Assembly: GCA_964473665.1 (NCBI GenBank)
Contig: CAYYPV010000015.1
Span: 7,793 to 71,792, forward strand
Length of the DNA stretch: 64,000 bases
Origin: an uncultured Candidatus Bathyarchaeia archaeon
Lineage (GTDB): Archaea; Thermoproteota; Bathyarchaeia; RBG-16-48-13; CAYPFQ01
Direction of reading: 5' to 3'
The number at the start of each line of letters is the position of its first letter. The stretch's first letter is position 1. The translations under genes and the position numbers were made by a program. A model generated the notes under the pieces. That model ran no database searches and had not been told where the DNA came from. It saw only the letters and a program-made list of their open reading frames with translations. Below, in pieces: positions 1 through 64,000 of the stretch.

Positions 1-2
1 TG

Positions 3-203
3 AACAAATTAGAAGTGAAGTATCCAGGTGTGAAATTTACTATTTTTAAATCTATGGAAAAGATTAGACCAGCCGTCAAATCTGCTGTTGGAAAAATAGA
101 ACTAAAGGAGTGCAAAAATTGCGGGGAGCCTACTATAGGCGACATATGTAAACCGTGTGAAACTTTGCTTAAACTTAAGCTATTGAAAAATAGTGGGCGA
201 TGA
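3..203 (+). CDS. Zn-ribbon protein, probably a C-terminal fragment (frame is open to the window edge; possible GTG start at 15)
   Basis: CxxC...CxxC motif (KECKNCGEPTIGDICKPCE). No in-frame stop upstream to position 3. Confidence 0.3.
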   Translation, partial: NKLEVKYPGVKFTIFKSMEKIRPAVKSAVGKIELKECKNCGEPTIGDICKPCETLLKLKLLKNSGR

Positions 204-205
204 AT

Positions 206-528
206 CCCATGGTTTGGCGTCTAGTTTTCGCCTAATTCACTCGTGCACTAAGCTCATATCCGTGCCCCTTTGAGCGCAGCACGTTCGAATTTAGGTTGCG
301 ACCTCCCGGTCCTAGCCAGATTCATCCGATTGATGTGAAAACAGCTTCCATGCGGAAGCTACCTCACACACGCCAACCCCAAAGGACGGATATTCAACAC
401 TTTATGCAGAGGATTTGGATGAGCTTGGACACCTAGCCTAGGCTTCAGTTTGCCATACGACCGTTTGCAATCAGAGCTTACGCCCATCAGGGAAGGTCGA
501 GCTCCCCACCTAGATTCACCACCCAGAT
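206..528 (-). ncRNA. Candidate signal recognition particle (7S/SRP) RNA
   Basis: A GC-rich island of about 320 nt in AT-rich surroundings with no ORF. The minus strand carries a helix-8-like motif CUAGGACC-GGGA-GGUCGCAAC (GNRA tetraloop plus AGG / GCAAC internal loop), similar to archaeal CAGGCCCGGAAGGGAGCAAC. The 5' end GGGUGGUG...GGUGGGGAGC resembles archaeal SRP RNA 5' ends. Confidence 0.5.
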
Positions 529-585
529 TGTTAAGGAATAAAATAAAGTATAAACATTACGCAAAAAACAAGAATTATCACGAGA

Positions 586-660
586 TGGGCCGGGAGAGAT
601 TCGAACTCTCGACCACCACCTTGTAAGGGTGGTATCCTAACCAGACTAGACGACCGGCCC
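586..660 (-). tRNA. tRNA-Val (anticodon UAC)
   Basis: Cloverleaf with acceptor GGGCCGG/CCGGCCC, anticodon stem CCACC/GGUGG, loop CUUACAA, T-loop UUCGAAU, discriminator A. No intron. Confidence 0.85.
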
Positions 661-873
661 TTTGAAGGGATATCGCGATATCCAGCCTTATTTTGACAAT
701 TAACCCCTATTTGACTGTTTTTTATTTTCGCATTTAATAATACAGCATAATCTTCTGTTTTACTAAATTCTGTAAGACTTACTGTTTTTGTGTTAATGAA
801 ATCCTATTCTTTGGAGATATAGGGTGATTAGCAAGTATTGGTGACGTTATTGGTCTTAATCTTAATTTGGCTC

Positions 874-2040
874 TTAAGCGAACTGTTTAGTATTATCGGA
901 CTGATTTCTCAACCTTTTTGGCGCTCGCGATTGTTCATGCATCTCTTTTGTGACTAATGTTATTACATCTCCATCCATTACATGGTGAGTTATTCCCACT
1001 TTTTGTCCGCTGTATTTTACACTTTTTCCAGATATCTGAGCATAATGCAATGCATTTTTCATCCCTCGATGGACTTTGTTGCATACATCAAGGACTGAAG
1101 CGTTGTTCTTTAATATCATTGGTTTCTCGTAATCTGTTTCTCCGCCCTTTGGGCGCATGAAGACTCTGATGAAGCCCATTTTCTCGTAGATTTTTTCTTT
1201 TAATTGGTCTATGTTGAGGTTGGCGTCTGCCGATATGGGAATGAAACTGTAGTTTATTTTGGATTTAATTTCGTTTAAAGACTCAAGCGGTACTAAGTCA
1301 ATCTTGTTCATCACTGTTACTGTGGGAACGTACTTGCAGTTTTGTAGAAGAACATCAATAAGCTGATCGTATGATGCATCCTCGTTTATCATCACCATGG
1401 CATTGTGTATATCGAACTCTTGAAGAATCTTCTTAACTGTGTCAACCGTCATCTTCGTCATCTTAACTAAGGTGTTGACCAAGATTCCGTCTGAATCTGT
1501 TTTTTCGATGGTCAATCGGGGTTGTCGCTCATCTGGGCGAATACCGATATTTCTTACCTCTTCTTTTAGTATGGAAAGAGTTTCAGGCTGATATGCCTCA
1601 ACGATAAACAGGATCAGATCTGCGGATCGAACCACGGATAGGACTCTTTTTCCCAATCCTTTCCCACTTGATGCCCCATTGATTATGCCAGGCAGATCAA
1701 GAATCTGTATACGTGCCCCCTTGTATTCCATCATTCCAGGAACTACTGTAAGCGTTGTAAACTGATACGCCGCAACCTTAGATTTTGTGTTAGTTAACCT
1801 GTTTAACAAGGTTGATTTTCCAACATTGGGAAGTCCAATCAACACTACTGTTGCATCACCGCTTTTCTTGACTGCGTAGCCAAGCGAGCTGCCTCCACCG
1901 CGATTCCTATCCGCTTCCTCTTCCCGTTTTAGCTTTGCGATTTTAGCTTTCTGGATACCGATGTAACGTTCAGTATGCTTATTCACCTGAGTACGGTGCA
2001 GATCCTTTTGTATGGCCTCAATCTTTTCAGGAATGCCCAT
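874..2040 (-). CDS. DRG-family GTPase (Obg-like, C-terminal TGS domain)
   Basis: G1 motif GLPNVGKST, G3 motif DLPG, NKID, and a C-terminal TGS-like region. 388 aa. Confidence 0.85.
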   Translation of the reverse strand: MGIPEKIEAIQKDLHRTQVNKHTERYIGIQKAKIAKLKREEEADRNRGGGSSLGYAVKKSGDATVVLIGLPNVGKSTLLNRLTNTKSKVAAYQFTTLTVVPGMMEYKGARIQILDLPGIINGASSGKGLGKRVLSVVRSADLILFIVEAYQPETLSILKEEVRNIGIRPDERQPRLTIEKTDSDGILVNTLVKMTKMTVDTVKKILQEFDIHNAMVMINEDASYDQLIDVLLQNCKYVPTVTVMNKIDLVPLESLNEIKSKINYSFIPISADANLNIDQLKEKIYEKMGFIRVFMRPKGGETDYEKPMILKNNASVLDVCNKVHRGMKNALHYAQISGKSVKYSGQKVGITHHVMDGDVITLVTKEMHEQSRAPKRLRNQSDNTKQFA

Positions 2041-2279
2041 TATAAACTAGTCCAATGGAACGTTGCAATGTAACGTAAAGTAAAAAACATTTCGTTTTGT
2101 TTGCGCGCATGATACGTCTTTTCAAATTTGAACTAAGAGAATGTGTGTGCAGCTCTAGATAGAAATACAGCTCTATGTAAGCACAGTAGAAAAGCGGACG
2201 GTGATTATAGATTTCTTGAAGAGTTCTTTTAGATTTACGCGATATTGGTAAGAATAGAAATTTTAAATCTAGGATTCGG

Positions 2280-2393
2280 CGCCGGGGACGGGATTTGAAC
2301 CCGTGCGGGCCTAAAGGCCCACAGACTTTCTGCCCAATATCTTAGCAGGCTTACGCATTTTTTCTGCGCCTTACCAGACTGGGCTACCCCGGC
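2280..2393 (-). tRNA. Type II tRNA, probably tRNA-Ser (anticodon loop CUGCUAA gives GCU), with about 30 nt of intron sequence apparently at non-canonical position(s)
   Basis: Acceptor GCCGGGG/CCCCGGC, discriminator G, long variable arm GGGCCUUUAGGCCC, T-arm ACGGG-UUCAAAU-CCCGU. The 114-nt length requires intron(s). A duplicated GCAGAAA flanks the anticodon region. Confidence 0.6.
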
Positions 2394-2522
2394 TTTCGAC
2401 ATTGTGAAGAGCGTTCATTTTAAAAAAAGTTTACTATTGAGAGTGAGCGCGGTCTGTCTTTATCATTTTTAAACTAGTACGTATTTTGGCTATGTTTTAG
2501 ATTGTTGCAGGAAAGCTTGCAG

Positions 2523-2936
2523 TTATTTTTCTTGTTCGTGTAGTTTTTTGAAGTAATTCTTAAGGGGTTTCCAGTAGAATTCGTTCCATCCTCCTTTGAT
2601 GTCTTCAAACTGTTCTGTAGGGACTTCTGAGTGAACCATTGAAACCTCTGTGCCTCCTTTAACTTCTCTAAGAGTGAGTTCAAAACGTGACGGAGGATAA
2701 CCATCAGGCCATTCAGTCGTAACCCATTCTTGAACTATCCTTTTTCCTTTCTCTAACTTAAGGAACTTTCCAGAAATATATCCGTCCCACGCAGTGAACT
2801 TAGCGCCGACTCTTCCTTCGCCTGTAGCTTTGCTTCCTGTAAATGAGGAGTGTTTTCTCGAGTCAACAAAAGCCTCGTAAACTTCAATAGGCTTTGCCGC
2901 TAATGTGATCTTCTGCCTTATAGTCTCTGTTTTCAT
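2523..2936 (-). CDS. SRPBCC/Aha1-domain protein (START/Bet v1-like); likely start is the internal Met (MKTETIRQ) rather than the longer ORF running to 3026
   Basis: Aha1-like motifs (GAKFTAWDGYISGKFLKLEKGKRIVQEW). About 137 aa from the internal start. Confidence 0.6.
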   Translation of the reverse strand: MKTETIRQKITLAAKPIEVYEAFVDSRKHSSFTGSKATGEGRVGAKFTAWDGYISGKFLKLEKGKRIVQEWVTTEWPDGYPPSRFELTLREVKGGTEVSMVHSEVPTEQFEDIKGGWNEFYWKPLKNYFKKLHEQEK

Positions 2937-3191
2937 AGCTAACCACTTCGAAAAGTAAACTTTCAAATCGAGGAGGGTGAAAGCCCATATAAAAAGTTTC
3001 ATCAGCGTCAAATCGGTATCTAACAATTAGACTTAAGGCCTCATCGATTTGAGTGCAGGCCTGAAAGGCTGAATGAAAGAAATTTATGTTAAATCTAGAA
3101 AGCTGAGGGTAGTTCATTAAACTAATAGGCTTTATAAGTGAAGATAAAAAGAGAGGCGTTGAAGAAGTACTGTTATGTAACAAATAAAAAA

Positions 3192-3292
3192 GGGCCGGTA
3201 GCTTAGCCTGGTAGAGCGCCTGACTTGCATTCTTGCGTATAAATCCAAGACGAGAACTCAGGAGGTCTGGGGTTCGAATCCCCACCGGTCCA
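3192..3292 (+). tRNA. tRNA-Ala (UGC) with a 27-nt intron (about 3230-3256) at the canonical 37/38 position
   Basis: G3:U70 identity pair, D-stem GCUU/GAGC, anticodon stem CCUGA/UCAGG, loop CUUGCA|C, T-loop UUCGAAU, discriminator A. Followed by a T-rich tract. Confidence 0.85.
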
Positions 3293-3462
3293 TCTATAAA
3301 CGGCTGTTTTTGTTCATTTTTTGCAATTTAATCAACAAGCTTAATAAAGTGTTTAATAAAACCTATAGCGCAACTAAATCGTTGTAAAGGGAAGGTAAAC
3401 TTGGTTTAACTTTCTTTTTGCGATTTGGTTAGAGTAAATGATTTAAGGAGAACCCGTGCAGC

Positions 3463-3873
3463 TTGCCTAGAAGATCTTCGTCATCATTTCGGGACGACCG
3501 GGAAGATAGGCGAAAGCCTAGACATTTTCGATCTTATTCTAGACCATTTACAGGGCCTTCGGAGGGACCTGCGAGACCTGTTCCTGTTGAGGAGGGCAAG
3601 GAGTATGAGGTCGCAGTTGAGAGCGTTGGCAGTAAGGGCGATGGAATTGCTAAATTGAGTGGATTCATTATTTTTGTTCCTGGCGGTAAAGTCGGTGATC
3701 GTGTTAAGGTTCGAATTACTGCTGTTCGACGCAACTTTGCCATAGGTGAAATTGTTAAAACTGAAGCCGCCGCCAGTTCTTCTGAATTACCTGTAACAGA
3801 AAAAACGGAAAAAGAAGAAGAGACGTCGGAAAAAGAAGAAGAAACATTCAGTGAAGAGGAGGGAGCACCTTGA
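3463..3873 (+). CDS. TRAM-domain protein with an Arg-rich N-terminus and an acidic C-terminal tail (TTG start after AGGAG)
   Basis: TRAM-like core GKEYEVAVESVGSKGDGIAKLSGFIIFVPGGKVGDRVKVRITAV. Overlaps the next gene by 4 nt. Confidence 0.6.
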   Translation: MPRRSSSSFRDDREDRRKPRHFRSYSRPFTGPSEGPARPVPVEEGKEYEVAVESVGSKGDGIAKLSGFIIFVPGGKVGDRVKVRITAVRRNFAIGEIVKTEAAASSSELPVTEKTEKEEETSEKEEETFSEEEGAP

Positions 3874-4160
3874 AAATTAAAGAGCTTAGAAGCGGAATGA
3901 AAAAGGTTGACGTAGACGTTAATTTGGTTGAGATTTCTGATCCACGTGAAGTTGTTACTCGTTACGGCGAAAGCCACCGCGTTGCTACAGCCGTTGTCAG
4001 TGACGACACTGGCACGATTAAGCTCAGCCTTTGGGACGCCAGCATAGACGAAGTGAAAGTTGGAGACAAAGTAAAGATTGAAAACGGTTATATCACAACT
4101 TTCCGTAACGAAAACCAACTTAACGTTGGGCGATTCGGAAAACTCACAGTAGTTAAGTGA
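3870..4160 (+). CDS. Small OB-fold nucleic-acid-binding protein (SSB-like)
   Basis: 96-aa single OB-fold pattern, translationally coupled (ATGA overlap) to the TRAM gene. Confidence 0.5.
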   Translation: MKIKELRSGMKKVDVDVNLVEISDPREVVTRYGESHRVATAVVSDDTGTIKLSLWDASIDEVKVGDKVKIENGYITTFRNENQLNVGRFGKLTVVK

Positions 4161-4329
4161 CAACTCCACTACTTTTTGTTTCAGTCTTCCCCCCTACTAA
4201 AAGTCTAATCTTTTGTTTAGAGGTCCCTCTAAACCAGAGGAAATTATTTTGAAAATAATTTTGTTAAAAAATATTGGAAGCGGCTACTCGAGCGACTCTC
4301 TATCTTGGGTCCGGTGGCGAGCTTAGTAG

Positions 4330-4716
4330 TCAGCTTACCGCTTTCTTCACGAGCGAACTGATCCTTGCCTCTTCGGCGGCAGTCAGCTCCTTCAGCGCGA
4401 AAGTGGTCGGCCACATGCGGCCTTCGTCTAGGTGTGCTTCGTGCATGAAGCCGAGCGTCGCATACCTCGTCTTAAATTTCTGCGCGCTTTGGAAGAAGCA
4501 TACGACTTTGCCGTTCTTGGCATACGCAGGCATCCCGTACCAGAGCATCGGCGTGAGAGCTGGTGCATTAGCTTTGATGATGGCATGAAGCCGCTCACCT
4601 ATAATACGATCCGGCTCCGACATCGCGGCAATGTTCGCAAGCACCGCACTTTCCCCGTCCGCCTTGTCTGCGCTCGGGGCAGGCTTTTTTTGTTTATTTA
4701 AATTTACTTTTTTCAT
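4330..4716 (-). CDS. DUF1801 (YdhG-like) domain protein
   Basis: Motif [33 protein letters not shown] typical of PF08818-like proteins. Confidence 0.55.
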
Positions 4717-4756
4717 AAGTATCTCCTAATTATTTTTCATTTATAGAGTGAATGAA

Positions 4757-5134
4757 CTATTTTTCCACTATTCGCAAATTTTGAGGCTGACCAACTATTG
4801 ATATATGGACAAAGGATGAGTCTTTAGTGGCTCCATGCCAGTGCTCCTCGCCTGGAGGAACAAAAATAATCATTCCAGGCGTAACGATGTTCTCTTGATT
4901 CTTGTTGGCTACAATTCCCCTGCCTTCGGTGACAATTAAGATTTGCTCAGTCGAGTGGGTATGGAGCTTATTGCGTGCACCGGGCGCAAAACTAACCATG
5001 ATTACTTGGATTTTCTTAGCTTTATGCTCTTCTTCGAAAACAAACTTGGTATATACTTTTCCAAAGAATAATGGATCCCCCACTATTTCCTTAGCCTCTA
5101 CATCTTTAACATCAATTATTTTCATTTTCTTCAC
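4757..5134 (-). CDS. Cupin-domain protein
   Basis: HTHSTEQILIVTEGRG...PPGEEHWHG cupin motifs. 125 aa. Confidence 0.75.
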   Translation of the reverse strand: MKKMKIIDVKDVEAKEIVGDPLFFGKVYTKFVFEEEHKAKKIQVIMVSFAPGARNKLHTHSTEQILIVTEGRGIVANKNQENIVTPGMIIFVPPGEEHWHGATKDSSFVHISIVGQPQNLRIVEK

Positions 5135-5138
5135 CTCA

Positions 5139-6149
<1,011 letters not shown>

Positions 6150-6452
6150 TTAACTCCGTCTATAAAGCGCCACACAATTAAAAAAGATGGTGACACGACC
6201 GCCAATGCTTAGCTCGCTTCTATCGCATATAAACAAACAGCCCATTGACCCTTGGCATTTTTAGCCATTAGGGCTAATTGACTCGAATAAGTTGCCTGAT
6301 TCATCACTCAATCGTGAATCCAATAGAGAAAACATGCAAGAAAATGCCCACATATATTACGAATATTTCAAAAAAATCAAATAAAAAAATAAGCTTTAAC
6401 ATCTCCCGAAAACATAAAACATTAAATGAAACCCAAACACAACTAATAGCGA

Positions 6453-6550
6453 AGCGAGGTGGGGTAGCAAGGTTTAACCCGCAGGGCTCATATGGACGAT
6501 GCCCGACCTGAGAAACCCTGAGATCGGAGGTTCAAATCCTTCCCTCGCTA
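6453..6550 (+). tRNA. Initiator tRNA-Met (CAU) with a 22-nt intron (about 6493-6514)
   Basis: A1:U72, three G:C pairs closing the anticodon stem (CAGGG/CCCUG), loop CUCAUA|A, T-loop UUCAAAU, discriminator A. Confidence 0.8.
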
Positions 6551-6816
6551 TTTTTAGGCTATTTTATTCTGAGTAGTATTCATGTTCTCTTTCTATTTTT
6601 TCTACTTCTCATTTAATCATGTATTCCTTTAGCTTTTTCAAATCTTTTCGGAATCCCAGATGCACATAATGGTATTCGACATCTCTTTCCTCTGAAGTTT
6701 CCTGTCCGCACCTTTCAAGATGAATTCTTTTTTCAGCAGAATAAATCGCGTTTTCAGCTTCATCTTTCCTGTTGTCTTTTCATTTGTCGCTACTGTTTGC
6801 TTGCTGGCTGAATTGG

Positions 6817-9800
6817 TTAATGTAACTTATCCTCTCTTCTCGGTTCAATTGATGTTTCTCCGCGTTGCAGCGCTTCATAGCGGTATTTAACGTCGGCAAG
6901 ATAGCTTTCAATCCCCTCGCTGTACTCTCTGTTAATTGTGATAACACTCTCCTTTGACAAATCTTTACTCAGAATACGGTCGCGCCACTTAACGTTCTGA
7001 ATATTCCTGAGACCAGTCAACTTACTGCAAAGCTTCTCAGCATCCGCACCATCCACGATAAGTCTATACGCGTAACCCTCGGAAAGCACCTTGCTCTTAA
7101 CATCCATCTGCTTATCAAGCCGAATCGCAATCTGGTTCAGTAAGAAACTGTGCTCACTCTTAACAGAAACTTCAGGAACAACTTTATCGTTTCTAACAAT
7201 AGCCTTTACGTAGCCTTTGGCGTCAATGAAGCCACATAATCCTGCGCTGAAACACTCATCACTCATGCGGTCATCTATCCTTTGAGGCTTATCTCTGAAC
7301 AGACTGTAGCTGGAATCCATAAGCACTGTTGCTACGTTGAAGTAGTTGTTGCCTCCATAATTGTTCTGTTGTTCAACGGGTTTAACTTCGAAACTGTATG
7401 ACTTGCCTTCAAGCAGTTCACGAACAACTTCTAAATGCTCAGGTCGATAGACGCGCGTTGAAACCTTAACCTTGCCTCCGTCAACCTCAACGTGGAAAGC
7501 GTAGCTGAAAAACTGCAAGTAAGCATCCTCAAAGGCGTCACCTTCACGTATGTGACCGAGTCTATCATGCAAAGGATCGTTACCCTTCTTCTCAACTTTC
7601 ATACGTAACTTTTCGTCAACAATCATTTCCTTAACCTGTTCAGGTGTAAGGTTAACAGGTTTTCCCATATCGGCAACTGAGAAATTTCCTTCTCCGATAA
7701 AAGCCTGCAACATAACATTAAACTTGGTGAAAGATTCGTCGGTCATCTTTTCAGGGCTATCAGGCAAAAAGGTTTTTCCATCTAAAACCCAGTTCTGCAT
7801 ATCTCCATATAACTTTGAAATTTCCTTATTGCTAATTTCAATAATTCTCTTCGACACGTAAACGCCGTCACCTTTAACTGTAATAATTCCATCGCCAAAC
7901 CTTAACGGGTTCTTCACCAACGCATTATACGGAATCATCCTAGAAGCATACTTAGACTCAATTGCACCCTTAACTTTCGCATTATTTGCTTTGGAAAAAT
8001 TAACTGCCTCTGCCTGAACTTGCTTCTCCTCAGTTCTATGTTTAACTTCTTTCTCAGTTGAAATCTTCTTGCGCTCTTTAGGCGTTTCAGCAGAATCATA
8101 GGAGCGTTCAAGATTTTCTTGAACCATTTTAAAGTAGTTCGGCGACTCTTTCTCAACTTTTTCAGTGTTTTCATAAGGCTTATTCCTAGACTTTAATGCG
8201 GTGAGTTCATTTTCTTTTTGCGCGTTCTCTTCAGCTAGCCACTCGTTCTGCATGCGTACAGTATCAAGCTCACTGACCTCGAAAGTTTTTTTAGTGACCA
8301 TGAAATGTTCTCGAAGCTTCACTTTATTATCATAATAAGAAGCCTGACCATCAATCTCCTGAACATCAATGCCCTCACGCCTGCATGTCTTCGCGAGGAT
8401 GAGGACTTCAAGCATAGTCATACTGCCATGCGCATCTTTGACATTCTGCATTATCATATCCGCCTTCCGTTTTACATCCGCATCCTCCTCCACGCGATGC
8501 GCCTTCACCGTCAGCCTCTCCAAAGCCGACCTATTCTTCTTCATAAAGCTGAGGCTCTCAACATTCTTCTGGTAGGAAAGCCCACGCTTCACCATGTTTA
8601 AGTCGAATCCCTGTTGACCGCAAAACTCCACGAGCTTACCACAGTCATCCAAACTCATACGGCCTTTCTCTTTTTTGACCTCGTCAAACAGTTGATTCGC
8701 CTGTCGATTAACTTCTAATTTTTCCTCATCCTCCTCTCTCTTCTCGAGGTTCATCTGAACTGCTTCACGTGCAGCTGGATTCTTCTCATAGAACTTCTCA
8801 ACAGCTACGTCAGCCCCACTCTTAACCTCAGCCTCATCAATCTCAACTTTCAAGTTAGCCGCATCCTCAGCAGCCTCCTCCCTCCTCCTATCCGACCCCG
8901 CCGCCTCAACTTTTCTTCTAAAAATTTTATCCTTAATTCCGCTCAGCCGACTTGACAGACTGACTTCCGGTTCACGGTAAATTCCCTTCCCAATTACTGG
9001 AGCGTCTCCCATGCCTGCAACATCATTAATCTCCTCAAAACCGAAACCATACACGCTGTAAATTCTGCTGTTCCTCTTATGCAGATACATCGGCCTGGGA
9101 CAGCCGTAGCCAAACTCATCAACTAAACGTTTCGATAAAGCAATGTTTCCCTCCTCCTGATTGATGAAAACGCTGATCAAGTCGCTCATGCCTAAGCGGT
9201 TAATAGGCACAGTTTCGCCTTCCTTAATGGATTTGGACTCAAGCTCATCATTCACTAGAGGAAGAACATCGGTAACATCATGCAGCTTCAAATTTACGAA
9301 CTCCGCCTCAGGCGCAGGCGTGTGACTGAACTTAGATTCGCGTAGGTGATAGCCGTACGCCCTCTGCATTAAACTGTAAACCCGACGGGATTGAAGCGGC
9401 TTATTGCAGCGTACAACATTCATATCACCATGACTGTATGAAGTGAAGTCAACTTTATGATGTTTCAGAGCCTCACTGAACTCACAGGCGCTGTCGACAT
9501 CTCTCGTCAAATAGTACAGTCGTGACTCTCCGTCTGGAAACTGGCGGCTGACGAAGATGCCTTTATTCTTAACGCAGTCAGCAATCTTTCTGAATCCTTC
9601 TCGCCAGATACCTTTTTTGTCACGGCTTCCCTCAATCGGCAGATTCTCACACTTATCGAATATTTTCTGCGTCTCCAGATCAGTAGGAGCCAAGCCGACC
9701 CTATCGCAGAACCATTTAAGCGTTTCACTATTTGCTGAACGGCTCTTCAACACTGTTTTAACAATTTTACGTTCCTCATTAGTTTTTACTAAATCCTCAG

Positions 9801-10539
9801 CATGCTTTCCAGTTCTCGTGAAGACATATTTTCCCAAATCTTTTCCGTCATAATGATAAATCCCCGGATGCTCCCACCACTGAAATCTATCCATAAAAAT
9901 TCTGTCGCCTGCAGTAGTCTCTCTCCTATTAATATGCTGACTCATTTCGTAAAGCGTGCTATGCAATTGTTCTCTAGTGGTTATCGCCCCGGCATCGTAA
10001 AGTTCACGCGGTGTCGTCTTAAACGCTAAACAGACGGCTTCAACATCGTCAACATCAAGTTTTCCTTTCCCCGCCTTTAAGTTGAAGTTCTCAACAATCT
10101 GCCGAGTAATGCTCTTGCCCTCCATCTTCTTTTCTTCGATGTAACATTCGCGGAGAGTTTTGTTCATCTTTGATTTGACTAGTCTCTCGAGACCTTCCAT
10201 TCTCTCCTTTAGAGTTAAACTTCTGGCGCCGCCGAACGGAACAACTCTGTCAAGCTGCCTGTACACGTTTAGGTATTCCTCAGTGTCCTCGCCGTATTTT
10301 TCTCCAGCCGTGAGAAATTCGCATCTAATTAGCCCATCTCCGCCTTCGCCCCAAACACCGTAATCCTTAGGCTTATCGTCCTTCGCCTCCTCCTGTGCGG
10401 TTATGTGATTTAGGTGTGGGCGTTCGTAGACTTCTCCGCGTTGCCGACGTTCCTTGATCTCTCTAAGTTCTCTCTGCCTCTCACTCTCCTTCGGTCGGCC
10501 TGCCGAGCCTTCTCCTTCGCTTAAATTCTCATCAACCAA
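6817..10539 (-). CDS. Very large (1240 aa) hypothetical protein with no recognisable catalytic motif; weak tandem LAGLIDADG-like motifs at the C-terminus
   Basis: Uninterrupted 3.7-kb ORF with a charged/coiled-coil middle region and no P-loop. C-terminal ...FHVEVDGG... and ...SAGLCGFIDAKGYV... are about 90 aa apart. Slightly higher GC than neighbouring genes. Confidence 0.7.
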   Translation of the reverse strand: MVDENLSEGEGSAGRPKESERQRELREIKERRQRGEVYERPHLNHITAQEEAKDDKPKDYGVWGEGGDGLIRCEFLTAGEKYGEDTEEYLNVYRQLDRVVPFGGARSLTLKERMEGLERLVKSKMNKTLRECYIEEKKMEGKSITRQIVENFNLKAGKGKLDVDDVEAVCLAFKTTPRELYDAGAITTREQLHSTLYEMSQHINRRETTAGDRIFMDRFQWWEHPGIYHYDGKDLGKYVFTRTGKHAEDLVKTNEERKIVKTVLKSRSANSETLKWFCDRVGLAPTDLETQKIFDKCENLPIEGSRDKKGIWREGFRKIADCVKNKGIFVSRQFPDGESRLYYLTRDVDSACEFSEALKHHKVDFTSYSHGDMNVVRCNKPLQSRRVYSLMQRAYGYHLRESKFSHTPAPEAEFVNLKLHDVTDVLPLVNDELESKSIKEGETVPINRLGMSDLISVFINQEEGNIALSKRLVDEFGYGCPRPMYLHKRNSRIYSVYGFGFEEINDVAGMGDAPVIGKGIYREPEVSLSSRLSGIKDKIFRRKVEAAGSDRRREEAAEDAANLKVEIDEAEVKSGADVAVEKFYEKNPAAREAVQMNLEKREEDEEKLEVNRQANQLFDEVKKEKGRMSLDDCGKLVEFCGQQGFDLNMVKRGLSYQKNVESLSFMKKNRSALERLTVKAHRVEEDADVKRKADMIMQNVKDAHGSMTMLEVLILAKTCRREGIDVQEIDGQASYYDNKVKLREHFMVTKKTFEVSELDTVRMQNEWLAEENAQKENELTALKSRNKPYENTEKVEKESPNYFKMVQENLERSYDSAETPKERKKISTEKEVKHRTEEKQVQAEAVNFSKANNAKVKGAIESKYASRMIPYNALVKNPLRFGDGIITVKGDGVYVSKRIIEISNKEISKLYGDMQNWVLDGKTFLPDSPEKMTDESFTKFNVMLQAFIGEGNFSVADMGKPVNLTPEQVKEMIVDEKLRMKVEKKGNDPLHDRLGHIREGDAFEDAYLQFFSYAFHVEVDGGKVKVSTRVYRPEHLEVVRELLEGKSYSFEVKPVEQQNNYGGNNYFNVATVLMDSSYSLFRDKPQRIDDRMSDECFSAGLCGFIDAKGYVKAIVRNDKVVPEVSVKSEHSFLLNQIAIRLDKQMDVKSKVLSEGYAYRLIVDGADAEKLCSKLTGLRNIQNVKWRDRILSKDLSKESVITINREYSEGIESYLADVKYRYEALQRGETSIEPRREDKLH

Positions 10540-10825
10540 ACCCTACATCCCTCTTCTCGTTTTTGCGTCTACATTTTTCAGGAACTTCAACGACCTTCAG
10601 TAAAAGTTACATAACGGAACTTCAATCAGAAATGGAGCAAGTTAACATTTTATTCTCACCTTCGCCTAACTCATCAAGTTACATACCACTTGATAATCGT
10701 AAAGCCCACTGTAATTCAAAGTATCACCTGAGCAAACTGTTTAAGCTTTGTGAAGTAGGGGGGACGAAATGATTTCAAATGTATCTAATAGAAAGAGAGT
10801 ATTAATGCGGTAATCTTTTAAAAGA

Positions 10826-11275
10826 ATGAAAATTTATTTCACACGTATGGCTAAAGGATTTGTTGCAAAAGCTTCAATTTCGGTAAATGCTCCAATTGCT
10901 AGGGTATGGGAGTCCTTAGTTAATCCGGGAATAATTAAGCAGTATATGTTTGGAACGGATGTGGTTTCGGACTGGCAGGAGGGTGGCTCAATTGTTTGGA
11001 GGGGTGAGTGGCAGGGAAAGAAGTACGAGGATAAGGGTGTAATTCTACATCTTAAGCCTATGCGTTTGATTCAATATAGTCACTTCAGTCCGCTTTCGGG
11101 GCTTCCTGACAGGCCTGAGAATTATCACTCTGTAACAATTGTGCTGTCAGAAAAAGGAGATTCCACTCTTATTTCGTTATCTCAAGACAATAATAATACT
11201 GAAGAAGCAAAGAAGCATTCTGAACAAAATTGGGCACTAATGCTTGAGAGTTTAAAGGAGTTATTAGAAAAGTGA
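10826..11275 (+). CDS. SRPBCC/Aha1-domain protein (paralogous family to 2523-2936)
   Basis: Aha1-like fold motifs (IARVWESLVNP...GGSIVWRGEWQGK). Confidence 0.55.
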   Translation: MKIYFTRMAKGFVAKASISVNAPIARVWESLVNPGIIKQYMFGTDVVSDWQEGGSIVWRGEWQGKKYEDKGVILHLKPMRLIQYSHFSPLSGLPDRPENYHSVTIVLSEKGDSTLISLSQDNNNTEEAKKHSEQNWALMLESLKELLEK

Positions 11276-11440
11276 ATCTTATGAGGTTGAAAGAAATCGC
11301 AAAGCCGACATGTTCGTAATGAGAACGTTAGCCTATAAAGATAAAAACAAGAGTTAGAAATGCTTAAAGTCAGAAACTATAAAAAAGGTTCTTTCTAACT
11401 AAGTTTTCCAAGAAATCTATGCAAGAAAGGATGCAGTATC

Positions 11441-13558
11441 ATGAAAGGTGAAAAATCTACACTCATCGTAGCGGAAAAGCCTGATGCAGCTTTAAGGATT
11501 GCGGAAGCTTTGGATGATAAAGGTAAACCGAAAAAGAAGTTGGAGAAAAAAGTTCCCTTCTTTGAAGCGGAAAGGGATGGTGAAAAAATTGTTGTTGTTC
11601 CAGCGTTGGGTCATCTTTATACAGTAACTCAGGAGATGGGTAGGCGTAATTTTTACCCGGTTTTCAATTATAAGTGGGCACCGAGGCATGTTGCTGAAAA
11701 GGGTGCAAAACAAGTTGAGAAATGGATCGGGGTCATCGCGGATTTGACTAATAACATAGATGACTTTGTAAATGCTTGTGATTATGATATTGAAGGCAGT
11801 TTAATCGGCTATATGATTTTGAAATATGCGTGTAATAATAGTGAAGGTAAATCTAAGCGCATGAAATATTCAACTTTAATGAAACGGGAACTTGAACAAG
11901 CTTATCAAAATCTTATGCCGCATTTAGATTTTTCTTTAGTTGAGGCGGGACGTGCACGGCATGAAGTTGATTGGCTTTATGGAGTAAACCTGTCTCGTGC
12001 ATTAACAATAGCTGCTGCTAATTGGAGTAAATGGTACAGCACGTTAAGCACTGGAAGGGTTCAGGGTCCTACGCTTAGATTTTTGGTCGATCGGGAAAAA
12101 GAAATCCAAAGCTATGTGCCGATTCCATACTGGAGTATAAAGACGATTGTCGAAATTAATGGATCGCCGTACGAAGTTGAGTTTGAAAAAGAGAAAATTG
12201 ACGTAAAAAGAGAGGCGGACGCGGTTGTTAAAAAATGCGCTGGGAAAAATGGCGTAATAAAGGATATTAGCCTTAAGGAATTTAGACAGATGCCCCCAAT
12301 ACCGTTCGACATTGGAGGATTGCAGGCTGAAGCATACCGGTTATTCGGATTTACGCCGAGTCGAACTTTAAGGATTGCTGAGAGACTTTATCTTGAGGCT
12401 ATGATTTCATATCCAAGAACCAGCAGCCAGAAACTTCCTCCAATAATAAATTATAATGAAATACTAACATCACTACACAAAAGAGAAGAGTATAGAAAAC
12501 TTGCTTCAGAATTGCTTGCCAAAAAAACTTTACAGCCTAACGAGGGAAAGAAGGAGGACCCAGCTCATCCAGCGGTTTACCCCACTGGCCTTATAGCAGA
12601 GCGGCCGTTAGACGAGAGTGAACATAAGTTATATGATTTGATTGTTAGGCGATTTATGGCTGTTTTTGGAGAACCTGCGTTAAAACAAACAATGAATGTT
12701 GCTATTGATGTTGCTGGTTACTTGTTTCACCTTTACGGTAGGAGAGTCCTGGAAAGCGGCTGGTTGAAATTCTATGAACAGCTTGTTAAGAGTGATGAAG
12801 TTTTATTGCCGCCTCTTGAAGTTGGCCAAAAGATTCCGTTAAAAGAAGTGGCTAGTGAGGATAAGTTTGTGAATCCGCCGCCGCGTTACAACCCAAGTAG
12901 TCTACTTAAGTTAATGGAGGAGCAGTCAATTGGAACTAAAGCTACTCGCTCTGAAATCATTGATACTTTGTATGATCGGAACTACATTCAAGATGAAAGA
13001 ATGTTGGTTACGGATCTTGGTTTTTACGTTATTGATACTCTAGAGAGGTATTGCCCAGATGTAGTTTCTGTCGAGCTTACTCGTGAGCTTGAAGAGAGGA
13101 TGGAAAAAATAGAGGTTGGAAAAGAGTTTCGTGATGTTGTGTTAGACGACGCTATTACTAGGTTAAAGCCTATTCTTGGTGAATTTAAGCTGAAGGAGAA
13201 GGAGATAGGTAAAGAGTTAAGTGAAGCTATTAGAAAGGCGCGTGCTCAAGAGAGGACTGTTGGACCCTGCCCTATATGTGGAACAGGAAATTTGATCATC
13301 TTGCGTTCGCGAAAAACTGGAAAACAGTTCATCGGTTGCTCTAATTATTTCAATAAACTGTGTAAAGCAGGATTTCCATTACCGCAAAGAGCTACTGTGA
13401 AACCTCTAAGGAGAAATTGTTCGTCATGCCAGTGGCCTATGGTTCATGTCAGAATCTTTGGGGGACGCCGACCTTGGAATTTATGTTTTAATCCTAACTG
13501 TCCATCAAGGAAGGAGCGAGCAGCTAATGCAGTGCAAAATATGCAATCGAAACAGTGA
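11441..13558 (+). CDS. topA: DNA topoisomerase I (type IA) with C-terminal zinc ribbons
   Basis: Toprim N-terminus (LIVAEKPDAA), topo IA core motifs, C-terminal CxxC zinc ribbons. 705 aa. Confidence 0.9.
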   Translation: MKGEKSTLIVAEKPDAALRIAEALDDKGKPKKKLEKKVPFFEAERDGEKIVVVPALGHLYTVTQEMGRRNFYPVFNYKWAPRHVAEKGAKQVEKWIGVIADLTNNIDDFVNACDYDIEGSLIGYMILKYACNNSEGKSKRMKYSTLMKRELEQAYQNLMPHLDFSLVEAGRARHEVDWLYGVNLSRALTIAAANWSKWYSTLSTGRVQGPTLRFLVDREKEIQSYVPIPYWSIKTIVEINGSPYEVEFEKEKIDVKREADAVVKKCAGKNGVIKDISLKEFRQMPPIPFDIGGLQAEAYRLFGFTPSRTLRIAERLYLEAMISYPRTSSQKLPPIINYNEILTSLHKREEYRKLASELLAKKTLQPNEGKKEDPAHPAVYPTGLIAERPLDESEHKLYDLIVRRFMAVFGEPALKQTMNVAIDVAGYLFHLYGRRVLESGWLKFYEQLVKSDEVLLPPLEVGQKIPLKEVASEDKFVNPPPRYNPSSLLKLMEEQSIGTKATRSEIIDTLYDRNYIQDERMLVTDLGFYVIDTLERYCPDVVSVELTRELEERMEKIEVGKEFRDVVLDDAITRLKPILGEFKLKEKEIGKELSEAIRKARAQERTVGPCPICGTGNLIILRSRKTGKQFIGCSNYFNKLCKAGFPLPQRATVKPLRRNCSSCQWPMVHVRIFGGRRPWNLCFNPNCPSRKERAANAVQNMQSKQ

Positions 13559-13748
13559 CGATAATGAATTTTGTGGATTACATAAGAAAGCGCATGAGAA
13601 TCTTATCCGTGGATATGAGAGCTGGGTAAATGCGATGGAGATTCCTTGGGAGAATTATTTGAGTGATGTTGCGAAAAACCCAAGTACTGGCCTGTGGGTA
13701 AAGGAGGTAGCGGAGTATCTCCAAAAGAAGGAGACGAGCCATAAATGA
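13527..13748 (+). CDS. Small zinc-ribbon protein (internal ATG of ORF 13446-13748)
   Basis: MQCKICNRNSDDNEFCGLH. Overlaps the topA 3' end by about 30 nt in another frame. Confidence 0.4.
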   Translation: MQCKICNRNSDDNEFCGLHKKAHENLIRGYESWVNAMEIPWENYLSDVAKNPSTGLWVKEVAEYLQKKETSHK

Positions 13749-14179
13749 ATTTCGCGGATTGGATCAGGCGTAGAGAAATTTATAGAAAATTAAAGCTAAT
13801 CCGTCTTCCACATGTACGTGGAGTAAAGGCGCCTACAATTATCGTTTTTTTGGCTTTAGTTGTGATAGCAATCTTCTTTTTGAGCGGTGGAATTTATAAC
13901 TATGTTGAATTTACTGCGGGCATGCTTTTCTTTGTTACGCAGTATGGTAACCAATCGGTATTTTATTACCCAAAAGACATTTCTGCACAACTTCTTGGAG
14001 AAAGCTTGCTGGCGATGTTATTTTACGGGGTTGGAATGGTCGGGTGTTATGTTGCTTTTTTGAGCACAAGATATGCGTATAGACGTAGACAAGCTTGGAT
14101 TTTGCTCTCTTTAGGAATAACTATGATAGTGATGGCTTACTTCGGCTTTCAAATACTTTTTAATCTGAAGATGGGCTAG
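13745..14179 (+). CDS. Integral membrane protein (3-4 TM helices), unknown function
   Basis: Hydrophobic segments. ATGA overlap with the upstream small ORF. Confidence 0.5.
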   Translation: MNFADWIRRREIYRKLKLIRLPHVRGVKAPTIIVFLALVVIAIFFLSGGIYNYVEFTAGMLFFVTQYGNQSVFYYPKDISAQLLGESLLAMLFYGVGMVGCYVAFLSTRYAYRRRQAWILLSLGITMIVMAYFGFQILFNLKMG

Positions 14180-14180
14180 A

Positions 14181-14690
14181 TTACCAAGGTTTATCCTTTA
14201 TTTTCAGTAGAAATGCGAGAATGTTGGTTAATACGTGAAGAAATGGCGTAATAATAACTATAAAAATAACTGTTTCAATTTTTGGCGACATTATTATTGA
14301 TGCAAAAAGAAAGGCACCGACTACAAAGTCAAGTTGATCAAGGGGTGGGAGGGGGGCGCCAGGGGCAATGTTTAGTCGTCTTTTGATAAAAGCCCCAGTT
14401 AAATCGCCGATTAATGCACCTAATGTTAGAAGTAGGCCGATTGTCAAAGAAGTGCCTGCTGTTGGTAGTGATATTATTTTTTGAATAATAGTTACAATAA
14501 GTCCAACTATAATACCTGAAACGAAGCCGCGTATTGTTTTATGGGCTCCAAATATTGGTTTTCCGTCAATAAAGTTACGATTGAAGTCAATAGGCTTTTT
14601 TCCTCTAAAGACAGTTGGCGCTGCATTTGCAAAGTATGCTGGCAAAATGTAGTAGATAGCATTTGCAAAGGCGAGTAGACTTAGGTCCAC
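14181..14690 (-). CDS. carS: CDP-archaeol synthase (CarS, DUF46 family)
   Basis: N-terminal AIYYILPAYFANAAP plus KTIRGF motif, polytopic, 169 aa. Characteristic of archaeal CarS. Confidence 0.75.
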   Translation of the reverse strand: MDLSLLAFANAIYYILPAYFANAAPTVFRGKKPIDFNRNFIDGKPIFGAHKTIRGFVSGIIVGLIVTIIQKIISLPTAGTSLTIGLLLTLGALIGDLTGAFIKRRLNIAPGAPLPPLDQLDFVVGAFLFASIIMSPKIETVIFIVIITPFLHVLTNILAFLLKIKDKPW

Positions 14691-14716
14691 TTTTTACACC
14701 TTAGATTTTATGTTTA

Positions 14717-15424
14717 TTATCCCAGATCATTAATTCCAGTTTCAGTTAATTTGAAGTAACATCGAGCGCGCGGATGATTCATTCCTAAAAATTTTTCGAG
14801 TGCAGCTTCCCGAACATCTGTTCTTTGAGTTTTTTCCAAGTGCACAATTACTTTCGACCAGAATTTAAGAACACGTTCAGCTACAGGTTCAATATCTGGC
14901 TTTTGATCTTTACCAAAGACATTGTAAACCTGGCTAGTCAGTATTACTGCAATTTTTTTTTCACCGACGATTTGAGCAAGATAGGCTAGTTGACGATTTA
15001 ACTCTCTATTCAATGCAAATGTTTCTTCCATTGAACCTAATTCAACTCGGTATAAAGATGAAATCGTATCGATAATAACCACAACAACATTTGGTGTAAA
15101 ATAATTATCAAGATTTTCGATTAGATGGATTTGTTCCTTAAAATTTTTGGGAGAAAAAATTACAATATTTGGTGAGATTTTTTCGGTATATTGATGCGCT
15201 ATTTGAGACAGCCGTATTGAAGTGAACGCATTATCTGAATCAATGAATATCGCCTTAAATCCCTTTTTTGCGACGTTTACTGCGCATTGAATTGCAATTG
15301 TTGTTTTCCCAGTGTCTGCCTCGCCATATATCAGTGAAATATTTCCAGTTGGAAAGCCTGTTCTTAGCATTCGATCAAATGAATAGCAACCAGTAGATAT
15401 AGCTTCGATTGATTGGGCGCTCAA
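14717..15424 (-). CDS. RecA-superfamily ATPase, RadB/KaiC-like
   Basis: Walker A GEADTGKTTIA, FIDSDNAF, Walker B-like VVVIIDTISSLY. 235 aa. Confidence 0.65.
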   Translation of the reverse strand: MSAQSIEAISTGCYSFDRMLRTGFPTGNISLIYGEADTGKTTIAIQCAVNVAKKGFKAIFIDSDNAFTSIRLSQIAHQYTEKISPNIVIFSPKNFKEQIHLIENLDNYFTPNVVVVIIDTISSLYRVELGSMEETFALNRELNRQLAYLAQIVGEKKIAVILTSQVYNVFGKDQKPDIEPVAERVLKFWSKVIVHLEKTQRTDVREAALEKFLGMNHPRARCYFKLTETGINDLG

Positions 15425-15490
15425 TTAACATCGACCAAAAAAAGCCAATATACGTTCCTTGATTAATAGTTTCACTACGATTCTAAGAGA

Positions 15491-16120
15491 TTGTTATCTA
15501 TGAGTGCACAGATTGCTGTTGCCACTTTGTCTGGGAAAGCGTATTATGCTATTGTTAACGAGTTAAAGAAAAGGAAGATCCCATTTCTCAGTTTAAAGCC
15601 TGGCGATACCGTTCCGGTGCACGTTAAGGTAATTATTACAACGGCGGCTGAAGAGAGTGAAATAAAATATCCACGTATTCTAACTTGTGATGCAAATAAG
15701 AATGTGGAAAAAATTATTGATAAGGCTCTGCAAATTATCTCTGGAAAAGCTGCTTACAAAAGGGTGGTTATAGGAATCGACCCAGGAAAAACATTTGGAT
15801 TTGCGCTGCTGGCTGATGAAAGAGTTTTGAAAATGTCAAGTTACACGACTGTTCCAGATACGGTTGTTGGTGTACTAGAGGCTTTAGAAGATTTACATGC
15901 TACAAAAAAGATAGTTAGAGTGGGAGATGGCGCGGATCCTTATAGGCTTAGATTGATACAGGCACTTAGTAAAAAGTTGCCAACGGAGGTATCGTTGGAA
16001 ACTGTAAGTGAGAAAGAGACAACCAGAATTGCAAAAGGGTTTATGCCCCGCCGTAAAACGTTACTGGATGCGGCTTCAGCAATCGGTATAGCCTCAAGAA
16101 GTGGACGTAGAATTAGGTAG
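15491..16120 (+). CDS. RNase H-fold nuclease, putative (YqgF/RuvC-like)
   Basis: VIGIDPGKTFGFALL motif typical of RuvC/YqgF-like resolvase fold. Confidence 0.4.
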   Translation: MLSMSAQIAVATLSGKAYYAIVNELKKRKIPFLSLKPGDTVPVHVKVIITTAAEESEIKYPRILTCDANKNVEKIIDKALQIISGKAAYKRVVIGIDPGKTFGFALLADERVLKMSSYTTVPDTVVGVLEALEDLHATKKIVRVGDGADPYRLRLIQALSKKLPTEVSLETVSEKETTRIAKGFMPRRKTLLDAASAIGIASRSGRRIR

Positions 16121-16121
16121 C

Positions 16122-16826
16122 CTACTGACCATAGTAAAGTCTTTCAGCAAGTATTGAAGGCAAACCGGCAGCAAGTATTTCGTCAGCAGTTTTGTCTATA
16201 TTGTATTTAACTCGATAATGTTCGAAATGAAGAATTCCATTTTTTTCTGAAATTATTGCGTAGCTTGCGCCGGGATCCAGGTCTCTAGGTTGTCCGACTC
16301 CGCCCGGATTGAGAATGTATCTGCCTCTAAGTTTAGATTTAAATAACATTGGAATGTGCGTATGTCCTAAAAGTAGTACATTTGAACTTGTCCTCTTAAG
16401 AAGTTCAATAAGAAAATTCTCGTCAGTATTTGGAAAAATGTAATCGTTGAGGGGGTCTAATGGGCTTCCATGAACAAGGAGGAATGTATTTTTATCGACT
16501 CGAAAATTGGCGGTTAACGGGAGTTTATTTAAGAATTTTTTATTCTCATCTGATAGATGTTTATGCGTCCAATGCACAGCAACTGCAGCGTATGGATTAA
16601 GGCCTGACGTATTATCGGTTAGTGAAGCATAGTCATGGTTTCCCATGACTGAAATCATTTTTAGTTCATCAGCTGTTTTGATTACTTCGTTTGGTTTTGC
16701 GCCGTAACCTACGAAATCGCCCAGGGACAGTATTTTATCTACCTTGCCTATTGCAGTAATAACTGCGTTGAATGCTTCAAGATTAGCGTGTATGTCTGAA
16801 ATCACAGCTATTTTCAATTTATTCAC
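16122..16826 (-). CDS. Calcineurin-like metallophosphoesterase
   Basis: DIHAN...GDFVGYG...GNHD...GHTH motifs. Confidence 0.8.
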   Translation of the reverse strand: MNKLKIAVISDIHANLEAFNAVITAIGKVDKILSLGDFVGYGAKPNEVIKTADELKMISVMGNHDYASLTDNTSGLNPYAAVAVHWTHKHLSDENKKFLNKLPLTANFRVDKNTFLLVHGSPLDPLNDYIFPNTDENFLIELLKRTSSNVLLLGHTHIPMLFKSKLRGRYILNPGGVGQPRDLDPGASYAIISEKNGILHFEHYRVKYNIDKTADEILAAGLPSILAERLYYGQ

Positions 16827-17059
16827 GCATCATTTAAACATGAGTTGGATAACTTGGGTTTTTTGTAAATCAAAAAATACTATGAACTATTTGCGCGCTC
16901 TGTATCTTTATAGGTTATAGTTTTCAGCTTCGAATCGTGAGGGTATTTCGTTATTTGTCGAATTTCCTTTATCCAAGTTATTAGCGTAGTAAACTTTGGA
17001 AAAAACTAGATTTATGTATGCATTAGTGAATTTAAGGCATTAAACAGTGGGTATGCCGC

Positions 17060-17416
17060 TTGAAACGCACTAAAATATACATCGAAGAAGTTAAAGAGGG
17101 GGATAAAAAGTTCTCCTTAACTCTATTTGAAGTTGAAAACGCTACGTTAGCCTTTTTTAATGAGGAGGATGTTATGCGGATGGGCACCCTTTCCGTAGCA
17201 ATGCCTTCAATTGAAGGTGAGCCGCCGATCATATCTTCAATACTATTAGGGGACAAAAATACTGCAACAACGCGTATACTTGCGGAAATGTTAGCTAAAT
17301 CGTATGGAAAGATGGCGCTAGTTTCCACCTCTATTAGGACAGTTGATGAGGCTGAAGCTGGACTGGTTTTAATGAAACTAACCAAAAAATTTCTTGTAAA
17401 GAGAGAAAAAAAATGA
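17060..17416 (+). CDS. Hypothetical 118-aa protein, translationally coupled (ATGA) to ubiX
   Basis: ORF ends 4 nt into the ubiX start. No recognisable motif. Confidence 0.45.
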   Translation: MKRTKIYIEEVKEGDKKFSLTLFEVENATLAFFNEEDVMRMGTLSVAMPSIEGEPPIISSILLGDKNTATTRILAEMLAKSYGKMALVSTSIRTVDEAEAGLVLMKLTKKFLVKREKK

Positions 17417-17973
17417 GGGTCGTCGTAGGAATAACGGGCGCTAGTGGAATCGTATACGGTGTACGTTTACTTGAGGTATTAAAGGCCAAAGGTATTGAAA
17501 CACATCTTGTACTCTCAAACAATGCTGAGAAGATTGCAAAAAATGAACTTGATTTAACGCGAAAACAAATAGAGCGTCTTGCTAACTACTCCTATGGGCT
17601 TGATGATTTGGAGTCCCCTATTTCAAGCGGATCTTTCCTAGTAGATGCGGTTATAATTGTTCCTTGCAGCATGAAAACATTGGCTGCAATAGCTAACGGT
17701 TACGCTGATAACCTGATCAGTAGATCTGCTGACTGTGCATTGAAGGAGGGAAAACCCCTAATTTTAGTTATCAGGGAAACCCCGCTTAACGTAATACATT
17801 TAAGAAATCTTATGACAGCTGCGGAGTGTGGTGCAATAATATTGCCGGCTATGCCTGCATTTTACCATAAGCCTAAGTCGGTTAATGATGTAGTAGATTT
17901 TGTGGTTGGGAAAATTTTGGATAGAGTTGGAATTAAACATAATTTATACAAAAGGTGGAAGGACGTTGCCTGA
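17413..17973 (+). CDS. ubiX: Flavin prenyltransferase UbiX (prenyl-FMN synthase)
   Basis: MRVVVGITGASG... flavoprotein motif. 186 aa. Confidence 0.9.
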   Translation: MRVVVGITGASGIVYGVRLLEVLKAKGIETHLVLSNNAEKIAKNELDLTRKQIERLANYSYGLDDLESPISSGSFLVDAVIIVPCSMKTLAAIANGYADNLISRSADCALKEGKPLILVIRETPLNVIHLRNLMTAAECGAIILPAMPAFYHKPKSVNDVVDFVVGKILDRVGIKHNLYKRWKDVA

Positions 17974-19318
17974 TCTAAGAAGTTTTCTAAAAGAATTGGA
18001 GCAGACGAGAGACATCATTAAAATAAAGGATCCAGTTTCAATTAGGTTTGAAGCGGCAGCTATTATGAAGGGGTTCGACTGTGGGCCCGCCATTTTTTTT
18101 GAGAAGATAAAGGAAAGCGATACTCCTATTGTTGCCAACATTTGTGGAACAAGAGCAAGGATTTGCAGATCATTAGGAGTTGGCGGAGATGGACTTTATC
18201 AGAAGATTATGGATTCGCCGATGCATCCGCTTCGTCCAGTTGTTGTTAAGGACTGTCCAGTAAAAGAGGTTGTTGAGGAACCTAAGTTAACTAAGATGCC
18301 GATTTTATCTCACTATGAAAAAGATGCTGGACCGTACATAACTTCTGCAGCCGTTTCAGCCAGAAGCCCGGATGGGAAGATAGAAAATGTCTCAATCCAT
18401 AGACTACTTGTATTGGATGACAATCATCTGGCGATTAGGATTGTACCTAGACATCTCTATAAATTGTATCAGATGTCGAAGAAGTGTGGGAAACCATTAG
18501 ATGTTGCAATTGCTATCGGATTACACCCGACTGTCTCTTTGGCTGCTGCTTTACAGGCACCGTTTGGCGTAAGCGAATATGATCTTGCAAACACGCTCCA
18601 AAATGGAGGATTAAAGCTCACAAAATGTGAACATGTAAATGCCTATGCGCCTGCTGACGCTGAGATTGTCCTTGAAGGACGAATTAGTGAGGAGGATGAA
18701 GCTGTTGAAGGCCCATTCACCGATTTGTTAGGAGTGTATGATATTGAAAGGAAACAGCCTATAGTTGAAGTTGTTGGAGTCATGCGGCGAAATAGGTACA
18801 TATATCAAGCGCTTTTGCCTGCTGGTTCGGAACATATGTTGCTAATGGGGCTTGGAAGAGAGGTTAAGATTTGGGATGCTGTAAGGAATGTTACACCTTT
18901 TGTTAAAGGCGTTAATCTAACTCCTGGCGGATGTGGTTGGCTTCACGCCGTTATTTCGATTGAGAAGCAGAATGAGGGTGATGGAAAAAACGCCTTGATG
19001 GCGGCTTTTGCAGCTCACACAAGCTTGAAACATGCTGTAGTTGTTGATACTGATATTGATGTTTTCAATCCTTATGAGGTCGAGTGGGCGATTGCGACCC
19101 GTTTTCACGGTGATGAAGACTTACTGGTCATTAGGAATGTTCGTGGATCCAGCATGGATCCAGCAAGTGATCAGGAGCATGAGTTAATAACGAAAATAGG
19201 TGTTGATGCTACAAGGCCCTTGTATAAGTCTTCTAAGAATTTTGAGAGGGCTAGAGTCCTTGAAAACAAGAATGTTAAGAGGATTTTGAAGAAAAACGCC
19301 CGAAAGTTGGTTTCATAG
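17966..19318 (+). CDS. UbiD-family decarboxylase, probably anhydromevalonate-phosphate decarboxylase (AMPD); TTG start inferred
   Basis: UbiD-family conservation throughout (N-terminal LRSFLKELE...). ORF is open from 17900, which would overlap ubiX. Confidence 0.8.
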   Translation: MPDLRSFLKELEQTRDIIKIKDPVSIRFEAAAIMKGFDCGPAIFFEKIKESDTPIVANICGTRARICRSLGVGGDGLYQKIMDSPMHPLRPVVVKDCPVKEVVEEPKLTKMPILSHYEKDAGPYITSAAVSARSPDGKIENVSIHRLLVLDDNHLAIRIVPRHLYKLYQMSKKCGKPLDVAIAIGLHPTVSLAAALQAPFGVSEYDLANTLQNGGLKLTKCEHVNAYAPADAEIVLEGRISEEDEAVEGPFTDLLGVYDIERKQPIVEVVGVMRRNRYIYQALLPAGSEHMLLMGLGREVKIWDAVRNVTPFVKGVNLTPGGCGWLHAVISIEKQNEGDGKNALMAAFAAHTSLKHAVVVDTDIDVFNPYEVEWAIATRFHGDEDLLVIRNVRGSSMDPASDQEHELITKIGVDATRPLYKSSKNFERARVLENKNVKRILKKNARKLVS

Positions 19319-20515
19319 TTGTTTTTGACTACTGAAGAGGAAAAGATGTTAAGGGGTGATTATGGATCAGCTGTAGCTTTGGCTATGAAGCTCCTTGTAA
19401 CCTTGGGCGATGTCTTTGAAGCTAAGAAGATGATCAAGGTTGGAAGCGCACAGGTTTCAGGCATTTCATATCAAAATATAGGTGATCCTGGGCTTAGATT
19501 TATTGAAGATTTATCGAAGATGAAGGCAAAGGCTAAAGTTTATTCTTCATTGAACCCTGCCGGGATGGATCTTAAAAAATGGAAAGAGATGGGGATAAAT
19601 GAAGTATTTGCTGAAAAACAGTTGCGAATAATAAACGCGTTTAATAGAATGAGGATAGAGCCAACCTGCACATGTACACCTTATCTTATTGGCAATAGAC
19701 CAGGTATTGGTGAACATGTCGCGTGGGCAGAGTCGTCAGCAGTTGTTTTTGCTAATTCGGTGCTAGGTGCAAGAACAAATAGGGAAGGGGGACCGTCTGC
19801 ACTCGCCAGCGCACTAACAGGGCTTACTCCATTTTATGGTTATCATCTTGACGGTGAAAGGAAGCCGACGCATATCATCAGAGTTGAAGCTGATGTAGGG
19901 GATGAGTTGGGGTTTAGTATCCTTGGATACGCTGTTGGGCGGATGCTGGGGCAGGGGGTCCCTTTCTTTGAGGGATTAGGAACACCTGACCAAGAAGAGC
20001 TGAAAGCGTTAGGAGCGGGTCTGGCGGCGTCAGGATCTATTGCAATTTATCACATTGCAAATATAACGCCGGAAAGCCGTTTGATGACGCATAACGATGT
20101 AGGCAGCTGTGAAAAAATCACGGTCGAAAATAGAGATCTTAGTGAAACCCTTAGTCGACTGTCAGTTGAAGATGATTTCAACTTTGTATGTATCGGCTGC
20201 CCTCACTGCAGCCTTTCAGAAATTAAGAGGGCGGCAGATATGCTTTCCGGTAAAAAGGTGAGAAAGCGCTTCTGGATTTTCACTTCAAAAATGATTCATA
20301 AAGAGGCGGTTAAACGTGGGTTCTCTAAGGCGATTGAAAAAGCCGGAGCGGAGATTATTGACGATACATGTATGGTTGTCTCTCCGCTTAATGAACTTGG
20401 AATTAATGGAGTAGTGATTAACTCCTGTAAGGCGGCACATTATGTCCCGTCGACCTGTCGATTGAAAGTGAATTTACGGAACTTTGAAGATTGCATTAAT
20501 GAGGCTATCAAATGA
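19319..20515 (+). CDS. Aconitase X-like (DUF521) large subunit, probably phosphomevalonate dehydratase
   Basis: AcnX-family N-terminus (MLRGDYGSAVALAMKLL...). Starts immediately after the ubiD stop. Confidence 0.75.
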   Translation: MFLTTEEEKMLRGDYGSAVALAMKLLVTLGDVFEAKKMIKVGSAQVSGISYQNIGDPGLRFIEDLSKMKAKAKVYSSLNPAGMDLKKWKEMGINEVFAEKQLRIINAFNRMRIEPTCTCTPYLIGNRPGIGEHVAWAESSAVVFANSVLGARTNREGGPSALASALTGLTPFYGYHLDGERKPTHIIRVEADVGDELGFSILGYAVGRMLGQGVPFFEGLGTPDQEELKALGAGLAASGSIAIYHIANITPESRLMTHNDVGSCEKITVENRDLSETLSRLSVEDDFNFVCIGCPHCSLSEIKRAADMLSGKKVRKRFWIFTSKMIHKEAVKRGFSKAIEKAGAEIIDDTCMVVSPLNELGINGVVINSCKAAHYVPSTCRLKVNLRNFEDCINEAIK

Positions 20516-20922
20516 TTAGACTTAAAGGACGAGGAGTTGTTGGTGGTGTGGCGGAAGGCGTGGCAGTGGTGTCTAAGGAACCTATTTCATTTTTCGGAGG
20601 AGTTAATCCTAAAACTGGAAAGATAATTGAGAGGGGGCATGCCCTTGAAGGTGTTTGTGTAGCTGGAAAGGTATTGATTTTTCCGCATGGTAAGGGAAGT
20701 ACTGTAGGCTCTTACATTCTTTATGCGATGGCCAAGAATAAAGTGGCACCAGCTGCCGTAATTAACGTTATTACTGAGCCGATAATCGTTGTAGGATGCT
20801 GTTTGGCAGATATTCCGCTTGTTGATAAGCTGGATAAGAACCCCGTCCAGAGCATAAAGAATGGAGACACTGTCAGGGTTTTAGCTTACAAGGGCCTAGT
20901 TGAAGTTATGGACAGGTGTTAG
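20512..20922 (+). CDS. Aconitase X swivel-domain small subunit (DUF126), PMDh small subunit
   Basis: 136 aa, ATGA overlap with the large subunit. Confidence 0.7.
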   Translation: MIRLKGRGVVGGVAEGVAVVSKEPISFFGGVNPKTGKIIERGHALEGVCVAGKVLIFPHGKGSTVGSYILYAMAKNKVAPAAVINVITEPIIVVGCCLADIPLVDKLDKNPVQSIKNGDTVRVLAYKGLVEVMDRC

Positions 20923-20927
20923 TTGAG

Positions 20928-22232
20928 CTAATAAGAAACTCTTGTTGAATAAGGCTTCTTACCGAAGGTTTCGTCAGCAATTTTTCTAACTTTATCTCTA
21001 TATTGTGATGTTGTATAAACCCTAATGACATCCATGTAGCCTTTTAACGTATCAACAAGATGTGAAACTTCGGAGAGACTCTGCACAGTTTTTGATCCGT
21101 CAGGCTGCTTGTGGAAAATTGGAATATCAACTTGTCGCCTCGACATTGGATAATAAGGGACGGAGGGCACAGTGGGTACGTCTATAACTAAATAGTCTGG
21201 ATCTACACCCGTTTTTTCGCTCATTTCCTTCGCTATTTGATTTCGAATTTCTTCTCTGCTTAATATGCTTGTAAAGAATTCATCACGTCTATGAATTATC
21301 ATTTCGTAGGCACATTTGAAAAGTTGTCTATCGTTGAACATTCTTGCTAGATTATAAGCCACTTTTAGTTTTCTATCTTTTTCGTTCTTTAGCGACAACA
21401 ATCCGAGGAGAACACTGGAGTCGTCAAGCTGCAGATAGTCGTCTGGAACTTTAAACCTTGTAAGTCCAAGCTTATCGTTAGCGTACTCCATAGCTCTAAT
21501 CGCCATTATCTCAGCGGCTCTTACGGTACGGTGGAAGTAAACTGCTTTGAACATTTCATATCTGGCAATTATGAAGGCTTCAAGCGCGTAAGAAGCTGCG
21601 ACGTCAATCACTAAAGCGTCGTTTATGACGTCTACGGAATCGATTAGACGATATATGTCAACTTTCCCGTATTCTACCCCAGTGAAATATGAGTCGCGGA
21701 CAAGAAAGTCCATTATGTCCACATCAAATTGACTTGCGATTATTTGGTTCATAAACGGTTTACTTGTTTTTTCTAGAAGACCTACAGATAGTTTAGATAA
21801 TTCCTCAGCCGAGTAGCCATACCTGTTTAATACGTCTTTTACTTCGCTCTCTTTGATAAGCCACTGAGAAACGTCTTCATGCGTCATTTTGCGGTGTTTG
21901 TCTAAAACTTCTTCATATATGTGAGAGAACGGCCCATGACCAATATCGTGAAGAAGCCCAGCAACTCGCATTTTTTGGACTTCGTCCTCTGATATGTAGC
22001 CCATTTGCATGAGACGGTTTGCCAAGATGCCTGCAAGATGCATTACGCCTAATGAGTGGACAAAACGTGAGTGTTCAGCTCCAGGGTAGGATAAATGTGC
22101 TCCAGCAAGTTGCTTCAGTCTTCTTAATCTCTGCAAAGGACGTGAGTCGATTAGTTCCTTTTCTACGTCGGTCATGAATATGTAGCCATGAATAGGATCG
22201 CGGATTTCTCCAACGCGTTTTCTAATTGCCAT
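20928..22232 (-). CDS. HD-domain phosphohydrolase, dGTPase/SAMHD1-like (COG1078)
   Basis: FVHSLGV...HDIGHGPFSH HD motifs. 434 aa. Confidence 0.8.
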   Translation of the reverse strand: MAIRKRVGEIRDPIHGYIFMTDVEKELIDSRPLQRLRRLKQLAGAHLSYPGAEHSRFVHSLGVMHLAGILANRLMQMGYISEDEVQKMRVAGLLHDIGHGPFSHIYEEVLDKHRKMTHEDVSQWLIKESEVKDVLNRYGYSAEELSKLSVGLLEKTSKPFMNQIIASQFDVDIMDFLVRDSYFTGVEYGKVDIYRLIDSVDVINDALVIDVAASYALEAFIIARYEMFKAVYFHRTVRAAEIMAIRAMEYANDKLGLTRFKVPDDYLQLDDSSVLLGLLSLKNEKDRKLKVAYNLARMFNDRQLFKCAYEMIIHRRDEFFTSILSREEIRNQIAKEMSEKTGVDPDYLVIDVPTVPSVPYYPMSRRQVDIPIFHKQPDGSKTVQSLSEVSHLVDTLKGYMDVIRVYTTSQYRDKVRKIADETFGKKPYSTRVSY

Positions 22233-22285
22233 ATTTACTCAGCCTTGCTTAGCATGTTTATCTTGAGTCATGCTTTATTTATACA

Positions 22286-22918
22286 ATGGTAACATTAGAA
22301 GAGACAATAGAAGGCGTGTACGTGAAAAGAGGAATTCTAATAAGCATTGAGGGATGTGATGGGGCGGGTAAAACTACCCATTCTCGCCGTTTAAGAGATA
22401 GTTTAGTGAGATACGGGTTTAATGCGGCTTATACTACAGAACCTAGCTTGAGTAAAGTTGGCAAATTTATAAGGCTGAACGTAAGTAGGGCTAAAAAACA
22501 GATACCGGTTGAGGTTGAGGCGTTACTCTTCGCTGCTGACCGGTTTGAGCATATAAAAACTGTGGTTGAACCAGCTTTACGGCATGGCAAAATTGTGATT
22601 TCAGATCGGTATGTTCACTCTTCACTTGCTTATCAAGGGGCACGAATGGCTAATTTAGATTGGTTAAGGAAAATAAATGTGTTTACGTTAAAACCAGATT
22701 TGGGAATTTATCTTGATGTACCTCCTAAAGTTGGACTGCGTAGAAAGCTAAAAGATAGGACTGTTTTTGAGAATTTCGAACTTCAGCGAAAGGTTCGAAG
22801 AATTTACCTTAAATTTGTTGAAAGAGGCGAATTAACTTTAATTGATGCTACTGGGGATTTAGATAAAGTTGATGCTGATATTTTGAAAGTTGCATTGCGG
22901 TTTTTGAATAAGAAATGA
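22286..22918 (+). CDS. tmk: Thymidylate kinase
   Basis: P-loop GCDGAGKTT, DRY motif. Confidence 0.85.
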   Translation: MVTLEETIEGVYVKRGILISIEGCDGAGKTTHSRRLRDSLVRYGFNAAYTTEPSLSKVGKFIRLNVSRAKKQIPVEVEALLFAADRFEHIKTVVEPALRHGKIVISDRYVHSSLAYQGARMANLDWLRKINVFTLKPDLGIYLDVPPKVGLRRKLKDRTVFENFELQRKVRRIYLKFVERGELTLIDATGDLDKVDADILKVALRFLNKK

Positions 22919-22977
22919 GCGGAAATGCCGTAAGTTGGAAAGTTAATTATCTGTTTATCCCTAACAAGTTTGACTAG

Positions 22978-23688
22978 GTGTTAACTATGTCTAGAATTGA
23001 GACGTTACTCCCATATTTGAAGGAAAAAAAGGAAAATGAACCTACAGTGATTGCCGACAGCCGTGAAGCTGGTTCAGCGCCTAAGGTAATTAAAGGTCTA
23101 GCTGAACTTGGCGCTCAAGTTAAAATAGATGTTCTCCAGAAAGGGGACTATATAATATCTGATCGGTGTGCTATTGAGAGGAAAACTGTAACTGACTTTG
23201 TTCATACTTTAACTAGGCGCTTTTTATTTGAACAACTTTTCACATTAAAGGAGGCATATTTGCAGCCCCTAGTTTTAATCGAAGGCTATATGCCTATTAT
23301 CTACAAGTATAGTAAGATATCGCCCTTTGCAGTTTGGGGAGCTATGTTCGCGTTAGCGAAACAAGGAATTTCGATAGTTCACACGATGAATTCTAAGGAG
23401 ACGGCAGATTTCATCTATACTGCAGCTAAACAAGAGCAAATAGTTGAGAAGAGAGTTCCGATGATACGCCCATTGAAGAAGACTGAAACATTGGCTGAAT
23501 CTCAGTTATTTTTCGTGGCCGGACTCCCGAATATTGGACGTGAAAAGGCGGATGCACTGCTTAGGACATATGAAACGCCTATTGGTGCATTGTCAAAAGT
23601 TGACTGTTGGGCGGATGATGTGGCTGGTCTTGGACCGAAAATTACTGAAAAAGTTAAACAAGTCTTATGCACGCCGTATAAGGCTTAA
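22978..23688 (+). CDS. XPF/ERCC4-type nuclease (short archaeal form, nuclease plus HhH2)
   Basis: ERCC4 motif GDYIISDRCAIERK plus C-terminal HhH. 236 aa. Confidence 0.75.
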   Translation: MLTMSRIETLLPYLKEKKENEPTVIADSREAGSAPKVIKGLAELGAQVKIDVLQKGDYIISDRCAIERKTVTDFVHTLTRRFLFEQLFTLKEAYLQPLVLIEGYMPIIYKYSKISPFAVWGAMFALAKQGISIVHTMNSKETADFIYTAAKQEQIVEKRVPMIRPLKKTETLAESQLFFVAGLPNIGREKADALLRTYETPIGALSKVDCWADDVAGLGPKITEKVKQVLCTPYKA

Positions 23689-23719
23689 GAGATCTGATAT
23701 GTATCCCGTTACAATTTTA

Positions 23720-24058
23720 TTATTTAATCTTTCTTAGTTTCTCGAGAGCCTCGAGCCATGTTGAAAGCAGGTTACCAAGTTTTTGCAGGCGGTCAGGATC
23801 TTTTTCAATTTTTATTTGAGCGATGGTTTCATGGATTTTATTCAGAATAACTTCGTCAATATTTGAAAGAATAATAGTTGTGGATTCCTTCGGAACCTCT
23901 TCCTCACTTTTCACTATGACCACTCGTTTGTTACATTTTGGGCACCAAACGTCTTCGTGAATTTTAAATAGCGGCGAATTGCATTCAGGGCATGACTCCG
24001 AAAGCATTGTGGCTCCTTTTCTCAGATAGTCCGCCATTCTCTTAATGTCCTCGCTCAT
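23720..24058 (-). CDS. UPF0148-family zinc-ribbon protein
   Basis: CPECNSPLF...CPKCN zinc ribbon with the N-terminal ADYLRKGATML pattern. Confidence 0.6.
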   Translation of the reverse strand: MSEDIKRMADYLRKGATMLSESCPECNSPLFKIHEDVWCPKCNKRVVIVKSEEEVPKESTTIILSNIDEVILNKIHETIAQIKIEKDPDRLQKLGNLLSTWLEALEKLRKIK

Positions 24059-24127
24059 GTTGAATTCTTCCTAGAGAAATCTTTTTGTAATAATAGGTAA
24101 TTTGATTATCGCTTAAGGAGACGGCTT

Positions 24128-24409
24128 ATGGCTGCGCGTAAAAAACGGTTGGAAGAATATGAAGAGAGGATTCGTCAAGCCCTCGCAATTCTAGGAAAGG
24201 TCTCTGAGGATACAACTACCCCTAGAAATATTAGGCGTGCAGCGAAAGAAGCTATGGACGCTCTTCAGTTGAAGGGAGTTACTCCAGCCGTTAGAGCTGC
24301 TAACGCTATAAGTATTCTTGACGAAATTTCACAGGACCCGAATATGCCCCCTTACACAAGAGTGGCAATATGGAATGCTGTAAGCATTATCGAGGCAATA
24401 AAAGACTAA
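24128..24409 (+). CDS. UPF0147-family protein
   Basis: 93-aa helical protein, IRRAAKEAMDAL pattern. Confidence 0.55.
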   Translation: MAARKKRLEEYEERIRQALAILGKVSEDTTTPRNIRRAAKEAMDALQLKGVTPAVRAANAISILDEISQDPNMPPYTRVAIWNAVSIIEAIKD

Positions 24410-25212
24410 GTTTTAATTAAAGTACTAATTTTGTTGAATAACTGGTTATTTCCAGCAGCAATGAATGACACCCTTGAGGTTGGAGTAAGGGGTGGATTTA
24501 ATTTACATCCTTCGGGTGTAAGCATTATTCCACCAGATTCTTTTATTATTAAATAAGCTGCAGCTATATCTGTTACTCGAAGTAGTTTTCGTATATCGAC
24601 AAAAGCATTGTATAGCCCGTTAGCAACATAGCATAATTCAAGTGCATTTGCGCCAAAGTGTCGAGGATGCCCCGCTATGTTAAGTAAGGTTGATAAACGC
24701 TGAAGCTGTTCTCTAGGCTCAATTTTGCTGAGATCAACTCCGATAATGGCTTTTTCAACATCTGATACTTGCGCAGGTCTGATTTTTTTCCCATTCTGCT
24801 TAGCGCCTCTTCCCTTTTCAGCTGAAAAAATTACGTTTTTGTAAATGTCCATCACGACGCCGGCTACAACGCCGTTAAGATATGGAGATGTAGAGATAGC
24901 TAAAGATGAGGCGAAGAAGGGGACGGCGTTTACAGCATTAGTTGTACCATCTATTGGATCTGCAACAAGATAAATTGAAGATTCCCTGCCGAATTCTTTA
25001 ACACCCATTTCTTCGCTTACTAATGTGCATGAGATCTTCTTTTTTTCAATAATTTGTATAATGGCTGATTCCGCTACTCTATCTATCTTTTCGGTTAAAT
25101 CTCCGCCCGCGCCTTTGCCAACTATTTTATGCTTACCGAAAAGAGGCATACTGCTAACTCTGACAGAGTTAGCCATTTCGTTTAGAAGCGGTATCCACCC
25201 CATACTTAGCAC
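24406..25212 (-). CDS. Inositol monophosphatase / FBPase family (SuhB-like)
   Basis: VADPIDGTTNA motif. 268 aa. Confidence 0.8.
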   Translation of the reverse strand: MLSMGWIPLLNEMANSVRVSSMPLFGKHKIVGKGAGGDLTEKIDRVAESAIIQIIEKKKISCTLVSEEMGVKEFGRESSIYLVADPIDGTTNAVNAVPFFASSLAISTSPYLNGVVAGVVMDIYKNVIFSAEKGRGAKQNGKKIRPAQVSDVEKAIIGVDLSKIEPREQLQRLSTLLNIAGHPRHFGANALELCYVANGLYNAFVDIRKLLRVTDIAAAYLIIKESGGIMLTPEGCKLNPPLTPTSRVSFIAAGNNQLFNKISTLIKT

Positions 25213-25276
25213 TTCGAACTATTTTTAAAAACGAATAAAATATAACATTTGATGAAGAAAAGCTTCATGCCTATAA

Positions 25277-25362
25277 AGCGGGGGTAGCCAAGTCTGGTCT
25301 AAGGCGCAGGGCTTAGGACCCTGTCCCATAGGGGTTCGTGGGTTCAAATCCCACCCCCCGCA
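25277..25362 (+). tRNA. tRNA-Leu (UAG)
   Basis: Type II tRNA: acceptor GCGGGGG/CCCCCGC, anticodon arm CAGGG-CUUAGGA-CCCUG, variable arm, T-loop UUCAAAU, discriminator A. No intron. Confidence 0.85.
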
Positions 25363-25615
25363 CATTAGTTTAACTAAATCCGTGCAAAGACAATCTTCCT
25401 CACTTCTGGCGAGACTTTCCGACATTTGCTCGGACGAAAAAGAGGTCAAGAGTGATGGCGTGCACTTTGGCTTCAAAGTGGACGACAAACTCGAATATGC
25501 GAAATGGAAACGCTCTTGGCAACAGTTAAGGGGTCTTCTTTTATCTAGGAACAGACTGTAGGAACTAAACTTCCGCGATCCCTATGTCCGACACCTTAAG
25601 TACGAAACCCAGTAG

Positions 25616-26083
25616 CTACTTTTTCGCACGTCTTGCCTTTACGGCGGACATGTTGGCTGCGACTGCCGCACAGATCAAGGCCTTGAAGGCCTTCTCATCA
25701 ATCTCGTCTCCTTCATGAATATCTATGGCGCGCCTGACGTTGCTTTCAAGACTCGAGTTGAATAGACCTGTCGGATCCTTGAGAGAAGCGCCCTTGGAAA
25801 AGGTCAGTTTCACGACGTTCTTGTAGGTCTCGCCAGTGCAAATCAACCCATTGTGGGACCACACTGGAATCCCGGGGTTCGTCGGCTTCATCCACTTCCA
25901 CTCTTCGACGACGTCAGGGTCTGCTTCCCTGATGAGCTTCCGCATCCTGCTCAGGGTTTTCCCGCGCCAATCCCCGATCTCGGCAATTCTTTTCGTGATT
26001 AGTTCAGATGCCGACTCGCCATTTGTCGGAACTGACTTTTTCATGTTATCATCGTGGAAGTTCCAGATATATATCGTTTGCAA
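25616..26083 (-). CDS. DUF1801-domain protein (paralog family of 4330-4716)
   Basis: LIREADPDVVEEWKW...VWSHNG...VKLTFSKGASL pattern. Confidence 0.5.
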   Translation of the reverse strand: MQTIYIWNFHDDNMKKSVPTNGESASELITKRIAEIGDWRGKTLSRMRKLIREADPDVVEEWKWMKPTNPGIPVWSHNGLICTGETYKNVVKLTFSKGASLKDPTGLFNSSLESNVRRAIDIHEGDEIDEKAFKALICAAVAANMSAVKARRAKK

Positions 26084-26227
26084 AACAGTTGAAGATCGTC
26101 ATGTAAGACTTTGTCAGAGCAAATAATAATTCAGTTTTAAGAGACTTACATGTTGTATATATGTAGCTTATTTTGCTTCGATAATTTTTATTTGGTCTTC
26201 TAAGAGAATAATAGTTGGGAAGATTGC

Positions 26228-26866
26228 ATGTTCGAAGATCGTGTAGAGGCTGGTCGAAAGCTCGCTAAGGAATTACTGAAATATAGAGGCCAAAAAATAG
26301 TTGTTTTAGCTATTCCTCGTGGAGGGGTTGTTGTTGGTTACGAGGTGGCAAAAGAACTGAATGCACCACTAGATATTATAGTGCCGCGTAAAATTGGTGC
26401 GCCTGACAATCCCGAGTTAGCTATTGGGGCTGTAACTCAGGATGGAACAGTTATATTGAATCCGCAATTGATGCAGTATTTAGGCGTGTCTGAAATTTAT
26501 GTGCAAGAAGAAGTAAGAAATCAAGTAAATGAAATAGAAAGAAGAATAAAGAAGTATCGCGGAGAAAAGGCGTATCCTTCGCTAAAGGATAAGATAGTTA
26601 TTCTTGTTGACGATGGGATTGCTACAGGTTATACCATGCGTGCAGCTATTGCTTCAATTAAGAAGCAAAAACCTTCAATTTTGATTGTAGCAGTACCTGT
26701 GGGGCCTCCAGATACAATACAGACTCTTAAAAGCGAAGCTGACAAAGTGGTTTGTTTGAGCACTCCTGAGATGTTCCAGGCTATTGGTCAATTCTACCGC
26801 AACTTTAGTCAAACAAGTGATGAAGAGGTAATTCATCTTCTACAGTTGTCCAAAAAAACGGATTAG
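26228..26866 (+). CDS. Phosphoribosyltransferase-family protein
   Basis: PRPP-binding motif IVILVDDGIATGYT. Confidence 0.8.
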   Translation: MFEDRVEAGRKLAKELLKYRGQKIVVLAIPRGGVVVGYEVAKELNAPLDIIVPRKIGAPDNPELAIGAVTQDGTVILNPQLMQYLGVSEIYVQEEVRNQVNEIERRIKKYRGEKAYPSLKDKIVILVDDGIATGYTMRAAIASIKKQKPSILIVAVPVGPPDTIQTLKSEADKVVCLSTPEMFQAIGQFYRNFSQTSDEEVIHLLQLSKKTD

Positions 26867-26870
26867 CTAC

Positions 26871-27533
26871 TCATTTGAAGTGCGTCGTGAACCATTGTTT
26901 TGCTAGTTCTGCTACTTCTTCCATCTTCCCTGGTTCCTCAAAGAGATGCGTCGCGCCTGGTATTATTTTGAGCTCTTTCTCGCATTGTAGCTCGTCGTAG
27001 GCTGCTTGGTTTAACGTTATTACTTCGAAGTCATTTCCGCCTACAATTAGCAATGTGGGGGATTTCACCTTTTTTAGTACTGGAATCACCATGTCGGGGC
27101 GTCCGCCTCGTGAAACAACGGCGCGTATTTTATTTGGGGTGACAATAGAGGCTTTTAAAGCGGCGGCGGCACCTGTGCTTGCTCCGAAGTACCCGATTTT
27201 AAGATTTTTAGTTTTGTTATTTTCCATTATCCAGTCTGTAGCGTGCAAAAGTCTTTGAGCCAGCAAATCTATATCAAAAACATTTGTTCGGTCTTCAGCT
27301 TCTTCATAAGTTAATAGATCAAAAAGTAGTGTGCCAATTCCAGAAACTCTCAAAATTTCGGCAACATACTGATTACGCTTGCTGTGCCGACTACTTCCAC
27401 TGCCGTGGGCAAATAACACAATCCCCCTTGGACTTCTAGGAATTTCCAACATTCCTTCTAATCGCACAGAATCTGCTTTAATATCTATCAGCTCATGTTT
27501 TTCGGAAGAGGTCATTGATTTGGGCAACCTCAC
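26871..27533 (-). CDS. Dienelactone hydrolase-like alpha/beta hydrolase
   Basis: GIVLFAHGSGSSRHS..., nucleophile elbow GASTG. Confidence 0.75.
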   Translation of the reverse strand: MRLPKSMTSSEKHELIDIKADSVRLEGMLEIPRSPRGIVLFAHGSGSSRHSKRNQYVAEILRVSGIGTLLFDLLTYEEAEDRTNVFDIDLLAQRLLHATDWIMENNKTKNLKIGYFGASTGAAAALKASIVTPNKIRAVVSRGGRPDMVIPVLKKVKSPTLLIVGGNDFEVITLNQAAYDELQCEKELKIIPGATHLFEEPGKMEEVAELAKQWFTTHFK

Positions 27534-27634
27534 AACAATTGGGACAGGCGTATCTAGGAATTTTATGCCAGATCATCTTAATTTTATATACTATGTTATC
27601 CTATTAAAATCAGAAAAAATGCTGAGGAACTAAT

Positions 27635-28162
27635 ATGTGCGTTATTGGTAAAGATAAGCTGTTAGAATTGATTGAAAAATACAAGATAATTTACCCGTAT
27701 AGCTTAGATTTACTTGATGGAGACAGCTATATTCTGACAGTTAAGGAGGAGGCAACTTTACAGTATCTTGAACATAGAAACTTAATTTCAAATGAAGTGG
27801 TGTTTACTCCGCCTAACTTTGTTGCGTATCTTACGGCCAAAAGCAAGTTTGGTAGAATGGGATTGTCATTTCTTAACGCGGCAAAAGTTCATAGCGGATT
27901 CGTAGGAAGATTAGCTTTAGAACTCGTAAATTTAAGCAACGAAAGAACGCCTATTACAATTAAGAAGGGCTATCCGATGATGCATATAGAGTTCATAACA
28001 AGAGAGGGAAAACCCTCGCCATACGTTGGCGAATACCAATTCCAATATATGAGTCAGGACGAAATTAAGATGTACATTCCCATACTCAAAGAGCTCTTCC
28101 CTGATTATGAAGAATTATCTAAAATATGGCTGAAAAATCAGCCACGGTTGCTTTCTATTTAA
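27635..28162 (+). CDS. dCTP deaminase / dUTPase-superfamily protein
   Basis: GRMGLSFLNAAKVHSGFVGRLALELVN resembles the Dcd family. Confidence 0.55.
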   Translation: MCVIGKDKLLELIEKYKIIYPYSLDLLDGDSYILTVKEEATLQYLEHRNLISNEVVFTPPNFVAYLTAKSKFGRMGLSFLNAAKVHSGFVGRLALELVNLSNERTPITIKKGYPMMHIEFITREGKPSPYVGEYQFQYMSQDEIKMYIPILKELFPDYEELSKIWLKNQPRLLSI

Positions 28163-28184
28163 TAGATTGCTACCATAGAAATTA

Positions 28185-28892
28185 TTGTTTGGATGCATAT
28201 CTTTGGAAAAAGAACTGTATGAATTTATTAAAATGATTAAGAATCCTGTTCTAAGGAATAAAACGCGTGAATTTCTAGAGAACCCTAGGGTTAGAGTTAA
28301 AGAGCTAAAAGGAAAAGTTGGAATTGCCTTCAACGAAAGCCCGGCAAGCACAACACATCATCATGCATATGAGAGAGGACTTGCCCAGCATACGATTGCA
28401 GTAACAAAACTAGCGCTTAACTTATGTGATATAATAGAGGATGTTTATGGCGGAAAACCTAACCGTGATGTTGTAATCGCCGGGGGCTTACTTCACGACA
28501 TTATGAAGGCGCCTGTCTATGATGCAAGGGAATATGGAGGATACAGACTTTCTCCCCTAGGCGAAAGATTAGACCATTTAACCTTAACAATAGCTGAACT
28601 TTACAGAAGAAAATTCCCACTAGAAGTTATTCACGTAGTAGCAGCACATCACGGCGACCATGGGCCCATATCGCCTAAAACTCTCGAAGCATTAATCGTT
28701 CATTGGGCTGACTACGCTGATTCACAAATAAACTTCGAAATGCTGGACGCGGCGCGCTTCCTTATAAAAGATGCTACAGGTGAAGATGTGAGAAACATAA
28801 CCTCAGAAAAAGCATTCAAAATAGTTTATGCCAAAGCTGAGAAAGGACGGGAAGGCGTAAGACAAGCATGGAAGAAGCTTAAACAAAAATAA
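28185..28892 (+). CDS. HD-domain metal-dependent phosphohydrolase
   Basis: HH...HD motifs (HTIAV...LLHDIMK...AAHHGDHG). Confidence 0.7.
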   Translation: MFGCISLEKELYEFIKMIKNPVLRNKTREFLENPRVRVKELKGKVGIAFNESPASTTHHHAYERGLAQHTIAVTKLALNLCDIIEDVYGGKPNRDVVIAGGLLHDIMKAPVYDAREYGGYRLSPLGERLDHLTLTIAELYRRKFPLEVIHVVAAHHGDHGPISPKTLEALIVHWADYADSQINFEMLDAARFLIKDATGEDVRNITSEKAFKIVYAKAEKGREGVRQAWKKLKQK

Positions 28893-29132
28893 ATTGGTGC
28901 TTGATGCTTTTCGACATTACGATTGAGACAATGTGTTGCAGTTCATGGTGCAGAGAGTGAATGCATCTAGATGGTTAAGGACTGGAAGACTTCAGGCGGA
29001 AGAAACGTCTTATATCAATACATGCGTCCCGAATCGCGAAAAGAATTGAAGAACGCCAAAGAATACGTAGCTAAAATAAAATAGAAAAAGAAGACGCATT
29101 TTATTCTGAATAGGCTGAAGATTTCCCCAAAG

Positions 29133-29237
29133 CGCCGGGTAGGGGATTCGAACCCCTGTGTCCCGAAGGGACAACCGTTCACTCAGATCCTACTGAGAAA
29201 TTCGAGACGGTCACCTTGGCCGCTTGGCTAACCCGGC
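29133..29237 (-). tRNA. tRNA-Ser (CGA) with a 21-nt intron at 37/38
   Basis: Acceptor GCCGGGU/ACCCGGC, discriminator G, anticodon stem ACCGU/ACGGU, loop CUCGAA|A, long variable arm UCCCUUCGGGA, T-loop UUCGAAU. Confidence 0.8.
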
Positions 29238-29335
29238 GCATATGACTGAGGGGCTTACGATTGGATAAATACCTTTTGAGGCGAAGACGTTTATTTGTTA
29301 TTTTAATTACAATCAGTGTTGTGGGAGTCTAGGTT

Positions 29336-30139
29336 TTGAGCTCTAAAAAGCGGTTTTTTTCTGCTGATCGGCCGGAAACTGTTGAGGGACGTCAATACCA
29401 TATTGGTTGTAAGCGTGGTGATGTGGCTAGGTATGTTTTGTTACCTGGTGATCCTGGACGTGTTCCTAAGATAGGAAGGTTATGGGATGAGGCAGGAGAG
29501 GTTGCGTATAATCGGGAGTATAGGACTTGGACTGGTAAGGTTGGCGATGTTGGAATTTCTGCTTGTTCTAGTGGAATTGGTTGCCCTAGCGCCGTGATTG
29601 CTTTGGAGGAGTTGGCTAGAGTTGGAGCGGATACCTTTATTCGTGTTGGAAGTACGGGTGCAATCCAGCCGAATATTAAGGTCGGCGATTTAGTAATATC
29701 CGCTGGGGCGGTTAGATTTGAGGGGACTAGTAAACAATATGTTCCAGTTGAATATCCTGCAGTTGCTAGTTTTGATGTTGTTTGTGCTTTGATTAAGGCT
29801 GCTAAAAAGTTTGGTTATAGATATCATGTTGGGATAACTGCTACTACTGACAGTTTTTATCTCGGTCAAGGGAGGCCGGGTTTTCGGGGATATAGTCCCT
29901 CTTGGGTTAAGGATTTGATTCCTAATCTTCGTAAGGCGAATGTACTGAATTTCGAGATGGAGTCTTCCGCACTTCTTACTGTAGCATCGTTGTATGGACT
30001 TAGAATGGGTGTAATTTGTGCAGTTTTTGCGGAACGTGAAGCAAATAAGTTTGAGCCTATTGGCGAAGAAGAGAGTTGTAGAACTGCGGTTGAAGCTGTT
30101 AAGATTTTGAGTAAAGTGGATAAAGATAGGAGAATTTAA
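29336..30139 (+). CDS. Nucleoside phosphorylase, PNP/UDP family 1 (uridine phosphorylase-like); TTG start
   Basis: PNP/UDP family motifs (GDPGRV..., VGSTGAI, FEMES). Confidence 0.7.
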   Translation: MSSKKRFFSADRPETVEGRQYHIGCKRGDVARYVLLPGDPGRVPKIGRLWDEAGEVAYNREYRTWTGKVGDVGISACSSGIGCPSAVIALEELARVGADTFIRVGSTGAIQPNIKVGDLVISAGAVRFEGTSKQYVPVEYPAVASFDVVCALIKAAKKFGYRYHVGITATTDSFYLGQGRPGFRGYSPSWVKDLIPNLRKANVLNFEMESSALLTVASLYGLRMGVICAVFAEREANKFEPIGEEESCRTAVEAVKILSKVDKDRRI

Positions 30140-30140
30140 G

Positions 30141-30992
30141 TTAGTATAGGCTCATATCGAGTACTTTTGCACATTGACACTGTCTTTCTTTCGGTATTTT
30201 TGGAATTAGTTCATAAATCAGTTTGTTTACGTTAGCGACGTTTTCTTCCATACTTTTACGAACTCTTTCCGCATTGACTGGTAGTAGCCCATATACGTCA
30301 GTGTCTGTTATGAGCGCTATTGTTTCGTAGCACATTTCTACTTCTCTGCAGAGATAAGCTTCTGTAATCGCTGTCATTCCGACTACGCTAAAACCGTGGT
30401 TTTTATAGACTAGACTTTCTGCGCGTGTGGAGAAACGTGGACCTTCTATGCATACGTAGGTGAATGATTTTTTCTGCGTTTCTTCTTCCGCCGTTGGGTG
30501 TACTGTGATTTTTGTTAGTGTTTCTCGTGCTGTGTCTATGATCACTCTTCTCAATTCAGGGCAAATTGGATCAGCAAATACTACATGCCCGACTACTCCG
30601 CCTTCATAGAATGATAGGTGTCGTCTAACTGTTGTTCTATCAAAAAATTGATCTATGACAACAAATTCGTATGGTTTTATGGTTTCAGGTTGAAGAGAAC
30701 CTACAGCACATGGACTTATTACTCGTTTAATGCCTAATTCTTTGAATGCCCATATATTGGCTCTCCAGTTTACTTTGTAATTGGGTAGAATATGCCTTTT
30801 TCCGTGACGGGCTAAAAATGCTACTTTTCTATCCTTTACCCACCCGACGTATATGAAATCGCTTGGTGCTCCATATGGCGTGTAGACTTTGATTTCTTTT
30901 GAGTCTTTGAGCATCGTTGTATCGTAGTTAGCTGTACCGCCGAAGATTCCTATTTCTGCTGATTCTTGAGGTCTAATTCTTTGACTTGCCAT
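30141..30992 (-). CDS. mtnP: 5'-methylthioadenosine (MTA) phosphorylase-like
   Basis: MTAP-family pattern (IGIFGGT...HGKRH...VGMT...). Confidence 0.75.
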   Translation of the reverse strand: MASQRIRPQESAEIGIFGGTANYDTTMLKDSKEIKVYTPYGAPSDFIYVGWVKDRKVAFLARHGKRHILPNYKVNWRANIWAFKELGIKRVISPCAVGSLQPETIKPYEFVVIDQFFDRTTVRRHLSFYEGGVVGHVVFADPICPELRRVIIDTARETLTKITVHPTAEEETQKKSFTYVCIEGPRFSTRAESLVYKNHGFSVVGMTAITEAYLCREVEMCYETIALITDTDVYGLLPVNAERVRKSMEENVANVNKLIYELIPKIPKERQCQCAKVLDMSLY

Positions 30993-31054
30993 AATTGGTC
31001 ACTTTGGTAGATGAGTAGTTTGTCTATGCACTGAATTAATAATTTATGTGTCGA

Positions 31055-32332
31055 CTATGTAATTATAGGTGATTTAATTCCCCATTTTGCCATGTTACTT
31101 TGAACCATTCTATCAATTTTCGCTTCTGTTAACAACTTTATTTGACTTGGTCTAAATGCCCCTATATCTGTAATTATCAGATTGATGAGTTTTGGAGGGG
31201 TTACGTCAAACGCTGGATTATATATTAGAACTTTGCCTTTAGTTGGCCTTTTTTCTCTGGAAATGACTTGTTCAGGCGGCCATTTTTTTAGACTCTTCCC
31301 TGAAATTATCCCTCTTTTCCTTAAATCCTCAGCTTCTAGGTTATAATAGTAAGTAATTTCTTCTGTTTTTCTTTCTTCGATCGGAATTTGTTCTCCTTTC
31401 TCCGTCATTAAGTCAATTGTGCTGTAAGATGTGGCGTAATAGAATGGTATACCATAAGGATAGGCGATCTGAGCTATGTCTAAAGAACCTATTTTATTCG
31501 CTACCGAACCGTCTTTGGCAACCCTGTCAACGCCTAGTATAATTTTTGACACTTGAAAATGTTTGAATGAAGATGTAATCATATTATCTGTAACTATTAC
31601 AATGGGAACTCCTGCTCTGTTCAGTTCCCATACTGTCAATTTGTAGCCTTGGCTTCGAGGTCTAGTTTCTTTGGATATAACCATTAAGTCGGTTCCTTCA
31701 GCATAGGCTTCTTCAATCATTCCAAGAGCATGCCCACCGAAGGACGAAGATAGACTTCCACCGTTGCAGTGGGTCATTATTACATCGCCATCTTCAATGT
31801 GTTTCATGCCTTCTTGACGTAGGAACCAACTCATGACTAGGTCTGAAGCCAATACATAATCTGCAGCATCTTTAATCGCATCAATAACTATGTCGATGTT
31901 TTTGCTGTTTTCCGCGGCCTTGCGTGCCGCGTTCATTGTTAGATTTATAGCCCATATGAGCGGGTAAGCCGTTGGTCTTGTGCTTCTAAGAAATGCTGTT
32001 GCTTCTTCCATATTTTTCATAAAATCCTTTCCAGCATTGCGAAATGCGATGGCTGCGAGCAGGACCGAATAGCCTGTGGCACATCCAATGGCTTGGGACC
32101 CTCGTACAATCATTCCTTTTATCCCAGGATTTCCTGCTTTTTTCCAGTCATTAGTACGCCATGTCTTTATTTCATAGGGGAGTTTAGTTTGGTCGAGTAA
32201 AACTAGTTCATTTGTTTTTTCGTCATAGCATACGGTTAGCGGAATTTTCATTTTTTTATGTGAGTAAATTCCTATTTCGCTGTCAAAGACTAATCCAATT
32301 TTATTAAAGATTTTCTCGAGATTTACAGTCAA
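31055..32332 (-). CDS. mtnA: eIF-2B-family isomerase, probably methylthioribose-1-phosphate isomerase (MtnA)
   Basis: RGSQAIGCATGY, TRPTAY, ETRPRSQG, NPAFDVTP motifs. Adjacent to the MTAP gene. Confidence 0.7.
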   Translation of the reverse strand: MTVNLEKIFNKIGLVFDSEIGIYSHKKMKIPLTVCYDEKTNELVLLDQTKLPYEIKTWRTNDWKKAGNPGIKGMIVRGSQAIGCATGYSVLLAAIAFRNAGKDFMKNMEEATAFLRSTRPTAYPLIWAINLTMNAARKAAENSKNIDIVIDAIKDAADYVLASDLVMSWFLRQEGMKHIEDGDVIMTHCNGGSLSSSFGGHALGMIEEAYAEGTDLMVISKETRPRSQGYKLTVWELNRAGVPIVIVTDNMITSSFKHFQVSKIILGVDRVAKDGSVANKIGSLDIAQIAYPYGIPFYYATSYSTIDLMTEKGEQIPIEERKTEEITYYYNLEAEDLRKRGIISGKSLKKWPPEQVISREKRPTKGKVLIYNPAFDVTPPKLINLIITDIGAFRPSQIKLLTEAKIDRMVQSNMAKWGIKSPIIT

Positions 32333-32427
32333 ATTTTAGTCTCTCCTTTAAATAGCCCGTTAGTATTTATCTTAGCTAAATTGGTTTTACGTACAAAAAC
32401 GTAGGGGTATTTCGTGGAGACAGAGAA

Positions 32428-33324
32428 ATGATCCCGGTATTTAATGCTGCAAGCCATATTCCATTAAAGGAGGATAGACGGAGCCTCGATATTGATAAAG
32501 CACGTTCTGAGACAAGGTGGCTTGAAGAGCACGGAGCAAATAGTCTAGTTATATCAGTTCCTGCTGCCTCTCCTTACCTAACGCCAGACCAGATGATTGC
32601 ATATATTAATGCAGCTAATGATGTGCGGAAAAATTTGAAGATTATTTGTGATGTTGGGGCTCGAGGGACTTTTGAGGCGATAGACTTAGCTCAAAAAGCT
32701 GTGGAAAATGGCGCAGAATTTATAATGATTTGTCCCCCTGTAATTTTTCCGATATCAAATATTTCAAAGAAAAGGTACTTCATGAAGATCGCTTCGTCCA
32801 TTCCGAATACAGAAGTGATTATCTATAATTTGCCTAAGTATACTTTAAACCCGATTGATTTGCCTCTGTTGAAAGAGTTGTTAAGAGACTTAACTAATGT
32901 AGGAGGGGTTAAGGAGACAATTGATAATTTAATTGAGTTCCGACAGGCTAAATCAATAATTGAAGAAATGAAGTTAACGAAGAAAGTCAGATTGGTCATT
33001 GGGGAAGATCTGATTATTTGGGATGCATTTCTCGTAGGACAAGAAATTGGAACTATTTCAACTTTCTGCAGCATGTGGTTGGAGCATGTGATGCAACTTC
33101 GTGAATATGCGAATCAAAATGATAACAGGAAAGGACAGGAACTTGGAAAGAAACTTGAAGCATTTAAAAGTGGAGTAGTAAGGAAGCTAGATTATTTGGT
33201 GGCACAGCAAGCTACAGCGACAATTAGACGTAATACTGGCGGTTATAATCCTGAGCCTTTTGCATCACCAACAAAATCAGATATTGATTTTGTTAAGAAT
33301 AAAATTAATGAAATTGGCCTTTAA
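32428..33324 (+). CDS. DapA/NAL-family class I aldolase-like protein
   Basis: TIM-barrel DapA-like pattern (IIYNLP..., GVKET). Confidence 0.55.
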   Translation: MIPVFNAASHIPLKEDRRSLDIDKARSETRWLEEHGANSLVISVPAASPYLTPDQMIAYINAANDVRKNLKIICDVGARGTFEAIDLAQKAVENGAEFIMICPPVIFPISNISKKRYFMKIASSIPNTEVIIYNLPKYTLNPIDLPLLKELLRDLTNVGGVKETIDNLIEFRQAKSIIEEMKLTKKVRLVIGEDLIIWDAFLVGQEIGTISTFCSMWLEHVMQLREYANQNDNRKGQELGKKLEAFKSGVVRKLDYLVAQQATATIRRNTGGYNPEPFASPTKSDIDFVKNKINEIGL

Positions 33325-33434
33325 CTAAATTCGGCGAATTTGAGATATTAATGGTGGGTTATTTGCCAATGAGACTTTATGAGAGAAGTATAGTCGGGAT
33401 TGTTCTTGCGGGTAAACCGGAGAGAAATTAAAAT

Positions 33435-34976
33435 TTGAGCGAAGAAAGAGCTAAGAAGGCGCTGATAAGCGCAATAAGCGCTGGCTACCAGTTGGATAGA
33501 GATGCCCTTTCGTTCTTGGAAGTACTTCCTGAAACGTGTGAAACTGCGGATGTCGTTAAAAAAGCTGTTGAGAAGGCGAGTGGCCTCCCGCAAAAAACTA
33601 TGTTTATTTCCCGTGACTTATTAGAGGAGGCAGCGGAGGAAATTTTACCTGTAAAAGAAACCGAGAAACCGTGCATTGTTGAAGGGATGACTGGAAAAGA
33701 GATTTTTCACCCATATGCAAAGGAAATAAGTGCAGAAATGAAAATAATCGCAGATCCGACATCAATGAACTCAACCGGATCCATAGATGACTTTCTTCAA
33801 TGTTTCCGCGACCGTTTCAACAAAATTGAGAGGTTGTTAAGACAGAGGATGGATGTAAGGGGCGCCGTTTCAATTCAAGAAGCGTTGAATGCTAGACCAA
33901 ATACAGAAGTAAAAACAATCGGTCTTGTTTATGATAGACGTGAAAGAAAGAGGACAATCATGTTACAAATAGAGGACTTGGAAAATTCAGCGACTGTGAT
34001 GATTCCCCCATCAGCGTCACAGACCGTCTTCGAGAAAGCGCAGAAAATACTCCTCGATCAAGTAATTTGCGTTTGTGTAACTAGAAGTAGAGGCGACCTA
34101 TTAATTGCAAGCGACATAATACTACCAGACATACCTGAAAGAAAACCAATACATGCGAAGGAAAATGTCTGTGTAGCATTAACGTCAGACCTTCATATAG
34201 GAAGCCGCGTATTCCTAAAAGACGTACTTAATAGGTTCATTCTTTGGTTAAACGGCAAACTTGGTTCAACTAGAGATAGGGAATTAGCAGGGTTAGTAAA
34301 ATATGTCGTAATAGCTGGAGACCTAGTTGATGGAATAGGCGTCTATCCCGAGCAGGAAAAAGAGCTTGAAATTTCTGATATCTATGAACAGTACCGGATA
34401 GCGGCTCAGTACATAGAGCAAATTCCAGATTACATTGAAGTCGTGATAATTCCAGGAAATCATGACGCAACTAGGCAGGCCCTACCGCAGCCAGCCATAC
34501 CAAAAAAATATGCTGAACCGATCTACTCGGTAAGAGAAGTCACTATGCTAGGAGATCCAGCAACAGTGCAGCTCCATGGTGTAAACCTTCTACTCTATCA
34601 TGGAAGAAGCTTAGAGGATGTAATAGGATCAGTACCGCACTTAACCTATAACCAGCCTGAAAAAGCGATGGAACTCTTGTTAAAAGCACGTCACGTAGCA
34701 CCCGTGTACGGCAAAAGAACACCGATTGCACCAGAATCACATGACCAGCTAATAATCGAGGACTGCCCAGACATTTTCCATGTCGGCCATATTCATATTA
34801 ATGGCTATGAAAGCTATCGCGGAACCTTGTTAGTAAATTCAGGTGCTTGGCAGAAGACTACAGAATATCAAAGAAAAATGGGACTAACACCGACGCCTGG
34901 AAGAGTACCGATCGTAAATTTAGCAACAATGCAATTAACGGAAATGGATTTTATGGGTTATGAACTGTCTACGTAA
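33435..34976 (+). CDS. DNA polymerase II (PolD) small subunit DP1 (TTG start)
   Basis: N-terminal DP1 domain, OB region, Mre11-like phosphoesterase motifs (DLHIGS, GDLVDG, GNHD, GHIH). 513 aa. Confidence 0.85.
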   Translation: MSEERAKKALISAISAGYQLDRDALSFLEVLPETCETADVVKKAVEKASGLPQKTMFISRDLLEEAAEEILPVKETEKPCIVEGMTGKEIFHPYAKEISAEMKIIADPTSMNSTGSIDDFLQCFRDRFNKIERLLRQRMDVRGAVSIQEALNARPNTEVKTIGLVYDRRERKRTIMLQIEDLENSATVMIPPSASQTVFEKAQKILLDQVICVCVTRSRGDLLIASDIILPDIPERKPIHAKENVCVALTSDLHIGSRVFLKDVLNRFILWLNGKLGSTRDRELAGLVKYVVIAGDLVDGIGVYPEQEKELEISDIYEQYRIAAQYIEQIPDYIEVVIIPGNHDATRQALPQPAIPKKYAEPIYSVREVTMLGDPATVQLHGVNLLLYHGRSLEDVIGSVPHLTYNQPEKAMELLLKARHVAPVYGKRTPIAPESHDQLIIEDCPDIFHVGHIHINGYESYRGTLLVNSGAWQKTTEYQRKMGLTPTPGRVPIVNLATMQLTEMDFMGYELST

Positions 34977-35538
34977 GTCCATGTGCAATAAGTCGAGCTA
35001 TCCTAACAGGTTCAGGTACTTTAGAAATTACAGATAATCTGCGTGTTATTTTTTTAGCCCAACCAAGATTTGCGCCGATAACTTCGATGTAGATTGGCAG
35101 CTCACCTGATTTTGATGTAACCATGTATATTGGTCCAAGTTTTTCAATAATTGCCCAGCGACGCTCCCAATCTTTAAAATGATCCATTAATGCATTTTTG
35201 ACAGCCACATTATCTGGTTTCTTTCTAGAAACGATAATTACAGGTATACCGAGTTTTTTGTTTACCTTGACGGGATCTACTAAATTAAATCCAGCAAAAG
35301 AAACCCCACTAAGCATTACAACGTCGGCACTGATACCTCTCAACGTTCGAAGAAGCTTATCAGTAGCATCCAAACCATCAACAGTAATCGTACAAGAACG
35401 AAAATTTTCAAGTTGCATATCTTTCATCAAAATCACAATGAGTAAAGTCTTTCCATGCCGAAATCCCTCTGCATGAAAACTGCCCTCATCAACACCAGCA
35501 ACTCTAATTGGATTTAGTTTTGAGACAATTCGGCGCAT
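34969..35538 (-). CDS. UPF0215/DUF99-family protein (internal Met start assumed)
   Basis: AGVDEGSF...ITVDGLDAT...PVIIVSRK pattern. Ends overlap both polD-DP1 and orc1. Confidence 0.5.
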   Translation of the reverse strand: MRRIVSKLNPIRVAGVDEGSFHAEGFRHGKTLLIVILMKDMQLENFRSCTITVDGLDATDKLLRTLRGISADVVMLSGVSFAGFNLVDPVKVNKKLGIPVIIVSRKKPDNVAVKNALMDHFKDWERRWAIIEKLGPIYMVTSKSGELPIYIEVIGANLGWAKKITRRLSVISKVPEPVRIARLIAHGLT

Positions 35539-36751
35539 AATCCAGCAACCGTCCAACCCAACTATCATCAATGAAAATGTTCCTAATAACACTGCTAGAA
35601 ACGCCAATTGAAACTTTCTTTGTTCGCCCGTACCGTCCAAAACTAACGACTCGTGCGTTGAGAACACCCATGATATCAAGCTCGTTTATTAGTCCGCTTA
35701 CTCTACGTTGCGTTAAAACTTCGACGCCGAGCTGACCACAAAGTTCCTTGTAAACTTCAAAGACATCGCCGGTAATGGATCCATTTGAATTAGTTTTTTT
35801 TATTAAATATACACCAAAGAGAACAAGTTTGGAGTGTAATGGGAGAGTTTTTAGAACCTCCACAACTCTGTCTTGTTCAATTTTTTCCTGCGCTTGGCGT
35901 ACATGCTCTTCCGTTACATGTTTTTCACTATGTCGTTCAGCTAACTCACCAGCAACCCTCAGTAGATCTAAAGCACGTCTAGCGTCACCGTGTTCAGCTG
36001 CAGCTAAGGCGGAACATAAGTTAATCACCCCTGCTCCCAACGCGCCGTCTAGGAAGGCCAATTTTGATCTCTCTTGAAGTATGTCATGTAGTTCAGGTGC
36101 TGAGTATGGTCTAAATACAGCTTCTTCTTCGCTTAAGCTACTTAGAACTCGTGGGTCTAATAATTCTTTAAACCGTAGATTGTTGGAAATGCCGAGTATC
36201 GAAACTCTACCGAATTTAAGGTTTTCGTTAATTCTAGTTAGCTCGTAGAGTACAGCGTCTCCCTTGGCTTTTATTAACGCGTCTACTTCGTCAAGTACAG
36301 TGATTAATAGAATGCGTTTTGACTCTAATGCGCCCTTGAATCTGTCGAAGACTTCACCGACAGCTAGCCCTGTGAACGGTATGTGTAAACCGATTGATTC
36401 GCAAAGTTGAGAGAGAACGCGGTAATCTGTGCCGGCGATTCTACAATTTACGTAACAAACTTCAATGGACGCATGCAGTTCGCGACTTTTCCTAACCAGT
36501 TTATCTAGCACGAATTTGACGACGGCCGTTTTTCCTGTTCCAGTTTTACCGTAAATAAAAATGTTTGATGGCCTAGATCCATTTAGAACTGGCGCTAGAA
36601 TACTTCCTATCATTCGCGTCTGCTCGTCTCTATGTGGTAAATAAGCTGGAATAAAATCATGACGCAAGACATCTCGGTTCTTAAAAATCCTGGATTCTTG
36701 AAGAAAGCTTTCAAAAAGATTATCAAGTAAATCTGTTCGCTCTAATGTCAT
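35504..36751 (-). CDS. cdc6: Orc1/Cdc6 replication initiator
   Basis: AAA+ Walker A IYGKTGTGKTA, Walker B LDEVD, C-terminal winged helix. 415 aa. Confidence 0.9.
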   Translation of the reverse strand: MTLERTDLLDNLFESFLQESRIFKNRDVLRHDFIPAYLPHRDEQTRMIGSILAPVLNGSRPSNIFIYGKTGTGKTAVVKFVLDKLVRKSRELHASIEVCYVNCRIAGTDYRVLSQLCESIGLHIPFTGLAVGEVFDRFKGALESKRILLITVLDEVDALIKAKGDAVLYELTRINENLKFGRVSILGISNNLRFKELLDPRVLSSLSEEEAVFRPYSAPELHDILQERSKLAFLDGALGAGVINLCSALAAAEHGDARRALDLLRVAGELAERHSEKHVTEEHVRQAQEKIEQDRVVEVLKTLPLHSKLVLFGVYLIKKTNSNGSITGDVFEVYKELCGQLGVEVLTQRRVSGLINELDIMGVLNARVVSFGRYGRTKKVSIGVSSSVIRNIFIDDSWVGRLLDYAPNCLKTKSN

Positions 36752-36881
36752 GTTTAAATCTCTCTGTTTCTAGTTGTAGAACCACAATTTCAATTGGAAT
36801 ATAAAAGCCGCTTCTACAAAAATTCGAATCCTATACCATAAAAAAATAAACAGATCAAAAGTCAAAATAATGATCTAAAGA

Positions 36882-37202
36882 TCATCTTTCAATTTGTTTA
36901 ACCAGATCCGCGAAGATACCAAAGGCCTCATTAATGACTGCTAGCGTTTTATCTGGATTAAGTTTTAGTCCCGCTCTTAAAATCAGCGCAGTTGTTTCGT
37001 CATTAGGATAGTTGCGAACTCTACCGTTTTTCCCTATAAGATAGAAGTAAACCTGCCGCGGGTGTATCCCGACAGCCTTAGCCGTAGCTGTAGGACTGGA
37101 TTCACATTGCCGGTAAACTGCCTTAAATAGTTCCAGCCTTAATTTTTTTGGCATAAAGCTAGCAATCTTATCCAAGCGTTCTGTGTTCAATAGTACGCAC
37201 AC
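36882..37202 (-). CDS. Small putative HTH protein
   Basis: 106 aa, TATAKAVGIHPRQVYFYL helix-turn-helix-like segment. Confidence 0.35.
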   Translation of the reverse strand: MCVLLNTERLDKIASFMPKKLRLELFKAVYRQCESSPTATAKAVGIHPRQVYFYLIGKNGRVRNYPNDETTALILRAGLKLNPDKTLAVINEAFGIFADLVKQIER

Positions 37203-37211
37203 GCCCCATAA

Positions 37212-37230
37212 TTTCCAATGGAAGTCTCCT
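37212..37230 (-). promoter_or_regulatory. ORB-like origin recognition box 1
   Basis: atttccaatggaagtctcc resembles the mini-ORB core TTCCAGTGGAAAC. Confidence 0.45.
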
Positions 37231-37388
37231 TATATTGGGAATACTTACGAAATGAAATTCTTAGAATAGTCTCCGTTTGCTTTTAGCATAGAAATATAAT
37301 AACGATTATTATTGAAAATTTTAGAGCTTTTAGTTGATGTTTTTACTGACGAATGATATAGCGACCTGTTTTCCAAGTTAAGGAAAGA

Positions 37389-37415
37389 TCTCCAGTAGAA
37401 ACGCAGGTGTGGAGG
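37389..37415 (+). promoter_or_regulatory. ORB-like origin recognition box 2 with a downstream G-rich element
   Basis: tctccagtagaaacgcaggtgtggagg matches the archaeal ORB core CTCCAGTGGAAACG. Confidence 0.5.
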
Positions 37416-37563
37416 TTTCGTTTTTGTTTATTCTTGGTTATTAATAAACAATTTTAACGCTGTGAAAGTTGTGAAACCCAGGTTTAATTAGACTTTTTCC
37501 GAGGTATTTTTTATATTCGCCAGCCATTTTTTGGTTATTTTTTATTTTTAACGCAACCCCTAT

Positions 37564-37578
37564 GTTTCCACTGGAAAA
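37564..37578 (-). promoter_or_regulatory. ORB-like origin recognition box 3, adjacent to an AT-rich unwinding tract
   Basis: gtttccactggaaaa is the reverse complement of TTTTCCAGTGGAAAC. Flanked by A/T runs. Confidence 0.55.
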
Positions 37579-37754
37579 TAAGTTACCCCAGTCCTATTTT
37601 ACGCCTATTTTACAAAAAACTTAGTGAAGCTGTGAATTACATGGAAAGCTATAAATCTAGTTTATTTTTTAATTTTAAACTCAAAAAAAGATAATTCAAC
37701 GATTTTAAAAATTCTTATTCACCAAAAATCTCTTTAACTTGTGAATATGTAGAG

Positions 37755-38201
37755 GTGTTAATAACACAAGAGGTTACATCTATGCCGCCACGAAAAGTTA
37801 AATTTGAAGTTCTTGATCAAGAAGGAAATCGCTTCTCGATAGCATTTGAAGGCTGCGTCACAAGAGACAGAGTTTTACAGGTAATTGATTTAATTGAATT
37901 ACTGGGCGGAGTACCTGCCGCAGAATCTAAAACTGAAAGAAATTATAACGAATTATCTAAAGTTGAACGAATTCAAGAGCTTATCAAACAACAATTTCCA
38001 GCTGGCTGGTTCGCATCAAGAGACGTGCAAGATGCGTACGAGAATACAGTTAATCAGCCTATCGGATTAAGCACAGTGGCCACTTACCTAACCAGGCTAA
38101 GTGAGAAAGGCGTACTTATTAGAGGAGGATCTGTAGCAGAGCGGCGGTATCGTCTAAGAAGAGAATTTTTACCAGAAGGATCAATGAAACTTACTACTTA
38201 G
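37755..38201 (+). CDS. Winged-helix DNA-binding protein
   Basis: C-terminal wHTH (STVATYLTRLSEKGVLIRGGSVAERRYRL). Confidence 0.5.
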   Translation: MLITQEVTSMPPRKVKFEVLDQEGNRFSIAFEGCVTRDRVLQVIDLIELLGGVPAAESKTERNYNELSKVERIQELIKQQFPAGWFASRDVQDAYENTVNQPIGLSTVATYLTRLSEKGVLIRGGSVAERRYRLRREFLPEGSMKLTT

Positions 38202-38970
38202 TGAGATGTTTTCGCAATTCTCGCTGAAATTTTTTAGCTAAACTTGCTGCCGTTTCTTCAGGGCTTTCTGCAAGGCCCTCTTTTACTGGAACCTCCGTTA
38301 GTGGAAGTTTCTTCATCATTTCCTCTACAGGGGCTCGTGCTTTTTCGCTAATGCTATAAGTATATGGAATTTTAGATCCCTCTCTTTCAACATAACCCGC
38401 ATCAGAAAGTTTCTTCATAAGGCGTGCTGTATGCTCACGTGATTTTCCAATTATTTTTTGCAGTTCTGGAGCTGGCTTTGAGCCATCTTGAATAAGTATC
38501 TCAAGAACACGCATTTCGGTTGCAGTCAAATGAGCAACCGATGTGGGACTTACTGCCAACGCTTCGGTTTCTGGCAACAATCCTTGATACCTATTGTCTA
38601 AGAGATTTATTTGATCTTGCATTGTTTTTTGCGCTCCAATTAATTTATTGGTTTGTTCACGAACAGTAATCATATGTTTAGCTACTGTTCTTGCTGCAAT
38701 TAGTGATGTTTCAACACCCGTTACTAGGCTATCTATTTTTTCACTCTGTTTACTTACCTGCACTTCTATTTTTTCGACTGATGTGCGCGTTGCTTGCGCT
38801 TCTTGTGCAATAAGGTCAGTTTTTTCACCTTGCTTCTGAAGACGATCGTGGAAGGTTGTAACAATAGCCTGCGTTACATCTTTTTCGTTTACATAACCTG
38901 CTCTTGCTTTCCCAATCCAGCGATAGAGAATAATTAACGTAGCTACCAGTACACCTACTGAGGTAATCAA
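38194..38970 (-). CDS. Membrane-anchored coiled-coil protein with C-terminal MarR-like wHTH
   Basis: N-terminal TM helix, long coiled coil, C-terminal LTATEMRVLEILIQDGSKPAPELQKIIGKSREHTARLMKKL. Confidence 0.5.
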   Translation of the reverse strand: MITSVGVLVATLIILYRWIGKARAGYVNEKDVTQAIVTTFHDRLQKQGEKTDLIAQEAQATRTSVEKIEVQVSKQSEKIDSLVTGVETSLIAARTVAKHMITVREQTNKLIGAQKTMQDQINLLDNRYQGLLPETEALAVSPTSVAHLTATEMRVLEILIQDGSKPAPELQKIIGKSREHTARLMKKLSDAGYVEREGSKIPYTYSISEKARAPVEEMMKKLPLTEVPVKEGLAESPEETAASLAKKFQRELRKHLTK

Positions 38971-39075
38971 TACAGGATCTACTGGACTCAGATTGGAAGC
39001 CCCCTTATCTATAATATAAATTCTAAGTTTTTTCTTAGTTATTTACGTTTTTATTTGCATTCTTCCTAACTAAGG

Positions 39076-39663
39076 TTATTTTCTTCTCTCTGGTTTAATC
39101 AGCGCGGATACTACATCGATTTTAGTTATAATTCCCGAAATATTGCCGACATCACTTAAAACTAACACAGCCGGTTCATTTCTTCCTAAAACTGTTAGAA
39201 CATCAGTTATACTCGCATTTTCAGTAACAGTTGCAAAAGGATCCTCCATTACGTCTTGAACAGGACTACCGTACACTTTTTCAGGTTCATGAGCAAGAAG
39301 TAATCGTTTCACTATAGTCGCCTCTTGAATGCTACCCGCCGTCCTCCTTCCTCTTAGTACTGGTAATTGTGAAACACCATGTCTTCTCATTATTTCAACG
39401 GCTCTTCGAATGCTGTCAGTAATATCAACTGTAATAACTGGAGTATGCATAATGTCCTTCGCCGCTTTCTTTTCCTTCGAAACTGTAATTGCAGTAATAA
39501 TTTTCCTAAGAGTTGACAGACGAGGGTCCACCTGGCCTGATTCAATCCTTGCTATAAGTGCTTGGCTTACTCCCGCGCGTTTTGCAAGCTCCTTTTGAGT
39601 TAACCCAGTTAATTTACGCAGTCTCCGTATATCCTCTGCGCTAGGTAATCTTATTGTTGCCAA
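39076..39663 (-). CDS. HTH (XRE-family) plus CBS-pair domain regulator
   Basis: LTQKELAKRAGVSQALIARIESG HTH followed by two CBS motifs. Confidence 0.7.
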   Translation of the reverse strand: MATIRLPSAEDIRRLRKLTGLTQKELAKRAGVSQALIARIESGQVDPRLSTLRKIITAITVSKEKKAAKDIMHTPVITVDITDSIRRAVEIMRRHGVSQLPVLRGRRTAGSIQEATIVKRLLLAHEPEKVYGSPVQDVMEDPFATVTENASITDVLTVLGRNEPAVLVLSDVGNISGIITKIDVVSALIKPERRK

Positions 39664-40074
39664 GCTAATTCGCCTCTAAAAATTTACAGGATAATTTCTC
39701 TACTACAATAACTAAATAAATTATGGTATCATTTTATTTTATGAAGTTGCTTAATTTTACCGGGAGCTCATTAGGAGGGTCTTAGGGACCTTATTGAGCC
39801 TAGGACACGACCCTGTCCTGAAAGAACTTGTGATATCGCATAATATTACTTTGAACACTGGGATAGCCTGCTCTAGGCTATGCTAGGGCACTATCTTGTG
39901 ACCTAGTGTGATGTAACATTGACTGAGTGCGTAGTTATAGTATCACATGTGATTCTAGCTCTTCAATGCTAATGGTTTTTACATTTAGCGCTTTAAGCAA
40001 TGACAGAATATGAAAAAGAGATAAAAAAGAAGCGTTATTAAACTAAGATTCTATTTTTTGAACCATTTGAGGTT

Positions 40075-42399
40075 TTGATAAGTGAAATGAAGCGAGCGGC
40101 GGTTATACGCATTGCTGGGATAGTTCAGGGAGTAGGCTTCAGACCGTTTGTTTATAGAAGTGCCGTAAAAAATGATTTGCTCGGTTACGTGACAAATCTT
40201 GAAGACGCTACAGTAGAGATAACCGTTGAAGGCGAAGAAGGAAACATTAAACAATTCATTAAAGTACTTAAAAGTGAGGCGCCCCCCGTTGCAAACATTC
40301 AATCTATTAAAATCTCTTGGCAATCATATGAAAGATGTTTTAACAAGTTTGAAATAAAAAAAAGTAAGAAAAAACGTCTCTTCTACGGGTTCATGATACC
40401 GCCAGATATAGGTATATGCCATGAATGTATTGAAGATATTTTAAGTCCAGAGAAAAGACGCTGGAACTACTATCCATTCACATGTTGCGCCCATTGCGGG
40501 CCTAGGTTTACTGCAACATATGAATCGCCATATGATCGTGTTCGAACAAATATGCGTGATTTCCCACTATGCGAAAAATGTCAGCATGAGTATGAAGATC
40601 CGATAAATAGACGCTTTCACGCACAAGGTATATGTTGCCCAAATTGTGGGCCTCAAATTGCGCTCTACACTTCTAATGGCAAAAAAGTGAAAACAGGTAA
40701 TCCTCTCCAAGAAGCCGCCAAGCTCCTTGATGAAGGTTATATAGTCGCAATTAAGGGCATAGGTGGTGTTCATATTGCCGCAAAAACAAAAGATGATAGA
40801 ATTCTTGAAAAGATTCGAAAAAGGCGTAGAAGACCAAATCAACCGTTCGCTGTAATGTCACCCAACGTCGACATAATTAAAACATACGCAGCTGTTTCGC
40901 AGGAAGAAGAAAAACTATTAACCTCCTGGCAAAGACCCATTGTACTTCTAAGAAAATCCTCAAACTATTACTTATCTGAGCTGGTCTCTCCAGGATTAGA
41001 TACAATAGGTGTAATGTTACCTTATACTGGAATTCATCTCATTCTCTACCAATTTGTAAAAGAACCAGCCCTAATAATGACTAGCGGCAACGATCCCGGT
41101 CTACCAATGGTCATCACACATAAAGAAGCTTTCAAAACCCTAGGACGAATAGTCGATTATCTCCTCCTTCATAACCGCGAAATCGTAAACAGATGTGACG
41201 ACTCTGTACTTAGACTAATTAATGGAACACCGACATTCATACGACGCTCACGCGGCTATGTTCCGTCACCAATAAAAATACCCATTAATGATGAAATAAC
41301 CGCTATTTCAGTAGGCGCTGAGCTTAGAAATACTGGCGCAATTATTTACAAAGGAAACTGTTACTTAACTCAACATATAGGTGATATTGAAAACCTTGAG
41401 ACGCTTAACCATTTAGAGCAATCTTTAAGGCATTTATCTGTCCTTCTAGGAGTTAAGAATGATGTAGATGTTATCGCATGTGATTTACACCCAAATTACA
41501 TTACATCGCGTTTAGCGCAAGAGCTATCGCAGAAAAAAAACATACAACTAGTTCAAGTTCAACATCACCATGCTCATATTACTTCAGTAATGGCCGAAAA
41601 CAGAGTTCCACCAGACCAGTCAGTTATAGGAATAGCAATGGACGGCATCGGATATGGGCCTGATGGCACCGTTTGGGGAGGGGAAATTCTTGAAACCGCA
41701 TATCAAAGCTATGTTAGACGCGGCCACTTACAATTACAGCCCATGCCTGGAGGAGATCTATGCACGTATTACCCAGTAAGAATGTTCGTATCAACTCTAA
41801 GTTCAGTTCTGTCAGAGCAAGAAATTCGCGACATCACAAGAAGCCACGTAAAAAAGGGTCTTATACGCGGACAAAGAGAACTGTCAACAATTTTTAAACA
41901 GATTAAAAACTCAACAACAACAAAAACAACAAGTTCTGGTCGCTTATTAGATGCCATCGCTGCAGCTACGGGAATTTGCTATAAAAGAACATACGAAGGT
42001 GAACCTGCTATGCGGCTTGAAACTGCAGCAAACGAGGGAGACCCATATAAAATAAAGTTAAAACCTAAGATTTTACAGATAGATGGTAACTATGTGCTAG
42101 ACACCAGCCAACTCATATATGATATTATTACACTAGACCGCCAGAGGATTGTTGATATATGCGCAGCGGCCCAGCGGGCCTTCGCTATAGGTATGGCTGA
42201 AATGGCTATACGGGTAGCAAACGACCATGGAATACGCACAATAGCCATATCTGGAGGCGTTGGCGTTAACTTTAAAATCACACGTGATATTGAAGACTAC
42301 GTGCGGGGTCACATGTTGCATTGTATCCGTCACAGAATAGTGCCGCCAGGCGACGGCGGCTTAGCCTTAGGGCAAGCTATTTCAGCGTGTTTAATGTGA
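40075..42399 (+). CDS. hypF: [NiFe]-hydrogenase maturation carbamoyltransferase HypF (likely ATG start at 40087)
   Basis: Acylphosphatase domain (GIVQGVGFRPFVY), two CxxC...CxxC zinc-finger pairs, YrdC-like and Kae1-like domains. 774 aa. Confidence 0.85.
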   Translation: MISEMKRAAVIRIAGIVQGVGFRPFVYRSAVKNDLLGYVTNLEDATVEITVEGEEGNIKQFIKVLKSEAPPVANIQSIKISWQSYERCFNKFEIKKSKKKRLFYGFMIPPDIGICHECIEDILSPEKRRWNYYPFTCCAHCGPRFTATYESPYDRVRTNMRDFPLCEKCQHEYEDPINRRFHAQGICCPNCGPQIALYTSNGKKVKTGNPLQEAAKLLDEGYIVAIKGIGGVHIAAKTKDDRILEKIRKRRRRPNQPFAVMSPNVDIIKTYAAVSQEEEKLLTSWQRPIVLLRKSSNYYLSELVSPGLDTIGVMLPYTGIHLILYQFVKEPALIMTSGNDPGLPMVITHKEAFKTLGRIVDYLLLHNREIVNRCDDSVLRLINGTPTFIRRSRGYVPSPIKIPINDEITAISVGAELRNTGAIIYKGNCYLTQHIGDIENLETLNHLEQSLRHLSVLLGVKNDVDVIACDLHPNYITSRLAQELSQKKNIQLVQVQHHHAHITSVMAENRVPPDQSVIGIAMDGIGYGPDGTVWGGEILETAYQSYVRRGHLQLQPMPGGDLCTYYPVRMFVSTLSSVLSEQEIRDITRSHVKKGLIRGQRELSTIFKQIKNSTTTKTTSSGRLLDAIAAATGICYKRTYEGEPAMRLETAANEGDPYKIKLKPKILQIDGNYVLDTSQLIYDIITLDRQRIVDICAAAQRAFAIGMAEMAIRVANDHGIRTIAISGGVGVNFKITRDIEDYVRGHMLHCIRHRIVPPGDGGLALGQAISACLM

Positions 42400-43501
42400 T
42401 GTCACAATAATCATGAATTTTTAGAGGCATCCCAAGCTCAACAAGCTTAAGACCCCTCATGCACTCTCGATAAAATTAAGTGACTCCACAAAATAAAATG
42501 CCCATTTTAGTTTAAAATGAAAAAATTTACCTTGAAAGCAAATAGGTCTGTCTTCTTAGTATCGATAATGAGTATCCAATAAAGAATTGCTAGAAAGATA
42601 CTGGTGAAACTTCTAAAGTTGAAAGGACAAAATCATTTGATCAATAGTGATTAAAGATGGTCGTGATGAAGGATGGAAATGTAACAAGTCATTGGAAACA
42701 AAGGACCTTAATTTTTAAAATAGAAAGAGTTATAATTTATTACAAAATAAATTCAATTTTTACTAGGAAAAGAATGAACCGGAATATCTTCTAATAATAT
42801 CCAACCTGATAATAATTACTTTATCGCGAAATAATTTTGATCTCTTATTAATCTTCGCATATTACCATCTGAATTTATCCAATAAACTCTATTTTTTATA
42901 AAAAATACTATTTTATAAAAAGTTATGCGAATATTAATTATTCAGTTATTAAGCAAACGAATAATAATTATAAAGTATGGATTATATTTGGTCAAATATT
43001 ATACGGGAAAATTAAATTCTATTAAGAAGACCGGGGAAATTAGCTAATTTAATATTTAATTCTATTAAGAAGACTAAGGAAATCAGCTGATTTAATCAAG
43101 AGCTCATTAGTGGACATAAATTTTACTTAAATTTATACCCAGACTAAGTATGACAAATGCAGAACTTTCCTGAAGGGAAGTTTACACACTTGAAAAGTAG
43201 GAAAAACCCTTTGGACGAAAGAGCCAAAATAAAACTTTCAGGTAAAGGAATTAAAGAACTATGATTCGTTTTTTGGTTAGCTAATATTAATCTTAAAATT
43301 ATCCCTGATATTACATTGCACTTGTTAAAGAATAATAACGTAGCTTAGCCTTCGGTGAAACTATTTCAGCGTGTTTAATGTGATGTCACAATATGTCACG
43401 GATTTTTAGAGGCATCCTAAGCTCGACAAGCTTATTCAGCCCCCTTTCCTCAGGAATCAAAGAATTATAATTCTCCACTCGTTTAGCTAATAGTGCGCTT
43501 A

Positions 43502-43573
43502 AAAATCACACGTGATATTGAAGACTATAAGTGGAGTCACATGTTACATTGGATCTGTCACAGAATAGTGTAA
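43502..43573 (+). pseudogene. Fragment copying the C-terminal 23 codons of hypF (KITRDIEDY..HMLH.I.HRIV*)
   Basis: In-frame nucleotide similarity to hypF 42273-42345, ending in a stop. Confidence 0.5.
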
Positions 43574-45724
43574 TCGCTTAGCGCTGGGACAAGCTAATGT
43601 ACGTGTTATATGTGATGCTACATTATATCACGAGTTTTTCGACAAGTATACAGGCTTAAGCAAACTGAACGATTCTTTAGTATTAGTTTCCTATCTTCAT
43701 TTGCTACATTATCTAAGATTGGCTTGGTGCTTTGGCGTTATTCACCTGCTTAGTTCTCTATCTGTTTCACTACGGCCGTTAGTAACTAAGACATCTTAAA
43801 GAGCCTGCCACCTTTGGAAGGTATAAACCCACACCCTAAACCAGTCCGTCAAAGGCTAGAATGTCTAAAATGATAGGTATAGTTCAAGATGTTCCGATAT
43901 ACAACTATTTTCCTTATCTGCTTTCAGGTATCCATAGAATTTAACTATGTTCAATCTTTAGTTGCATAGACCTCTCCATACAGCCAGTAACTATAATGCT
44001 AAATAGGTTTAAGGGCTTTAACAATCTTCTAATGGAAACTAGTTCTGTCATTAAAAATTTTTCCGAAATGGTTTATGAGTATACTTGTCCGATCTTTTTG
44101 ACCGATGAAAGAACGGCCACTGTCTATCTTTGTTTGAGCAAAGCAGGATAAGATATGTTGTGAAGCTGCTTTTCTTTAACCTCATTAACTAATATGAATA
44201 TTTGCTTTATTCCTTCAGGGTTAAGCATTTAGTTCACTTTATTACTTTATTAGATTGTAAATGGGCAATGTTGACAATTGAGTGGATTGCGGCCATTTTT
44301 TTGACCATGTGCAATGGAAAATACGTCATCTATAACATGTAAAGTAATTAAAGAACCGTGATTCGCTTTTTCTTTACTGAACTCTAATAATAAATCATGA
44401 ATAACATTAAGGTTTACACGCAGAGTCCATATACAGCAGACTAGCAAATAGAATAGTGCCGACAGGCGATGACTACTTAGCCTTAGGGCAGTCATTTCAG
44501 TATGTTTAACGCGACATTATTAGACATAACAATTGTTTCTAAGGATAACTGTAATTTTAAGTACTGCTCCCGCCTTTAAATCTGTGATATCACATTATAT
44601 CACATGTTTACGACAGCCTTCTGGGCCTAATACGCTTCCTAAGATCCTTCTAGTGCCCCCTCGGTCAAATTAAGCAATTCTACAAAATAAATAGTCACAT
44701 ATTAGCCTAAAGATGGAAAGATATTGGATGGATTCATCGTGAAGCGATACGACTTTGTCTTCTTAGACTCTACAATAATGATTAATAAACGAATTGATAA
44801 GGCACTTTGGTGAAACTCCAGCGGAAGGAGGATTTCTTTTTATCAATTAGGAAAGCAATGAAGGGATTTTTATTGGAAAATGTAATGTGTCTTAGGGCAA
44901 AATGAATTTGATTTTGAAGAAATAAGATCATTTGTAAAAATGAAAAATAATGGAATTTTATGTATATATAAATAGATTACAAAACAAATGCTGGATTTAT
45001 TCAAAAATAAAAGCATGGACCTTCTTCAAATTGGTGAGTTATGGTGATTTATGCGAACAATTTTTAGATTTCTTATTAATTTTACATATTCGATGATTTG
45101 AATTTATTTAATAAACTCAATTTATGATAATTATTTTATAACTATTGGCCGTTTTCTATTTAGAAGATGTTATCAGTACTGATGGCATCAGTACCAGTTA
45201 TTCAATCATTAAGCAAAATGTGGTAATAGTACGAAAATAGAGTATATGATCCAAATACGTTGAGATATACCGAAATTCTAAGAATGCGGGCTGAAGAGAT
45301 TTAGGATAATCTGACTAAGATTTCAGGATGGATACTAATTTGATTTGTCTAAATTTATACTTAGACTAATTATAGTAAATGAATGATCATTGAAATGTAA
45401 CTTTATATTTGGAAAGCAAAAGAGAATTCATTTAGGAGAAAGGTTAGAGATAGAATTTTGGATAAAGGAATTAAAGAACTGCTATTCTCTTTTGTCTAGC
45501 TAATACCAATATTGAAACCAGTATAAAATTGAGATTTATGGTGTAGTAACATGCTAAATTGTACATACCACTTACAGAGCTGGCGGGCAATACCGTTAAG
45601 GCAAGTTATTTTAGTGATTTATTGTGATATCATAAAATATCACTGCTATTTTTCTTCGGGATTTTTATGGCGTATAATTTGAATTATATATTATTTCGGT
45701 CTAAATATGTGATGTCACATTATA

Positions 45725-46219
45725 TCACATGTTTTTCGACAACTTTCTAGGCTCAACAAGCTTCTTTAGGCTCTCCTCAAGCTCTTGCTGTAGGATCGTA
45801 GTTACTTTAAGATCTTCATTTGTGGCTTCTCCCGCTTCTATTCTTCCCCATATTTCATGGTATGCTTCAGCGTAACGTTTCAGATTATACGCAACTTCTG
45901 CATATTTATCAAACGTTGGATCCTCAAAAAAGCCTACATATCCTAGGAGAAAAAGAGTATAAATTGTTTGAATGACATTTCTACGAGCCTGTTTTAAAGT
46001 CCTCGTGAAGGCCCCGCGGCTTAAACCTTCCTTTTTTAGCCTTAATTTAACTTTTTCACGGTATTTTAGGCGTTTTTCTATATTTTCTTCAGATAAAATG
46101 TCAATTAACAAAGTTTCTAGCTGTATTTTTGTTAAATTACTATTTTCTAGAAGTATTTTTGTTATTGGGTCGTTTAAAATACGTTTTATCCAATTCTGAA
46201 CAGAATTTAAGTCGCTCAA
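45725..46219 (-). CDS. Hypothetical 164-aa protein whose 3' end lies inside a repeat unit; paralog remnants are present at the other repeat copies
   Basis: Intact ORF. C-terminal ...KKLVEPRKLSKNM is encoded by the repeat. Degenerate copies (..KLVELRMPLKI..) at 42400-42460 and 43380-43470 on the minus strand. Confidence 0.45.
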   Translation of the reverse strand: MSDLNSVQNWIKRILNDPITKILLENSNLTKIQLETLLIDILSEENIEKRLKYREKVKLRLKKEGLSRGAFTRTLKQARRNVIQTIYTLFLLGYVGFFEDPTFDKYAEVAYNLKRYAEAYHEIWGRIEAGEATNEDLKVTTILQQELEESLKKLVEPRKLSKNM

Positions 46220-47506
46220 ACTTCACAACTCCTACTTGCTTATTGAGGATACATTTTTGTATACACAACTAGATATTAAAATCGGTGGGCTTTCCATTTA
46301 AATATCCGTCAAAAGTTATCTGAGATATCACAGGGTATTACCTTTTTTCAAATAAAACTTAGCATGCAGTTTTTTGGATGAATAATAACATATTTACATT
46401 AGAATTGCTGTTTGTGCAGTGTACCGTGATTTTATTGAATTGACCAAAAATATTGTGGTTGTTTTCCGACGAATGTAACTTAGTACAAACATTTCTTTCC
46501 TCTTAGGGGAGATTGACTCAATTCTTTCAGTAAAGTTCTATAATAATCCATTTCTGAAGCAAAGATTGTATTAAATTCATTAAAAATGGTATTATAAATT
46601 ATACTGCCTGGATGTTATCAGTGGATTATAGTGTTTCTAATCTCTAACTATGTATTACGTGCTGAGTTCTTATGAAGAAAATGATAAGAATTTTTTTATC
46701 CAAAAAAGAGATGGCCCAAAATATATGAATTGGGAAGGAAGGTAGCAAAATATTAGTAATAAATACATATCATTGATGCAATGCCTGGGATTAAGACGAT
46801 ATTTTCAGTCAGGCATTAATTTGCTTGCGTGAAAAAAGGTATAGTCAGTGCAAAAGCATGATAGTACATGCATTTTTATAGCAAGTGCATGTCAATTTCA
46901 TATCATTATGCAATAAAACGAAGCATATTATTATAGGTACTAAGCGATAAAAGCTGATTTCTAACTGATTATTTTATTAAATATAGGACTCAACTGTTGA
47001 CATTATTCCACTCATAGATCCATATGAAACTCAAGTCAAACCGTTAGGAGTGCATAAAGAAATTTCAAGAGAAATAAGGATATCTTAAAGTGAGTCAGAT
47101 ACTGCAGGATGAGCTTGAGTAGGGCCTAAGGAAGCTTGTTGAACATAGGACATTGTCGAAAAACATGTGATAAATTGTGATATCACATATTTTTAAGGCT
47201 GTAACTTTGTTTAAACTTATGCATTCTTCACCCTTAGATATATGACCCGATCAACTTGATTAGGCAGAACTAGGCCTGAAATATGATATGCTTGGCCTAA
47301 TTCGCTAAGTCTTGAACACAAAATTACGCCTACCAAAATTGTGAAATAATTGGTATACCGCATTCATTAGTTCAAAATTCAAATATAATTAGGCATTGCT
47401 GGAGAACTGAATATAAACAGTTTAGTCCACTAACCTTAAAACTTAGTTAATTGACAAAAGGTATAGACTTTTAGTAATTATCTAAGCGCTGATGTGGGAA
47501 ATAGTT

Positions 47507-47740
47507 ATGGGCAGAAGAAGACGTAAGGTAGTTAGAATTCCTAAGAAGCGAATACCTAAAGTTTTTCGCTGCCCTCGTTGCGGCGAAGATGCTGTAAGAG
47601 TTATAGTTACCAAAGAGCAATCTTCTGCAATTGTTCAATGCGGTAAATGTGGCTTAAAAGAGGAAATTTCTATTTCGCCAGTTCTTCAGCCAGTTGATAT
47701 ATATTGTAAATTTGTTGATATATTTTCCAGCAGAGCATAA
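47507..47740 (+). CDS. Elf1-like transcription elongation factor (zinc ribbon)
   Basis: MGRRRRK...FRCPRCGEDAV...VQCGKCGLKEE...PVDIY matches the eukaryotic/TACK Elf1 pattern. Confidence 0.7.
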   Translation: MGRRRRKVVRIPKKRIPKVFRCPRCGEDAVRVIVTKEQSSAIVQCGKCGLKEEISISPVLQPVDIYCKFVDIFSSRA

Positions 47741-47751
47741 AGTGATCAGCT

Positions 47752-48522
47752 ATGCCTAACAAAATTGAGGCATACTTATTATCCAAAATCAAGCATGATG
47801 GTGCAATTCACTTAACTCTACTTGATCCAGAGAACGTTTCGCCAAATGGAGCTACTGAAATATCAATGGAAGCTGAAAAAGCTGGTACAACAGCCATAAT
47901 GGTAGGAGGATCCACTGTTACAGATATTACAAAAGTAGACTCTATTGTTAAAGCAATAAAAAACTCTGTTAAAATTCCAGTAATCTTATTTCCGAACAAT
48001 GTGACTGGTGTAAGTCGATATGCAGACGCCATTTGGTTTATGTCACTACTTAACTCATCAAATCCGTACTTTATAATAGGGGTACAGGCCTTAGCTTCCT
48101 CGTTAATCAAAAAATATGGACTTGAACCGATTTCAATGGGATATGTAATAGTTGGAGAAGGGGGTGCAGCTGGCCTAATAGGAGAAGCTCATCTAGTGCC
48201 ATATAATAAGCCAAAAATAGCTGTTGCTTATGCTCTTGCAGCAAAATATCTTGGAATGCATTTCGTTTACTTAGAAGCAGGTTCAGGTGCAACAAAGCCT
48301 GTCCCAACAGAAATGATACATGCTGTTAAGAAAGCTTCTGGAATTTACCTAATTGTAGGAGGTGGAATAAAAACAAGAAGTGATGCCATTAAGGCTGTGA
48401 AATCTGGGGCAGATATTATCGTAACTGGGACTGTTGTTGAAGAGGCGAGATTTGTTAAAGTTGAACTTAGTGAAATAGTGCATAGTATAAAGGCTACAAA
48501 ACATAAGCAATCAACAACTTGA
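47752..48522 (+). CDS. Geranylgeranylglyceryl phosphate synthase (GGGPS/PcrB family)
   Basis: LLDPE..., AIMVGGS, ILFPNN, YLEAGSGA, LIVGGGI, GADIIVTG motifs. Confidence 0.8.
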   Translation: MPNKIEAYLLSKIKHDGAIHLTLLDPENVSPNGATEISMEAEKAGTTAIMVGGSTVTDITKVDSIVKAIKNSVKIPVILFPNNVTGVSRYADAIWFMSLLNSSNPYFIIGVQALASSLIKKYGLEPISMGYVIVGEGGAAGLIGEAHLVPYNKPKIAVAYALAAKYLGMHFVYLEAGSGATKPVPTEMIHAVKKASGIYLIVGGGIKTRSDAIKAVKSGADIIVTGTVVEEARFVKVELSEIVHSIKATKHKQSTT

Positions 48523-48588
48523 CAAAAACCAACAAATATTTCTTCAATCAAATTGTTAAGCCCGAGCAACTAAGGCTGAGGTAATTCT

Positions 48589-51500
48589 TTGCAAATAATA
48601 GCGACAGAAAATTACAAGCAATACTTTATGCAGATGGAAAAACAACTCGAAAAACTCTACGCTGTTGCTAAGCAAGCTAGAATTAAAGGACTTGATCCAA
48701 ACCTTGAACCAGAGCCCCGCATTGCAAAAGACCTCGCAGAACGTGTTGAGGGACTCGTCGGCCCAAAAGGAATAGCAGAAAGGATACAAGAATTAAGTGG
48801 AACAATGTCTCAAGAGATGATGAGCTTCAAAATTGCGCAAGAAACCATGTACGGAAAATTCGGTCACATGGATGAAAATCAAGCAGCGGAGCAAGCAATA
48901 CGAACTTCACTAGCCATTTTAACGGAAGGCATAACCGCAGCACCACTACAGGGGATTTCAAGCGTAAAAATAAAGCAAAATTTCGATCGAACCAAATATT
49001 TGGCCATATACTTTGCTGGACCAATTCGTTCAGCTGGCGGTACAGAACAAGCATTGATTCTAGTTATAAGCGACTTCGTCCGGCGAATATTAGGTCTTGA
49101 TAAATACAAACCAACAGAATATGAGATCAAACGCTTCATCGAAGAGATCAGAATTTACGAAAGGGATGTATCACGCTTTCAGTATCATGAATCTGACGGA
49201 TTCCTCGAAAATGTGTTACATAATTTACCAATCGAAGTGACTGGAGTAGGCACTGACCCTATTGAAGTTGTATCATTCAGAAACCTTCCAAGAATTGAGA
49301 CAAATAATGTTAGAGGAGGGGCCCTTCGGGTTGTTAACGATGGTATCGTAGGCAGATCAAGAAAAGTTATGAAAATAATAGACGAACTTGGAATTGAAGG
49401 ATGGGATTGGTTAAGAATAGCACGTGAATTAAAAGAAGAAGAGGCAGCCGAAGTAGCAGAATTCATGTTTATGGAAGATGTAGTTGCTGGAAGATCAGTT
49501 TTCTCCTTTCCATCAAGAAGCGGTGGCTTCAGGCTTCGTTACGGGCGCTCAAGAAATACTGGCCTAGCAGCTATCGGTGTACATCCTGCCACAATGGCCG
49601 TCCTACAAAATTTCCTCGCAATAGGCACACAATTACGCATTGAAAAACCCGGAAAAGCAGGTGTGGTAACTCCAGTAGATACAATCGAGCCTCCAATCGT
49701 TAGGTTAAAAGACGGCTCAGTTATCAGAATTGAATCAATTGAGGAAGCAGAGAAACTTAGAGACAGCATTGATAAAATTCTCTTTGTCGGCGATTTGTTA
49801 ATAGCGTTTGGGGAGTTTCTCGAAAATAATAAACCCTTAGCACCATCGGGATTTTCAGAAGAATGGTGGATTGAATTTCTAAATACGATCATAGCAAAAA
49901 ACTATGATAACTCTGTTGAGGAAGTAGCCGCTGCAATAGGTATACCATTAGCACGATTACAATCTTTACTAAAAAATTTCCTCACAATAAGACCAACTGC
50001 TGAAGAAGCTGTAACCATGACCCAAAAATTGAAAATTCCATTACATCCGCACTATACTTACTTCTGGCACGCAATATCTCTTGACGACTTCTTAAAACTT
50101 AGGAAAGACTTCCAAGAAGCAGAACAACTAACAGAAAACGGGATGATTACAAAGATCGAATTATCACTAAAACCAGACATTAAAAAAATTCTTGATTCAC
50201 TCTGCATACCTCACATAGTTAAGAATAAAAAAATAATACTGATTGAAGAAGCGCCTGCAGTTGCTTTCAGCCTAGGCTTAGTTAACCCTGAAGAAAAAAT
50301 CAAAACAGCAAAAACAACTTTGGAAGCGATTAAAGAACTAACAGGGTTCACTATTATAGAAAAAGCACCCACATCCATAGGTACAAGAATGGGACGCCCA
50401 GAAAAAGCAAAGCAAAGAGCAATGACACCCCCAGTCCACGTTTTATTTCCAGTAAGTCTCGCTGGCGGTTCACAAAGAAACATTCTTGAAGCTATTAAAA
50501 AAGGCTTCATCGAGGTTGAAATTGCCCGAAGAAGATGTCCAAACTGTAGTGAAGTAACCTACAAAATTAAATGCCCGCTTTGCGGCGCTGATACAAAGCG
50601 TGAACAGATATGCCCCATCTGCAATAGAACTCTAAAGGAAGAAACATGCCCAATATGCAAAGTTCGCACAGTATTCTTTGAAAAAAAAACAATAAACATT
50701 AAGGAATTATTCAATGAAGCTTGCAAAAAACTAAACATAACTCCACCAGAGCTCGTAAAGGGAGTAAAAGGTCTTACAAGCGAAACAAAAATACCTGAAC
50801 AGATTGAAAAAGGGCTTCTTCGAGCAAAAAATAACGTCCAAGTATTCAAAGATGGAACAATTCGATTTGATGCGACAAATGTACCATTAACGCATTTCAA
50901 ACCAACAGAAATAAACATCTCTATAGAAAAACTTCATGAACTAGGTTACGATTGTGATATGTATGGAGATTCGCTACAAACTCCAAATCAAATTTGCGAA
51001 TTAAAAGTTCAAGATATAATTATTCCAGAAAAATCTGCAAAATATCTAATCGATATCTCACACTTCATCGATGAAGCACTACAAAAAATTTACAATCTTC
51101 CTCCATATTATAACGCAACAAGAGAAGAAGATTTGCTTGGACATTTAATTCTAGGTTTAGCACCTCACACCTCAGCAGGAGTTATAGGACGGATCATTGG
51201 TTTCACAAAGGCAAACGCTTGCTACGCCCATCCACTTTGGCATGCAGCAAAAAGAAGAGACTGTGATGGAGATGAAGACGCGATAATTTTAGTTCTAGAT
51301 GCTCTAATCAACTTCTCTAAGGAATACCTGCCATCGCAAATCGGCGGAATGATGGACGCACCTTTAATAATAACGCCGATCATTAACCCATTTGAAGTAG
51401 ACGATGAGGCTCACAATATAGACGCTGCATCTAAATATCCAATAGACTTTTACGAAAAAACTCTGCTTGCAGCGGATCCAAAAATTGCCGCGCAAAATAT

Positions 51501-52020
51501 TGACTCAATAGCTCATAGACTAGGCACTCCCGAACAGTATGAAGGTCTACACTATACACATGCAACTACAGACATTAATGCTGGCAATCTTGAGAGTGTC
51601 TATAAGAAACTAGGCGCGATGACTGAGAAAATGGAAGCACAACTTGAACTTGCAGAAAAAATAAGCGCGGTTGACGTTAAGGAAGTAGCCAAAAGAGTTC
51701 TAACAACGCACTTCATTAGAGACATATCGGGCAATCTCAAAGCATTTGCAGGACAGAAATTCCGGTGCATGAAGTGTAATACAAAATTCAGAAGAATACC
51801 AATGGTAGGCAAATGTCCAAGGTGCGGCGGAAAAATCTCTCTAACGGTTCATAGAGGTGGTATTGAGAAGTACCTAGAAGCAGCCGGCAATCTAGCAAAA
51901 AAATACAAAATTGAGGAATACTACATTGACAGAATTTCATTAATAGGAGACGAAATTGAAATGCTTTTTAAATCATCTATTGAAAAGAAAAAGCAACCAA
52001 GTCTAACTGAGTTTATCTAG
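48589..52020 (+). CDS. DNA polymerase II (PolD) large subunit DP2 (start possibly an internal ATG near 48628)
   Basis: DP2 N-terminal pattern (...AKQARIKGLDPNLEPE...AERVEGLVGP), central catalytic region, C-terminal zinc fingers (CPNC...CPLC...CPIC...CPIC; CMKCN...CPRCG). 1143 aa, no intein. Confidence 0.9.
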   Translation: MQIIATENYKQYFMQMEKQLEKLYAVAKQARIKGLDPNLEPEPRIAKDLAERVEGLVGPKGIAERIQELSGTMSQEMMSFKIAQETMYGKFGHMDENQAAEQAIRTSLAILTEGITAAPLQGISSVKIKQNFDRTKYLAIYFAGPIRSAGGTEQALILVISDFVRRILGLDKYKPTEYEIKRFIEEIRIYERDVSRFQYHESDGFLENVLHNLPIEVTGVGTDPIEVVSFRNLPRIETNNVRGGALRVVNDGIVGRSRKVMKIIDELGIEGWDWLRIARELKEEEAAEVAEFMFMEDVVAGRSVFSFPSRSGGFRLRYGRSRNTGLAAIGVHPATMAVLQNFLAIGTQLRIEKPGKAGVVTPVDTIEPPIVRLKDGSVIRIESIEEAEKLRDSIDKILFVGDLLIAFGEFLENNKPLAPSGFSEEWWIEFLNTIIAKNYDNSVEEVAAAIGIPLARLQSLLKNFLTIRPTAEEAVTMTQKLKIPLHPHYTYFWHAISLDDFLKLRKDFQEAEQLTENGMITKIELSLKPDIKKILDSLCIPHIVKNKKIILIEEAPAVAFSLGLVNPEEKIKTAKTTLEAIKELTGFTIIEKAPTSIGTRMGRPEKAKQRAMTPPVHVLFPVSLAGGSQRNILEAIKKGFIEVEIARRRCPNCSEVTYKIKCPLCGADTKREQICPICNRTLKEETCPICKVRTVFFEKKTINIKELFNEACKKLNITPPELVKGVKGLTSETKIPEQIEKGLLRAKNNVQVFKDGTIRFDATNVPLTHFKPTEINISIEKLHELGYDCDMYGDSLQTPNQICELKVQDIIIPEKSAKYLIDISHFIDEALQKIYNLPPYYNATREEDLLGHLILGLAPHTSAGVIGRIIGFTKANACYAHPLWHAAKRRDCDGDEDAIILVLDALINFSKEYLPSQIGGMMDAPLIITPIINPFEVDDEAHNIDAASKYPIDFYEKTLLAADPKIAAQNIDSIAHRLGTPEQYEGLHYTHATTDINAGNLESVYKKLGAMTEKMEAQLELAEKISAVDVKEVAKRVLTTHFIRDISGNLKAFAGQKFRCMKCNTKFRRIPMVGKCPRCGGKISLTVHRGGIEKYLEAAGNLAKKYKIEEYYIDRISLIGDEIEMLFKSSIEKKKQPSLTEFI

Positions 52021-52059
52021 GTGTCACTCTAATTTTATCGAATGTGAGCGCATACTTCT

Positions 52060-52329
52060 ATGCCTATATTAACTTACTATCCTCAAGCATACCTTTCCAA
52101 AAAACGAAACCTCAAAACTGGTCTACGATCAAGAACTAAAATTCTTCAAACGTTAGAATTAGGAGAAAAAACTGCACGCGAAATATCTGAAACTATGAAA
52201 ACAAGTTATGCTTGTGCATCCCATCACTTGCACCTTTTACGAGCAGAAAACTATGTTATAAGAGTCGGAGAAAAGAAACCATTCAAATGGCGAACAACTG
52301 GGTTAGGTCAACAAAAACTTACTACATGA
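52060..52329 (+). CDS. Small winged-helix transcriptional regulator
   Basis: 89 aa, HTH-like segment TAREISETMKTSYACASHHLHLLRAENYV. Confidence 0.45.
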   Translation: MPILTYYPQAYLSKKRNLKTGLRSRTKILQTLELGEKTAREISETMKTSYACASHHLHLLRAENYVIRVGEKKPFKWRTTGLGQQKLTT

Positions 52330-52601
52330 TACTAACCTAGCCTCTATTTAGGAAATATATTAACTCCCTTTACGTAGATGCCTCCAATTATGCACTATAA
52401 TATTCTTCTAATAACTGCAAGCAAATCATCAAATCCCATATTAAATAGAACCCTTTTTTATATGACCAAGCATCCTCCTTAAGCAAACCTACAAAACATC
52501 AATAAGTTTGTAACTATGGCCAACAGTCTGAACGGTATAAGGCATAAGATTGTACTCATCATAACAGCGCGAAACATAACATTAATGTTTAACTATGAGA
52601 A

Positions 52602-52793
52602 ATGCTTCTTTTCGAGGAATATAATTTGAGTAAAAAAAAGGACGAAGAAGCTCCGATGCCGGCGACAAGCGCTGGTCTATTGCGCTTTTTTGAGGAGGAA
52701 ACTGGAGGAATTAAGCTTCGTCCAGAAATTGTAGTTGTAATGACTATTGCTCTAATCATGATAGTTATATTAGCGCTGCTTAGTGTAATTTGA
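52602..52793 (+). CDS. Sec61beta-type preprotein translocase subunit (alternative start at 52656)
   Basis: MPATSAGLLRFFEEETGGIKLRP plus a C-terminal TM helix. Confidence 0.65.
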   Translation: MLLFEEYNLSKKKDEEAPMPATSAGLLRFFEEETGGIKLRPEIVVVMTIALIMIVILALLSVI

Positions 52794-52861
52794 AAGCTCC
52801 TACTTGAGTTGCATATGGAGGGCCTCCTATAAGCAAAGAATCAAGGGAAACGATTTTTAGT

Positions 52862-53104
52862 TTGCTTGAGCGTTCCGTCGGAAAAAAAGTTTTAGTTATA
52901 CTAGATAGAGATATGGGTTATGAAGGAGAATTAAGCGCAGTTTCACAACATCCTCCTGGAATTTGGCTTAACAACGCTTCCGCAGTAGTTCTACGTGGCA
53001 CTCTTGCAAACCCCATTCCGCAAATAATAGGGAGAGAAAAACGAAGTGAGCTATTTATCCATCTAAACTCAGTTTTACGAGTTGAAGTTATTGCAACTGA
53101 ATGA
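52862..53104 (+). CDS. Small beta-rich protein, possibly an Sm-like fold
   Basis: KKVLVILDRDMGYEGELSAV pattern. Tentative. Confidence 0.35.
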   Translation: MLERSVGKKVLVILDRDMGYEGELSAVSQHPPGIWLNNASAVVLRGTLANPIPQIIGREKRSELFIHLNSVLRVEVIATE

Positions 53105-53167
53105 AGGAGTAATTCTTTATAACCTACTCAACTTCATTAAAGGGCGTTTCAGTAGGCGTATCACACT

Positions 53168-54988
53168 ATGAGCCGTCACGCTTCGCATGGTGAAGATGTC
53201 GTTAGGCACTATGATTCACTCTTCATCTTTCCATCACACACCAGAATAATTGTTTACCTATACACTGCCTGCATTCTGATAGGCATTTTACCATTTATTC
53301 TTACCATCCCCTCATACACAAATGCAATCATAGGTGTGATCTTCGGTCTTACATTAGCTACATGTTCACTTATGGCTGATTTAATCACCTGGACATTTTT
53401 AACAAAAGATGATCCGATACTCAACCTAAGAAGACTATCTGCCCTGTCTCTCCTAGCGTGCTTCTTATGGATAGTAATTATAACAATTGGAAGCATACTA
53501 AGTAGATTTTTTGCGTTGCACTTAATTACCTCATACTCGGCTCTTCTTGGCTTTTCAGCTGTTTTTTCATTACGTTTCTTGGTAATATACGCAGTATCAT
53601 CCTTACAAAAATTTACGAAATTAGTTGCATCAATCTTACAACCATTAATTTGCTTTTCAGCGATCACAATTTTTTGGACTAACTTAATAATGGCTCGGAG
53701 TCTCGCAGTCCTAATAGCTACTAGCACTATCCTGGTAATGGCCGCATTCAGCTTTTCAAAAATAATCGATCGTTTTGGAGAAAGAAATGTGGGCACTGGG
53801 GCAGTTACTCTATTTAGAGCATTTATAGCTGACTGGATATCTGACGTGAATACTCCGCTTGAAAGCTTTCTCGAAAAAAATAGTTCACTTGGAGACATAA
53901 ACGTAACAACACTGGCTTTTAGAAAAGATGAAAAACTTAGAGCAATTATGGTCATTCCCGCTTTTCACCCAGGACCATTCAAAAATGTTGGAAGCAGCGC
54001 CTTACCATTTAGAATTCAAGAGACTCTTGAAAAAGAAAAAAACGCGGTTGTTTGCGTTCCACATGGCACATCCGGGCATGAACTAGACGTAGCCTCACAA
54101 GCTGAGTGTGAAAAAATCATTCAAACTACGCTCAAACTATCTACGTTCACTAATTTTGCCGCGTATGCCACAAAAATGGTACGGGCAGAAGTGAATTCTG
54201 CAAAAGCAACATGTCAAATATTCGGAAACTGCGCTTTATTAACTCTCACTTCTGCGCCAAAGGGTATGGAGGATATACCGCAAGAAACGGGAATTGAGAT
54301 ATCCAATCAAAGTAAAAGAGCAGGACTTGATTCTGCAGCAGTTATAGATGCACATAATAGCTTCAAAGACGACGTCTCATCATTATCAACTGATGATGTT
54401 AGTAATTTACAAAAAGCGGCTGAACAGGCCTTATCACTAGCATTAAAGGAGCCACGCGGAAAATTCAATGTAGGTGTTGCAAAAATTGTTCCAAAAGGTA
54501 TCTCCCTCAGTCAAGGAATGGGGCCGGGTGGAATTGTTGTTTTTGCAGTAAAAACTGGCATTCAAACAAGTGCTTATGCAGTAATTGACGGGAATAACAT
54601 GGTAAGCGGACTTCGCGAGAAAATTCTTGAAGGACTTAAAACAATTGGGATAAATGAGGGTGAAGTTCTAACAACTGATACACATATGGTTAATGGAATA
54701 ATTCTCGGGGGGAAGGGTTATCATCCATTAGGAGAAGCGATTGACCATAGAAAATTGGTAGAGCACGTAACAGAGGTAGCTAATCATGCTCTTTTAGATA
54801 TGAACGAGTCTGAAGCGTCTTGGAATCAAGGACAAGCGCATCAAGTTAAGGTTATAGGTTCGAAGCATCTTGGGAGCATTTCATCGCTTATAAATTCCAC
54901 AATAAAACTAGCAAGGAAAATGGCGCTAGTAATATTCTCTATAGCAATAGTTCTTTCAGTTATAATTAGTATAGTGTTGCTATCGTAG
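53168..54988 (+). CDS. Polytopic membrane protein with a large C-terminal soluble domain, unknown function
   Basis: About 7 N-terminal TM helices, then a roughly 350-aa hydrophilic domain and a C-terminal TM helix. Confidence 0.5.
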   Translation: MSRHASHGEDVVRHYDSLFIFPSHTRIIVYLYTACILIGILPFILTIPSYTNAIIGVIFGLTLATCSLMADLITWTFLTKDDPILNLRRLSALSLLACFLWIVIITIGSILSRFFALHLITSYSALLGFSAVFSLRFLVIYAVSSLQKFTKLVASILQPLICFSAITIFWTNLIMARSLAVLIATSTILVMAAFSFSKIIDRFGERNVGTGAVTLFRAFIADWISDVNTPLESFLEKNSSLGDINVTTLAFRKDEKLRAIMVIPAFHPGPFKNVGSSALPFRIQETLEKEKNAVVCVPHGTSGHELDVASQAECEKIIQTTLKLSTFTNFAAYATKMVRAEVNSAKATCQIFGNCALLTLTSAPKGMEDIPQETGIEISNQSKRAGLDSAAVIDAHNSFKDDVSSLSTDDVSNLQKAAEQALSLALKEPRGKFNVGVAKIVPKGISLSQGMGPGGIVVFAVKTGIQTSAYAVIDGNNMVSGLREKILEGLKTIGINEGEVLTTDTHMVNGIILGGKGYHPLGEAIDHRKLVEHVTEVANHALLDMNESEASWNQGQAHQVKVIGSKHLGSISSLINSTIKLARKMALVIFSIAIVLSVIISIVLLS

Positions 54989-55212
54989 AAATGCTTTTAT
55001 TATAACGCTAAGACCCTAGTTCAACTACTATATCCAATCTTAAGGAAACGCGATTAATAGTTTGGGCTTCGCGATATTGGCGCACCTCTTAACCTTCAAC
55101 CGAAGGCTTCACAGAACCTGAATCTGGAAGAAGACAAAGAAATAGTGGCGTATTAATGAAAAGCCTTTCTAAGATAGTTCAATATGAACCATTTTTGGTG
55201 AGGTAACAATTT

Positions 55213-55695
55213 ATGAAAACAAAAATTGTAAAAATAGCCCCTCCAAAAGAATGCAACATAATTCTGGGTCAATCCCATTTCATAAAAACAGCTGAAGATC
55301 TATACGAAGCTTTAGTGAATAGTGTTCCAAATATAAAGTTCGGATTAGCTTTCTGCGAATCATCAGGTCAATGTCTAATTAGGTATGAAGGAAATGATGC
55401 TAAATTAAAGAATATGGCTGCAACAACTGCACTAAATTTAGCCTCAGGGCACTGCTTCATAATATTCCTTAAAGGAGCTTATCCTATTAATGTTATAAAT
55501 GCAATAAAAAATGTTTCTGAAGTTTGCCAGTTATACTGTGCAACAGCAAATCCTGTTGAAGTAATTTTAGCTGAAACGGAACAGGGTCGCGGGATATTAG
55601 GCGTAATCGATGGGCATAAATCAAAAGGAATAGAAACCGAAAAAGATGCCGCTGAACGCAAGCATCTCCTAAGAAAAATAGGCTATAAACTTTAG
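55213..55695 (+). CDS. Adenosine-specific kinase-like protein (PF04008/DUF355-like)
   Basis: [12 protein letters not shown]...[10 protein letters not shown]...[10 protein letters not shown]...[26 protein letters not shown]. Confidence 0.45.
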
Positions 55696-55699
55696 TCTG

Positions 55700-56134
55700 T
55701 CATTTTTTCCCTTCAATAAATGATAAAAGCTCCTCCTCAACCGTCCCGAATTGAAGTGTCTTAACCATGAAACGACCTAACTCGCGCCATTTATCATTAT
55801 ACACAATAATAGTAGGCGCATGGTTGATATTCAATTCCTCAGCTAAATCTCTATGATTATCAAAGTCAATCACTCTGAAGACCAGATTGTTACTGCCTAT
55901 ACTTACTGAAAGCTTGGCTAACGCAGATATTATTTGATGGGAATCAGGAGACCAAGCTGTAGCAAACAAAATGAAATAATACCTCTCAACTATCTGTCCA
56001 AACTTATCTGCGGCATCACTACGTAAAATGTACTCTTGAAATCTACGCTTCATACTTTGTTTTGCATGTTCATTCCTAACTTGGTTTATGTAGTCCATTG
56101 GCTCCAAACCAAACCGTAAAAATGCAGCCATCAT
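55700..56134 (-). CDS. Thioredoxin-fold protein lacking a CxxC motif
   Basis: ...ATAWSPDS...PTIIVYND... thioredoxin-like pattern. 4 nt from the RPA gene on the same strand. Confidence 0.35.
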   Translation of the reverse strand: MMAAFLRFGLEPMDYINQVRNEHAKQSMKRRFQEYILRSDAADKFGQIVERYYFILFATAWSPDSHQIISALAKLSVSIGSNNLVFRVIDFDNHRDLAEELNINHAPTIIVYNDKWRELGRFMVKTLQFGTVEEELLSFIEGKK

Positions 56135-56137
56135 TTC

Positions 56138-57463
56138 CTATTTACCCTCGACAAGTATGCGAAATTCACGGGCCGTCAGCTGAAGCCCACCAGTAAAAGA
56201 ATCATACGTTGCTCTACCAGCAACTATAATCTCTTTACCTAAAATATCTTTACTTGCATTTTTAATTGGAGCTGTATCATCACCTGTCTTGGAAACAAGT
56301 TCCAATGCCTTTTCTGCAGACATACCGAGCATACTTTCAGCTTGTTGGCCGTAAAAAACAGCAACAATATTACCTGAATCATCTTTAAGGGTTGTTTTAA
56401 GGATTATACGGTGTACTGGTGTCTTTACAGATCCACATCGCTCGCAAAATGTGCCTTCAGGCTTTTGTATAATTTTCTTAAAACAAAATGGACAAGCTAA
56501 ATAAATTGAAGCTTTTTCTGCTAGATTTGCAATTTTAGCTTGAACATAAACGACATCGCCATTTTTTAGCTCAGCAATCTTAGCAATCTTCAATCCCACT
56601 TCAGTAACATAGGAAGGTTTTGCAGTAAAAACCGAGACCGCAACATTTCCGTTGATATGAATCTCAACTTCATCGCTCATTCCTTTTTTTGTTCTCGCGC
56701 CCATTATTTGTAAGGTATCGCCCGCCTTTACATCTTTAATCACCTCAACCTTATCGTTCCAAAAAACAGCTGTAACATTTCCAGTATCATCAACTAATCT
56801 CACTCGAGAAACTCGCCCCACATCTTTTTCTCTTTGGAAAATAGAAACTGGAAATGCCTGTGCTACTGAGGCAGTAATATTCACATGCTTCTCATTCACT
56901 TTCAATTCATTAATCTTCTTAAAAAACTCATTAACTTCTGGAAACTCATCTACTTTAAGTCCAGGTGGATTAACAATAACTTCGCCGCGCATACCCAAAT
57001 GAAGCTCAGGTTTACCGTCTAATCCTTCGCGCACATAACCGTGAAGAATTTTAACCACTTGCCCTTGTATTATTTGTTTTTGGCTTACAAGTTCAACTTT
57101 TTCATTCCAAAAAATAACATTCAAAGTCCCTGTTCTATCAGCCACGAGCACCTTAAGCATTTTCCCAACAGTTTTATCAGACTTTAGAAATGTTTGAGAA
57201 GGATAAATACAGATTACCCGACCGGTAATTGACATATCATTAACACCAAGAACTAAATCGCGAACGCTGATTTCGGTCTTAACAACCCCTTTCTCAGTTA
57301 GATTAACACCTAACTCAGAAGCAACAATGTAAGCGGCACCGTCATCGGTAAGTAGCCCACCAACATCTTTCTTTTTCTGTGTAATCATTTTTTTAACGTC
57401 GTCCCGCCTCAAATCTGATCGTTCAGCAAGAATACGTACAACAATTTGATCCAGCGTAAGCAA
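56138..57463 (-). CDS. Replication protein A (multi-OB-fold ssDNA-binding protein with zinc ribbon)
   Basis: Three OB-fold repeats plus CPFCFKK...CERCG zinc finger. 441 aa. Confidence 0.75.
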   Translation of the reverse strand: MLTLDQIVVRILAERSDLRRDDVKKMITQKKKDVGGLLTDDGAAYIVASELGVNLTEKGVVKTEISVRDLVLGVNDMSITGRVICIYPSQTFLKSDKTVGKMLKVLVADRTGTLNVIFWNEKVELVSQKQIIQGQVVKILHGYVREGLDGKPELHLGMRGEVIVNPPGLKVDEFPEVNEFFKKINELKVNEKHVNITASVAQAFPVSIFQREKDVGRVSRVRLVDDTGNVTAVFWNDKVEVIKDVKAGDTLQIMGARTKKGMSDEVEIHINGNVAVSVFTAKPSYVTEVGLKIAKIAELKNGDVVYVQAKIANLAEKASIYLACPFCFKKIIQKPEGTFCERCGSVKTPVHRIILKTTLKDDSGNIVAVFYGQQAESMLGMSAEKALELVSKTGDDTAPIKNASKDILGKEIIVAGRATYDSFTGGLQLTAREFRILVEGK

Positions 57464-57633
57464 AACTAATCCACCATAAAAATTTCGCAGAATAAATTAT
57501 AAGCCCATCATTGCTGAGTCGTATGACGACTCAGTCAAATGCCTTCCGTTCATCAAATCAACGTAACTTTGAGACATCATCGGCGTCAAAAACTCTGAAC
57601 GAGTCACCTATTTTTATACTTTTAGGGTTTAAT

Positions 57634-57864
57634 TTAGGCCTCAACAAGGGTTTCAGTGCTTCTTACGCCATCTATGGAATTAATCCTACCTGAAACCTCT
57701 CTCACGTTCTTGTAATCTAATGCTTCCAAGAAAGCAACTATGTCAAATCTACCGTAAACAAAGTAAGTTTTCTTAACTTCCAGAATTCCACTGACCACCT
57801 TATGAATGGCTTCAGCCTTAACTGGTACTACCTTAATCAAAATACATGCATTTAGCATATTCAA
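57634..57864 (-). CDS. Stand-alone RAM (Lrp/AsnC C-terminal) domain protein
   Basis: 76 aa ...YGRFDIVAFLEA...GVRSTETLV. Confidence 0.65.
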   Translation of the reverse strand: MNMLNACILIKVVPVKAEAIHKVVSGILEVKKTYFVYGRFDIVAFLEALDYKNVREVSGRINSIDGVRSTETLVEA

Positions 57865-58094
57865 CCCTTCTTAACTTCTACAAGAGTCTCTGTAAATACA
57901 ACTCCAGCCATTTTACCCAATCTTAGAACAGTTTCCCCAAGCATCTCAAAACTGGGGGTTTCTAAATCAACTACAATATCAAACCTGCCTAGAACAGTGA
58001 AGACCCGTTTTACTCCATCAAACTGTCGCAATCTTTGGGAAACTTCATCGAACTTTCCTCTCTCAGTACGTATCAATACGCACGCCGAAACCAT
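57861..58094 (-). CDS. Stand-alone RAM (Lrp/AsnC C-terminal) domain protein, tandem paralog
   Basis: 77 aa ...LGRFDIVVDLET...GVVFTETLV. ATGA overlap with the downstream paralog. Confidence 0.65.
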   Translation of the reverse strand: MVSACVLIRTERGKFDEVSQRLRQFDGVKRVFTVLGRFDIVVDLETPSFEMLGETVLRLGKMAGVVFTETLVEVKKG

Positions 58095-58243
58095 AGAGTA
58101 CCCTCCAACAATATTTGGATTAAATATCCTTTTTATTCAAATTAACTCTTTGGGTACTCCATCATGGCTGTAGTAGATAATATTTCAATCCCTTTTTCCT
58201 TGACCCTTATTTGATATGAAAAACATGCAAGCTATGTCTGCCT

Positions 58244-61129
58244 TTAATCCCAGAACATTCTGGTTCTCGCATATTCACGTTCTGCACGAACAATATCCAT
58301 GTAAAACGCCTCCTCAGTTTTATGTGGCTTACGCAAAATTCTAGCAGCAGTTGTGGGACCTATACCTCTTCCAGAAAGAACAATAACCGCCTCTTTACCA
58401 TAAGTTTGAACAAGACCAGCATTCTTCCACGCTGTTAACCACTTCTTCTCTTCTTCACCAGTAAGTTTCTGTTTCTTTATTTTACGATCAACAATCTTTC
58501 TCAGCTCGGTATCTCCCTCATACACGGCGGCAATAAGTGTAAAATTACATTTTGGGCATCTGATTCTATCAGGAACATTTTTAACGCTATAAACGCCTTC
58601 CCAGTCAGCTTTAAAAACACAAACGAGTCTGACACGTGCTGTTTTAAGTCTCTCTTTAACTACATCAACAACCGCTCTCGTTGGAACCGCGGGGCGCAAA
58701 AGATCCTGCGGGGCAATTTTATCCAATATAGGTAGGGCAAACGGAGAGTATTCAGAACCATAAGGTATAATATCAACCTCAATTTTTCCATTCCGAATTT
58801 CCTGAATAATCCTTTGCGTTTTATCAAAATCAAACTTATCCATCTGAAGCTCCCTTAACGCCTCTTGATAAACAGGAGTTCCACGAAGTGCATCAACCAA
58901 AGTGCGAGCCCGCAATAATTTATATTCAGCATTTCTCTCAACAATGCCAAACCTCTTTGCAATATGCCAAAAATGCCAAGCAAAAATAGACGTATCACTC
59001 AACGTTTCAGATAGAATAACTTTTACATCCTCGGGTCTCAGCTCTAACAACTCCTTCCTTAAAACCACACCATCGATACGATGTGGAGCAATAAACGCGA
59101 TTCTATATGGATCTGACTGCACGGCGATAATTGCGCCAAGTCTAGCACTTAAAACCGTACCTAACACTCGGCTCAACGTTTCATTAACTAAATTGCCAAA
59201 ACAAGCATGAATTATTGCATAGTTCTCAAAACATTCAACAACAATCCGATTATGCGTAGGTAATGAAAACCCTTTCTCCATATGTCTCCTTACAGCGTCC
59301 ACCACCTTAGCGGAAGCAAAGCTATCTAACGGGTAGCCCTCTAAGGCTTCCAAAGGATCCCGCGAAGTAACTATCTTTTCTGCCACTCTCCATCTAAGCT
59401 CCCCGACCCGCTGCGCTACTTCAAGCGGGACAGGTATTATTTCTCCTTCCCAACTCGGTATGGCACCGAGAGTTTGAGCTACAGGCTCAACATCAACAGA
59501 CATTTTCTCCTCATTTACACTAATTATTCTCCAAGTCTGGCCATGCATAATAAACTCTACACCCGGCTTCCCATTTCTTCCAACAAACTCCTGATCCAAA
59601 ATACCAATCTTCAGGCGTCTAACAAAATCAAAAACAGTATACTGCTTTACATCAGGAATCATTGAGAGGTTTTCAAAGTAGTATCTATACGCTTTCAATA
59701 GCCTTAACTTTATAATATCGCCATCAAGCCGGATTAACCCCACTCTTTGAAGCTGAGTAACCACCGACATAAACTCCTCTAAGGCTAATGTAGCATATGG
59801 CCCAGCTCCTGTTACAATTCTAAACGCATCGGAAACGCTGACTCTCTTTTTATCAAGAATCATACCAACAATTTGGTGAGCAAGAACATCCATAGCATTT
59901 TGATGAACCGTAAGCGTCTCTAACGCATTTTCTAAAGCAAGTCTCGCTATAACCCCACCCTCCAGGATATCATCAGGCCAAGCGGTCAAAATACAGCCTG
60001 AAGGTTTAGCTCCAATTAAATGTCCGCTTCTACCAACACGTTGAATAAGCTTCGTAACCTGTCTAGGAGACAAGTACTGTATAACAAAGTCAACAGCACC
60101 AACATCAATACCTAATTCAAGTGAAGAAGTGCATACTACCGCCTTTAACTCTCCTTCGCGGAAAGCTCTCTCAGTCTCCATACGAATATCTCGGGAAAGG
60201 GACCCATGATGAATCCCAATCTTAAGATTTGGTTTTAAAACCCTAATTCTTGACGCTAAAGCCTCGGCATGTTCCCTTGTGTTTGTGAAAATTAATGTTG
60301 ATCTATGTTCTTCAACCAAATTAATAAGTCTCCGAATTCTACTCACGCTACCAGCAGAAAGCAAAACATTTTTCGCAAGTCTCTCATCATCATCTGTAGT
60401 CGGCGGGCTCTCAACCCAAATCTCGAACTCTTTTGGCTCAAACGCCTTAATCACTCTGATTTGTCCACCTCTTCCAGCCAAGAATGAAGCTATGGGTTCG
60501 GAGCTTCCAACAGTCGCAGATAAGCCGATTCGCTGGAAATCTAACCCAACAACATCTCTAAGCCTCTCCAAACCTAGTGAAAGCTGTGCTCCACGCTTAT
60601 CCGTGGCAACTTCGTGAACTTCATCAACAATGACCCATCGAACCGAACTTAGATGTCTCTGCATACGTTTACCTGGAAGAATAGCTTGCAATGTTTCTGG
60701 GGTAGTGATTAACATATTTGGGGGGTTAACGGCCTGCATTCTTCTTACATTAGCTGGTGTATCACCATGTCTAACCTGAACATCTATATCCAAGTTTTTA
60801 CCAATCTGTGTTAACCTTCGAAAAATATCGCGGTTTAATGATCGAAGGGGAGTAATGTATAAAATCGATATCCCCTTTAACTGTTCTTCGCTCCGCTTCC
60901 TTAATAACAGTTCAAAAATTGGAAGAACAACTGCTTCCGTTTTTCCCGTGCCAGTAGGTGCAATAAGTAAACTGTTTTCTTTGTTTAAAATTACTGGAAA
61001 AGCGAGTTCCTGAATCTCAGTTGGTTTTTTGAACCCTGCCTTATCCAATTCTTCACGAAAAGATTTTGAAAGAAGCGAAAAAACATCAGACATTAAGTTT
61101 AGGATCGCCTCTGCGCCCTCTCTAAACAA
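58244..61129 (-). CDS. lhr: Lhr-like ATP-dependent helicase (superfamily 2, DEAD/DEAH)
   Basis: Motif I APTGTGKTEA, motif II DEVHE, motif VI QRVGRSGH, long Lhr-type C-terminal extension. 961 aa. Confidence 0.85.
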   Translation of the reverse strand: MFREGAEAILNLMSDVFSLLSKSFREELDKAGFKKPTEIQELAFPVILNKENSLLIAPTGTGKTEAVVLPIFELLLRKRSEEQLKGISILYITPLRSLNRDIFRRLTQIGKNLDIDVQVRHGDTPANVRRMQAVNPPNMLITTPETLQAILPGKRMQRHLSSVRWVIVDEVHEVATDKRGAQLSLGLERLRDVVGLDFQRIGLSATVGSSEPIASFLAGRGGQIRVIKAFEPKEFEIWVESPPTTDDDERLAKNVLLSAGSVSRIRRLINLVEEHRSTLIFTNTREHAEALASRIRVLKPNLKIGIHHGSLSRDIRMETERAFREGELKAVVCTSSLELGIDVGAVDFVIQYLSPRQVTKLIQRVGRSGHLIGAKPSGCILTAWPDDILEGGVIARLALENALETLTVHQNAMDVLAHQIVGMILDKKRVSVSDAFRIVTGAGPYATLALEEFMSVVTQLQRVGLIRLDGDIIKLRLLKAYRYYFENLSMIPDVKQYTVFDFVRRLKIGILDQEFVGRNGKPGVEFIMHGQTWRIISVNEEKMSVDVEPVAQTLGAIPSWEGEIIPVPLEVAQRVGELRWRVAEKIVTSRDPLEALEGYPLDSFASAKVVDAVRRHMEKGFSLPTHNRIVVECFENYAIIHACFGNLVNETLSRVLGTVLSARLGAIIAVQSDPYRIAFIAPHRIDGVVLRKELLELRPEDVKVILSETLSDTSIFAWHFWHIAKRFGIVERNAEYKLLRARTLVDALRGTPVYQEALRELQMDKFDFDKTQRIIQEIRNGKIEVDIIPYGSEYSPFALPILDKIAPQDLLRPAVPTRAVVDVVKERLKTARVRLVCVFKADWEGVYSVKNVPDRIRCPKCNFTLIAAVYEGDTELRKIVDRKIKKQKLTGEEEKKWLTAWKNAGLVQTYGKEAVIVLSGRGIGPTTAARILRKPHKTEEAFYMDIVRAEREYARTRMFWD

Positions 61130-61326
61130 GAAATATAGATATCAACATCAGTACGTTTAGTCACATCATCAATTGATTTGACAGAATCTTCCAACATCTT
61201 ATTTAAGCTTGGTATGTCGTTAACTTTTGGAACTAAGCTCTCCAGCAATGCTTTAATCCAATCTGGATTATACACGTAGGGTCTAGCTTCAGCATAGGCT
61301 TGCCAAACAGCCTCCTCCAGCTTCAA
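61099..61326 (-). CDS. Small hypothetical protein overlapping the lhr start
   Basis: 75-aa ORF only. Confidence 0.25.
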   Translation of the reverse strand: MKLEEAVWQAYAEARPYVYNPDWIKALLESLVPKVNDIPSLNKMLEDSVKSIDDVTKRTDVDIYISCLERAQRRS

Positions 61327-61717
61327 TTAAGGAAACCACCCTTCAACCTGAATTAACGATAATTAATAATTTCTAACTCGCGAATGCTAATACTGTAATT
61401 ATCAGCTCTACAATTTTCCCTTTTTACCATAAGCTACATAAAAGAAAATTAACATCAACACAACGAACGCTAAAATATATAAGAAATCCATTATCAGAGA
61501 GTAGAAGGTATTTACATCCAAAGCTCTCACATCTCGCTATTAATGATTAAACGAAAATCTATACTTAATACCTATATACACTTATTTTTAAACAAATTAA
61601 TGTGACAGTCTGATCCTTTCTCCTCTTTATAAAAGTCTTTACAGCATTAGGATGAATTATCAAAAAGCAATAATCATCGAATTCAATGTAATAGAACCGA
61701 ACTGTATAAGATTATTT

Positions 61718-62224
61718 TTAAGCTGGTTTCCGCCACTCTCTCATCAATGTCTCGTAAAGATAATCCTCTTCCTCAAATTCTTCGTAGGTACCTATCGCTT
61801 CAGCCAGCTTCTGAGCAATTATATGATAGCAAAGATGTATTTCCTCACTCATTACACGGAAAAAAAAGTCGTCACAGGTACAGAAATTTGCGCCTGGAAT
61901 AATCTGGTAGTCCTTCTCTTTTCCAACAACAATCCATACCACTCTTTTACTTGGTTTGAAAACATATTTTTTTATACGCCCCCTCTGCAGTGCACGAATG
62001 GCATTTTTAACTCTAATGCCGAAGGTTGCGGACAATGTAATCAACTCCTCATCCGTAATCTCTCCACTGTGCTTAATCTGTTCACATATTCTGTCGAGCA
62101 ACACTAACTCGGAACTTTTATGCGGATTTAGCGTGCTCAGATGGCTCTTCCCCCGAAACTCAATTTTAGTTGTAGCAGTAAAACATTTTTTGGTAGGGCA
62201 TCCTCTTGATAAATCCAGTTCCAC
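61718..62224 (-). CDS. SWIM-type zinc-finger protein
   Basis: CTCDDFFFRVMSEEIHLCYHIIA (CxC...CxH). Confidence 0.45.
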   Translation of the reverse strand: MELDLSRGCPTKKCFTATTKIEFRGKSHLSTLNPHKSSELVLLDRICEQIKHSGEITDEELITLSATFGIRVKNAIRALQRGRIKKYVFKPSKRVVWIVVGKEKDYQIIPGANFCTCDDFFFRVMSEEIHLCYHIIAQKLAEAIGTYEEFEEEDYLYETLMREWRKPA

Positions 62225-63042
62225 CTTGGCAAGCTCTTCTAGTAGAGGAGAAAAATGAAATTACACTCATAGTCGCAGACCTTCACTTAGGCTTTGAAAA
62301 TGAGTTAGTGGAGATGGGAATAAATATTCCCTCCCAAACACCGAAAATACAGGAGAAACTCGTACAAATCATAAAATATACAAAACCAAAACGTCTAATA
62401 ATACTTGGAGATTTAAAACACAACGTTCCTAAAATATCCCTTCACGAATGGGAATTTATACCACGTTTTTTTGAAAATATCCAAAAAGTTTTGCTTGATG
62501 TAGAAATCATTCCAGGAAATCACGATGGTAACTTAGAATTATTAACTCCTAAAACAGTGAGAATCCTTTCACCAAGAGGTATCGTCATAGGTGAGAAAGA
62601 AAAAGTAGCTCTAATGCATGGCCACGCATGGCCTTCTCCTGAACTGCTAGGGGCAGACTTCTTAATCATCGCTCACAATCATCCCACTGTTCATTTCATC
62701 GAGCCAACCGGCTTCCGCATAATAAGACAAATTTGGGTAAAAGCGGACTGCGACGGAAAGAAATTAGCTGAATCCTTTCTTCGCTATAATGGAGTAAAAG
62801 ATAGAACTGATCCAATAAAACAAATGGAAAAGAAATATGGCGTTAAAGTTAGAAATCCAAAACTAATTATGATACCCTCTTTTAACGAAACCTATGGTGG
62901 TTTACCGATAAATCTTTTGAAAAAAGAGAAATTACTAGGGCCAATACTTCGATCAGGCGCGGTGGATATGGACGCTGCTGAAGCTTATCTCCTAGACGGT
63001 ACATTCCTAGGTTCAATTAGACAGCTTCGCCGAATTAGGTAG
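62206..63042 (+). CDS. Calcineurin-like metallophosphoesterase (TTG start)
   Basis: ADLHLG...LGDLKHN...GNHD...HGHAWP...AHNHP motifs. Confidence 0.7.
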   Translation: MINPVPPWQALLVEEKNEITLIVADLHLGFENELVEMGINIPSQTPKIQEKLVQIIKYTKPKRLIILGDLKHNVPKISLHEWEFIPRFFENIQKVLLDVEIIPGNHDGNLELLTPKTVRILSPRGIVIGEKEKVALMHGHAWPSPELLGADFLIIAHNHPTVHFIEPTGFRIIRQIWVKADCDGKKLAESFLRYNGVKDRTDPIKQMEKKYGVKVRNPKLIMIPSFNETYGGLPINLLKKEKLLGPILRSGAVDMDAAEAYLLDGTFLGSIRQLRRIR

Positions 63043-63105
63043 GCTAAAGCATATATTCACCAACTGATACTTTCTTTTCGGTTCTAGCAAAGGAGCTTAA
63101 GCCAT

Positions 63106-64000
63106 TTGGATTATAACGTTATAATCGTTGGAGCTGGTCCAGCTGGGCTTTGTGCAGCAAAAGAGATCATGGAGCATAGCAAACTAACAGTGCTAGTAAT
63201 AGATCAAGGGCATGACGTGGATCAACGAGTATGTCCAGCCACAACCTACAGAGGGTGCACAAAATGTACCCCGTGTAACATAATGTGTGGAATAGGCGGA
63301 GCAGGAACACTATCCAGTGGTCTTCTTAATCTTCGACCAGATATTGGTGGTGACTTAACAAACCTTATAGGAAGCGAAAAAACAGCACTTGCACTAATCG
63401 ATGAAGTCGATAGGACATTCCTGCGGTACGGTGCACCAAACGATATTTACAACCCAACTTCAGCTGAAGCTGAAGAATTGGAACGCGAAGCAGCTGCCGT
63501 AGGAGTAAAGTTCATACCTATTCCGCAGCGCCACATAGGGACAGATCGTGCGCCTCAGGTAATCAAAAACTTCGAAGCTGATTTAGAAAAGAAGGGCGTA
63601 AAATTCCTCTTGGATAAAAAGGTTGAACAAATCGAACAAAGGGTAGTGAAATTAGAAGACAGAACAAATATCGGTTGTCACTATATGATTTTAGCTCCAG
63701 GACGTGTAGGTGCTGACTGGCTTCGTGAAGAAGCAAAAAGGCTTAAAATACCTACAAAATATGAGCCGCTTGACATAGGAGTGAGAGTTGAAGTTCCTTC
63801 AGTTGTTATGGATCCTGTAATAAAAATAAGTAGAGATCCTAAATTTCACATCTACTCAGATACATACGATGACTTCGTAAGAACATTTTGCGTTAATCAT
63901 CAGGGTTTTGTAGTGCAGGAAGTTTACGATGATTTTGTAGGAGTTAACGGCCACGCATTAGCTCATAAAAAATCGCATTATTCAAACTTCGCATTTCTCG
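63106..64000 (+). CDS. FAD-dependent oxidoreductase (COG2509-like), 3'-truncated by the window edge
   Basis: TTG start after AGGAG. Rossmann motif IIVGAGPAGLCAA, Cys cluster CPATTYRGCTKCTPC. No stop before the window end. Confidence 0.65.
   Translation, partial: MDYNVIIVGAGPAGLCAAKEIMEHSKLTVLVIDQGHDVDQRVCPATTYRGCTKCTPCNIMCGIGGAGTLSSGLLNLRPDIGGDLTNLIGSEKTALALIDEVDRTFLRYGAPNDIYNPTSAEAEELEREAAAVGVKFIPIPQRHIGTDRAPQVIKNFEADLEKKGVKFLLDKKVEQIEQRVVKLEDRTNIGCHYMILAPGRVGADWLREEAKRLKIPTKYEPLDIGVRVEVPSVVMDPVIKISRDPKFHIYSDTYDDFVRTFCVNHQGFVVQEVYDDFVGVNGHALAHKKSHYSNFAFL

Follow-up and report, generated by a model that had tools for sequence, protein, structure and literature searches.

A tRNA-Ser(GCU) gene with two predicted short introns, at positions 29/30 and 37/38, in an uncultured Bathyarchaeia archaeon

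A complete tRNA-Ser(GCU) gene on the minus strand

Which segments would have to be removed from a tRNA gene of 114 nt, whose anticodon-loop heptamer has no pairing flanks, to leave a tRNA with a regular anticodon arm? This question is raised by positions 2280–2393 of the window, i.e. the whole 64,000-nt stretch of DNA from an uncultured Candidatus Bathyarchaeia archaeon that was analysed here. An earlier, sequence-only reading of the locus had suggested a class II tRNA, probably Ser-GCU, in which about 30 of the 114 nt are intronic, and had proposed one or two non-canonical introns of the bulge–helix–bulge (BHB) type located outside position 37/38. That reading gave no strand; the gene lies on the minus strand, with its 5′ end at window position 2393 and its 3′ end at 2280 (letters of the minus strand from 2393 to 2280, GCCGGGGUAGCCCAGUCUGGUAAGGCGCAGAAAAAAUGCGUAAGCCUGCUAAGAUAUUGGGCAGAAAGUCUGUGGGCCUUUAGGCCCGCACGGGUUCAAAUCCCGUCCCCGGCG).

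The sequence-only reading had staked the tRNA assignment on acceptance by a covariance model, and Rfam RF00005 accepts the locus (2280–2393, minus strand) over the full model (positions 1–71) with a score of 39.5 bits, above the gathering score of 29. The match is far beyond chance, with an E-value of 7.7e-5 for the whole 64-kb window and 3.4e-7 in a local search. In this alignment 39 bases remain unaligned, all of them inside the anticodon arm. The acceptor, D, variable and T arms and the discriminator G that had been described are all present on the minus strand: the acceptor stem is GCCGGGG/CCCCGGC, a D arm follows, the class II variable arm is GGGCC-UUUA-GGCCC with a 5-bp stem, the T arm is ACGGG-UUCAAAU-CCCGU, and the discriminator G73 stands at gene position 114. 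A G73 discriminator is typical of archaeal tRNA-Ser, and G is found at this position in 12/12 GCU orthologues sharing this tRNA body in our scan of archaeal and bacterial genomes. CCA is not encoded in the window gene, where CCG comes next, and is encoded in the two relatives described below (L019 and L021). ARAGORN in default mode reported two tRNAs in the window, and the Ser(GCU) gene was not among them.

Upstream of the gene, an A/T-rich, TATA-like box (TTTTTTTAAAA) was read from the sequence at 2418–2428 (minus strand), 25–35 nt upstream of tRNA position 1. Both L019 and L021 keep the box at equal distance, although their 150-nt flanks are only ~66% identical. The box is likely an archaeal promoter element and is consistent with a TATA element.

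In-silico removal of two short introns restores the anticodon arm

As previously described for the locus, the immediate flanks of CUGCUAA (gene positions 46–52) are unpaired, a complementary pair lies beyond both flanks, represented by CAG (tRNA positions 27–29) and CUG (41–43), and GCAGAAA occurs twice, at gene positions 27–33 and 61–67. Between G26 and U44 there are 45 nt, of which a mature anticodon arm needs 17; the measured surplus of 28 nt agrees well with the proposed intronic share. We enumerated all one- and two-segment excisions of this 45-nt segment. In the full enumeration, no single excision yields a paired stem with U33, and all two-segment solutions in which the stem has five pairs, U33 is present and position 37 is a purine take out 13 nt, beginning at position 4 or 5 of the arm, and a second segment of 15 nt further along.

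Candidate splice sites were judged by a BHB rule comprising a 4-bp helix with two flanking 3-nt bulges and, for canonical introns, the first two anticodon bases within the central helix, which is the published geometry (PMC4090602). An unfiltered BHB scan proved non-specific because 4-bp helices allowing G-U are common, and it was redone on only those splice-site pairs that restore a tRNA. Cleavage of archaeal tRNA introns falls after the second bulge base.

Intron 1 (13 nt, AAAAAAUGCGUAA; 2351–2363, minus strand; gene positions 31–43) lies at the non-canonical tRNA position 29/30. It fits a strict BHB in a single register (gene positions 30|31...43|44), with bulges AG|A and AA|G. In the central helix of this motif (BHB-1), G24 C25 G26 C27 (2366–2369, minus strand) as the 5′ strand forms 4/4 pairs, one of them G-U, with the 3′ strand GCGU inside the intron (2353–2356, minus strand), versus 2/4 and 1/4 pairs in the neighbouring registers; in the mature tRNA, G24 and C25 are D-stem bases. 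The outer helix of BHB-1 is 1 bp (G23-C31), and so is its inner helix (an A-U pair closing AAAA); these two flanking helices are where the locus fits the BHB type least well. Intron 2 (15 nt, AGAUAUUGGGCAGAA; 2328–2342, minus strand; gene positions 52–66) follows after a spacing of 8 nt and lies exactly at the canonical position 37/38. Its central helix, C32U33G34C35/GCAG, also has 4/4 pairs, the bulges are UA|A and AA|A, and a strict BHB is again obtained in a single register (51|52...66|67), with 1/4 pairs in the neighbouring ones. As intron 1 interrupts the anticodon stem, the outer helix of this second motif (BHB-2) has only 2 bp in the primary transcript; it extends to 7 bp after intron 1 is removed. 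The inner helix of BHB-2 is 0 bp. The 3′ bulges of the two motifs (AA|G and AA|A) are well defined, and the 5′ bulges (AG|A and UA|A) open in effect into loops. With inner helices of 0–1 bp, both motifs are in effect relaxed and bulge–helix–loop-like.

The earlier proposal of BHB introns of the kind seen in Thermoproteota and Thaumarchaeota is borne out by these two central helices, each with 4/4 pairs in one register. Its count of one or two introns resolves to two, of which only intron 1 is non-canonical; the placement of intronic sequence outside 37/38 does not hold for intron 2.

The two introns delimit three exons. Exon 1 (30 nt, tRNA positions 1–29; 2364–2393, minus strand), which aligns without gaps to intron-free orthologues, contains the acceptor 5′ strand, the D arm, G26 and C27-A28-G29. 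Exon 2 (2343–2350, minus strand) consists of the 8 nt G30 C31 C32 U33 G34 C35 U36 A37 and carries the anticodon GCU at window positions 2346–2344. Exon 3 (48 nt; 2280–2327, minus strand) takes in A38, GUCUG as the 3′ strand of the anticodon stem, both the variable and the T arm, the 3′ strand of the acceptor stem, and G73. In-silico removal of both introns gives an 86-nt tRNA with the arm CAGGC-CUGCUAA-GUCUG, including a G30-U40 wobble, and with the predicted junctions GCGCAG|GCCUGCUA|AGUCUG, i.e. G29-G30 and A37-A38. The 5-bp variable arm, G73 and the GCU loop of this product agree with the class II Ser-GCU assignment. ARAGORN calls the spliced sequence tRNA-Ser(gct) of 86 nt, which is weak evidence since it also accepted spurious excisions in control genes.

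This arrangement also accounts for the two oddities of the arm. The flanks of CUGCUAA are unpaired because intron 1 splits the 5′ strand of the anticodon stem (CAG | intron | GC) and the 3′ strand lies beyond intron 2. No duplication event is needed for GCAGAAA, since the first copy consists of G26-C27-A28-G29 followed by the three A's that open intron 1, and the second is the intron-2 strand pairing with CUGC plus the AA|A bulge; each copy is complementary to a CUG-containing strand. Separately, GCAG at positions 26–29 (window 2367–2364; gene positions 27–30) was seen to pair 4/4 with CUGC at 32–35 (window 2348–2345; gene positions 46–49). This competing GCAG/CUGC motif is BHB-like, its bulges being AAA and UAA, and cutting there would take out 19 nt with the anticodon among them; the repeat thus entails a possible mis-splicing hazard.

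With the exons held fixed, both helices were found in register in 1e-5 of intron shuffles (0.0007 for intron 1 and 0.022 for intron 2), and 3000 shuffles of the whole 45-nt segment gave 0 legal double-BHB solutions. We consider it very likely that the locus is a functional tRNA-Ser(GCU) gene with exons of 30, 8 and 48 nt and two short BHB introns at 29/30 and 37/38, the splicing of which we infer from sequence.

Orthologues lack intron 1 or share both introns

Scanning archaea and bacteria by pattern, with one genome for each species, gave 15 loci, 12 of which are GCU tRNAs of intron-free or nearly intron-free length that share the acceptor and D stems. The intron-free gene L013, from a Nitrososphaeria MAG, has an identical anticodon arm (CAGGC-CUGCUAA-GUCUG). 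The same arm is found in L005, from the Thaumarchaeota lineage UBA141, whose sole intron is 14 nt long and located at 37/38, and in L018, also from UBA141, with a 37/38 intron only. In L008, from a Bathyarchaeia MAG, the anticodon stem is CAGGC...GCCUG, and the spliced Ser(GCU) sequence is 89.5% identical to this gene. The mature arm with the G30-U40 wobble thus exists uninterrupted elsewhere, which supports an intron at 29/30 over one at 30/31, where position 30 would be A. When the sequences were aligned with MAFFT, without structural information, gaps of 13 and 15 nt coincided exactly with the predicted introns, the 13-nt gap of intron 1 being seen against L013, L005 and L008. Three loci (L001, L006 and L015) were rejected as double-intron carriers, as their 114-nt length is coincidental, their body is different and each has a single long intron at 37/38; L016 and L020 encode Ser(GGA), contain a canonical intron and match the pattern by chance.

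A lineage-specific metagenome scan added L017, L019 and L021, in all of which both introns are present. L017, at 99.9% identity, represents the window organism itself, and L019 and L021 come from relatives whose matching segments show ~80–87% DNA identity. In these two relatives only the fourth base of intron 1 differs (A-to-G or A-to-U), a loop position, and the GCGU strand is invariant; the sole change in intron 2 is the loss of one U in its unpaired part. The comparative support for the predicted intron-1 helix is conservation rather than covariation, its strands being identical in the three carriers.

Alternative readings of the locus

Shifting intron 1 by one position, to 30/31, would remove AAAAAUGCGUAAG and leave the mature stem CAGAC/GUCUG with five Watson–Crick pairs. 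This was our first hand model, and it has attractions: the arm is legal, its anticodon is GCU, its stem is all Watson–Crick, ARAGORN accepts the product as tRNA-Ser(gct), and 30/31 is a published intron position (PMC4090602). The two registers would be told apart in the mature tRNA, which would read GCGCAGGCCUGCUAA for excision at 29/30 (G at position 30) and GCGCAGACCUGCUAA for excision at 30/31. The 30/31 register forms only 2/4 central-helix pairs versus 4/4 at 29/30, and all recovered orthologues have G30 rather than A30, with CAGGC in L005, L008, L013 and L018; on these two grounds the model was discarded. The MAFFT gap, moreover, falls after CAG, i.e. not at 30/31, and we regard excision there as very unlikely. 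A more radical departure would be one long intron of about 30 nt combined with a different anticodon, as returned by ARAGORN in intron mode (-i), which reads the precursor as tRNA-Phe(GAA) with a 30-nt intron. Such an excision is without BHB support, and no single 28-nt excision combines U33 with a paired stem. The long variable arm and G73 fit tRNA-Ser and not tRNA-Phe, the orthologues with the same body are all GCU tRNAs, and ARAGORN took clearly spurious excisions in the control genes too, so that its acceptance carries little weight. A tRNA-Phe(GAA) at this locus is extremely improbable.

The locus might also be a decaying, non-functional tRNA-Ser pseudogene whose anticodon arm is broken by insertions that are never removed. 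The failure of standard detection (ARAGORN default mode), an Rfam score that is the lowest among the six window tRNAs and the minimal BHB of intron 1 would speak for such decay. The low score is explained by the two insertions, as intron-free orthologues score 59.6–64.4 bits, and the stems of the body are all intact, with exact BHB geometry in both insertions and a conserved upstream A/T box. Compared with L019 and L021, the exons are identical at 84/86 positions (97.7%) and the introns at 26/28 (92.9%), versus 57–66% for the 150-nt flanks. Exons and introns conserved so far above the flanks speak against a pseudogene and reveal that the introns themselves are constrained; we judge a pseudogene highly improbable. 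What is retained, as very likely, is a working tRNA-Ser(GCU) gene interrupted at 29/30 and 37/38.

Possible intron turnover in the other tRNA genes of the window

The same BHB rule was applied to three other tRNA genes of the window and recovered one canonical intron in each. Ala(UGC) (3192–3292, plus strand) has a 27-nt intron (about 3230–3256) with the central helix CUUG/CGAG, an initiator-like Met(CAU) (6453–6550, plus strand) has a 22-nt intron at 37/38 with the central helix CUCA/UGAG, and Ser(CGA) (29133–29237) has a 21-nt intron with the central helix CUCG/UGAG, so that 4/6 tRNA genes in the window are interrupted. The Ala(UGC) orthologues of the two relatives (L021:1441–1514 and L019:8528–8601) are syntenic and intron-free, with exons differing by 1 nt. 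Their Met(CAU) orthologues (L021:3881–3994 and L019:6047–6160, the latter on the minus strand) are without the 37/38 intron. They carry instead a 37-nt insertion inside the acceptor stem, which has a strict BHB in the 4/5 register only, with the central helix GUAG/CUAU; its excision restores AGCGGGG. Both Rfam and ARAGORN give these Met genes a wrong or truncated 5′ end. The alignment gaps of the Ala and Met genes match the predicted intron boundaries, which validates the BHB rule for this lineage.

Against these differences between close relatives in Ala and Met introns, the Ser(GCU) intron pair is kept. As a tentative and rather doubtful interpretation, the host lineage may undergo rapid tRNA-intron turnover, with the Ser(GCU) pair fixed by an obligatory splicing order or by some benefit instead of being neutral baggage. 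If true, archaeal tRNA-intron gain and loss outside hyperthermophiles could be studied in this clade as a natural system. We also observed that AA stands just before the 3′ splice site in 4/5 window introns (AA|G, AA|A, AA|C and AA|A), the exception being Ser(CGA) with UG|A; the terminal AA may reflect a sequence preference of the host endonuclease.

Genomic neighbourhood

The SRP RNA (198–521, minus strand), tRNA-Val(UAC) (586–660, minus strand) and tRNA-Ser(GCU) lie together in a small neighbourhood of RNA genes, which is also found in L019 and L021 and partly in L008, where the SRP RNA and tRNA-Val(UAC) are nearby as in the window. A gene for a DRG-type GTPase (874–2040, minus strand) lies between the Val and Ser genes in the window organism only and is absent from that place in L019 and L021. 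Its product matches, at 100% identity, a protein of an NCBI entry labelled 'MAG TPA: archaeon' and shows 62–71% identity with proteins from MAGs of Thermoproteota, Nitrososphaerota and Bathyarchaeota. Three loci reached via this GTPase in search of more remote carriers (L022–L024) have no tRNA upstream.

Several further features of the region were noted. Two paralogous AHSA1/START-like genes (PF08327) lie 8 kb apart at 2523–3026 (minus strand) and 10826–11275 (plus strand), and the window DNA of about 2495–3256, which includes the copy on the tRNA side, has no match in L019 or L021. A 1240-aa open reading frame at 6817–10539 (minus strand) has no Pfam match at E <= 0.001. On the 1.25-Mb contig of L021, the RNase P RNA adjoins the 3′ part of the 23S rRNA (11810–12108 and 12212–13739, both minus strand).

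Proposed processing of the precursor

By analogy with established archaeal tRNA processing, transcription would start from the A/T box ~30 nt upstream, and the tRNA ends would be trimmed afterwards. The archaeal splicing endonuclease EndA would cut behind the second base of each 3-nt bulge beside the 4-bp helix, and an RtcB-type ligase would join the three exons. As CCA is not encoded, it would be added post-transcriptionally to the 86-nt class II tRNA.

The two motifs cannot fully form together, since the outer helix of BHB-1 would pair C31 with G23 and that of BHB-2 would pair it with G39, and G30 lies in a bulge of BHB-1. Removal of intron 2 leaves BHB-1 unchanged. The shared C31 and the extension of the BHB-2 outer helix from 2 to 7 bp on removal of intron 1 point to sequential splicing, probably with intron 1 first. 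Closely spaced archaeal tRNA introns can require stepwise removal (PMC8450103). Formation of BHB-1 occupies G24 and C25, which are D-stem bases, as well as C27 of the anticodon stem, so that the cloverleaf must partly unfold for this motif to form.

The short inner helices (0–1 bp), together with 5′ splice sites that lie effectively in loops, bear on the endonuclease: according to our model, the genome would encode an EndA with broad specificity, either (alpha-beta)2 or epsilon2. Relaxed motifs need endonucleases of these two types (PMC4033280, PMC5829648). Among the 35/51 window ORFs that were scanned, none has an EndA or RtcB domain.

In nearest-neighbour folding, the unconstrained minimum free energy (MFE) of the precursor is -57.3 kcal/mol, in a non-tRNA fold. 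Constrained folds gave -43.9 kcal/mol with BHB-1, -37.5 kcal/mol with both central helices, -34.4 kcal/mol for the cloverleaf with free introns and -32.5 kcal/mol for the cloverleaf with BHB-2. Thermodynamic folding does not single out the BHB conformers and was set aside as a test of the BHB motifs, being uninformative either way. In the MFE fold, the D-arm segment GCCCAGUCU (2384–2372, gene positions 10–22) pairs with the intron-2 segment AGAUAUUGGGC (2342–2332, gene positions 52–62), and UGGGC of this pairing is kept in L019 and L021. The pairing is probably incidental, and it could influence the folding of the precursor.

Significance and comparison with known systems

The main value of the locus lies in annotation. 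ARAGORN misses the gene in default mode and labels it tRNA-Phe(GAA) in intron mode, so that a genome annotated in this way would seem to be without a tRNA for AGY serine codons, and tRNA counts used for MAG quality would be underestimated. Taken with the intron differences in neighbouring tRNA genes between close relatives, the locus also offers a modest body of comparative data on how tRNA introns are gained and lost.

Archaeal tRNA introns are 11 to 129 nt long, and both 29/30 and 30/31 are listed among the non-canonical intron positions (PMC4090602). Such positions, introns as short as 11 nt and genes with two or three introns are known from Crenarchaeota, especially Thermoproteales, and from Thaumarchaeota (PMC4090602, PMC4033280, PMC8450103), an example being tRNA-Pro(UGG) of Pyrobaculum islandicum, with introns at 25/26, 37/38 and 56/57 (Sugahara et al. 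2007, 2008, in PMC4090602 and PMC8450103). In the papers examined, we found no tRNA-Ser(GCU) with introns at both 29/30 and 37/38. Like the multiple-intron genes of Thermoproteales and Thaumarchaeota, the Ser(GCU) gene has more than one BHB-type intron, one canonical and one non-canonical; its introns are short (13 and 15 nt), the removal of one improves the motif of the other, and its host belongs to the Thermoproteota/TACK group. Unlike the cultured carriers, this host is uncultured, with ~41% G+C, and its relatives are known from metagenome contigs.

Each of the two positions has its own counterpart among described systems. The split tRNA-Ala(CGC/UGC) of Caldivirga maquilingensis (position list in PMC4090602) is likewise interrupted at 29/30, in the 5′ strand of the anticodon stem, whereas the present gene is not split and contains a 13-nt cis intron in a tRNA-Ser(GCU). 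Intron 2 resembles the canonical 37/38 BHB intron in that its 3′ portion pairs with C32–C35, which include the first two anticodon bases, and in that 3-nt bulges hold the splice sites, but it differs in having no inner helix, so that its 5′ site falls in an 11-nt loop and the motif is of a relaxed form. The two-intron arrangement as such is well documented in related archaea; the Ser(GCU) locus adds an uncultured Thermoproteota lineage and extends closely spaced double introns, in the combination 29/30 and 37/38, to it.

Follow-up and report, generated by a model that had tools for sequence, protein, structure and literature searches.

A PAC4-family gene at the head of a bathyarchaeial mevalonate operon encodes a candidate accessory chaperone of a prenylated-FMN-dependent decarboxylase

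Some UbiD-family decarboxylases are accompanied by small accessory proteins. LpdD of Lactobacillus plantarum serves the gallate decarboxylase system LpdB/LpdC as a chaperone that binds prFMNH2, the reduced form of prenylated FMN (prFMN) (PDB 8PO5 and 8PZO; PMC10865409). It is a dimer with a Pba3/4 fold, its gene is co-transcribed with that of the UbiX homologue LpdB, and it binds reduced prFMN only and activates apo-UbiD (PMC10865409). The LpdD metal site, H35/H61/D63, is conserved, and H35 is required for prFMNH2 binding in vitro (PMC10865409). The small proteins PhdC/YclD and VdcD improve the formation of active holo-UbiD (PMC13040415), and active VdcCD contains VdcD as an integral component (PMC10865409). 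The archaeal mevalonate pathway of M. mazei functions in E. coli with anhydromevalonate phosphate decarboxylase (AMPD) and prFMN synthase alone (PMC12547664). In the literature on this pathway that we examined, covering A. pernix, M. mazei, and T. kodakarensis, we found no mention of a PAC4-like gene.

[quoted passage not shown] We refer to the 118-aa leading protein and its family as PAC4L. The sequence-only reading had 4-nt overlaps throughout the operon, with the leading ORF coupled to ubiX by ATGA. This coupling could be read directly, the ubiX ATG lying at 17413-17415 and the PAC4L TGA at 17414-17416, and a second ATGA joins the acnX-large and acnX-small genes at 20512-20515. The 4-nt overlap did not hold at the other two of the four junctions. 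The longest ubiD ORF opens at 17900, and the start that matches homologues is a TTG at 17966 (M-P-D-L-R-S-F); UbiD relatives start with MDLR or MTDLR directly after the upstream stop. The TTG is the probable start, and given the ubiX stop at 17971-17973, ubiX and ubiD then overlap by 8 nt rather than 4. The ubiD and acnX-large genes abut with 0 nt between them (TAG at 19316-19318, TTG at 19319). Upstream, the intergenic region presumably holds the promoters, as judged from its sequence, and TATA-like A/T-rich stretches lie about 25 and 45 nt before the TTG start of PAC4L. In three relatives (L001 to L003) an XPD helicase gene occupies the equivalent of this region, where the window has none. 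An antisense ORF at 17032-17385 was rejected as a gene because it is a shadow of the conserved 118-aa ORF.

Table 1. Features of the operon and its upstream flank, in window coordinates
Feature	Position	Strand	Remarks
Metallophosphoesterase gene	16122-16826	-	Divergent from the operon
Upstream intergenic region	16827..17059	.	Between the divergent metallophosphoesterase gene and the operon
PAC4L, 118-aa PAC4-family, LpdD-fold protein	17060..17416	+	Proposed accessory chaperone of prFMN-dependent decarboxylase
UbiX flavin prenyltransferase (prFMN synthase)	17413..17973	+	TIGR00421 259 bits (cut-off 108.9); Pfam Flavoprotein 169 bits
UbiD-family decarboxylase, inferred AMPD	17966..19318	+	UbiD_N, UbiD, UbiD_C; TIGR00148 393 bits
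Phosphomevalonate dehydratase large subunit (AcnX type II)	19319..20515	+	Pfam AcnX (PF04412) 513 bits; 7cnr_A
Phosphomevalonate dehydratase small subunit (AcnX swivel)	20512..20922	+	PF01989 112 bits; NF003046 167 bits; 7cnr_B

The four downstream genes match the archaeal mevalonate module. The UbiX protein scores above the TIGR00421 cut-off, as a flavin prenyltransferase that supplies prFMN should. The UbiD protein has three Pfam domains scoring 201, 124, and 66 bits, and its closest solved structure is 6h6v (E 5e-98), which we take to be HmfF of Pelotomaculum thermopropionicum. A homologue search with this protein returned only Bathyarchaeia-like proteins, and on gene context it is a putative AMPD. 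AcnX type II genes adjoin ubiD or lie near it in many relatives. Here, the AcnX subunits are encoded by separate, adjacent, overlapping genes, which indicates the heterodimeric type II. The closest PDB matches of the pair are the subunits of Thermococcus kodakarensis mevalonate-5-phosphate dehydratase, TK1249 (7cnr_A, E 1e-98) and TK1248 (7cnr_B, E 6.6e-35). The Fe-S ligands of the T. kodakarensis enzyme, C110, C283, and C342 (PMC8184944), all align to window cysteines, namely, C119, C294, and the Cys of DDTC. The order UbiD, AcnX-L, AcnX-S is that of the validated M. mazei genes MM_1526, MM_1525, and MM_1524 (AMPD, PMDh-L, and PMDh-S). Thus, the 7cnr matches, the three cysteines, and the M. 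mazei gene order bear out the initial identification of an archaeal mevalonate operon, and the assignments of UbiX, UbiD, and both AcnX subunits stand on Pfam and TIGR scores far above chance.

Compared with the modules of M. mazei, A. pernix, and T. kodakarensis, the operon has the same AcnX type II subunits with Fe-S cysteines and the same UbiX-family prFMN synthase, and it shares with M. mazei a UbiD-family decarboxylase directly upstream of the AcnX genes. It differs from all three in that ubiX lies within the operon rather than elsewhere and in that a fifth, PAC4-like gene stands at its head.

PAC4L is conserved as a gene: a search of 1.84 billion proteins gave 106 representatives of it at E<=1e-3. 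It had been read as a protein of unknown function, but its family can be named: it scores 34.4 bits against Pfam PAC4 (PF16093; gathering score 31; E 2.2e-8). A profile from 69 family members matches human PAC4 (E 3.2e-9) and also recovers insect PAC4 and Asgard proteins, and a Hodarchaeota homologue carries the NCBI name "proteasome assembly chaperone 4 family protein." With eukaryotic PAC4/PSMG4 the family shares the motif S-x-LLGD-x-N ... LA-x-x-LA ... K ... VS, whereas N27, G42, and P49, invariant in archaea, are not kept in insect PAC4. The AF2 model (pLDDT 88.4, pTM 0.83) predicts the PAC3/PAC4 type of fold, a six-stranded sheet packed by two helices, which is also the Pba3/4-like fold of LpdD. 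PAC4-family membership together with an LpdD fold at the head of the operon makes it probable that PAC4L assists the pathway decarboxylase, a role that had gone unnoticed. On balance, we lean toward PAC4L being a lineage-restricted accessory chaperone of this prFMN-dependent enzyme.

The resemblance to LpdD extends to gene context, since both proteins share an operon with a UbiX homologue and are associated with a UbiD-family decarboxylase. In both, the loops and not the core would carry the conserved residues, judging for PAC4L from secondary-structure positions. Sixteen positions are conserved family-wide (N27, G42, T43, P49, S59, S60, L62, L63, G64, D65, R/K66, N67, R72, E76, K84, and S89), and 11 of these are polar, more than a passive scaffold needs, which we count in favor of a chaperone. 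Against it, PAC4L members linked and unlinked to UbiD conserve identical residues, and the sequence kinship of PAC4L is with eukaryotic PAC4, not with LpdD. The two proteins are 6-9% identical in structural alignments, with no detectable sequence similarity; a PDB search with the PAC4L profile returned PAC4 alone, and LpdD was not among the matches even at E<=10. The His35/His61/Asp63 site of LpdD is not conserved either. No His or Cys is conserved across 151 nonidentical family members, and all that the corresponding beta5-helix loop has is a conserved Asp, D65. The clients would also differ, being a bacterial aromatic acid decarboxylase for LpdD and, putatively, an archaeal decarboxylase of an aliphatic substrate in lipid-precursor synthesis for PAC4L. 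The prenylated-flavin maturases PhdC/YclD (PMC13040415) and VdcD are also small proteins encoded alongside UbiD/UbiX pairs, with an accessory role. However, PhdC has the fold of an HpaC-like flavin reductase and is itself an oxidative catalyst, and VdcD is an integral subunit with another fold.

We examined the linkage to ubiD from both sides. From the UbiD side, the sample was the 80 metagenomic loci with the most closely related UbiD proteins (55-86% identity), which fall into 42 clusters at 80% and 11 at 70% identity. Usable upstream sequence was available for 74 of them, and in 73 of these PAC4L directly precedes ubiD, with a 4-nt overlap in 56 cases. The AcnX genes around the pair are co-directional, inverted, or absent, so that PAC4L-UbiD is the stable unit. 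Divergent members, 27-34% identical to the window protein, lead PAC4L-UbiD-AcnXL-AcnXS operons in unrelated surroundings. Upstream of PAC4L are primase, GINS, L44e, S27e, and eIF2alpha ... STT3 in L178 to L181, Hjc in L177, and XPD with HhH-GPD in L086; in L175, PAC4L-UbiD is on a short contig.

From the PAC4L side, the picture is different. Among 80 distinct 20-kb loci from species-level Bathyarchaeia genomes, kept from 89 confirmed stretches, ubiD is downstream of PAC4L, directly or via ubiX, in about 17, with a UbiD remnant in one more; about 60 have no UbiD beside it. Encoding with UbiX/UbiD, as for LpdD, is thus a feature of the window and the UbiD-centered loci and is missing from most PAC4L-centered genomes. 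The commonest downstream neighbors in these genomes are a GNAT acetyltransferase gene (33 loci), then Sua5 and thermosome genes, and in soil lineages the neighbors include prefoldin beta, thermosome, and PPIase genes. Where ubiD has left, PAC4L keeps its upstream neighbors and does not travel with ubiD. The block CarS, RadB, DUF460-like, and XPD beside PAC4L is common to Bathyarchaeia, Atabeyarchaeum, and Hodarchaeota, and UbiD is missing from it in the Asgard genomes. We saw no ubiD or ubiX near the three Asgard homologues (Atabeyarchaeum, Hodarchaeota, and Promethearchaeota). DP1 and Cdc6 lie near PAC4L in the window and in L083. Part of the PAC4L-UbiD linkage falls within a deeply conserved block with Cdc6 and PolD genes, so that inherited gene order contributes to it.

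These observations give weight to the main alternative, namely, that PAC4L is an archaeal PAC4 orthologue that acts on the 20S proteasome or another ring or oligomer and sits beside mevalonate genes only by inherited order in the slowly rearranging Cdc6/PolD block. Its Pfam score, the match to human PAC4, the insect and Asgard relatives, the Asgard block without UbiD, and the folding-related neighbors in soil lineages all favor this explanation. However, the PAC4L-UbiD(-AcnX) unit recurs outside the CarS-RadB block, and in the nearest UbiD clade ubiD is almost always preceded by PAC4L, usually with the genes overlapping by 4 nt. Moreover, queries validated as PF00227 found no proteasome alpha or beta genes in the window or the loci searched with it (2.27 Mb), and so none within about 10 kb in any of these loci. 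PAC4 acts with PAC3 (Pba3-Pba4 in yeast), whereas PAC4L heads mevalonate or UbiD operons and each species genome in our scan has one PAC4L locus, so that no PAC3-like partner gene is seen. No 20-kb locus holds a second family member, a search that a divergent paralogue would escape. Archaeal 20S rings are mostly homo-heptameric and self-assembling, which leaves a PAC3-PAC4 ordering role without an obvious client (see also PMC3605417). We consider this alternative unlikely.

PAC4L might instead be a partner in the structure or assembly of the AMPD oligomer that does not bind cofactor, either a small noncatalytic subunit, in the manner of VdcD with VdcC, or a chaperone of oligomer assembly. In most lineages the gene is coupled to ubiD itself while ubiX is encoded at another site, which would suit such a partner, as would the missing prFMN-linked His residues and the VdcD precedent (PMC10865409). 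In addition, proteins with the PAC3/PAC4 fold work by binding the subunits of oligomeric rings (PMC6539346). On the other hand, PAC4L is readily separated from ubiD in many genomes, M. mazei AMPD is active in E. coli without such a partner, and LpdD, the only characterized prokaryotic protein with the PAC3/PAC4/LpdD fold, serves as a chaperone for a cofactor and not as a subunit (PMC10865409). We regard this explanation as rather improbable. A function unrelated to either system is less probable still. PAC4L could, for example, be tied to the divergent DNA-repair genes, since XPD, HhH-GPD glycosylase, and RadB are its most widely conserved neighbors across phyla, and XPD or HhH-GPD lies directly upstream on the opposite strand in both Bathyarchaeia and Asgard loci. 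However, neither homology nor fold connects PAC4L with DNA-repair factors, and in L177 to L181 the upstream neighbor changes while UbiD stays.

For the reading that we prefer, PAC4L as an accessory chaperone, the pathway would run as follows. AcnX-L and AcnX-S would dehydrate mevalonate 5-phosphate, and AMPD would decarboxylate the product to isopentenyl phosphate with prFMN, which UbiX would produce as prFMNH2. PAC4L, a small beta-sandwich protein of the PAC3/PAC4/Pba3-4/LpdD fold and probably a homodimer, would act by analogy with LpdD. It may take up or shield the oxidation-prone prFMNH2 from UbiX and help load apo-AMPD, or it may help the active AMPD oligomer to form in some other way. With its gene translationally coupled to ubiX in this operon and to ubiD in relatives, its synthesis would keep pace with that of its client. 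Thus, the initial guess of a chaperone or maturation factor retains the support of the LpdD fold and of recurrent UbiD linkage, including in unrelated contexts, and fails as a description of a general pathway component. The family was seen only in Bathyarchaeia, relatives of unknown taxon, and a few Asgard archaea, and was not found in most archaea that use this mevalonate pathway; most species-level PAC4-like genes are not beside ubiD or ubiX.

We also considered a broader and doubtful scenario in which eukaryotic PAC4/PAC3, bacterial LpdD, and archaeal PAC4L all belong to a single ancient superfamily, which in prokaryotes serves the maturation of prFMN-dependent UbiD enzymes. The Bathyarchaeia and Asgard members would first have served the mevalonate decarboxylase, and an Asgard-derived copy would later have been recruited for assembly of the eukaryotic proteasome alpha ring. 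The proteasome literature that we searched describes PAC1/PAC2 homologues in archaea and no PAC4 homologues. Our data document PAC4-family proteins in Bathyarchaeia and Asgard archaea, a finding relevant to how the eukaryotic machinery for proteasome assembly arose.

In the pathway that supplies most archaea with their lipid precursors, AMPD catalyzes the prFMN-dependent step, and PAC4L is a concrete, cloneable candidate for a dedicated AMPD helper. If it is one, the concept of chaperone-assisted UbiD activation established for LpdD would reach archaea from a single bacterial system, via a different sequence family, and PAC4L may make the ATP-saving archaeal mevalonate pathway work better in heterologous hosts.

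The operon comprises five head-to-tail ORFs in the order PAC4L, ubiX, ubiD, and the AcnX large- and small-subunit genes. The PAC4L gene ends in ATGA, with the start codon of ubiX inside it, as the sequence-only reading had stated in placing a coupled 118-aa ORF directly upstream of ubiX. The two AcnX genes also overlap by ATGA. The contiguity and common strand described earlier held; however, the overlaps are not uniformly 4 nt. The ubiD and AcnX large-subunit genes abut with 0 overlap. The N-terminal Pfam domain begins at residue 30 of the longest ubiD ORF, and UbiD homologues open with M-(x)-D-L-R immediately past the preceding stop codon. Therefore, judging from the sequence, the real ubiD start is most likely a TTG, so that ubiD shares 8 nt with the end of ubiX.

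Coordinates of the features discussed (window positions unless a relative's locus is named)
Feature	Positions	Strand	Observation
Unannotated 1240-aa ORF	6817-10539	-	Largest gene of the window
Gene block, also in L083 and L089	11441-25212		TopoI, (small membrane protein), CarS, RadB, DUF460-like, [XPD], PAC4-like ... HD-domain protein, PF06677 protein, UPF0147
Spacer before PAC4L gene	16827-17059		233 nt
Operon	17060-20922	+	Five ORFs
PAC4L gene	17060-17416	+	118 aa
Longest ubiD ORF, opening	17900	+
ubiD start, most likely	17966	+	TTG
DP1 (PolD small subunit), convergent Cdc6/Orc1, farther along DP2 (PolD large subunit)	33435-36751 and 48589-52020
HypF carbamoyltransferase	40075-42399		Full length; hydrogenase maturation
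Low-G+C segment	42000-48000		G+C 0.32-0.35 versus about 0.40 elsewhere
Stretch with few long ORFs	about 42.4-47.7 kb
UbiD remnant in relative L025	10363-10494		Right behind the PAC4-like gene
UbiD gene in relative L030	10396-11710		Split into three frames, right behind the PAC4-like gene

The four enzymes were readily assigned. The ubiX product scored 259 bits against TIGR00421, and the UbiD protein has all three UbiD domains (393 bits against TIGR00148). The AcnX pair is nearest to Thermococcus kodakarensis TK1249/TK1248, a type-II AcnX with a solved structure that is assigned as mevalonate-5-phosphate dehydratase (PMC8184944). All three cysteines of the TkAcnX Fe-S cluster (C110, C283, and C342) are kept in the window protein. 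In Methanosarcina mazei, the validated genes for AMPD (anhydromevalonate phosphate decarboxylase; MM_1526), PMDh-L (MM_1525), and PMDh-S (MM_1524) are adjacent and match the window order, and the synthase for prenylated FMN (prFMN), MM_1871, is encoded away from them (PMC12547664). The domain scores, the TK1249/TK1248 kinship, and the M. mazei gene order support the assignment of UbiX, the UbiD-family decarboxylase, and both AcnX subunits to the archaeal mevalonate route, and this enzymatic part of the operon is already known biology. The best 120 matches to the UbiD protein were all Bathyarchaeia-like proteins, and its nearest solved structure was 6h6v, an HmfF enzyme. AcnX genes adjoin or lie near window-type UbiD in most related loci. 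From this gene context, which we consider strong, we infer that the UbiD protein is AMPD.

The closest relative of the window is a JGI metagenome contig of 1.25 Mb, whose proteins are 72-91% identical and whose gene order is the same, followed by MAGs labelled Candidatus Bathyarchaeia. Elsewhere in the window, the largest ORF had no Pfam match at E<=1e-5. The low-G+C segment could be RNA-rich, repetitive, or foreign, and the presence of HypF implies that the organism has a [NiFe]-hydrogenase.

PAC4L itself had been described as a protein of unknown function. It does have a known family: at 34.4 bits it passes the gathering score (31 bits) of PF16093, proteasome assembly chaperone 4, and a profile run against 1.84 billion representatives yielded 106 relatives, almost all of them 105-130 aa long. 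The single sequence matched human PAC4 weakly; a profile of 69 relatives reached it at 3e-9. Against the PDB, even at E<=10, the family profile matched nothing beyond PAC4 and did not reach LpdD, the bacterial chaperone of reduced prFMN (prFMNH2). The relatives include one insect PAC4, a protein from Hodarchaeota already entered at NCBI as "proteasome assembly chaperone 4 family protein," and further Asgard proteins from Promethearchaeota and Candidatus Atabeyarchaeum deiterrae; several distant members sit on 1-2 kb contigs with scant context. An AlphaFold2 model built from 15 sequences was confident (pLDDT 88.4, pTM 0.83), and its top Foldseek matches were human PAC4 and PAC3, yeast Pba3/Pba4, and Lactobacillus plantarum LpdD. 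The sequence kinship with PAC4 would fit a PAC4-type assembly chaperone that lies beside the mevalonate genes through synteny. However, in the 2.27 Mb examined there was no proteasome subunit gene near any family member, which weakens a role in proteasome assembly.

The gene for LpdD, a small protein of a gallate decarboxylase system, is co-transcribed with lpdB, which encodes a UbiX homologue. LpdD forms dimers of the Pba3/4 fold, binds prFMN only in its reduced form, and allows apo-UbiD to be activated both in vivo and in vitro (PMC10865409, Gahloth et al. 2024). LpdD seldom adjoins UbiD genes, and the authors of that work expected other, unidentified chaperones; archaea go unmentioned in that study (PMC10865409). 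Of the prokaryotic proteins with the PAC4L fold, the only one characterized is this chaperone for prFMNH2, whose gene lies with that of UbiX. It seems unlikely that chance placed two proteins of this uncommon fold in bacterial and archaeal UbiX/UbiD operons. The conserved PAC4L positions, numbered as in the window protein, are N27, G42, T43, P49, S59, S60, L62, L63, G64, D65, R/K66, N67, R72, E76, K84, and S89. An S-x-LLGD-x-N motif is common to the family and animal PAC4. No His or Cys is conserved among 92 UbiD-linked and 59 unlinked sequences, and therefore the H35/H61/D63 site of LpdD is not reproduced. We also looked for residues specific to either group and rejected the idea, as the same columns are conserved in both.

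Does the leading gene travel with the pathway? Among the 80 metagenomic loci whose UbiD proteins are nearest to that of the window (identity 55-86%; 42 clusters at 80%, 11 at 70%), a PAC4-like ORF lies immediately upstream of ubiD in 73, with a 4-nt overlap in 56 of these 73 pairs. In six loci the upstream sequence was too short for scoring. The last, L171, has ubiX upstream of ubiD and no PAC4-like ORF within the remaining 722 nt. The AcnX genes around this constant pair may be co-directional, inverted, or missing. PAC4L members only 27-34% identical to the window protein also lead PAC4L-UbiD-AcnXL-AcnXS operons in differing surroundings: downstream of a primase, GINS, L44e, S27e, and eIF2alpha cluster and STT3 (L178-L181), downstream of Hjc (L177), or with XPD and HhH-GPD genes upstream (L086, whose contig has a reverse gyrase gene as well). 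The short contig L175 carries PAC4L-UbiD. The ORF is thus present in other loci with this operon, and its recurrence in unrelated contexts argues against explaining the pairing solely by one inherited ancestral block.

Starting from PAC4L gave a different picture. We scanned species-representative genomes with a 9-sequence alignment, which limits the sample to members carrying the SS[IV]LLGD[RK]N motif, and obtained 80 loci (34-51% identity to the window protein). All are labelled Bathyarchaeia except L014 (CAYGAW010000052.1, "uncultured Anaerolineales bacterium"), a contig that carries the archaeal block CarS, RadB, DUF460-like, and PAC4-like gene and is probably mis-binned. The gene directly after PAC4L is ubiX only in the closest relative and ubiD in 16 of 80 loci, with a 44-codon UbiD remnant in one more. 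The contrast with 73 of 80 probably arises because the UbiD-centred sample overrepresents one UbiD clade and a few sampling sites. A role of the leading gene as an accessory factor of the pathway is supported by the UbiD-centred loci and by the operons in unrelated contexts; the PAC4L-centred loci and the unlinked Asgard copies weigh against it. UbiD-linked and unlinked loci are interspersed on a neighbor-joining tree; thus, the PAC4L-ubiD adjacency was lost several times, with PAC4L keeping its upstream neighbors. L025 and L030 seem to have caught UbiD at this position in the course of decay or relocation, unless they reflect misassembly. In 33 loci, mainly of soil lineages, genes for a GNAT acetyltransferase, Sua5, a thermosome subunit, and a ThyA-like protein come next after PAC4L, with prefoldin beta upstream on the opposite strand. 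In soil loci L034-L082 that strand also carries an unannotated protein of ~430 aa, DUF3194, and a DHH phosphoesterase; Sua5 there is Sua5/TsaC, and the surroundings are rich in protein-folding genes.

The Asgard loci bear on synteny. In Atabeyarchaeum and Hodarchaeota the PAC4-like gene follows CarS, RadB, (DUF460-like), and XPD, the upstream block of Bathyarchaeia. The full gene order shared with the window (11441-25212) is unusually deep synteny for archaea. No UbiD gene follows there; next comes either the gene for the HD-domain protein or a topoisomerase fragment. In Promethearchaeota the neighbors of the PAC4-like gene are unrelated. Genes for the PolD small subunit and Cdc6 lie a few kilobases off in both the window and the Atabeyarchaeum locus (L083, where the DP1-Cdc6 pair is likewise downstream), and therefore part of the synteny belongs to a conserved stretch that includes replication genes. 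This suggests that the region as a whole may lie near a replication origin. In the closest relatives (loci L001-L003) an XPD-type helicase gene (~650 aa) separates the metallophosphoesterase and PAC4-like genes; the window has only a spacer, so the helicase gene was lost or moved in its lineage. Inherited order near Cdc6 and PolD could have brought a PAC4-type chaperone next to the mevalonate genes, but the PAC4L-UbiD-AcnX unit also occurs in unrelated contexts, and we consider this explanation unlikely.

The recurrent translational coupling with ubiD (with ubiX in the window) and the fold shared with LpdD point instead to a UbiD-related helper, and we lean slightly toward PAC4L being an accessory chaperone of AMPD or its prFMN. 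The proposed chaperone or maturation role thus gains from the pairing and the fold, but the pairing is often lost and is not seen in Asgard archaea, PAC4L lacks the metal site of LpdD, and its sequence kinship is with PAC4. In addition, M. mazei AMPD is active in Escherichia coli with prFMN synthase alone (PMC12547664). That PAC4L is a cofactor-independent partner of AMPD is quite improbable; the remaining probability falls to some other function. The leading gene is already recognized, as a Pfam family and, for one Asgard protein, by its NCBI name. Among open-access papers and preprints we found none on archaeal or Asgard PAC3/PAC4, archaeal LpdD-like proteins, or small AMPD accessory genes. 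We regard PAC4L as a candidate variant of LpdD-type assistance of UbiD enzymes. More speculatively, the family may bear on how the eukaryotic PAC3/PAC4 chaperones arose.

Follow-up and report, generated by a model that had tools for sequence, protein, structure and literature searches.

A predicted Orc1-dependent replication origin beside orc1 in a Bathyarchaeia archaeon

The AT-rich intergenic DNA of 550 bp upstream of the orc1/cdc6 gene of an uncultured Bathyarchaeia archaeon raises the question of whether chromosome replication starts there. The sequence-only reading of this DNA had proposed an Orc1-type origin (oriC) with three origin recognition boxes (ORBs), and a literature search found no experimentally studied Bathyarchaeia replication origin. 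The analysis covers a stretch of 64 kb, referred to as the window, together with related loci from other genomes. Judged by sequence comparison, the locus is very probably a chromosomal Orc1-dependent replication origin of the oriC1 type, because it combines three full ORBs, an adjacent orc1 gene, a box array that is conserved in relatives and a change-point in third-codon (GC3) skew that falls on the array. Further origins may exist elsewhere in the genome.

The box array and its gene neighbourhood

A PWM for the ORB was built from 61 sites in related genomes with the window excluded. The full ORB comprises 24 nt, a dyad core and a GGGG(T) G-string, and three such boxes lie in the window within 377 bp of each other (table 1). 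The best-scoring site outside the boxes in the 64 kb reaches 11.9 bits, compared with 23.4 to 33.1 bits for the boxes, and in 200 first-order Markov shuffles of the 64 kb the PWM maximum averages 11.9 bits with a highest value of 22.4, which is exceeded by all three boxes. The alternating orientation that had been claimed for the boxes holds (-,+,-), every adjacent pair being inverted; the positions first given for them covered the cores but missed the G-strings of boxes 1 and 3. The literature core TCCAGTGGAAAC is matched with at most one mismatch at two positions in the 64 kb, 37391 (+) and 37564 (-), both in the array, and a match with two mismatches is located at 37211 (-). GGGGT is found 3' of the core in 51-56 of the 61 sites from relatives although it was no criterion in site selection, and the window boxes fit the published ORB form TCCA[GC]T[GT]GAAA[CT][AG]A[AT]GGGGT, which includes the G-string (PMC4164010). 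The interval is AT-rich, as had been noted (69.7% A+T compared with 60.3% in the window). An Rfam scan of positions 36500-38300 identified no known ncRNA and returned sub-threshold chance matches only (mir-86, and ncr952 with 21.8 bits where the gathering score is 100).

Table 1. Features of the predicted origin and its surroundings (positions in the 64-kb window)
Feature	Position	Strand	Sequence or size	Remarks
PolD small subunit DP1	33435-34976	+		Pfam; convergent with orc1
Endo_dU gene	34969-35679	-		Between DP1 and orc1
orc1/cdc6 initiator	35504-36751	-	415 aa	Pfam Cdc6_lid, Cdc6_C, AAA; NCBIfam equivalog NF001625, 530 bits (cutoff 501)
TATA-like box	36796-36807	-	CTTTTATATTCC	45 bp upstream of the orc1 ATG; read from sequence
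Small lineage-specific gene	36882-37202	-	106 aa from GTG	Between box 1 and the orc1 promoter
ORB box 1, orc1-proximal	37201-37224	-	CTTCCATTGGAAATTATGGGGCGT	Dyad core and G-string; 23.4 bits
Box1-box2 core spacer	37225-37388		164 bp	70.7% A+T; box cores face inward
ORB box 2, middle	37389-37412	+	TCTCCAGTAGAAACGCAGGTGTGG	28.1 bits
Box2-box3 spacer	37413-37553		141 bp	71.6% A+T; T-rich on the + strand; G-strings face inward; alternative DUE candidate
Tandem TTCAC doublet	37462-37475	-	TTCACAACTTTCAC	At the class-wide peak about 110 bp from the distal ORB
ORB box 3, distal	37554-37577	-	TTTCCAGTGGAAACATAGGGGTTG	Perfect core and GGGGT; 33.1 of possible 37.8 bits
Tandem TTCAC doublet	37624-37636	-	TTCACAGCTTCAC	At the class-wide peak about 65 bp on the distal ORB's other side
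Palindrome TTCAC-N18-GTGAA	37718-37745			37 bp upstream of the p139 ATG; spans TATA-like AAGTTAAAG; predicted operator
p139	37782-38201 (ORF also from 37755)	+	139 aa	Divergent from the ORB array; uncharacterised family
Membrane-anchored MarR/TrmB-type wHTH protein	38194-38970	-		Pfam; TM; conserved beside p139
HTH_3 and CBS protein	39076-39663	-		Pfam/NCBIfam
PolD large subunit DP2	48589-52020	+		Pfam PolC_DP2_N, central and cat domains; 11 kb on the origin's other side

The Orc1 protein of the window shows 60-73% identity to Bathyarchaeia Orc1 proteins, and its gene is separated from box 1 by 450 bp. A T-run lies between the small gene and the TATA-like box of orc1. This box is conserved in two relatives (L081 and L082), in which the core of box 1 is also identical. 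The small gene had been described as an HTH gene in one unit with orc1; the gene is present and its product weakly XRE-like, but it is specific to this lineage and was inserted between array and orc1 promoter, which lengthened the distance from orc1 to the array by about 295 bp and left the array otherwise undisturbed. Its protein is conserved in L081 (88%) and L082 (56%) only and accounts for seven clusters in a library of 5.8 billion proteins. No family was found for it in Pfam, NCBIfam or PDB sequences, and its all-helical model (pLDDT 91) gives best fold matches at E >= 0.36.

DP1 and orc1 are indeed neighbours of the predicted origin, and DP1 occupies the same position in >70 related loci; the arrangement that had been called canonical differs from the Pyrococcus-type operon, however, in that DP1 is convergent with orc1 and the Endo_dU gene lies between them. 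DP2 is found in the same position in a related locus (L085), and the housekeeping replication genes around the locus comprise DP1, DP2, RPA and a topoisomerase. Three transcription regulators, one of them membrane-anchored, had been read on the other side of the array. The membrane-anchored MarR/TrmB-type protein (tblastn matches in 61 related loci) and the HTH_3-CBS protein were identified by Pfam/NCBIfam, and the third, p139, is without a family match and has a modelled C-terminal winged helix. Located 5 kb away is an AT-rich insertion of 3.3 kb in which hypF 3' ends are repeated.

Conservation of the array and the likely unwinding region

The three-box pattern is located directly 5' of orc1 in 54 out of 65 eligible related Bathyarchaeia loci, where it reads + - + in the orientation of orc1 (box 1 corresponding to the proximal (+), box 2 to the middle (-) and box 3 to the distal (+) site). 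In 73 loci (814 kb), 197 out of 208 ORB matches >15 bits fall within 720 bp upstream of orc1. The gene order HypF, HTH-CBS, TM-MarR, p139, ORBs, orc1, Endo_dU and DP1 is syntenic in many genomes. The box1/box2 pair is retained in two loci that lack the distal module (L009 and L071) and in a locus of the Odinarchaeia (L080). A scan of two Thermococcus loci (L077 and L078) for ORBs gave matches that are weak or probably lie within the DP1 coding sequence. Overall, at least two consensus ORBs, an adjacent initiator gene and a conserved arrangement, as expected of an ORB-type oriC, are present, and the inverted boxes flank DNA that is more AT-rich than the window in both spacers.

The core spacer is most likely the region of unwinding and MCM loading, as judged from sequence, and this assignment of the DUE rests on the relatives because both spacers of the window are equally AT-rich. 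In the relatives the length of the core spacer hardly varies (median 160 bp), and no other segment is as AT-rich (72.6% compared with 57% for the loci, an excess of 15.5 points over the locus). It contains class-conserved non-ORB motifs at 37293-37326 and 37258-37276, as well as the least stable 40-mer of the array (37283-37323, by duplex stability). The T-tracts at 37500-37560, which the sequence-only reading had proposed as DUE, are present in the box2-box3 spacer together with a TTCAC doublet, but other DNA of the interval is less stable and the core spacer is the likelier candidate. The box2-box3 spacer shows stabilities of -46 to -50 kcal per 40 bp with no local minimum, and in 98% of 61 loci it is A-rich in orc1 orientation. 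In a comparison across the window, the AT-rich spacers are not its least stable DNA.

The organization suggests how such an origin might work. Orc1 would bind every box in monomeric form, its winged helix contacting the dyad core and the initiator-specific motif (ISM) of its AAA+ domain the G-string. The core origin would be the box1/box2 pair, whose cores face the AT-rich spacer of about 160 bp; ATP-Orc1 would recruit MCM to this spacer and the duplex would open there. Box 3, the TTCAC(A) repeats and the divergent p139 gene would form an accessory module, in which p139 may repress its own promoter through the palindrome and may occupy sites on either side of box 3, possibly modulating origin use.

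p139 and the TTCAC repeats

Two features are new at this locus, namely TTCAC(A) repeats, which keep fixed positions relative to the distal box and are confined to loci with the p139 gene, and that gene itself, which is conserved and divergent. TTCACA forms four fixed-position peaks around the distal ORB (80, 47, 31 and 83 matches in 61 loci compared with a background of 0.45), the last of these being the peak at about 110 bp. In the window, four copies are found in 580 bp where 0.34 are expected, and the doublets and the palindrome are expected 0.003-0.006 times (the palindrome about 0.003 per 580 bp). The palindrome is conserved in most relatives as TTCACAAGTTATAG...GTGAA. Where p139 is present, TTCAC reaches a density of 7.8 per kb upstream of orc1; in loci without p139 the density is 2.8 per kb, equal to the background, and this co-occurrence suggests that p139 probably binds the TTCAC sites.

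The p139 gene adjoins the distal ORB in 65 out of 84 loci, including loci in which this ORB is displaced from orc1, and the family comprises 442 cluster representatives. No match was found in Pfam or NCBIfam up to E = 1, and no PDB chain is similar by sequence. The AF2 model (pLDDT 74) contains an N-terminal beta-beta-alpha unit and a C-terminal winged helix-turn-helix (wHTH) that resembles Fur, PadR and RosR (Foldseek E about 4e-3, TM 0.4), all generic wHTH regulators. Family HMMs did not place p139 among the MarR/Fur/PadR-type proteins, the likeness being one of fold only.

The small DNA-binding proteins UBP (at ucm sites) and WhiP (at oriC3) of Sulfolobus are comparable in that each is associated with a defined motif in or beside an origin (PMC12141716), the binding of p139 being predicted. 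Unlike these proteins, p139 has no sequence similarity to PDB entries and only generic wHTH fold matches, and its candidate sites flank the distal ORB and not the core spacer. It is conceivable, though doubtful, that p139 is a class-wide origin-associated factor of the Bathyarchaeia that binds ORB-interleaved TTCAC(A) and modulates Orc1/MCM, and that the position of the origin at a GC3 maximum reflects a mutational asymmetry opposite to the bacterial one. p139 would then be a functional counterpart of Sulfolobus UBP or of bacterial origin modulators of the IHF/Fis/SeqA type.

Strand composition, competing explanations and known origins

The GC-skew check that the sequence-only reading had suggested was run gene-wise at the third codon position on the 64-kb window and on 20 kb of L085. 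The best single GC3 skew change-point in the 64 kb is at 37,492, within the array, with +0.17 to the left and -0.26 to the right; the switch is independent of gene orientation and is shared by the closely related L085. The cumulative GC3 maximum and AT3 minimum lie at 36.8-38.2 kb in the window and recur in L085. Over the 64 kb and 20 kb covered, the extremum at the array is a maximum and not the expected minimum. Its sign is opposite to the rule in bacteria and in P. abyssi, where oriC is found at an extremum of the other kind (MK peak, PMC4164010), and agrees only with H. volcanii Ori3, a confirmed archaeal origin at a local maximum of third-codon cumulative GC skew (PMC12999951). The genes between 0.9 and 10.5 kb of the window depart from the skew of the left arm, and GC skew over all positions is dominated by gene orientation and uninformative. 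Among 45 other Bathyarchaeia loci no consistent skew switch was found, and a pooled skew regression on 554 genes in 60 related loci shows no effect of side (R = 0.003), so that the switch does not extend to the whole class.

Four other explanations of the locus were considered. The array might mainly be a transcriptional control region or a dormant origin. Orc1 bound there would regulate orc1, p139 and the small gene, and replication would begin at another place or depend on recombination. Divergent promoters share the interval, which contains TATA-like elements beside box 1 (37226-37238) and inside the TTCAC palindrome, box 1 lies between the former element and the GTG of the small gene, some relatives have one more ORB-like site (36-78 bp in front of orc1), and the skew sign is not bacterial-like. 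Canonical origins can furthermore be dispensable, T. kodakarensis reportedly growing without Cdc6 or oriC (PMC5663688). An operator would not, however, need a spacer of fixed length (160 bp), rich in A+T and with its own motifs, located 150-200 bp from any start codon in relatives; orc1 has a TATA-like box of its own beyond the inserted gene, the skew change-point coincides with the array, and regulation and origin function are mutually compatible. This explanation is unlikely. A zone of fork convergence in which the ORBs are incidental would account for the switch from + to - GC3 skew, as in a bacterial terminus, and for the extrema of window and L085, and the oriC of P. abyssi at the other type of extremum fits as well. 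Since origins are marked by ORB arrays beside orc1 in all archaea studied (PMC5333045, PMC12141716), the class-wide conservation of the array is not matched by the skew switch, and Ori3 of H. volcanii sets a precedent for an origin at such a maximum, a terminus is very improbable.

That the boxes are chance matches in AT-rich intergenic DNA might be supposed from the core alone, as matches with up to two mismatches are not enriched across the window (7 compared with 4.6 expected, with 7 reached in 20 out of 100 shuffles). The full-length scores of the three boxes above all 200 shuffles, their clustering and the position and orientation kept in relatives refute this reading, which has next to no probability left. 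Archaeal mobile elements often carry orc1 genes, and an origin of orc1 and its ORBs from an integrated plasmid or virus replicon would be in line with the lineage-specific small gene and with the AT-rich insertion that carries hypF ends. The neighbourhood from HypF to DP1 is syntenic across many genomes, however, the Orc1 protein fits the chromosomal equivalog model, and DP1, DP2, RPA and topoisomerase genes surround the locus, which leaves a mobile replicon extremely improbable.

The predicted chromosomal origin looks like an ordinary archaeal one. The oriC1 of Sulfolobus contains three ORBs, an inverted pair of which flanks the DUE, with an adjacent orc1-1 and an essential non-ORB motif (PMC12141716). 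The window shares with Sulfolobus/Saccharolobus oriC1 the three ORBs of dyad core and G-string, the inverted pair around AT-rich DNA of about 130-160 bp, the immediately adjacent orc1 and a conserved non-ORB element inside the spacer. It differs in the inversion of every adjacent pair and in the TTCAC repeat class and linked wHTH gene around the distal box, and no UBP-like protein was identified. Common to the window and the oriC of Pyrococcus/Thermococcales are the ORB core TCCAGTGGAAA, an adjacent cdc6/orc1 and PolD subunit genes nearby (PMC1904270, PMC4164010). In contrast to the cdc6-DP1-DP2 island of that group, DP1 is convergent, Endo_dU intervenes and DP2 lies 11 kb beyond the origin; the skew extremum is opposite in sign to that of P. 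abyssi, and no mini-ORB arrays were found in the 64-kb window, where no further site exceeds 12 bits. The halophile ORB consensus, TT[TC]CACC[GCT]GAAAC, differs from that of the window. Like p139 and its neighbours, the oapABC genes of Haloferax volcanii form a conserved cluster that faces orc1 from the other side of the origin, on the opposite strand (PMC7921747). This likeness is positional only; no named family is matched by p139, which is a wHTH protein. OapA, by comparison, appears to be a small GTPase.

The analysis offers an origin map for the Bathyarchaeia that consists of three ORBs, a core spacer of fixed length (160 bp) and an accessory module. The PWM can be used to orient Bathyarchaeia MAGs and set their start, and as an anchor for peak-to-trough estimates of growth rate from metagenomes. 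With its 'inverted' sign, the strong third-codon skew represents a second example after the very recent observation in Haloferax. The p139 family with its TTCAC arrays is a candidate accessory factor of the origin, open to direct testing, in an archaeal class that is uncultured and abundant worldwide.

An ORB array upstream of orc1

The interval 37203-37754, proposed as a replication origin by the sequence-only reading, separates two divergent genes and has an A+T content of 69.7% (60.3% in the window). If no more than one mismatch is allowed, the core of the origin recognition box (ORB) known from the literature, TCCAGTGGAAAC, matches the 64 kb at only two places, 37391 (+) and 37564 (-), both inside this interval, and a third match with two mismatches lies at 37211 (-); core-only matches with two mismatches are not significant window-wide (7 vs 4.6 expected). 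In every full box the G-run begins three bases past the core. Boxes 1, 2, and 3 are proximal, middle, and distal to orc1; their alternating orientation had been read correctly, and the coordinates first assigned to them included the cores but left out the G-string for box 1 and box 3. A 24-nt position weight matrix, built from relatives' sites chosen by core match with the window excluded, scored boxes 3, 2, and 1 of the window at 33.1, 28.1, and 23.4 bits, respectively, against 11.9 for the runner-up site in 64 kb and a mean maximum of 11.9 (highest 22.4) in 200 first-order Markov shuffles.

Features in and around the ORB array (window positions)
Feature	Position	Strand	Sequence, description or basis
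Type IA topoisomerase	11441-13558
DP1	33435-34976	+	Pfam
Endo_dU	34969-35679	-	Pfam
orc1	35504-36751	-
Small ORF	36882-37202
Box 1	37201-37224	-	CTTCCATTGGAAATTATGGGGCGT
Box 2	37389-37412	+	TCTCCAGTAGAAACGCAGGTGTGG
Box 3	37554-37577	-	TTTCCAGTGGAAACATAGGGGTTG
TTCAC tandem doublets	37462-37475 and 37624-37636
Palindrome TTCAC-N18-GTGAA	37718-37745
p139	37782-38201
TM-MarR	38194-38970	-	MarR/TrmB wHTH (Pfam); N-terminal hydrophobic stretch, read from sequence as membrane anchor
HTH_3 + CBS protein	39076-39663	-	Pfam
HypF	40075-42399	+	Pfam
DP2	48589-52020
RPA-like protein	56138-57463
Lhr helicase	58244-61129

The array was compared with 80 orc1 loci from one-genome-per-species contigs and six closer metagenome loci. 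Although ORB sites in relatives were selected solely for matching the 12-nt core with one mismatch or none, 51-56 of the 61 sites had GGGGT, a G-string known from ORBs of Sulfolobaceae and Methanomicrobia (PMC4164010), at +15 to +19. Within 73 Bathyarchaeia-type loci (814 kb), 197 out of 208 ORB matches above 15 bits lie within 720 bp upstream of orc1. The order + - + was found in 54 of the 65 loci with sufficient upstream sequence, in most cases near -600, -360, and -180 relative to the start of orc1, and the window array in orc1 orientation has this order too, at -826, -661, and -473.

The extra ~295 bp correspond to the small ORF, whose protein is conserved in the closest relatives only (88% and 56% amino acid identity in L081 and L082), with differences mostly at third codon positions, and which matches only seven clusters in a library of 5.8 billion proteins. 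A separate TATA-like box for orc1 lies beyond the small gene (36796-36807, 45 bp from the ATG and 3' of the T-run trailing the small gene), and the small gene has thus been inserted between the array and the promoter of orc1. Its model is all-helical (pLDDT 91), and the label "small HTH" given in the sequence-only reading is plausible but unproven because the resemblance to XRE-type HTH folds is weak (E >= 0.36). A TATA-like AATATAAGG is located at 37226-37238, about 30 nt 5' of the small-gene GTG (37202) with the box 1 core in between; if the mRNA is leaderless, Orc1 on box 1 would cover the small-gene promoter. Inserted DNA larger than this gene is found at the same place in L070 and L072, where the array is 2.9-4.5 kb from orc1 (in L070, the entire array is 2.9-3.2 kb upstream).

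One Bathyarchaeia subgroup (L060, L066, and L068) retains the middle and proximal ORBs upstream of orc1 and carries the distal ORB, together with p139 and TM-MarR, about 5.5 kb (+5.1 to +5.6 kb) downstream of the orc1 start; the origin region is split there through rearrangement within the distal-middle spacer. The same spacer contains a 590-bp insertion in L083/L084 (distal ORB 4065, middle ORB 4680; Orc1 70% identical) with a called ORF of 142-154 aa (4147-4611) that has no Pfam match. In seven relatives (L005, L015, L019, L035, L041, L050, and L053), a fourth ORB-like site that is weaker (15-21 bits) and could be autoregulatory lies 36-78 bp upstream of the start codon of orc1; the window has none just upstream of orc1. 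Just beyond box 3 toward p139, at 37593-37613, two perfect copies of the 10-nt sequence CCTATTTTAC form a direct repeat with an 11-bp period, which is conserved in neither L081 nor L082.

Candidate unwinding region and strand composition

In the 61 loci compared, the length of the middle-proximal spacer is nearly fixed (median 160 bp) and no other segment is as AT-rich (72.6% vs 57% for the loci), whereas the distal-middle spacer varies more and has a greater median length (222 bp) and a lower A+T content (66%). After removal of sequences more than 70% identical, motif analysis identified TCTAAAAT..TTTAACAATAATTATTA and TCAGAGTATATTTCTT as conserved in the middle-proximal spacer, with window counterparts at 37293-37326 and 37258-37276. 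The least stable 40-mer within the window array is 37283-37323 (-40.9 kcal/mol). In two loci of Bathyarchaeia (L009 and L071), the distal box is missing and the other two boxes remain with their spacer, and a locus of the Odinarchaeia (L080) has a single divergent box pair with a 394-bp spacer of 73% A+T. Based on spacer length, composition and motifs, on stability, and on box-pair retention in these three loci, the predicted core origin most likely consists of boxes 1 and 2 with 37225-37388. Work on Sulfolobus reportedly places the ORB cores (the winged-helix side) toward the loading zone.

The duplex unwinding element (DUE) had instead been placed at 37500-37560, a less favoured location given its stability of -46 to -50 kcal/mol. 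Both window spacers are ~71% A+T, however, and some other window intergenic regions are still less stable. On the + strand, the box 2-box 3 spacer has a strong T bias, an asymmetry kept in 98% of loci, and Orc1 of A. pernix prefers T-rich single strands (PMC8287685); the conserved asymmetry and this preference therefore make 37500-37560 a possible DUE, behind the preferred spacer between boxes 1 and 2.

All-position GC skew tracks gene orientation and is uninformative. Third-codon GC skew (+ strand) is positive in nearly all genes at 10.8-36.7 kb and negative in nearly all genes at 38.2-63 kb, irrespective of orientation, and AT3 skew is its mirror image. A two-segment fit with an orientation term over 64 kb gave a best breakpoint at 37,492 (left +0.17, right -0.26, orientation +0.11), with a nearly equal fit at 36,816 and 38,198. 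The best breakpoint falls at the array, and the sign of the switch is opposite to the bacterial rule and to P. abyssi, in which oriC lies at the MK-disparity peak (PMC4164010). Ori3 of H. volcanii is reported to lie at a local maximum of third-codon and non-coding cumulative GC skew, "unlike bacteria" (PMC12999951), and the sign is therefore no argument against an origin. Forks starting here would have leading strands rich in C and A at third codon positions. L085 (20 kb of a relative's 1.25-Mb contig, 84-86% nucleotide identity) also shows this switch; no consistent switch was found across 45 other loci. Genes at 0.9-10.5 kb fall outside the left-arm pattern. A weaker second skew change is located near 10.6 kb: third-codon GC skew is strongly positive over the next 26 kb but not in seven successive minus-strand genes (874-10539). 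The 1240-aa product of one of these genes (6817-10539) has no Pfam match at E <= 1e-5.

TTCAC repeats and the p139 gene

The 580-bp interval contains four copies of TTCACA (0.34 expected, P = 4e-4), and the doublet and palindrome patterns are each expected ~0.003-0.006 times. In 61 relatives, TTCACA peaks at about -165, -65, +35, and +110 from the distal ORB in orc1 orientation, with counts of 80, 47, 31, and 83 over a background of 0.45 per bin. The -165 site is the palindrome, which extends across a TATA-like element immediately 5' of the divergent p139 gene; its start is more likely ATG 37782, preceded by GAGGT, than GTG 37755.

The 139-aa p139 protein has no match in Pfam, NCBIfam, or PDB sequences, and its family comprises 442 cluster representatives at E <= 1e-3. 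The model (pLDDT 74 overall, 84-88 in the C-terminal half) combines a beta-beta-alpha unit at the N-terminus with a winged helix at the C-terminus like the DNA-binding domains of Fur, PadR, and RosR. In 65 of 84 loci the gene adjoins the distal ORB, also where that ORB is parted from orc1 (L070, L060, L066, and L068), and the TTCAC/GTGAA density upstream of orc1 is 7.8 per kb with p139 and 2.8, equal to background, without it. The simplest reading of this co-occurrence, taken by itself, is that p139 would bind the TTCAC sites, regulate its own gene, and occupy sites flanking the distal ORB on both sides. A second palindrome, TTCAC-N14-GTGAA (TTCACCGACAGCTAGCCCTGTGAA), lies within the orc1 coding sequence (36353-36376) and may be due to chance (0.35 such sites expected per 64 kb).

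Gene neighbourhood and known origins

Orc1 has matches of 100% identity among NCBI MAG proteins, shares 60-73% identity with many Orc1 proteins of Bathyarchaeia/Bathyarchaeota, and scores 530 bits against the NCBIfam equivalog NF001625 (cutoff 501). DP1, DP2, the RPA-like protein, Lhr, and the topoisomerase are all encoded in the window, and the predicted origin therefore lies in a replication-gene neighbourhood. DP1 is near orc1, as had been noted, but the two genes are convergent and share no operon; the membrane-anchored regulator agrees with the Pfam domain and hydrophobic N-terminus of TM-MarR. Downstream of hypF, a 3.3-kb AT-rich stretch (42400-45725, GC 0.30-0.35) without long ORFs contains about three degenerate ~1.1-kb tandem units, and copies of the hypF 3' end (42305-42409) occur at 43343-43393, 43533-43570, and 44450-44490 with GTGATGTCACAWTATATCAC-like repeats. 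The stretch is missing from the close relative L085, in which the next gene is within 92 bp of hypF, and looks like a relic of serial integrations at the 3' end of hypF.

Archaeal origins are defined by an AT-rich DUE, flanking ORBs, and an adjacent orc1 (PMC5333045, PMC4164010), and the anatomy of the window array fits this definition. The closest match is Sulfolobus oriC1, with three ORBs, an inverted pair around ~130 bp containing the essential motif ucm, and orc1-1 adjacent (PMC12141716). The haloarchaeal oapABC genes are a positional parallel to the conserved cluster across the origin from orc1 (PMC7921747). No paper on Bathyarchaeia origins was found; predictions for MAGs of this kind may already exist in DoriC or other automated databases. 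Three significant full ORBs, the adjacent orc1, and the conserved array support the Orc1-type origin proposed at the outset and the prediction of a canonical ORB/Orc1 origin at this locus. For specialists the predicted origin is of modest interest, increased somewhat by the map of the origin across the class, by the uncharacterised wHTH family linked to it and the accompanying TTCAC arrays, and by the strong third-codon skew of "inverted" sign.

Follow-up and report, generated by a model that had tools for sequence, protein, structure and literature searches.

The TGTGAT-ATCACA palindrome repeated in this 64-kb stretch of Bathyarchaeia DNA (the window) is real. Judging from its conservation in related genomes, we consider it rather probable that a sequence-specific DNA-binding protein recognizes a conserved, oriented array of multiple sites with the palindrome at its core, and that the extra copies in the window are decaying duplications. 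The array appears to belong to a two-gene Bathyarchaeia module a few kb from oriC, consisting of ORF16x (here ORF164) and a membrane-anchored coiled-coil winged-helix (wHTH) protein, and is probably autoregulatory for this gene pair.

Copies of the palindrome in the window

The exact form TGTGATRTCACA occurs at 42395, 43379, 44583, 45708 and 47176, i.e., at five sites which give seven strand-matches where 0.04 are expected, a number reached in 0 of 100 shuffles. Degenerate copies with at most two mismatches are located at 39829 (TGTGATATCGCA), 39907 (TGTGATGTAACA), 43611 (TGTGATGCTACA), 45623 (TGTGATATCATA) and 46321 (TGAGATATCACA), and every exact and degenerate copy of the window is confined to 39.8-47.2 kb. 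A long form, ATGTGATRTCACAWTWTATCACATGTTTTTCGACA, lies at 45706-45741 and has near-copies at 44581-44616, at 43609-43645 and, reverse-complemented, at 47153-47190. In a scan of the 64-kb window, the strict 10-mer GTGAYRTCAC and all three-half-site clusters were found only within 42396-47182, and 22 of the window's 47 TGTGAT/ATCACA hexamers fall inside 39829-47182. Four half-sites at 53.1-53.7 kb were dismissed as isolated chance hexamers. The nine positions given in the original prediction are all present, five as exact and four as degenerate copies, with its position 45600 corresponding to 45623; the copy at 46321 is missing from its list. The motif also occurs upstream as well as downstream of hypF, as had been proposed, the upstream copies sitting in a decayed inverted copy at 39730-39957.

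The features of the locus are listed below, where S1, S2 and S3 are the position classes of sites around ORF16x, H is a hypF 3' fragment and X an ORF164 3' fragment.

38194..38970, minus strand: wHTH protein, the candidate binder, with N-terminal hydrophobic helix, coiled coil and C-terminal winged helix (MarR/TrmB/Lrs14-like)
39076..39663, minus strand: XRE-type HTH and CBS-domain regulator, co-oriented with the wHTH gene
39730..39957: decayed inverted H-motif-X copy, carrying degenerate motifs (39829, 39907) and ATCACATGTGAT (39942-39953)
40075..42399, plus strand: hypF, carbamoyltransferase for [NiFe]-hydrogenase maturation, probable ATG at 40087
42395..42416: motif copy on the TGA stop of the intact hypF (ATG TGA TGT CAC A), third half-site degenerate
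42400..45723: 'desert' of 3.3 kb, missing in the close relative L088
43379..43399: duplicate motif TGTGATGTCACA-ATAT-GTCAC, after hypF 3' fragment 43343-43378 (92% identical to 42359-42409)
43611..43631: degenerate duplicate TGTGATGCTACA-TTAT-ATCAC, after hypF 3' pseudo-fragment 43493-43612
44583..44604: intact duplicate TGTGATATCACA-TTAT-ATCACA, after hypF 3' fragment 44441-44514 and a decayed S3 with spacer
45614..45643: S3-like site GTGAT-N5-GTGATATCAT-N5-ATCAC, ~65 nt from S2
45708..45729: site S2, full three-half-site motif TGTGATGTCACA-TTAT-ATCACA, overlapping the ORF164 TGA stop (complement of 45725-45727)
45725..46219, minus strand: ORF164, member of a ~160-aa Bathyarchaeia family, predicted all-helical
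47067..47192: inverted 126-nt copy of the ORF164 3' end and motif, 79% identical, with TGTGAT at 47166-47171 and TGTGATATCACA at 47176-47187

The genes hypF and ORF164 are convergent. The last ~130 nt of hypF (H) hold three TGTGAC half-sites, and an internal degenerate site is located at 41828. The S3-like site adjoins a decayed hypF 3' remnant (about 45560-45620), and the two together match the compact hypF/ORF164 junction of the relatives L009 and L088.

Conservation as DNA across Bathyarchaeia

The element was compared across 87 related Bathyarchaeia loci, with stop-codon and last-codon counts made on 83 distinct loci. Its consensus is an oriented arrangement of three half-sites, TGTGAY|RTCACA-N1-5-ATCACA, in which a palindromic pair is joined by a third half-site, and GTGAYRTCAC with the third half-site is present in 85 of the 87 loci. 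S2 places GTGAYRTCAC at offset -1 from the ORF16x stop, overlapping the stop codon, in 75/87 loci. S3 is inverted and accounts for 48 copies at +100 to +300 from this stop, lying 100-260 nt downstream and ahead of the wHTH gene, while S1 is represented by ~35 copies at -1200 to -800, i.e., about 0.9-1.1 kb upstream. Outside these position classes GTGAYRTCAC is nearly absent from the 87 loci. Orientation is likewise fixed (S1 L-type in 26/37, S2 R-type in 78/85, S3 L-type in 43/53), a further half-site pair often follows S3 (RTCACA in this case) or precedes S1, and half-site density on both sides of ORF16x is 10-50 times background, with depletion inside the gene. ORF16x is thus bracketed by site arrays. 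Beyond the locus, about 400 kb of related DNA held no motif copies, and a GTDB-wide scan with the extended motif matched at four loci only, all in Bathyarchaeia, each at the ORF15x stop and one per genome. A literature search for the motif strings returned unrelated primers only. According to the original prediction, confinement of all copies to one duplicated block would speak against function; within this window the copies are indeed so confined, but function is not thereby refuted, because the same element is conserved across genomes.

This conservation does not follow the reading frame. The ORF16x stop is TGA in 73 of the 83 distinct loci and the last codon is NTG or NCG in 73/83, yet seven different amino acids are encoded there. 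The motif is retained when it is read through (..RDVTSHS*) or lies beyond an earlier stop, and S1- and S3-type copies persist where the underlying DNA encodes aminotransferase, NadE or HypF. A short dyad-symmetric element conserved as DNA irrespective of coding is one feature expected of an operator, and the constraint, as read from these alignments, is on DNA and not on protein or RNA pairing. The locus offers a clear example in which DNA-level constraint fixes a stop codon and shapes the coding sequence of three unrelated neighbor genes.

Duplication history and competing explanations

The desert comprises about four to five decayed tandem units of the form [hypF-3' fragment H]-[motif]-[ORF164-3' fragment X]-[~0.9 kb AT-rich filler U], with unit boundaries at about 42400, 43343, 43498, 44450 and 45560. 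Two further junction copies are inverted. One lies in nadE, where 47067..47192 is inserted in a nadE pseudogene at the position of the upstream site S1. The other lies upstream of hypF, where 39730-39957 matches the hypF 3' end, motif and downstream sequence with 66% identity over 245 nt (E=1.6e-15) and stands in place of a 106-aa gene of L088; its breakpoint carries the degenerate palindrome ATGATACCAT just beside 39732, near the HTH-CBS/wHTH operon promoter region. The window's extra copies are missing from a relative that is 83-85% identical, and within the copies motif columns are better kept (77%) than flanks (63-66%). A derivation of the filler units from decayed ORF164 copies was rejected, as no similarity was found at the DNA or profile level. 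The alignments indicate that the motif is numerous in this window only because the hypF-3'/motif/ORF164-3' junction was repeatedly duplicated and then decayed. The desert is accounted for by decayed duplications, not by a new kind of element. Among the options in the original prediction, the best fit is an operator copied together with the gene ends: the site is conserved in place in 87 loci and its copies are embedded in hypF-3'/ORF164-3' fragments, with the operator role itself being putative.

A different history is conceivable in which the motif is, or doubles as, a site-specific recombination or attachment (att) site and the desert reflects serial integrations of small elements at the hypF/ORF164 junction, each of which would duplicate the att-flanking gene ends, the inverted copies then resulting from recombination between inverted sites. 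The unit form is the pattern of gene-end integration, the filler units, unrelated to ORF164, are foreign DNA at this locus, and each of the four junctions not shared with L088 (39732/3, 42399/400, 45723/4 and 47082-47192) lies at the motif or a degenerate palindrome; moreover, S1, S2 and S3 are oriented and composed of several half-sites, a frequent trait of recombinase sites. In the window, a gene 3' end recurs in serial direct repeats around foreign AT-rich DNA, a likeness to att sites of archaeal integrative elements, which duplicate the 3' end of their target gene. Here, however, the fillers flanked by hypF 3'-end repeats hold no integrase, recombinase or other ORF, and the duplicated segment includes the end of the convergent gene too. 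The motif lacks the central spacer typical of tyrosine or serine recombinases, it is conserved in genomes without the insertion, its three sites keep a stable syntenic layout in the 87 loci while rearrangement is seen in this lineage only, and unequal crossing-over between copies accounts for the tandem array just as well. In a related context, the motif was absent from virus and plasmid contigs (one viral-contig scan gave 0 matches, the other two unrelated chance matches), on which basis a virus- or plasmid-borne attP was rejected. We regard a recombination or att function as unlikely. An origin of the motif as the terminal inverted repeat of a miniature transposable element, e.g., at 45703-47192, is extremely improbable, despite 126-nt inverted arms (79% identical) around a 1.24-kb segment. 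These arms copy the ORF164 coding end and part of the S3-S2 spacer, no target-site duplication is present, no copies are dispersed elsewhere in the 64 kb, and the enclosed gene belongs to a syntenic, single-copy family and is not a transposase; with the motif position being syntenic across the class, the miniature-mobile-element option of the original prediction is abandoned.

The location of the motif at gene 3' ends could also point to an RNA-level role. It might form a hairpin that terminates the transcripts of convergent genes or marks them for processing, or a long-range S2:S3 stem within a co-transcript. The window version is followed by T5 (ATCACATGTTTTTCG), ATGTGAT...ATCACAT allows a possible 7-bp stem, and S2 and S3 are mutually reverse-complementary. 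Against this, most loci lack the T-run, and the motif is found with either orientation to transcription as well as within genes of both strands. The half-sites are invariant instead of covarying. No correlation was seen between the variable positions of S2 and S3 (p=0.13), and the S2:S3 stem was rejected for this lack of covariation, so that an RNA function appears highly unlikely. An Rfam scan of 36-48 kb returned only two chance-level matches, none relevant at E<=1; tRNA genes are lacking near the region. Proximity to the replication origin has to be weighed as well, since the module always occurs in a replication island with DP2, DP1, cdc6 and canonical archaeal origin recognition boxes (ORBs) 5-8 kb away. 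The motif itself is not an ORB. An ORB/oriC identity, prompted by cdc6 and PolD nearby, was rejected, as canonical ORBs lie elsewhere (37390-37402 and 37564-37576 in the window; 14799 and 15011 in the related locus L005), the DNA upstream of cdc6 lacks the motif in the window, in L005 and in L006, and the motif does not show the ORB arrangement (..TCCAGTGGAAAC.. consensus, inverted pairs flanking an AT-rich DUE beside orc1/cdc6). By analogy with parS/ParB, RacA/ram or SegB sites, the membrane-anchored wHTH protein and its ORF16x partner might instead bind the clustered sites to anchor or segregate the oriC region, the locus serving as a centromere or tether. An example of parS lies within or after spo0J/parB, near oriC. 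As in bacterial parS, the palindromes are origin-proximal and persist inside coding sequence and where a gene of the module itself ends; in addition, ORF16x is bracketed by multiple sites and the candidate binder combines a coiled coil with an N-terminal membrane helix. In contrast to parS, there is one local cluster only per genome fragment, no ParB fold or ParA partner was identified, and the flanking genes examined include neither ParA or ParB family members nor a ParA/SegA-type ATPase. The support is positional and the oriC linkage may be plain synteny, which makes this role a doubtful one.

Candidate binding proteins and possible mode of action

With regard to the favored operator-like array, the likeliest candidate for its binder is the wHTH protein, possibly together with ORF16x. 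In most loci, its orthologue immediately follows ORF16x and S3, and the gene adjoins S3 in ~60; where S3 lies between ORF16x and the wHTH gene (~50 loci), its distance to the wHTH start codon varies from 40 to 270 nt, and no fixed TATA signal was seen beside S3. ORF16x is syntenic and single-copy, and the ORF164 family had no match in Pfam, NCBIfam, PHROG or PADLOC. A phage or defense origin of the module was rejected, since only generic wHTH matches were found, and the XRE-HTH/CBS regulator was rejected as a general binder, as it is present only in the hypF-type clade.

Dimers or oligomers of a protein encoded at the locus would occupy the sites cooperatively, possibly with looping of S1 to S2/S3. 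Binding may then control transcription of the gene pair by autoregulation, and at the ORF16x end it may act as a roadblock to, or insulation from, the gene that follows or converges. The operator arrays OL and OR around cI of phage lambda are autoregulatory and cooperate by looping. The present array may be compared to them in that several short dyad-type sites of fixed orientation, ~1 kb apart, lie on each side of a small regulatory gene. Unlike in lambda, the binder is a candidate only, sites fall on a stop codon and inside the coding sequences of neighbors, the ORF16x promoter itself is without a site, and the host DNA is an archaeal chromosome, not a phage.

The CRP site of E. coli is TGTGA-N6-TCACA, and its pentamer half-sites TGTGA/TCACA are common to both elements. 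The CRP/FNR likeness noted in the original prediction is superficial, however: the spacer is 2 nt in all sites and not 6, a third half-site is present, the host is archaeal, and the locus encodes no cNMP-binding or Crp-family protein (HTH_Crp_2 is sub-threshold on the generic wHTH, 17 bits vs a cutoff of 27). Closer to the archaeal context, the TrmB-family regulator TrmBL1 binds the glycolytic motif TATCAC-N5-GTGATA of Thermococcales (PMC4706686). Both systems share the half-site core ATCAC/GTGAT and an archaeal winged-helix regulator, here a candidate. In the present element, by contrast, the half-sites are reversed in order (GTGAY|RTCAC, head-to-head, no spacer) and followed by a third direct half-site; the wHTH protein has a membrane helix and coiled coil instead of a sugar-binding domain, and the element is local, unlike the TrmBL1 regulon. 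Membership in the TGM/TrmBL1 regulon was rejected, as half-site order and spacing differ and the weak TrmB Pfam match is confined to the 60-aa wHTH.

Bathyarchaeia are abundant and uncultured, and to our knowledge almost nothing is known of their gene regulation and chromosome biology. More speculatively, and with little confidence, the site arrays, ORF16x and the wHTH protein might form an unrecognized, origin-proximal chromosome-organizing module of Bathyarchaeia, acting as a centromere or membrane tether or as an origin-insulating roadblock, whose bound sites are fragile or recombinogenic. If this were true, fragile bound sites would account for the coincidence of every rearrangement junction in this genome with a motif copy. 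What is defined here is a 19-25-nt cis-element whose positions, at least three in number, and orientations are fixed, along with two candidate binding proteins, in a module tightly linked to oriC. Together, the element and the candidate proteins provide a directly testable target that does not require culture.

Motif copies between hypF and ORF164

Exact scanning of the window located the 12-mer TGTGATRTCACA at 42395, 43379, 44583, 45708 and 47176, against an expectation of 0.04 and with none of 100 shuffles attaining this count, and one or two mismatches added copies at 39829, 39907, 43611, 45623 and 46321. All nine positions of the TGTGAT-ATCACA palindrome listed in the original prediction are thus real, five of them exact and four degenerate. 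The 7.4 kb concerned hold 22 of the window's 47 TGTGAT/ATCACA hexamers, and both the strict decamer GTGAYRTCAC and clusters of three half-sites (a pair plus a third) are confined, within the 64 kb, to 42396-47182. The motif coincides with the ends of two genes and recurs with fragments of both:

40075-42399, + strand: hypF (Pfam HypF domains), ending ...ATG TGA inside the motif
45725-46219, - strand: ORF164, a member of the Bathyarchaeia family ORF16x, likewise closing with ...ATG TGA within a copy of the motif, on the opposite strand to hypF
43343-43380, 43493-43612, 44441-44514 and ~45560-45620: hypF 3' fragments (self-comparison)
42500-43342, 43660-44449 and 44700-45560: three related AT-rich filler units of ~0.9 kb, classed as ORF-free
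47067-47192: inverted duplicate of the ORF164 3' end with the motif (79% identity across 126 nt)
39730-39957: inverted duplicate taking in the hypF 3' end, the motif and sequence downstream (66% identity across 245 nt)

By self-comparison, the 3.3 kb separating hypF and ORF164 consist of repeated decayed units, each made up of a hypF 3' fragment, the motif, ~50-100 nt akin to the ORF164 3' end and ~0.9 kb of AT-rich filler. GC content falls to 30-35% between the two genes, and a single ORF there reaches 60 aa or more (44250-44495, -). Filler U1 is clearly related to U4 (z=30) and U3 partly so, and the fillers show no similarity to ORF164, to the other loci compared or to any Rfam family; a tandem pair of 43 nt, 84% identical, lies at 43008-43093 within U1. 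Across an alignment of seven copies, mean pairwise identity is 77% in the motif columns versus 63-66% in the flanks.

The closely related locus L088, with 83-85% nucleotide identity to the window across the region, is compact: nadE is intact, and ORF164 leads into the site on its own stop codon (S2), then ~70 nt and a further site at the stop of hypF; the order continues with hypF, a 106-aa gene, HTH-CBS, a winged-helix (wHTH) gene and cdc6. The arrangement of L009 is the same, and nadE (NAD synthase) is intact in both (1910-2704 in L009, 8873-9655 in L088). Compared with L088, the window shows three differences: a 3.3-kb desert has been added; nadE has been lost, its pseudogene fragments at 46703-47447 (+) being split by an inverted ORF164-3'/motif copy (47082-47192); and an inverted copy at 39733-39975 stands in place of the 106-aa gene. 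Each junction that L088 lacks coincides either with a copy of the motif or with the degenerate palindrome ATGATA(C/T)CAT, just beside the breakpoint at 39732. From this comparison, the extra copies therefore derive from segmental duplication of a motif-carrying junction, and the multiplication of the motif in the window is ordinary genome decay. Recombination between the repeats, fragility of sites occupied by protein, or true site-specific recombination could account for the coincidence of junctions and motif.

Conserved sites around the ORF16x stop codon

Scanning GTDB, one genome per species, for TGTGATRTCACANNNNATCACATG yielded four loci. Each belongs to a Bathyarchaeia MAG with one match, and every match falls where an ORF164 homologue has its stop codon. 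Searching metagenomes with the ORF164 family alignment added 80 loci to give a set of 87, in which S2 sits at offset -1 from the ORF16x stop, on the stop codon itself, in 75 loci and only a few nt off in nearly all others, oriented GTGAYRTCAC-nn-RTCAC in 78/85. S3, located downstream and ahead of the wHTH gene, occurs at +100 to +260 in about 48 of the 87 loci (GTGAY-nn-GTGAYRTCAC in 43/53), and the upstream S1 at about -1100 or -880 in about 35 (same orientation in 26/37). Outside these three positions, the decamer hardly occurs in ~400 kb of related DNA, and additional RTCACA pairs are often found outside S1 and S3. The gap to the third half-site is 4-5 nt in the window, L009, L088 and L001-L004, and 1-2 nt in all other loci. 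Conservation of the motif extends across the archaeal class as a whole.

Half-site density reaches 10-50 times background on either side of ORF16x and is depleted inside it. Arrays of TGTGAY/RTCACA half-sites are also seen in coding sequence (L006, 9266-9402; L003, 1930-2047 and 3466-3863; window, 41828 and 42277); the genes concerned are three unrelated neighbours (aminotransferase, nadE, hypF), and the arrays lie about equally far from the ORF16x stop in each. In viral contigs (IMG/VR), single matches to a 19-mer consensus occur in L089 (9531-9549) and L090 (6634-6652); these contigs hold no ORF164, wHTH or hypF homologues, and the matches were judged to be chance.

Among 83 distinct loci, the ORF16x stop is TGA in 73, and NTG or NCG comes before the stop in 73, yet seven amino acids are encoded there. 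Certain lineages translate the motif (...RDVTSHS*), and others have it beyond an earlier TAA or TAG. S1 falls within a coding sequence, that of a divergent aminotransferase gene or, in another clade, that of nadE, and clades with hypF convergent on ORF16x carry motif copies within hypF, several of them in L003, which suggests that selection on the DNA site shapes the coding sequences of all three genes. S2 and S3 are mutual reverse complements, but within loci no covariation links their variable positions (p=0.13), and an Rfam scan matched no family. The constraint acts on the DNA. That the half-sites are invariant, do not covary and work in both orientations argues for recognition of the motif by a protein and against nucleic-acid pairing.

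The replication island and its origin

The ORF16x module is located inside a replication island, a linkage shared with two contigs, of 1.95 and 0.55 Mb, and with further loci. The replication and repair genes of the window are PolD DP1, Endo_dU, cdc6, PolD DP2, RPA and an Lhr-type helicase, and DUF87 (HerA-like) with the genes beside it belongs to the island as well in L005 and L006. In the window, these include:

33435-34976: DP1
35504-36751, - strand: cdc6/orc1
48589-52020: DP2
56138-57463: RPA
58244-61129: Lhr-type helicase

Canonical origin recognition boxes (ORBs) lie beside cdc6, CTCCAGTAGAAAC at 37390-37402 (+) and the inverted TTCCAGTGGAAAC at 37564-37576 (-), separated by an AT-rich stretch of ~160 nt, and together they form a canonical archaeal oriC. 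L005 has a matching inverted pair upstream of cdc6 (14799-14817, 15011-15029). Small ORFs without family matches flank the window pair (36882-37202, -, 106 aa; 37755-38201, +, 148 aa), and in L005 and L006 a 137-141-aa gene adjoins the ORB-bearing intergenic gap. The TGTGAT motif is absent from the ORB regions next to cdc6 in both the window and L005; it is therefore not an origin recognition box, and this candidate was rejected, although the motif always lies 5-8 kb from oriC.

Candidate binding proteins and competing explanations

What is observed is the motif with its positions, orientation and conservation as DNA, and in the best-supported reading these would constitute an operator-like multi-site array for a DNA-binding protein encoded at the locus. 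In most loci the gene immediately downstream of S3 encodes a wHTH protein of 225-258 aa that has a coiled coil, a hydrophobic helix at the N-terminus and a winged helix at the C-terminus, and that gives a Pfam MarR/TrmB match and weak Lrs14/Sta1/Csa3-HTH matches:

38194-38970, - strand: wHTH gene of the window

This protein is the most probable candidate binder, perhaps together with ORF16x. None of Pfam, NCBIfam, PHROG and PADLOC assigns the ORF164 family, which has >300 clusters of ~160-aa proteins; the structure predicted for ORF164 is all-helical (pLDDT 81.6), and neither structure nor sequence comparison gave it a significant relative. The array would control the ORF16x/wHTH pair via autoregulation and via a roadblock or insulation where ORF16x ends, with looping possibly joining the flanking arrays. 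Weak points of the operator reading are the variable distance from S3 to the wHTH start, the lack of a fixed TATA signal with S3, an ORF16x promoter without a site and the lack of a recognisable DNA-binding fold in ORF16x.

Known systems share parts of the motif. The resemblance to CRP sites proposed in the original prediction holds for the pentamer half-sites, which match those of E. coli CRP, and fails for order, spacing and the third half-site. Likewise, the TrmBL1 TGM (TATCAC-N5-GTGATA; PMC4706686) has its half-site core in common with the motif, but differs in order and spacing and in the third half-site of the motif. Membership of either class was rejected, since the geometry differs and the defining protein is absent. 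Functionally, the arrangement would be closest to operator arrays flanking a regulator gene.

Foremost among the rivals, and unlikely, is a recombination or att site. An origin-proximal centromere or tether ranks second and is somewhat less probable again; the motif's position and tolerance of coding sequence recall parS. Third, and very improbable, is an RNA element, for which the mutually complementary S2 and S3 stand beside the missing covariation. Last comes the terminal repeat of a MITE, which the inverted copies in the window might bring to mind; given their origin by segmental duplication, it hardly enters into consideration.

In the literature searched, the motif was mentioned in no relevant context. 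It represents a conserved cis-regulatory or protein-binding array with a putative binder.
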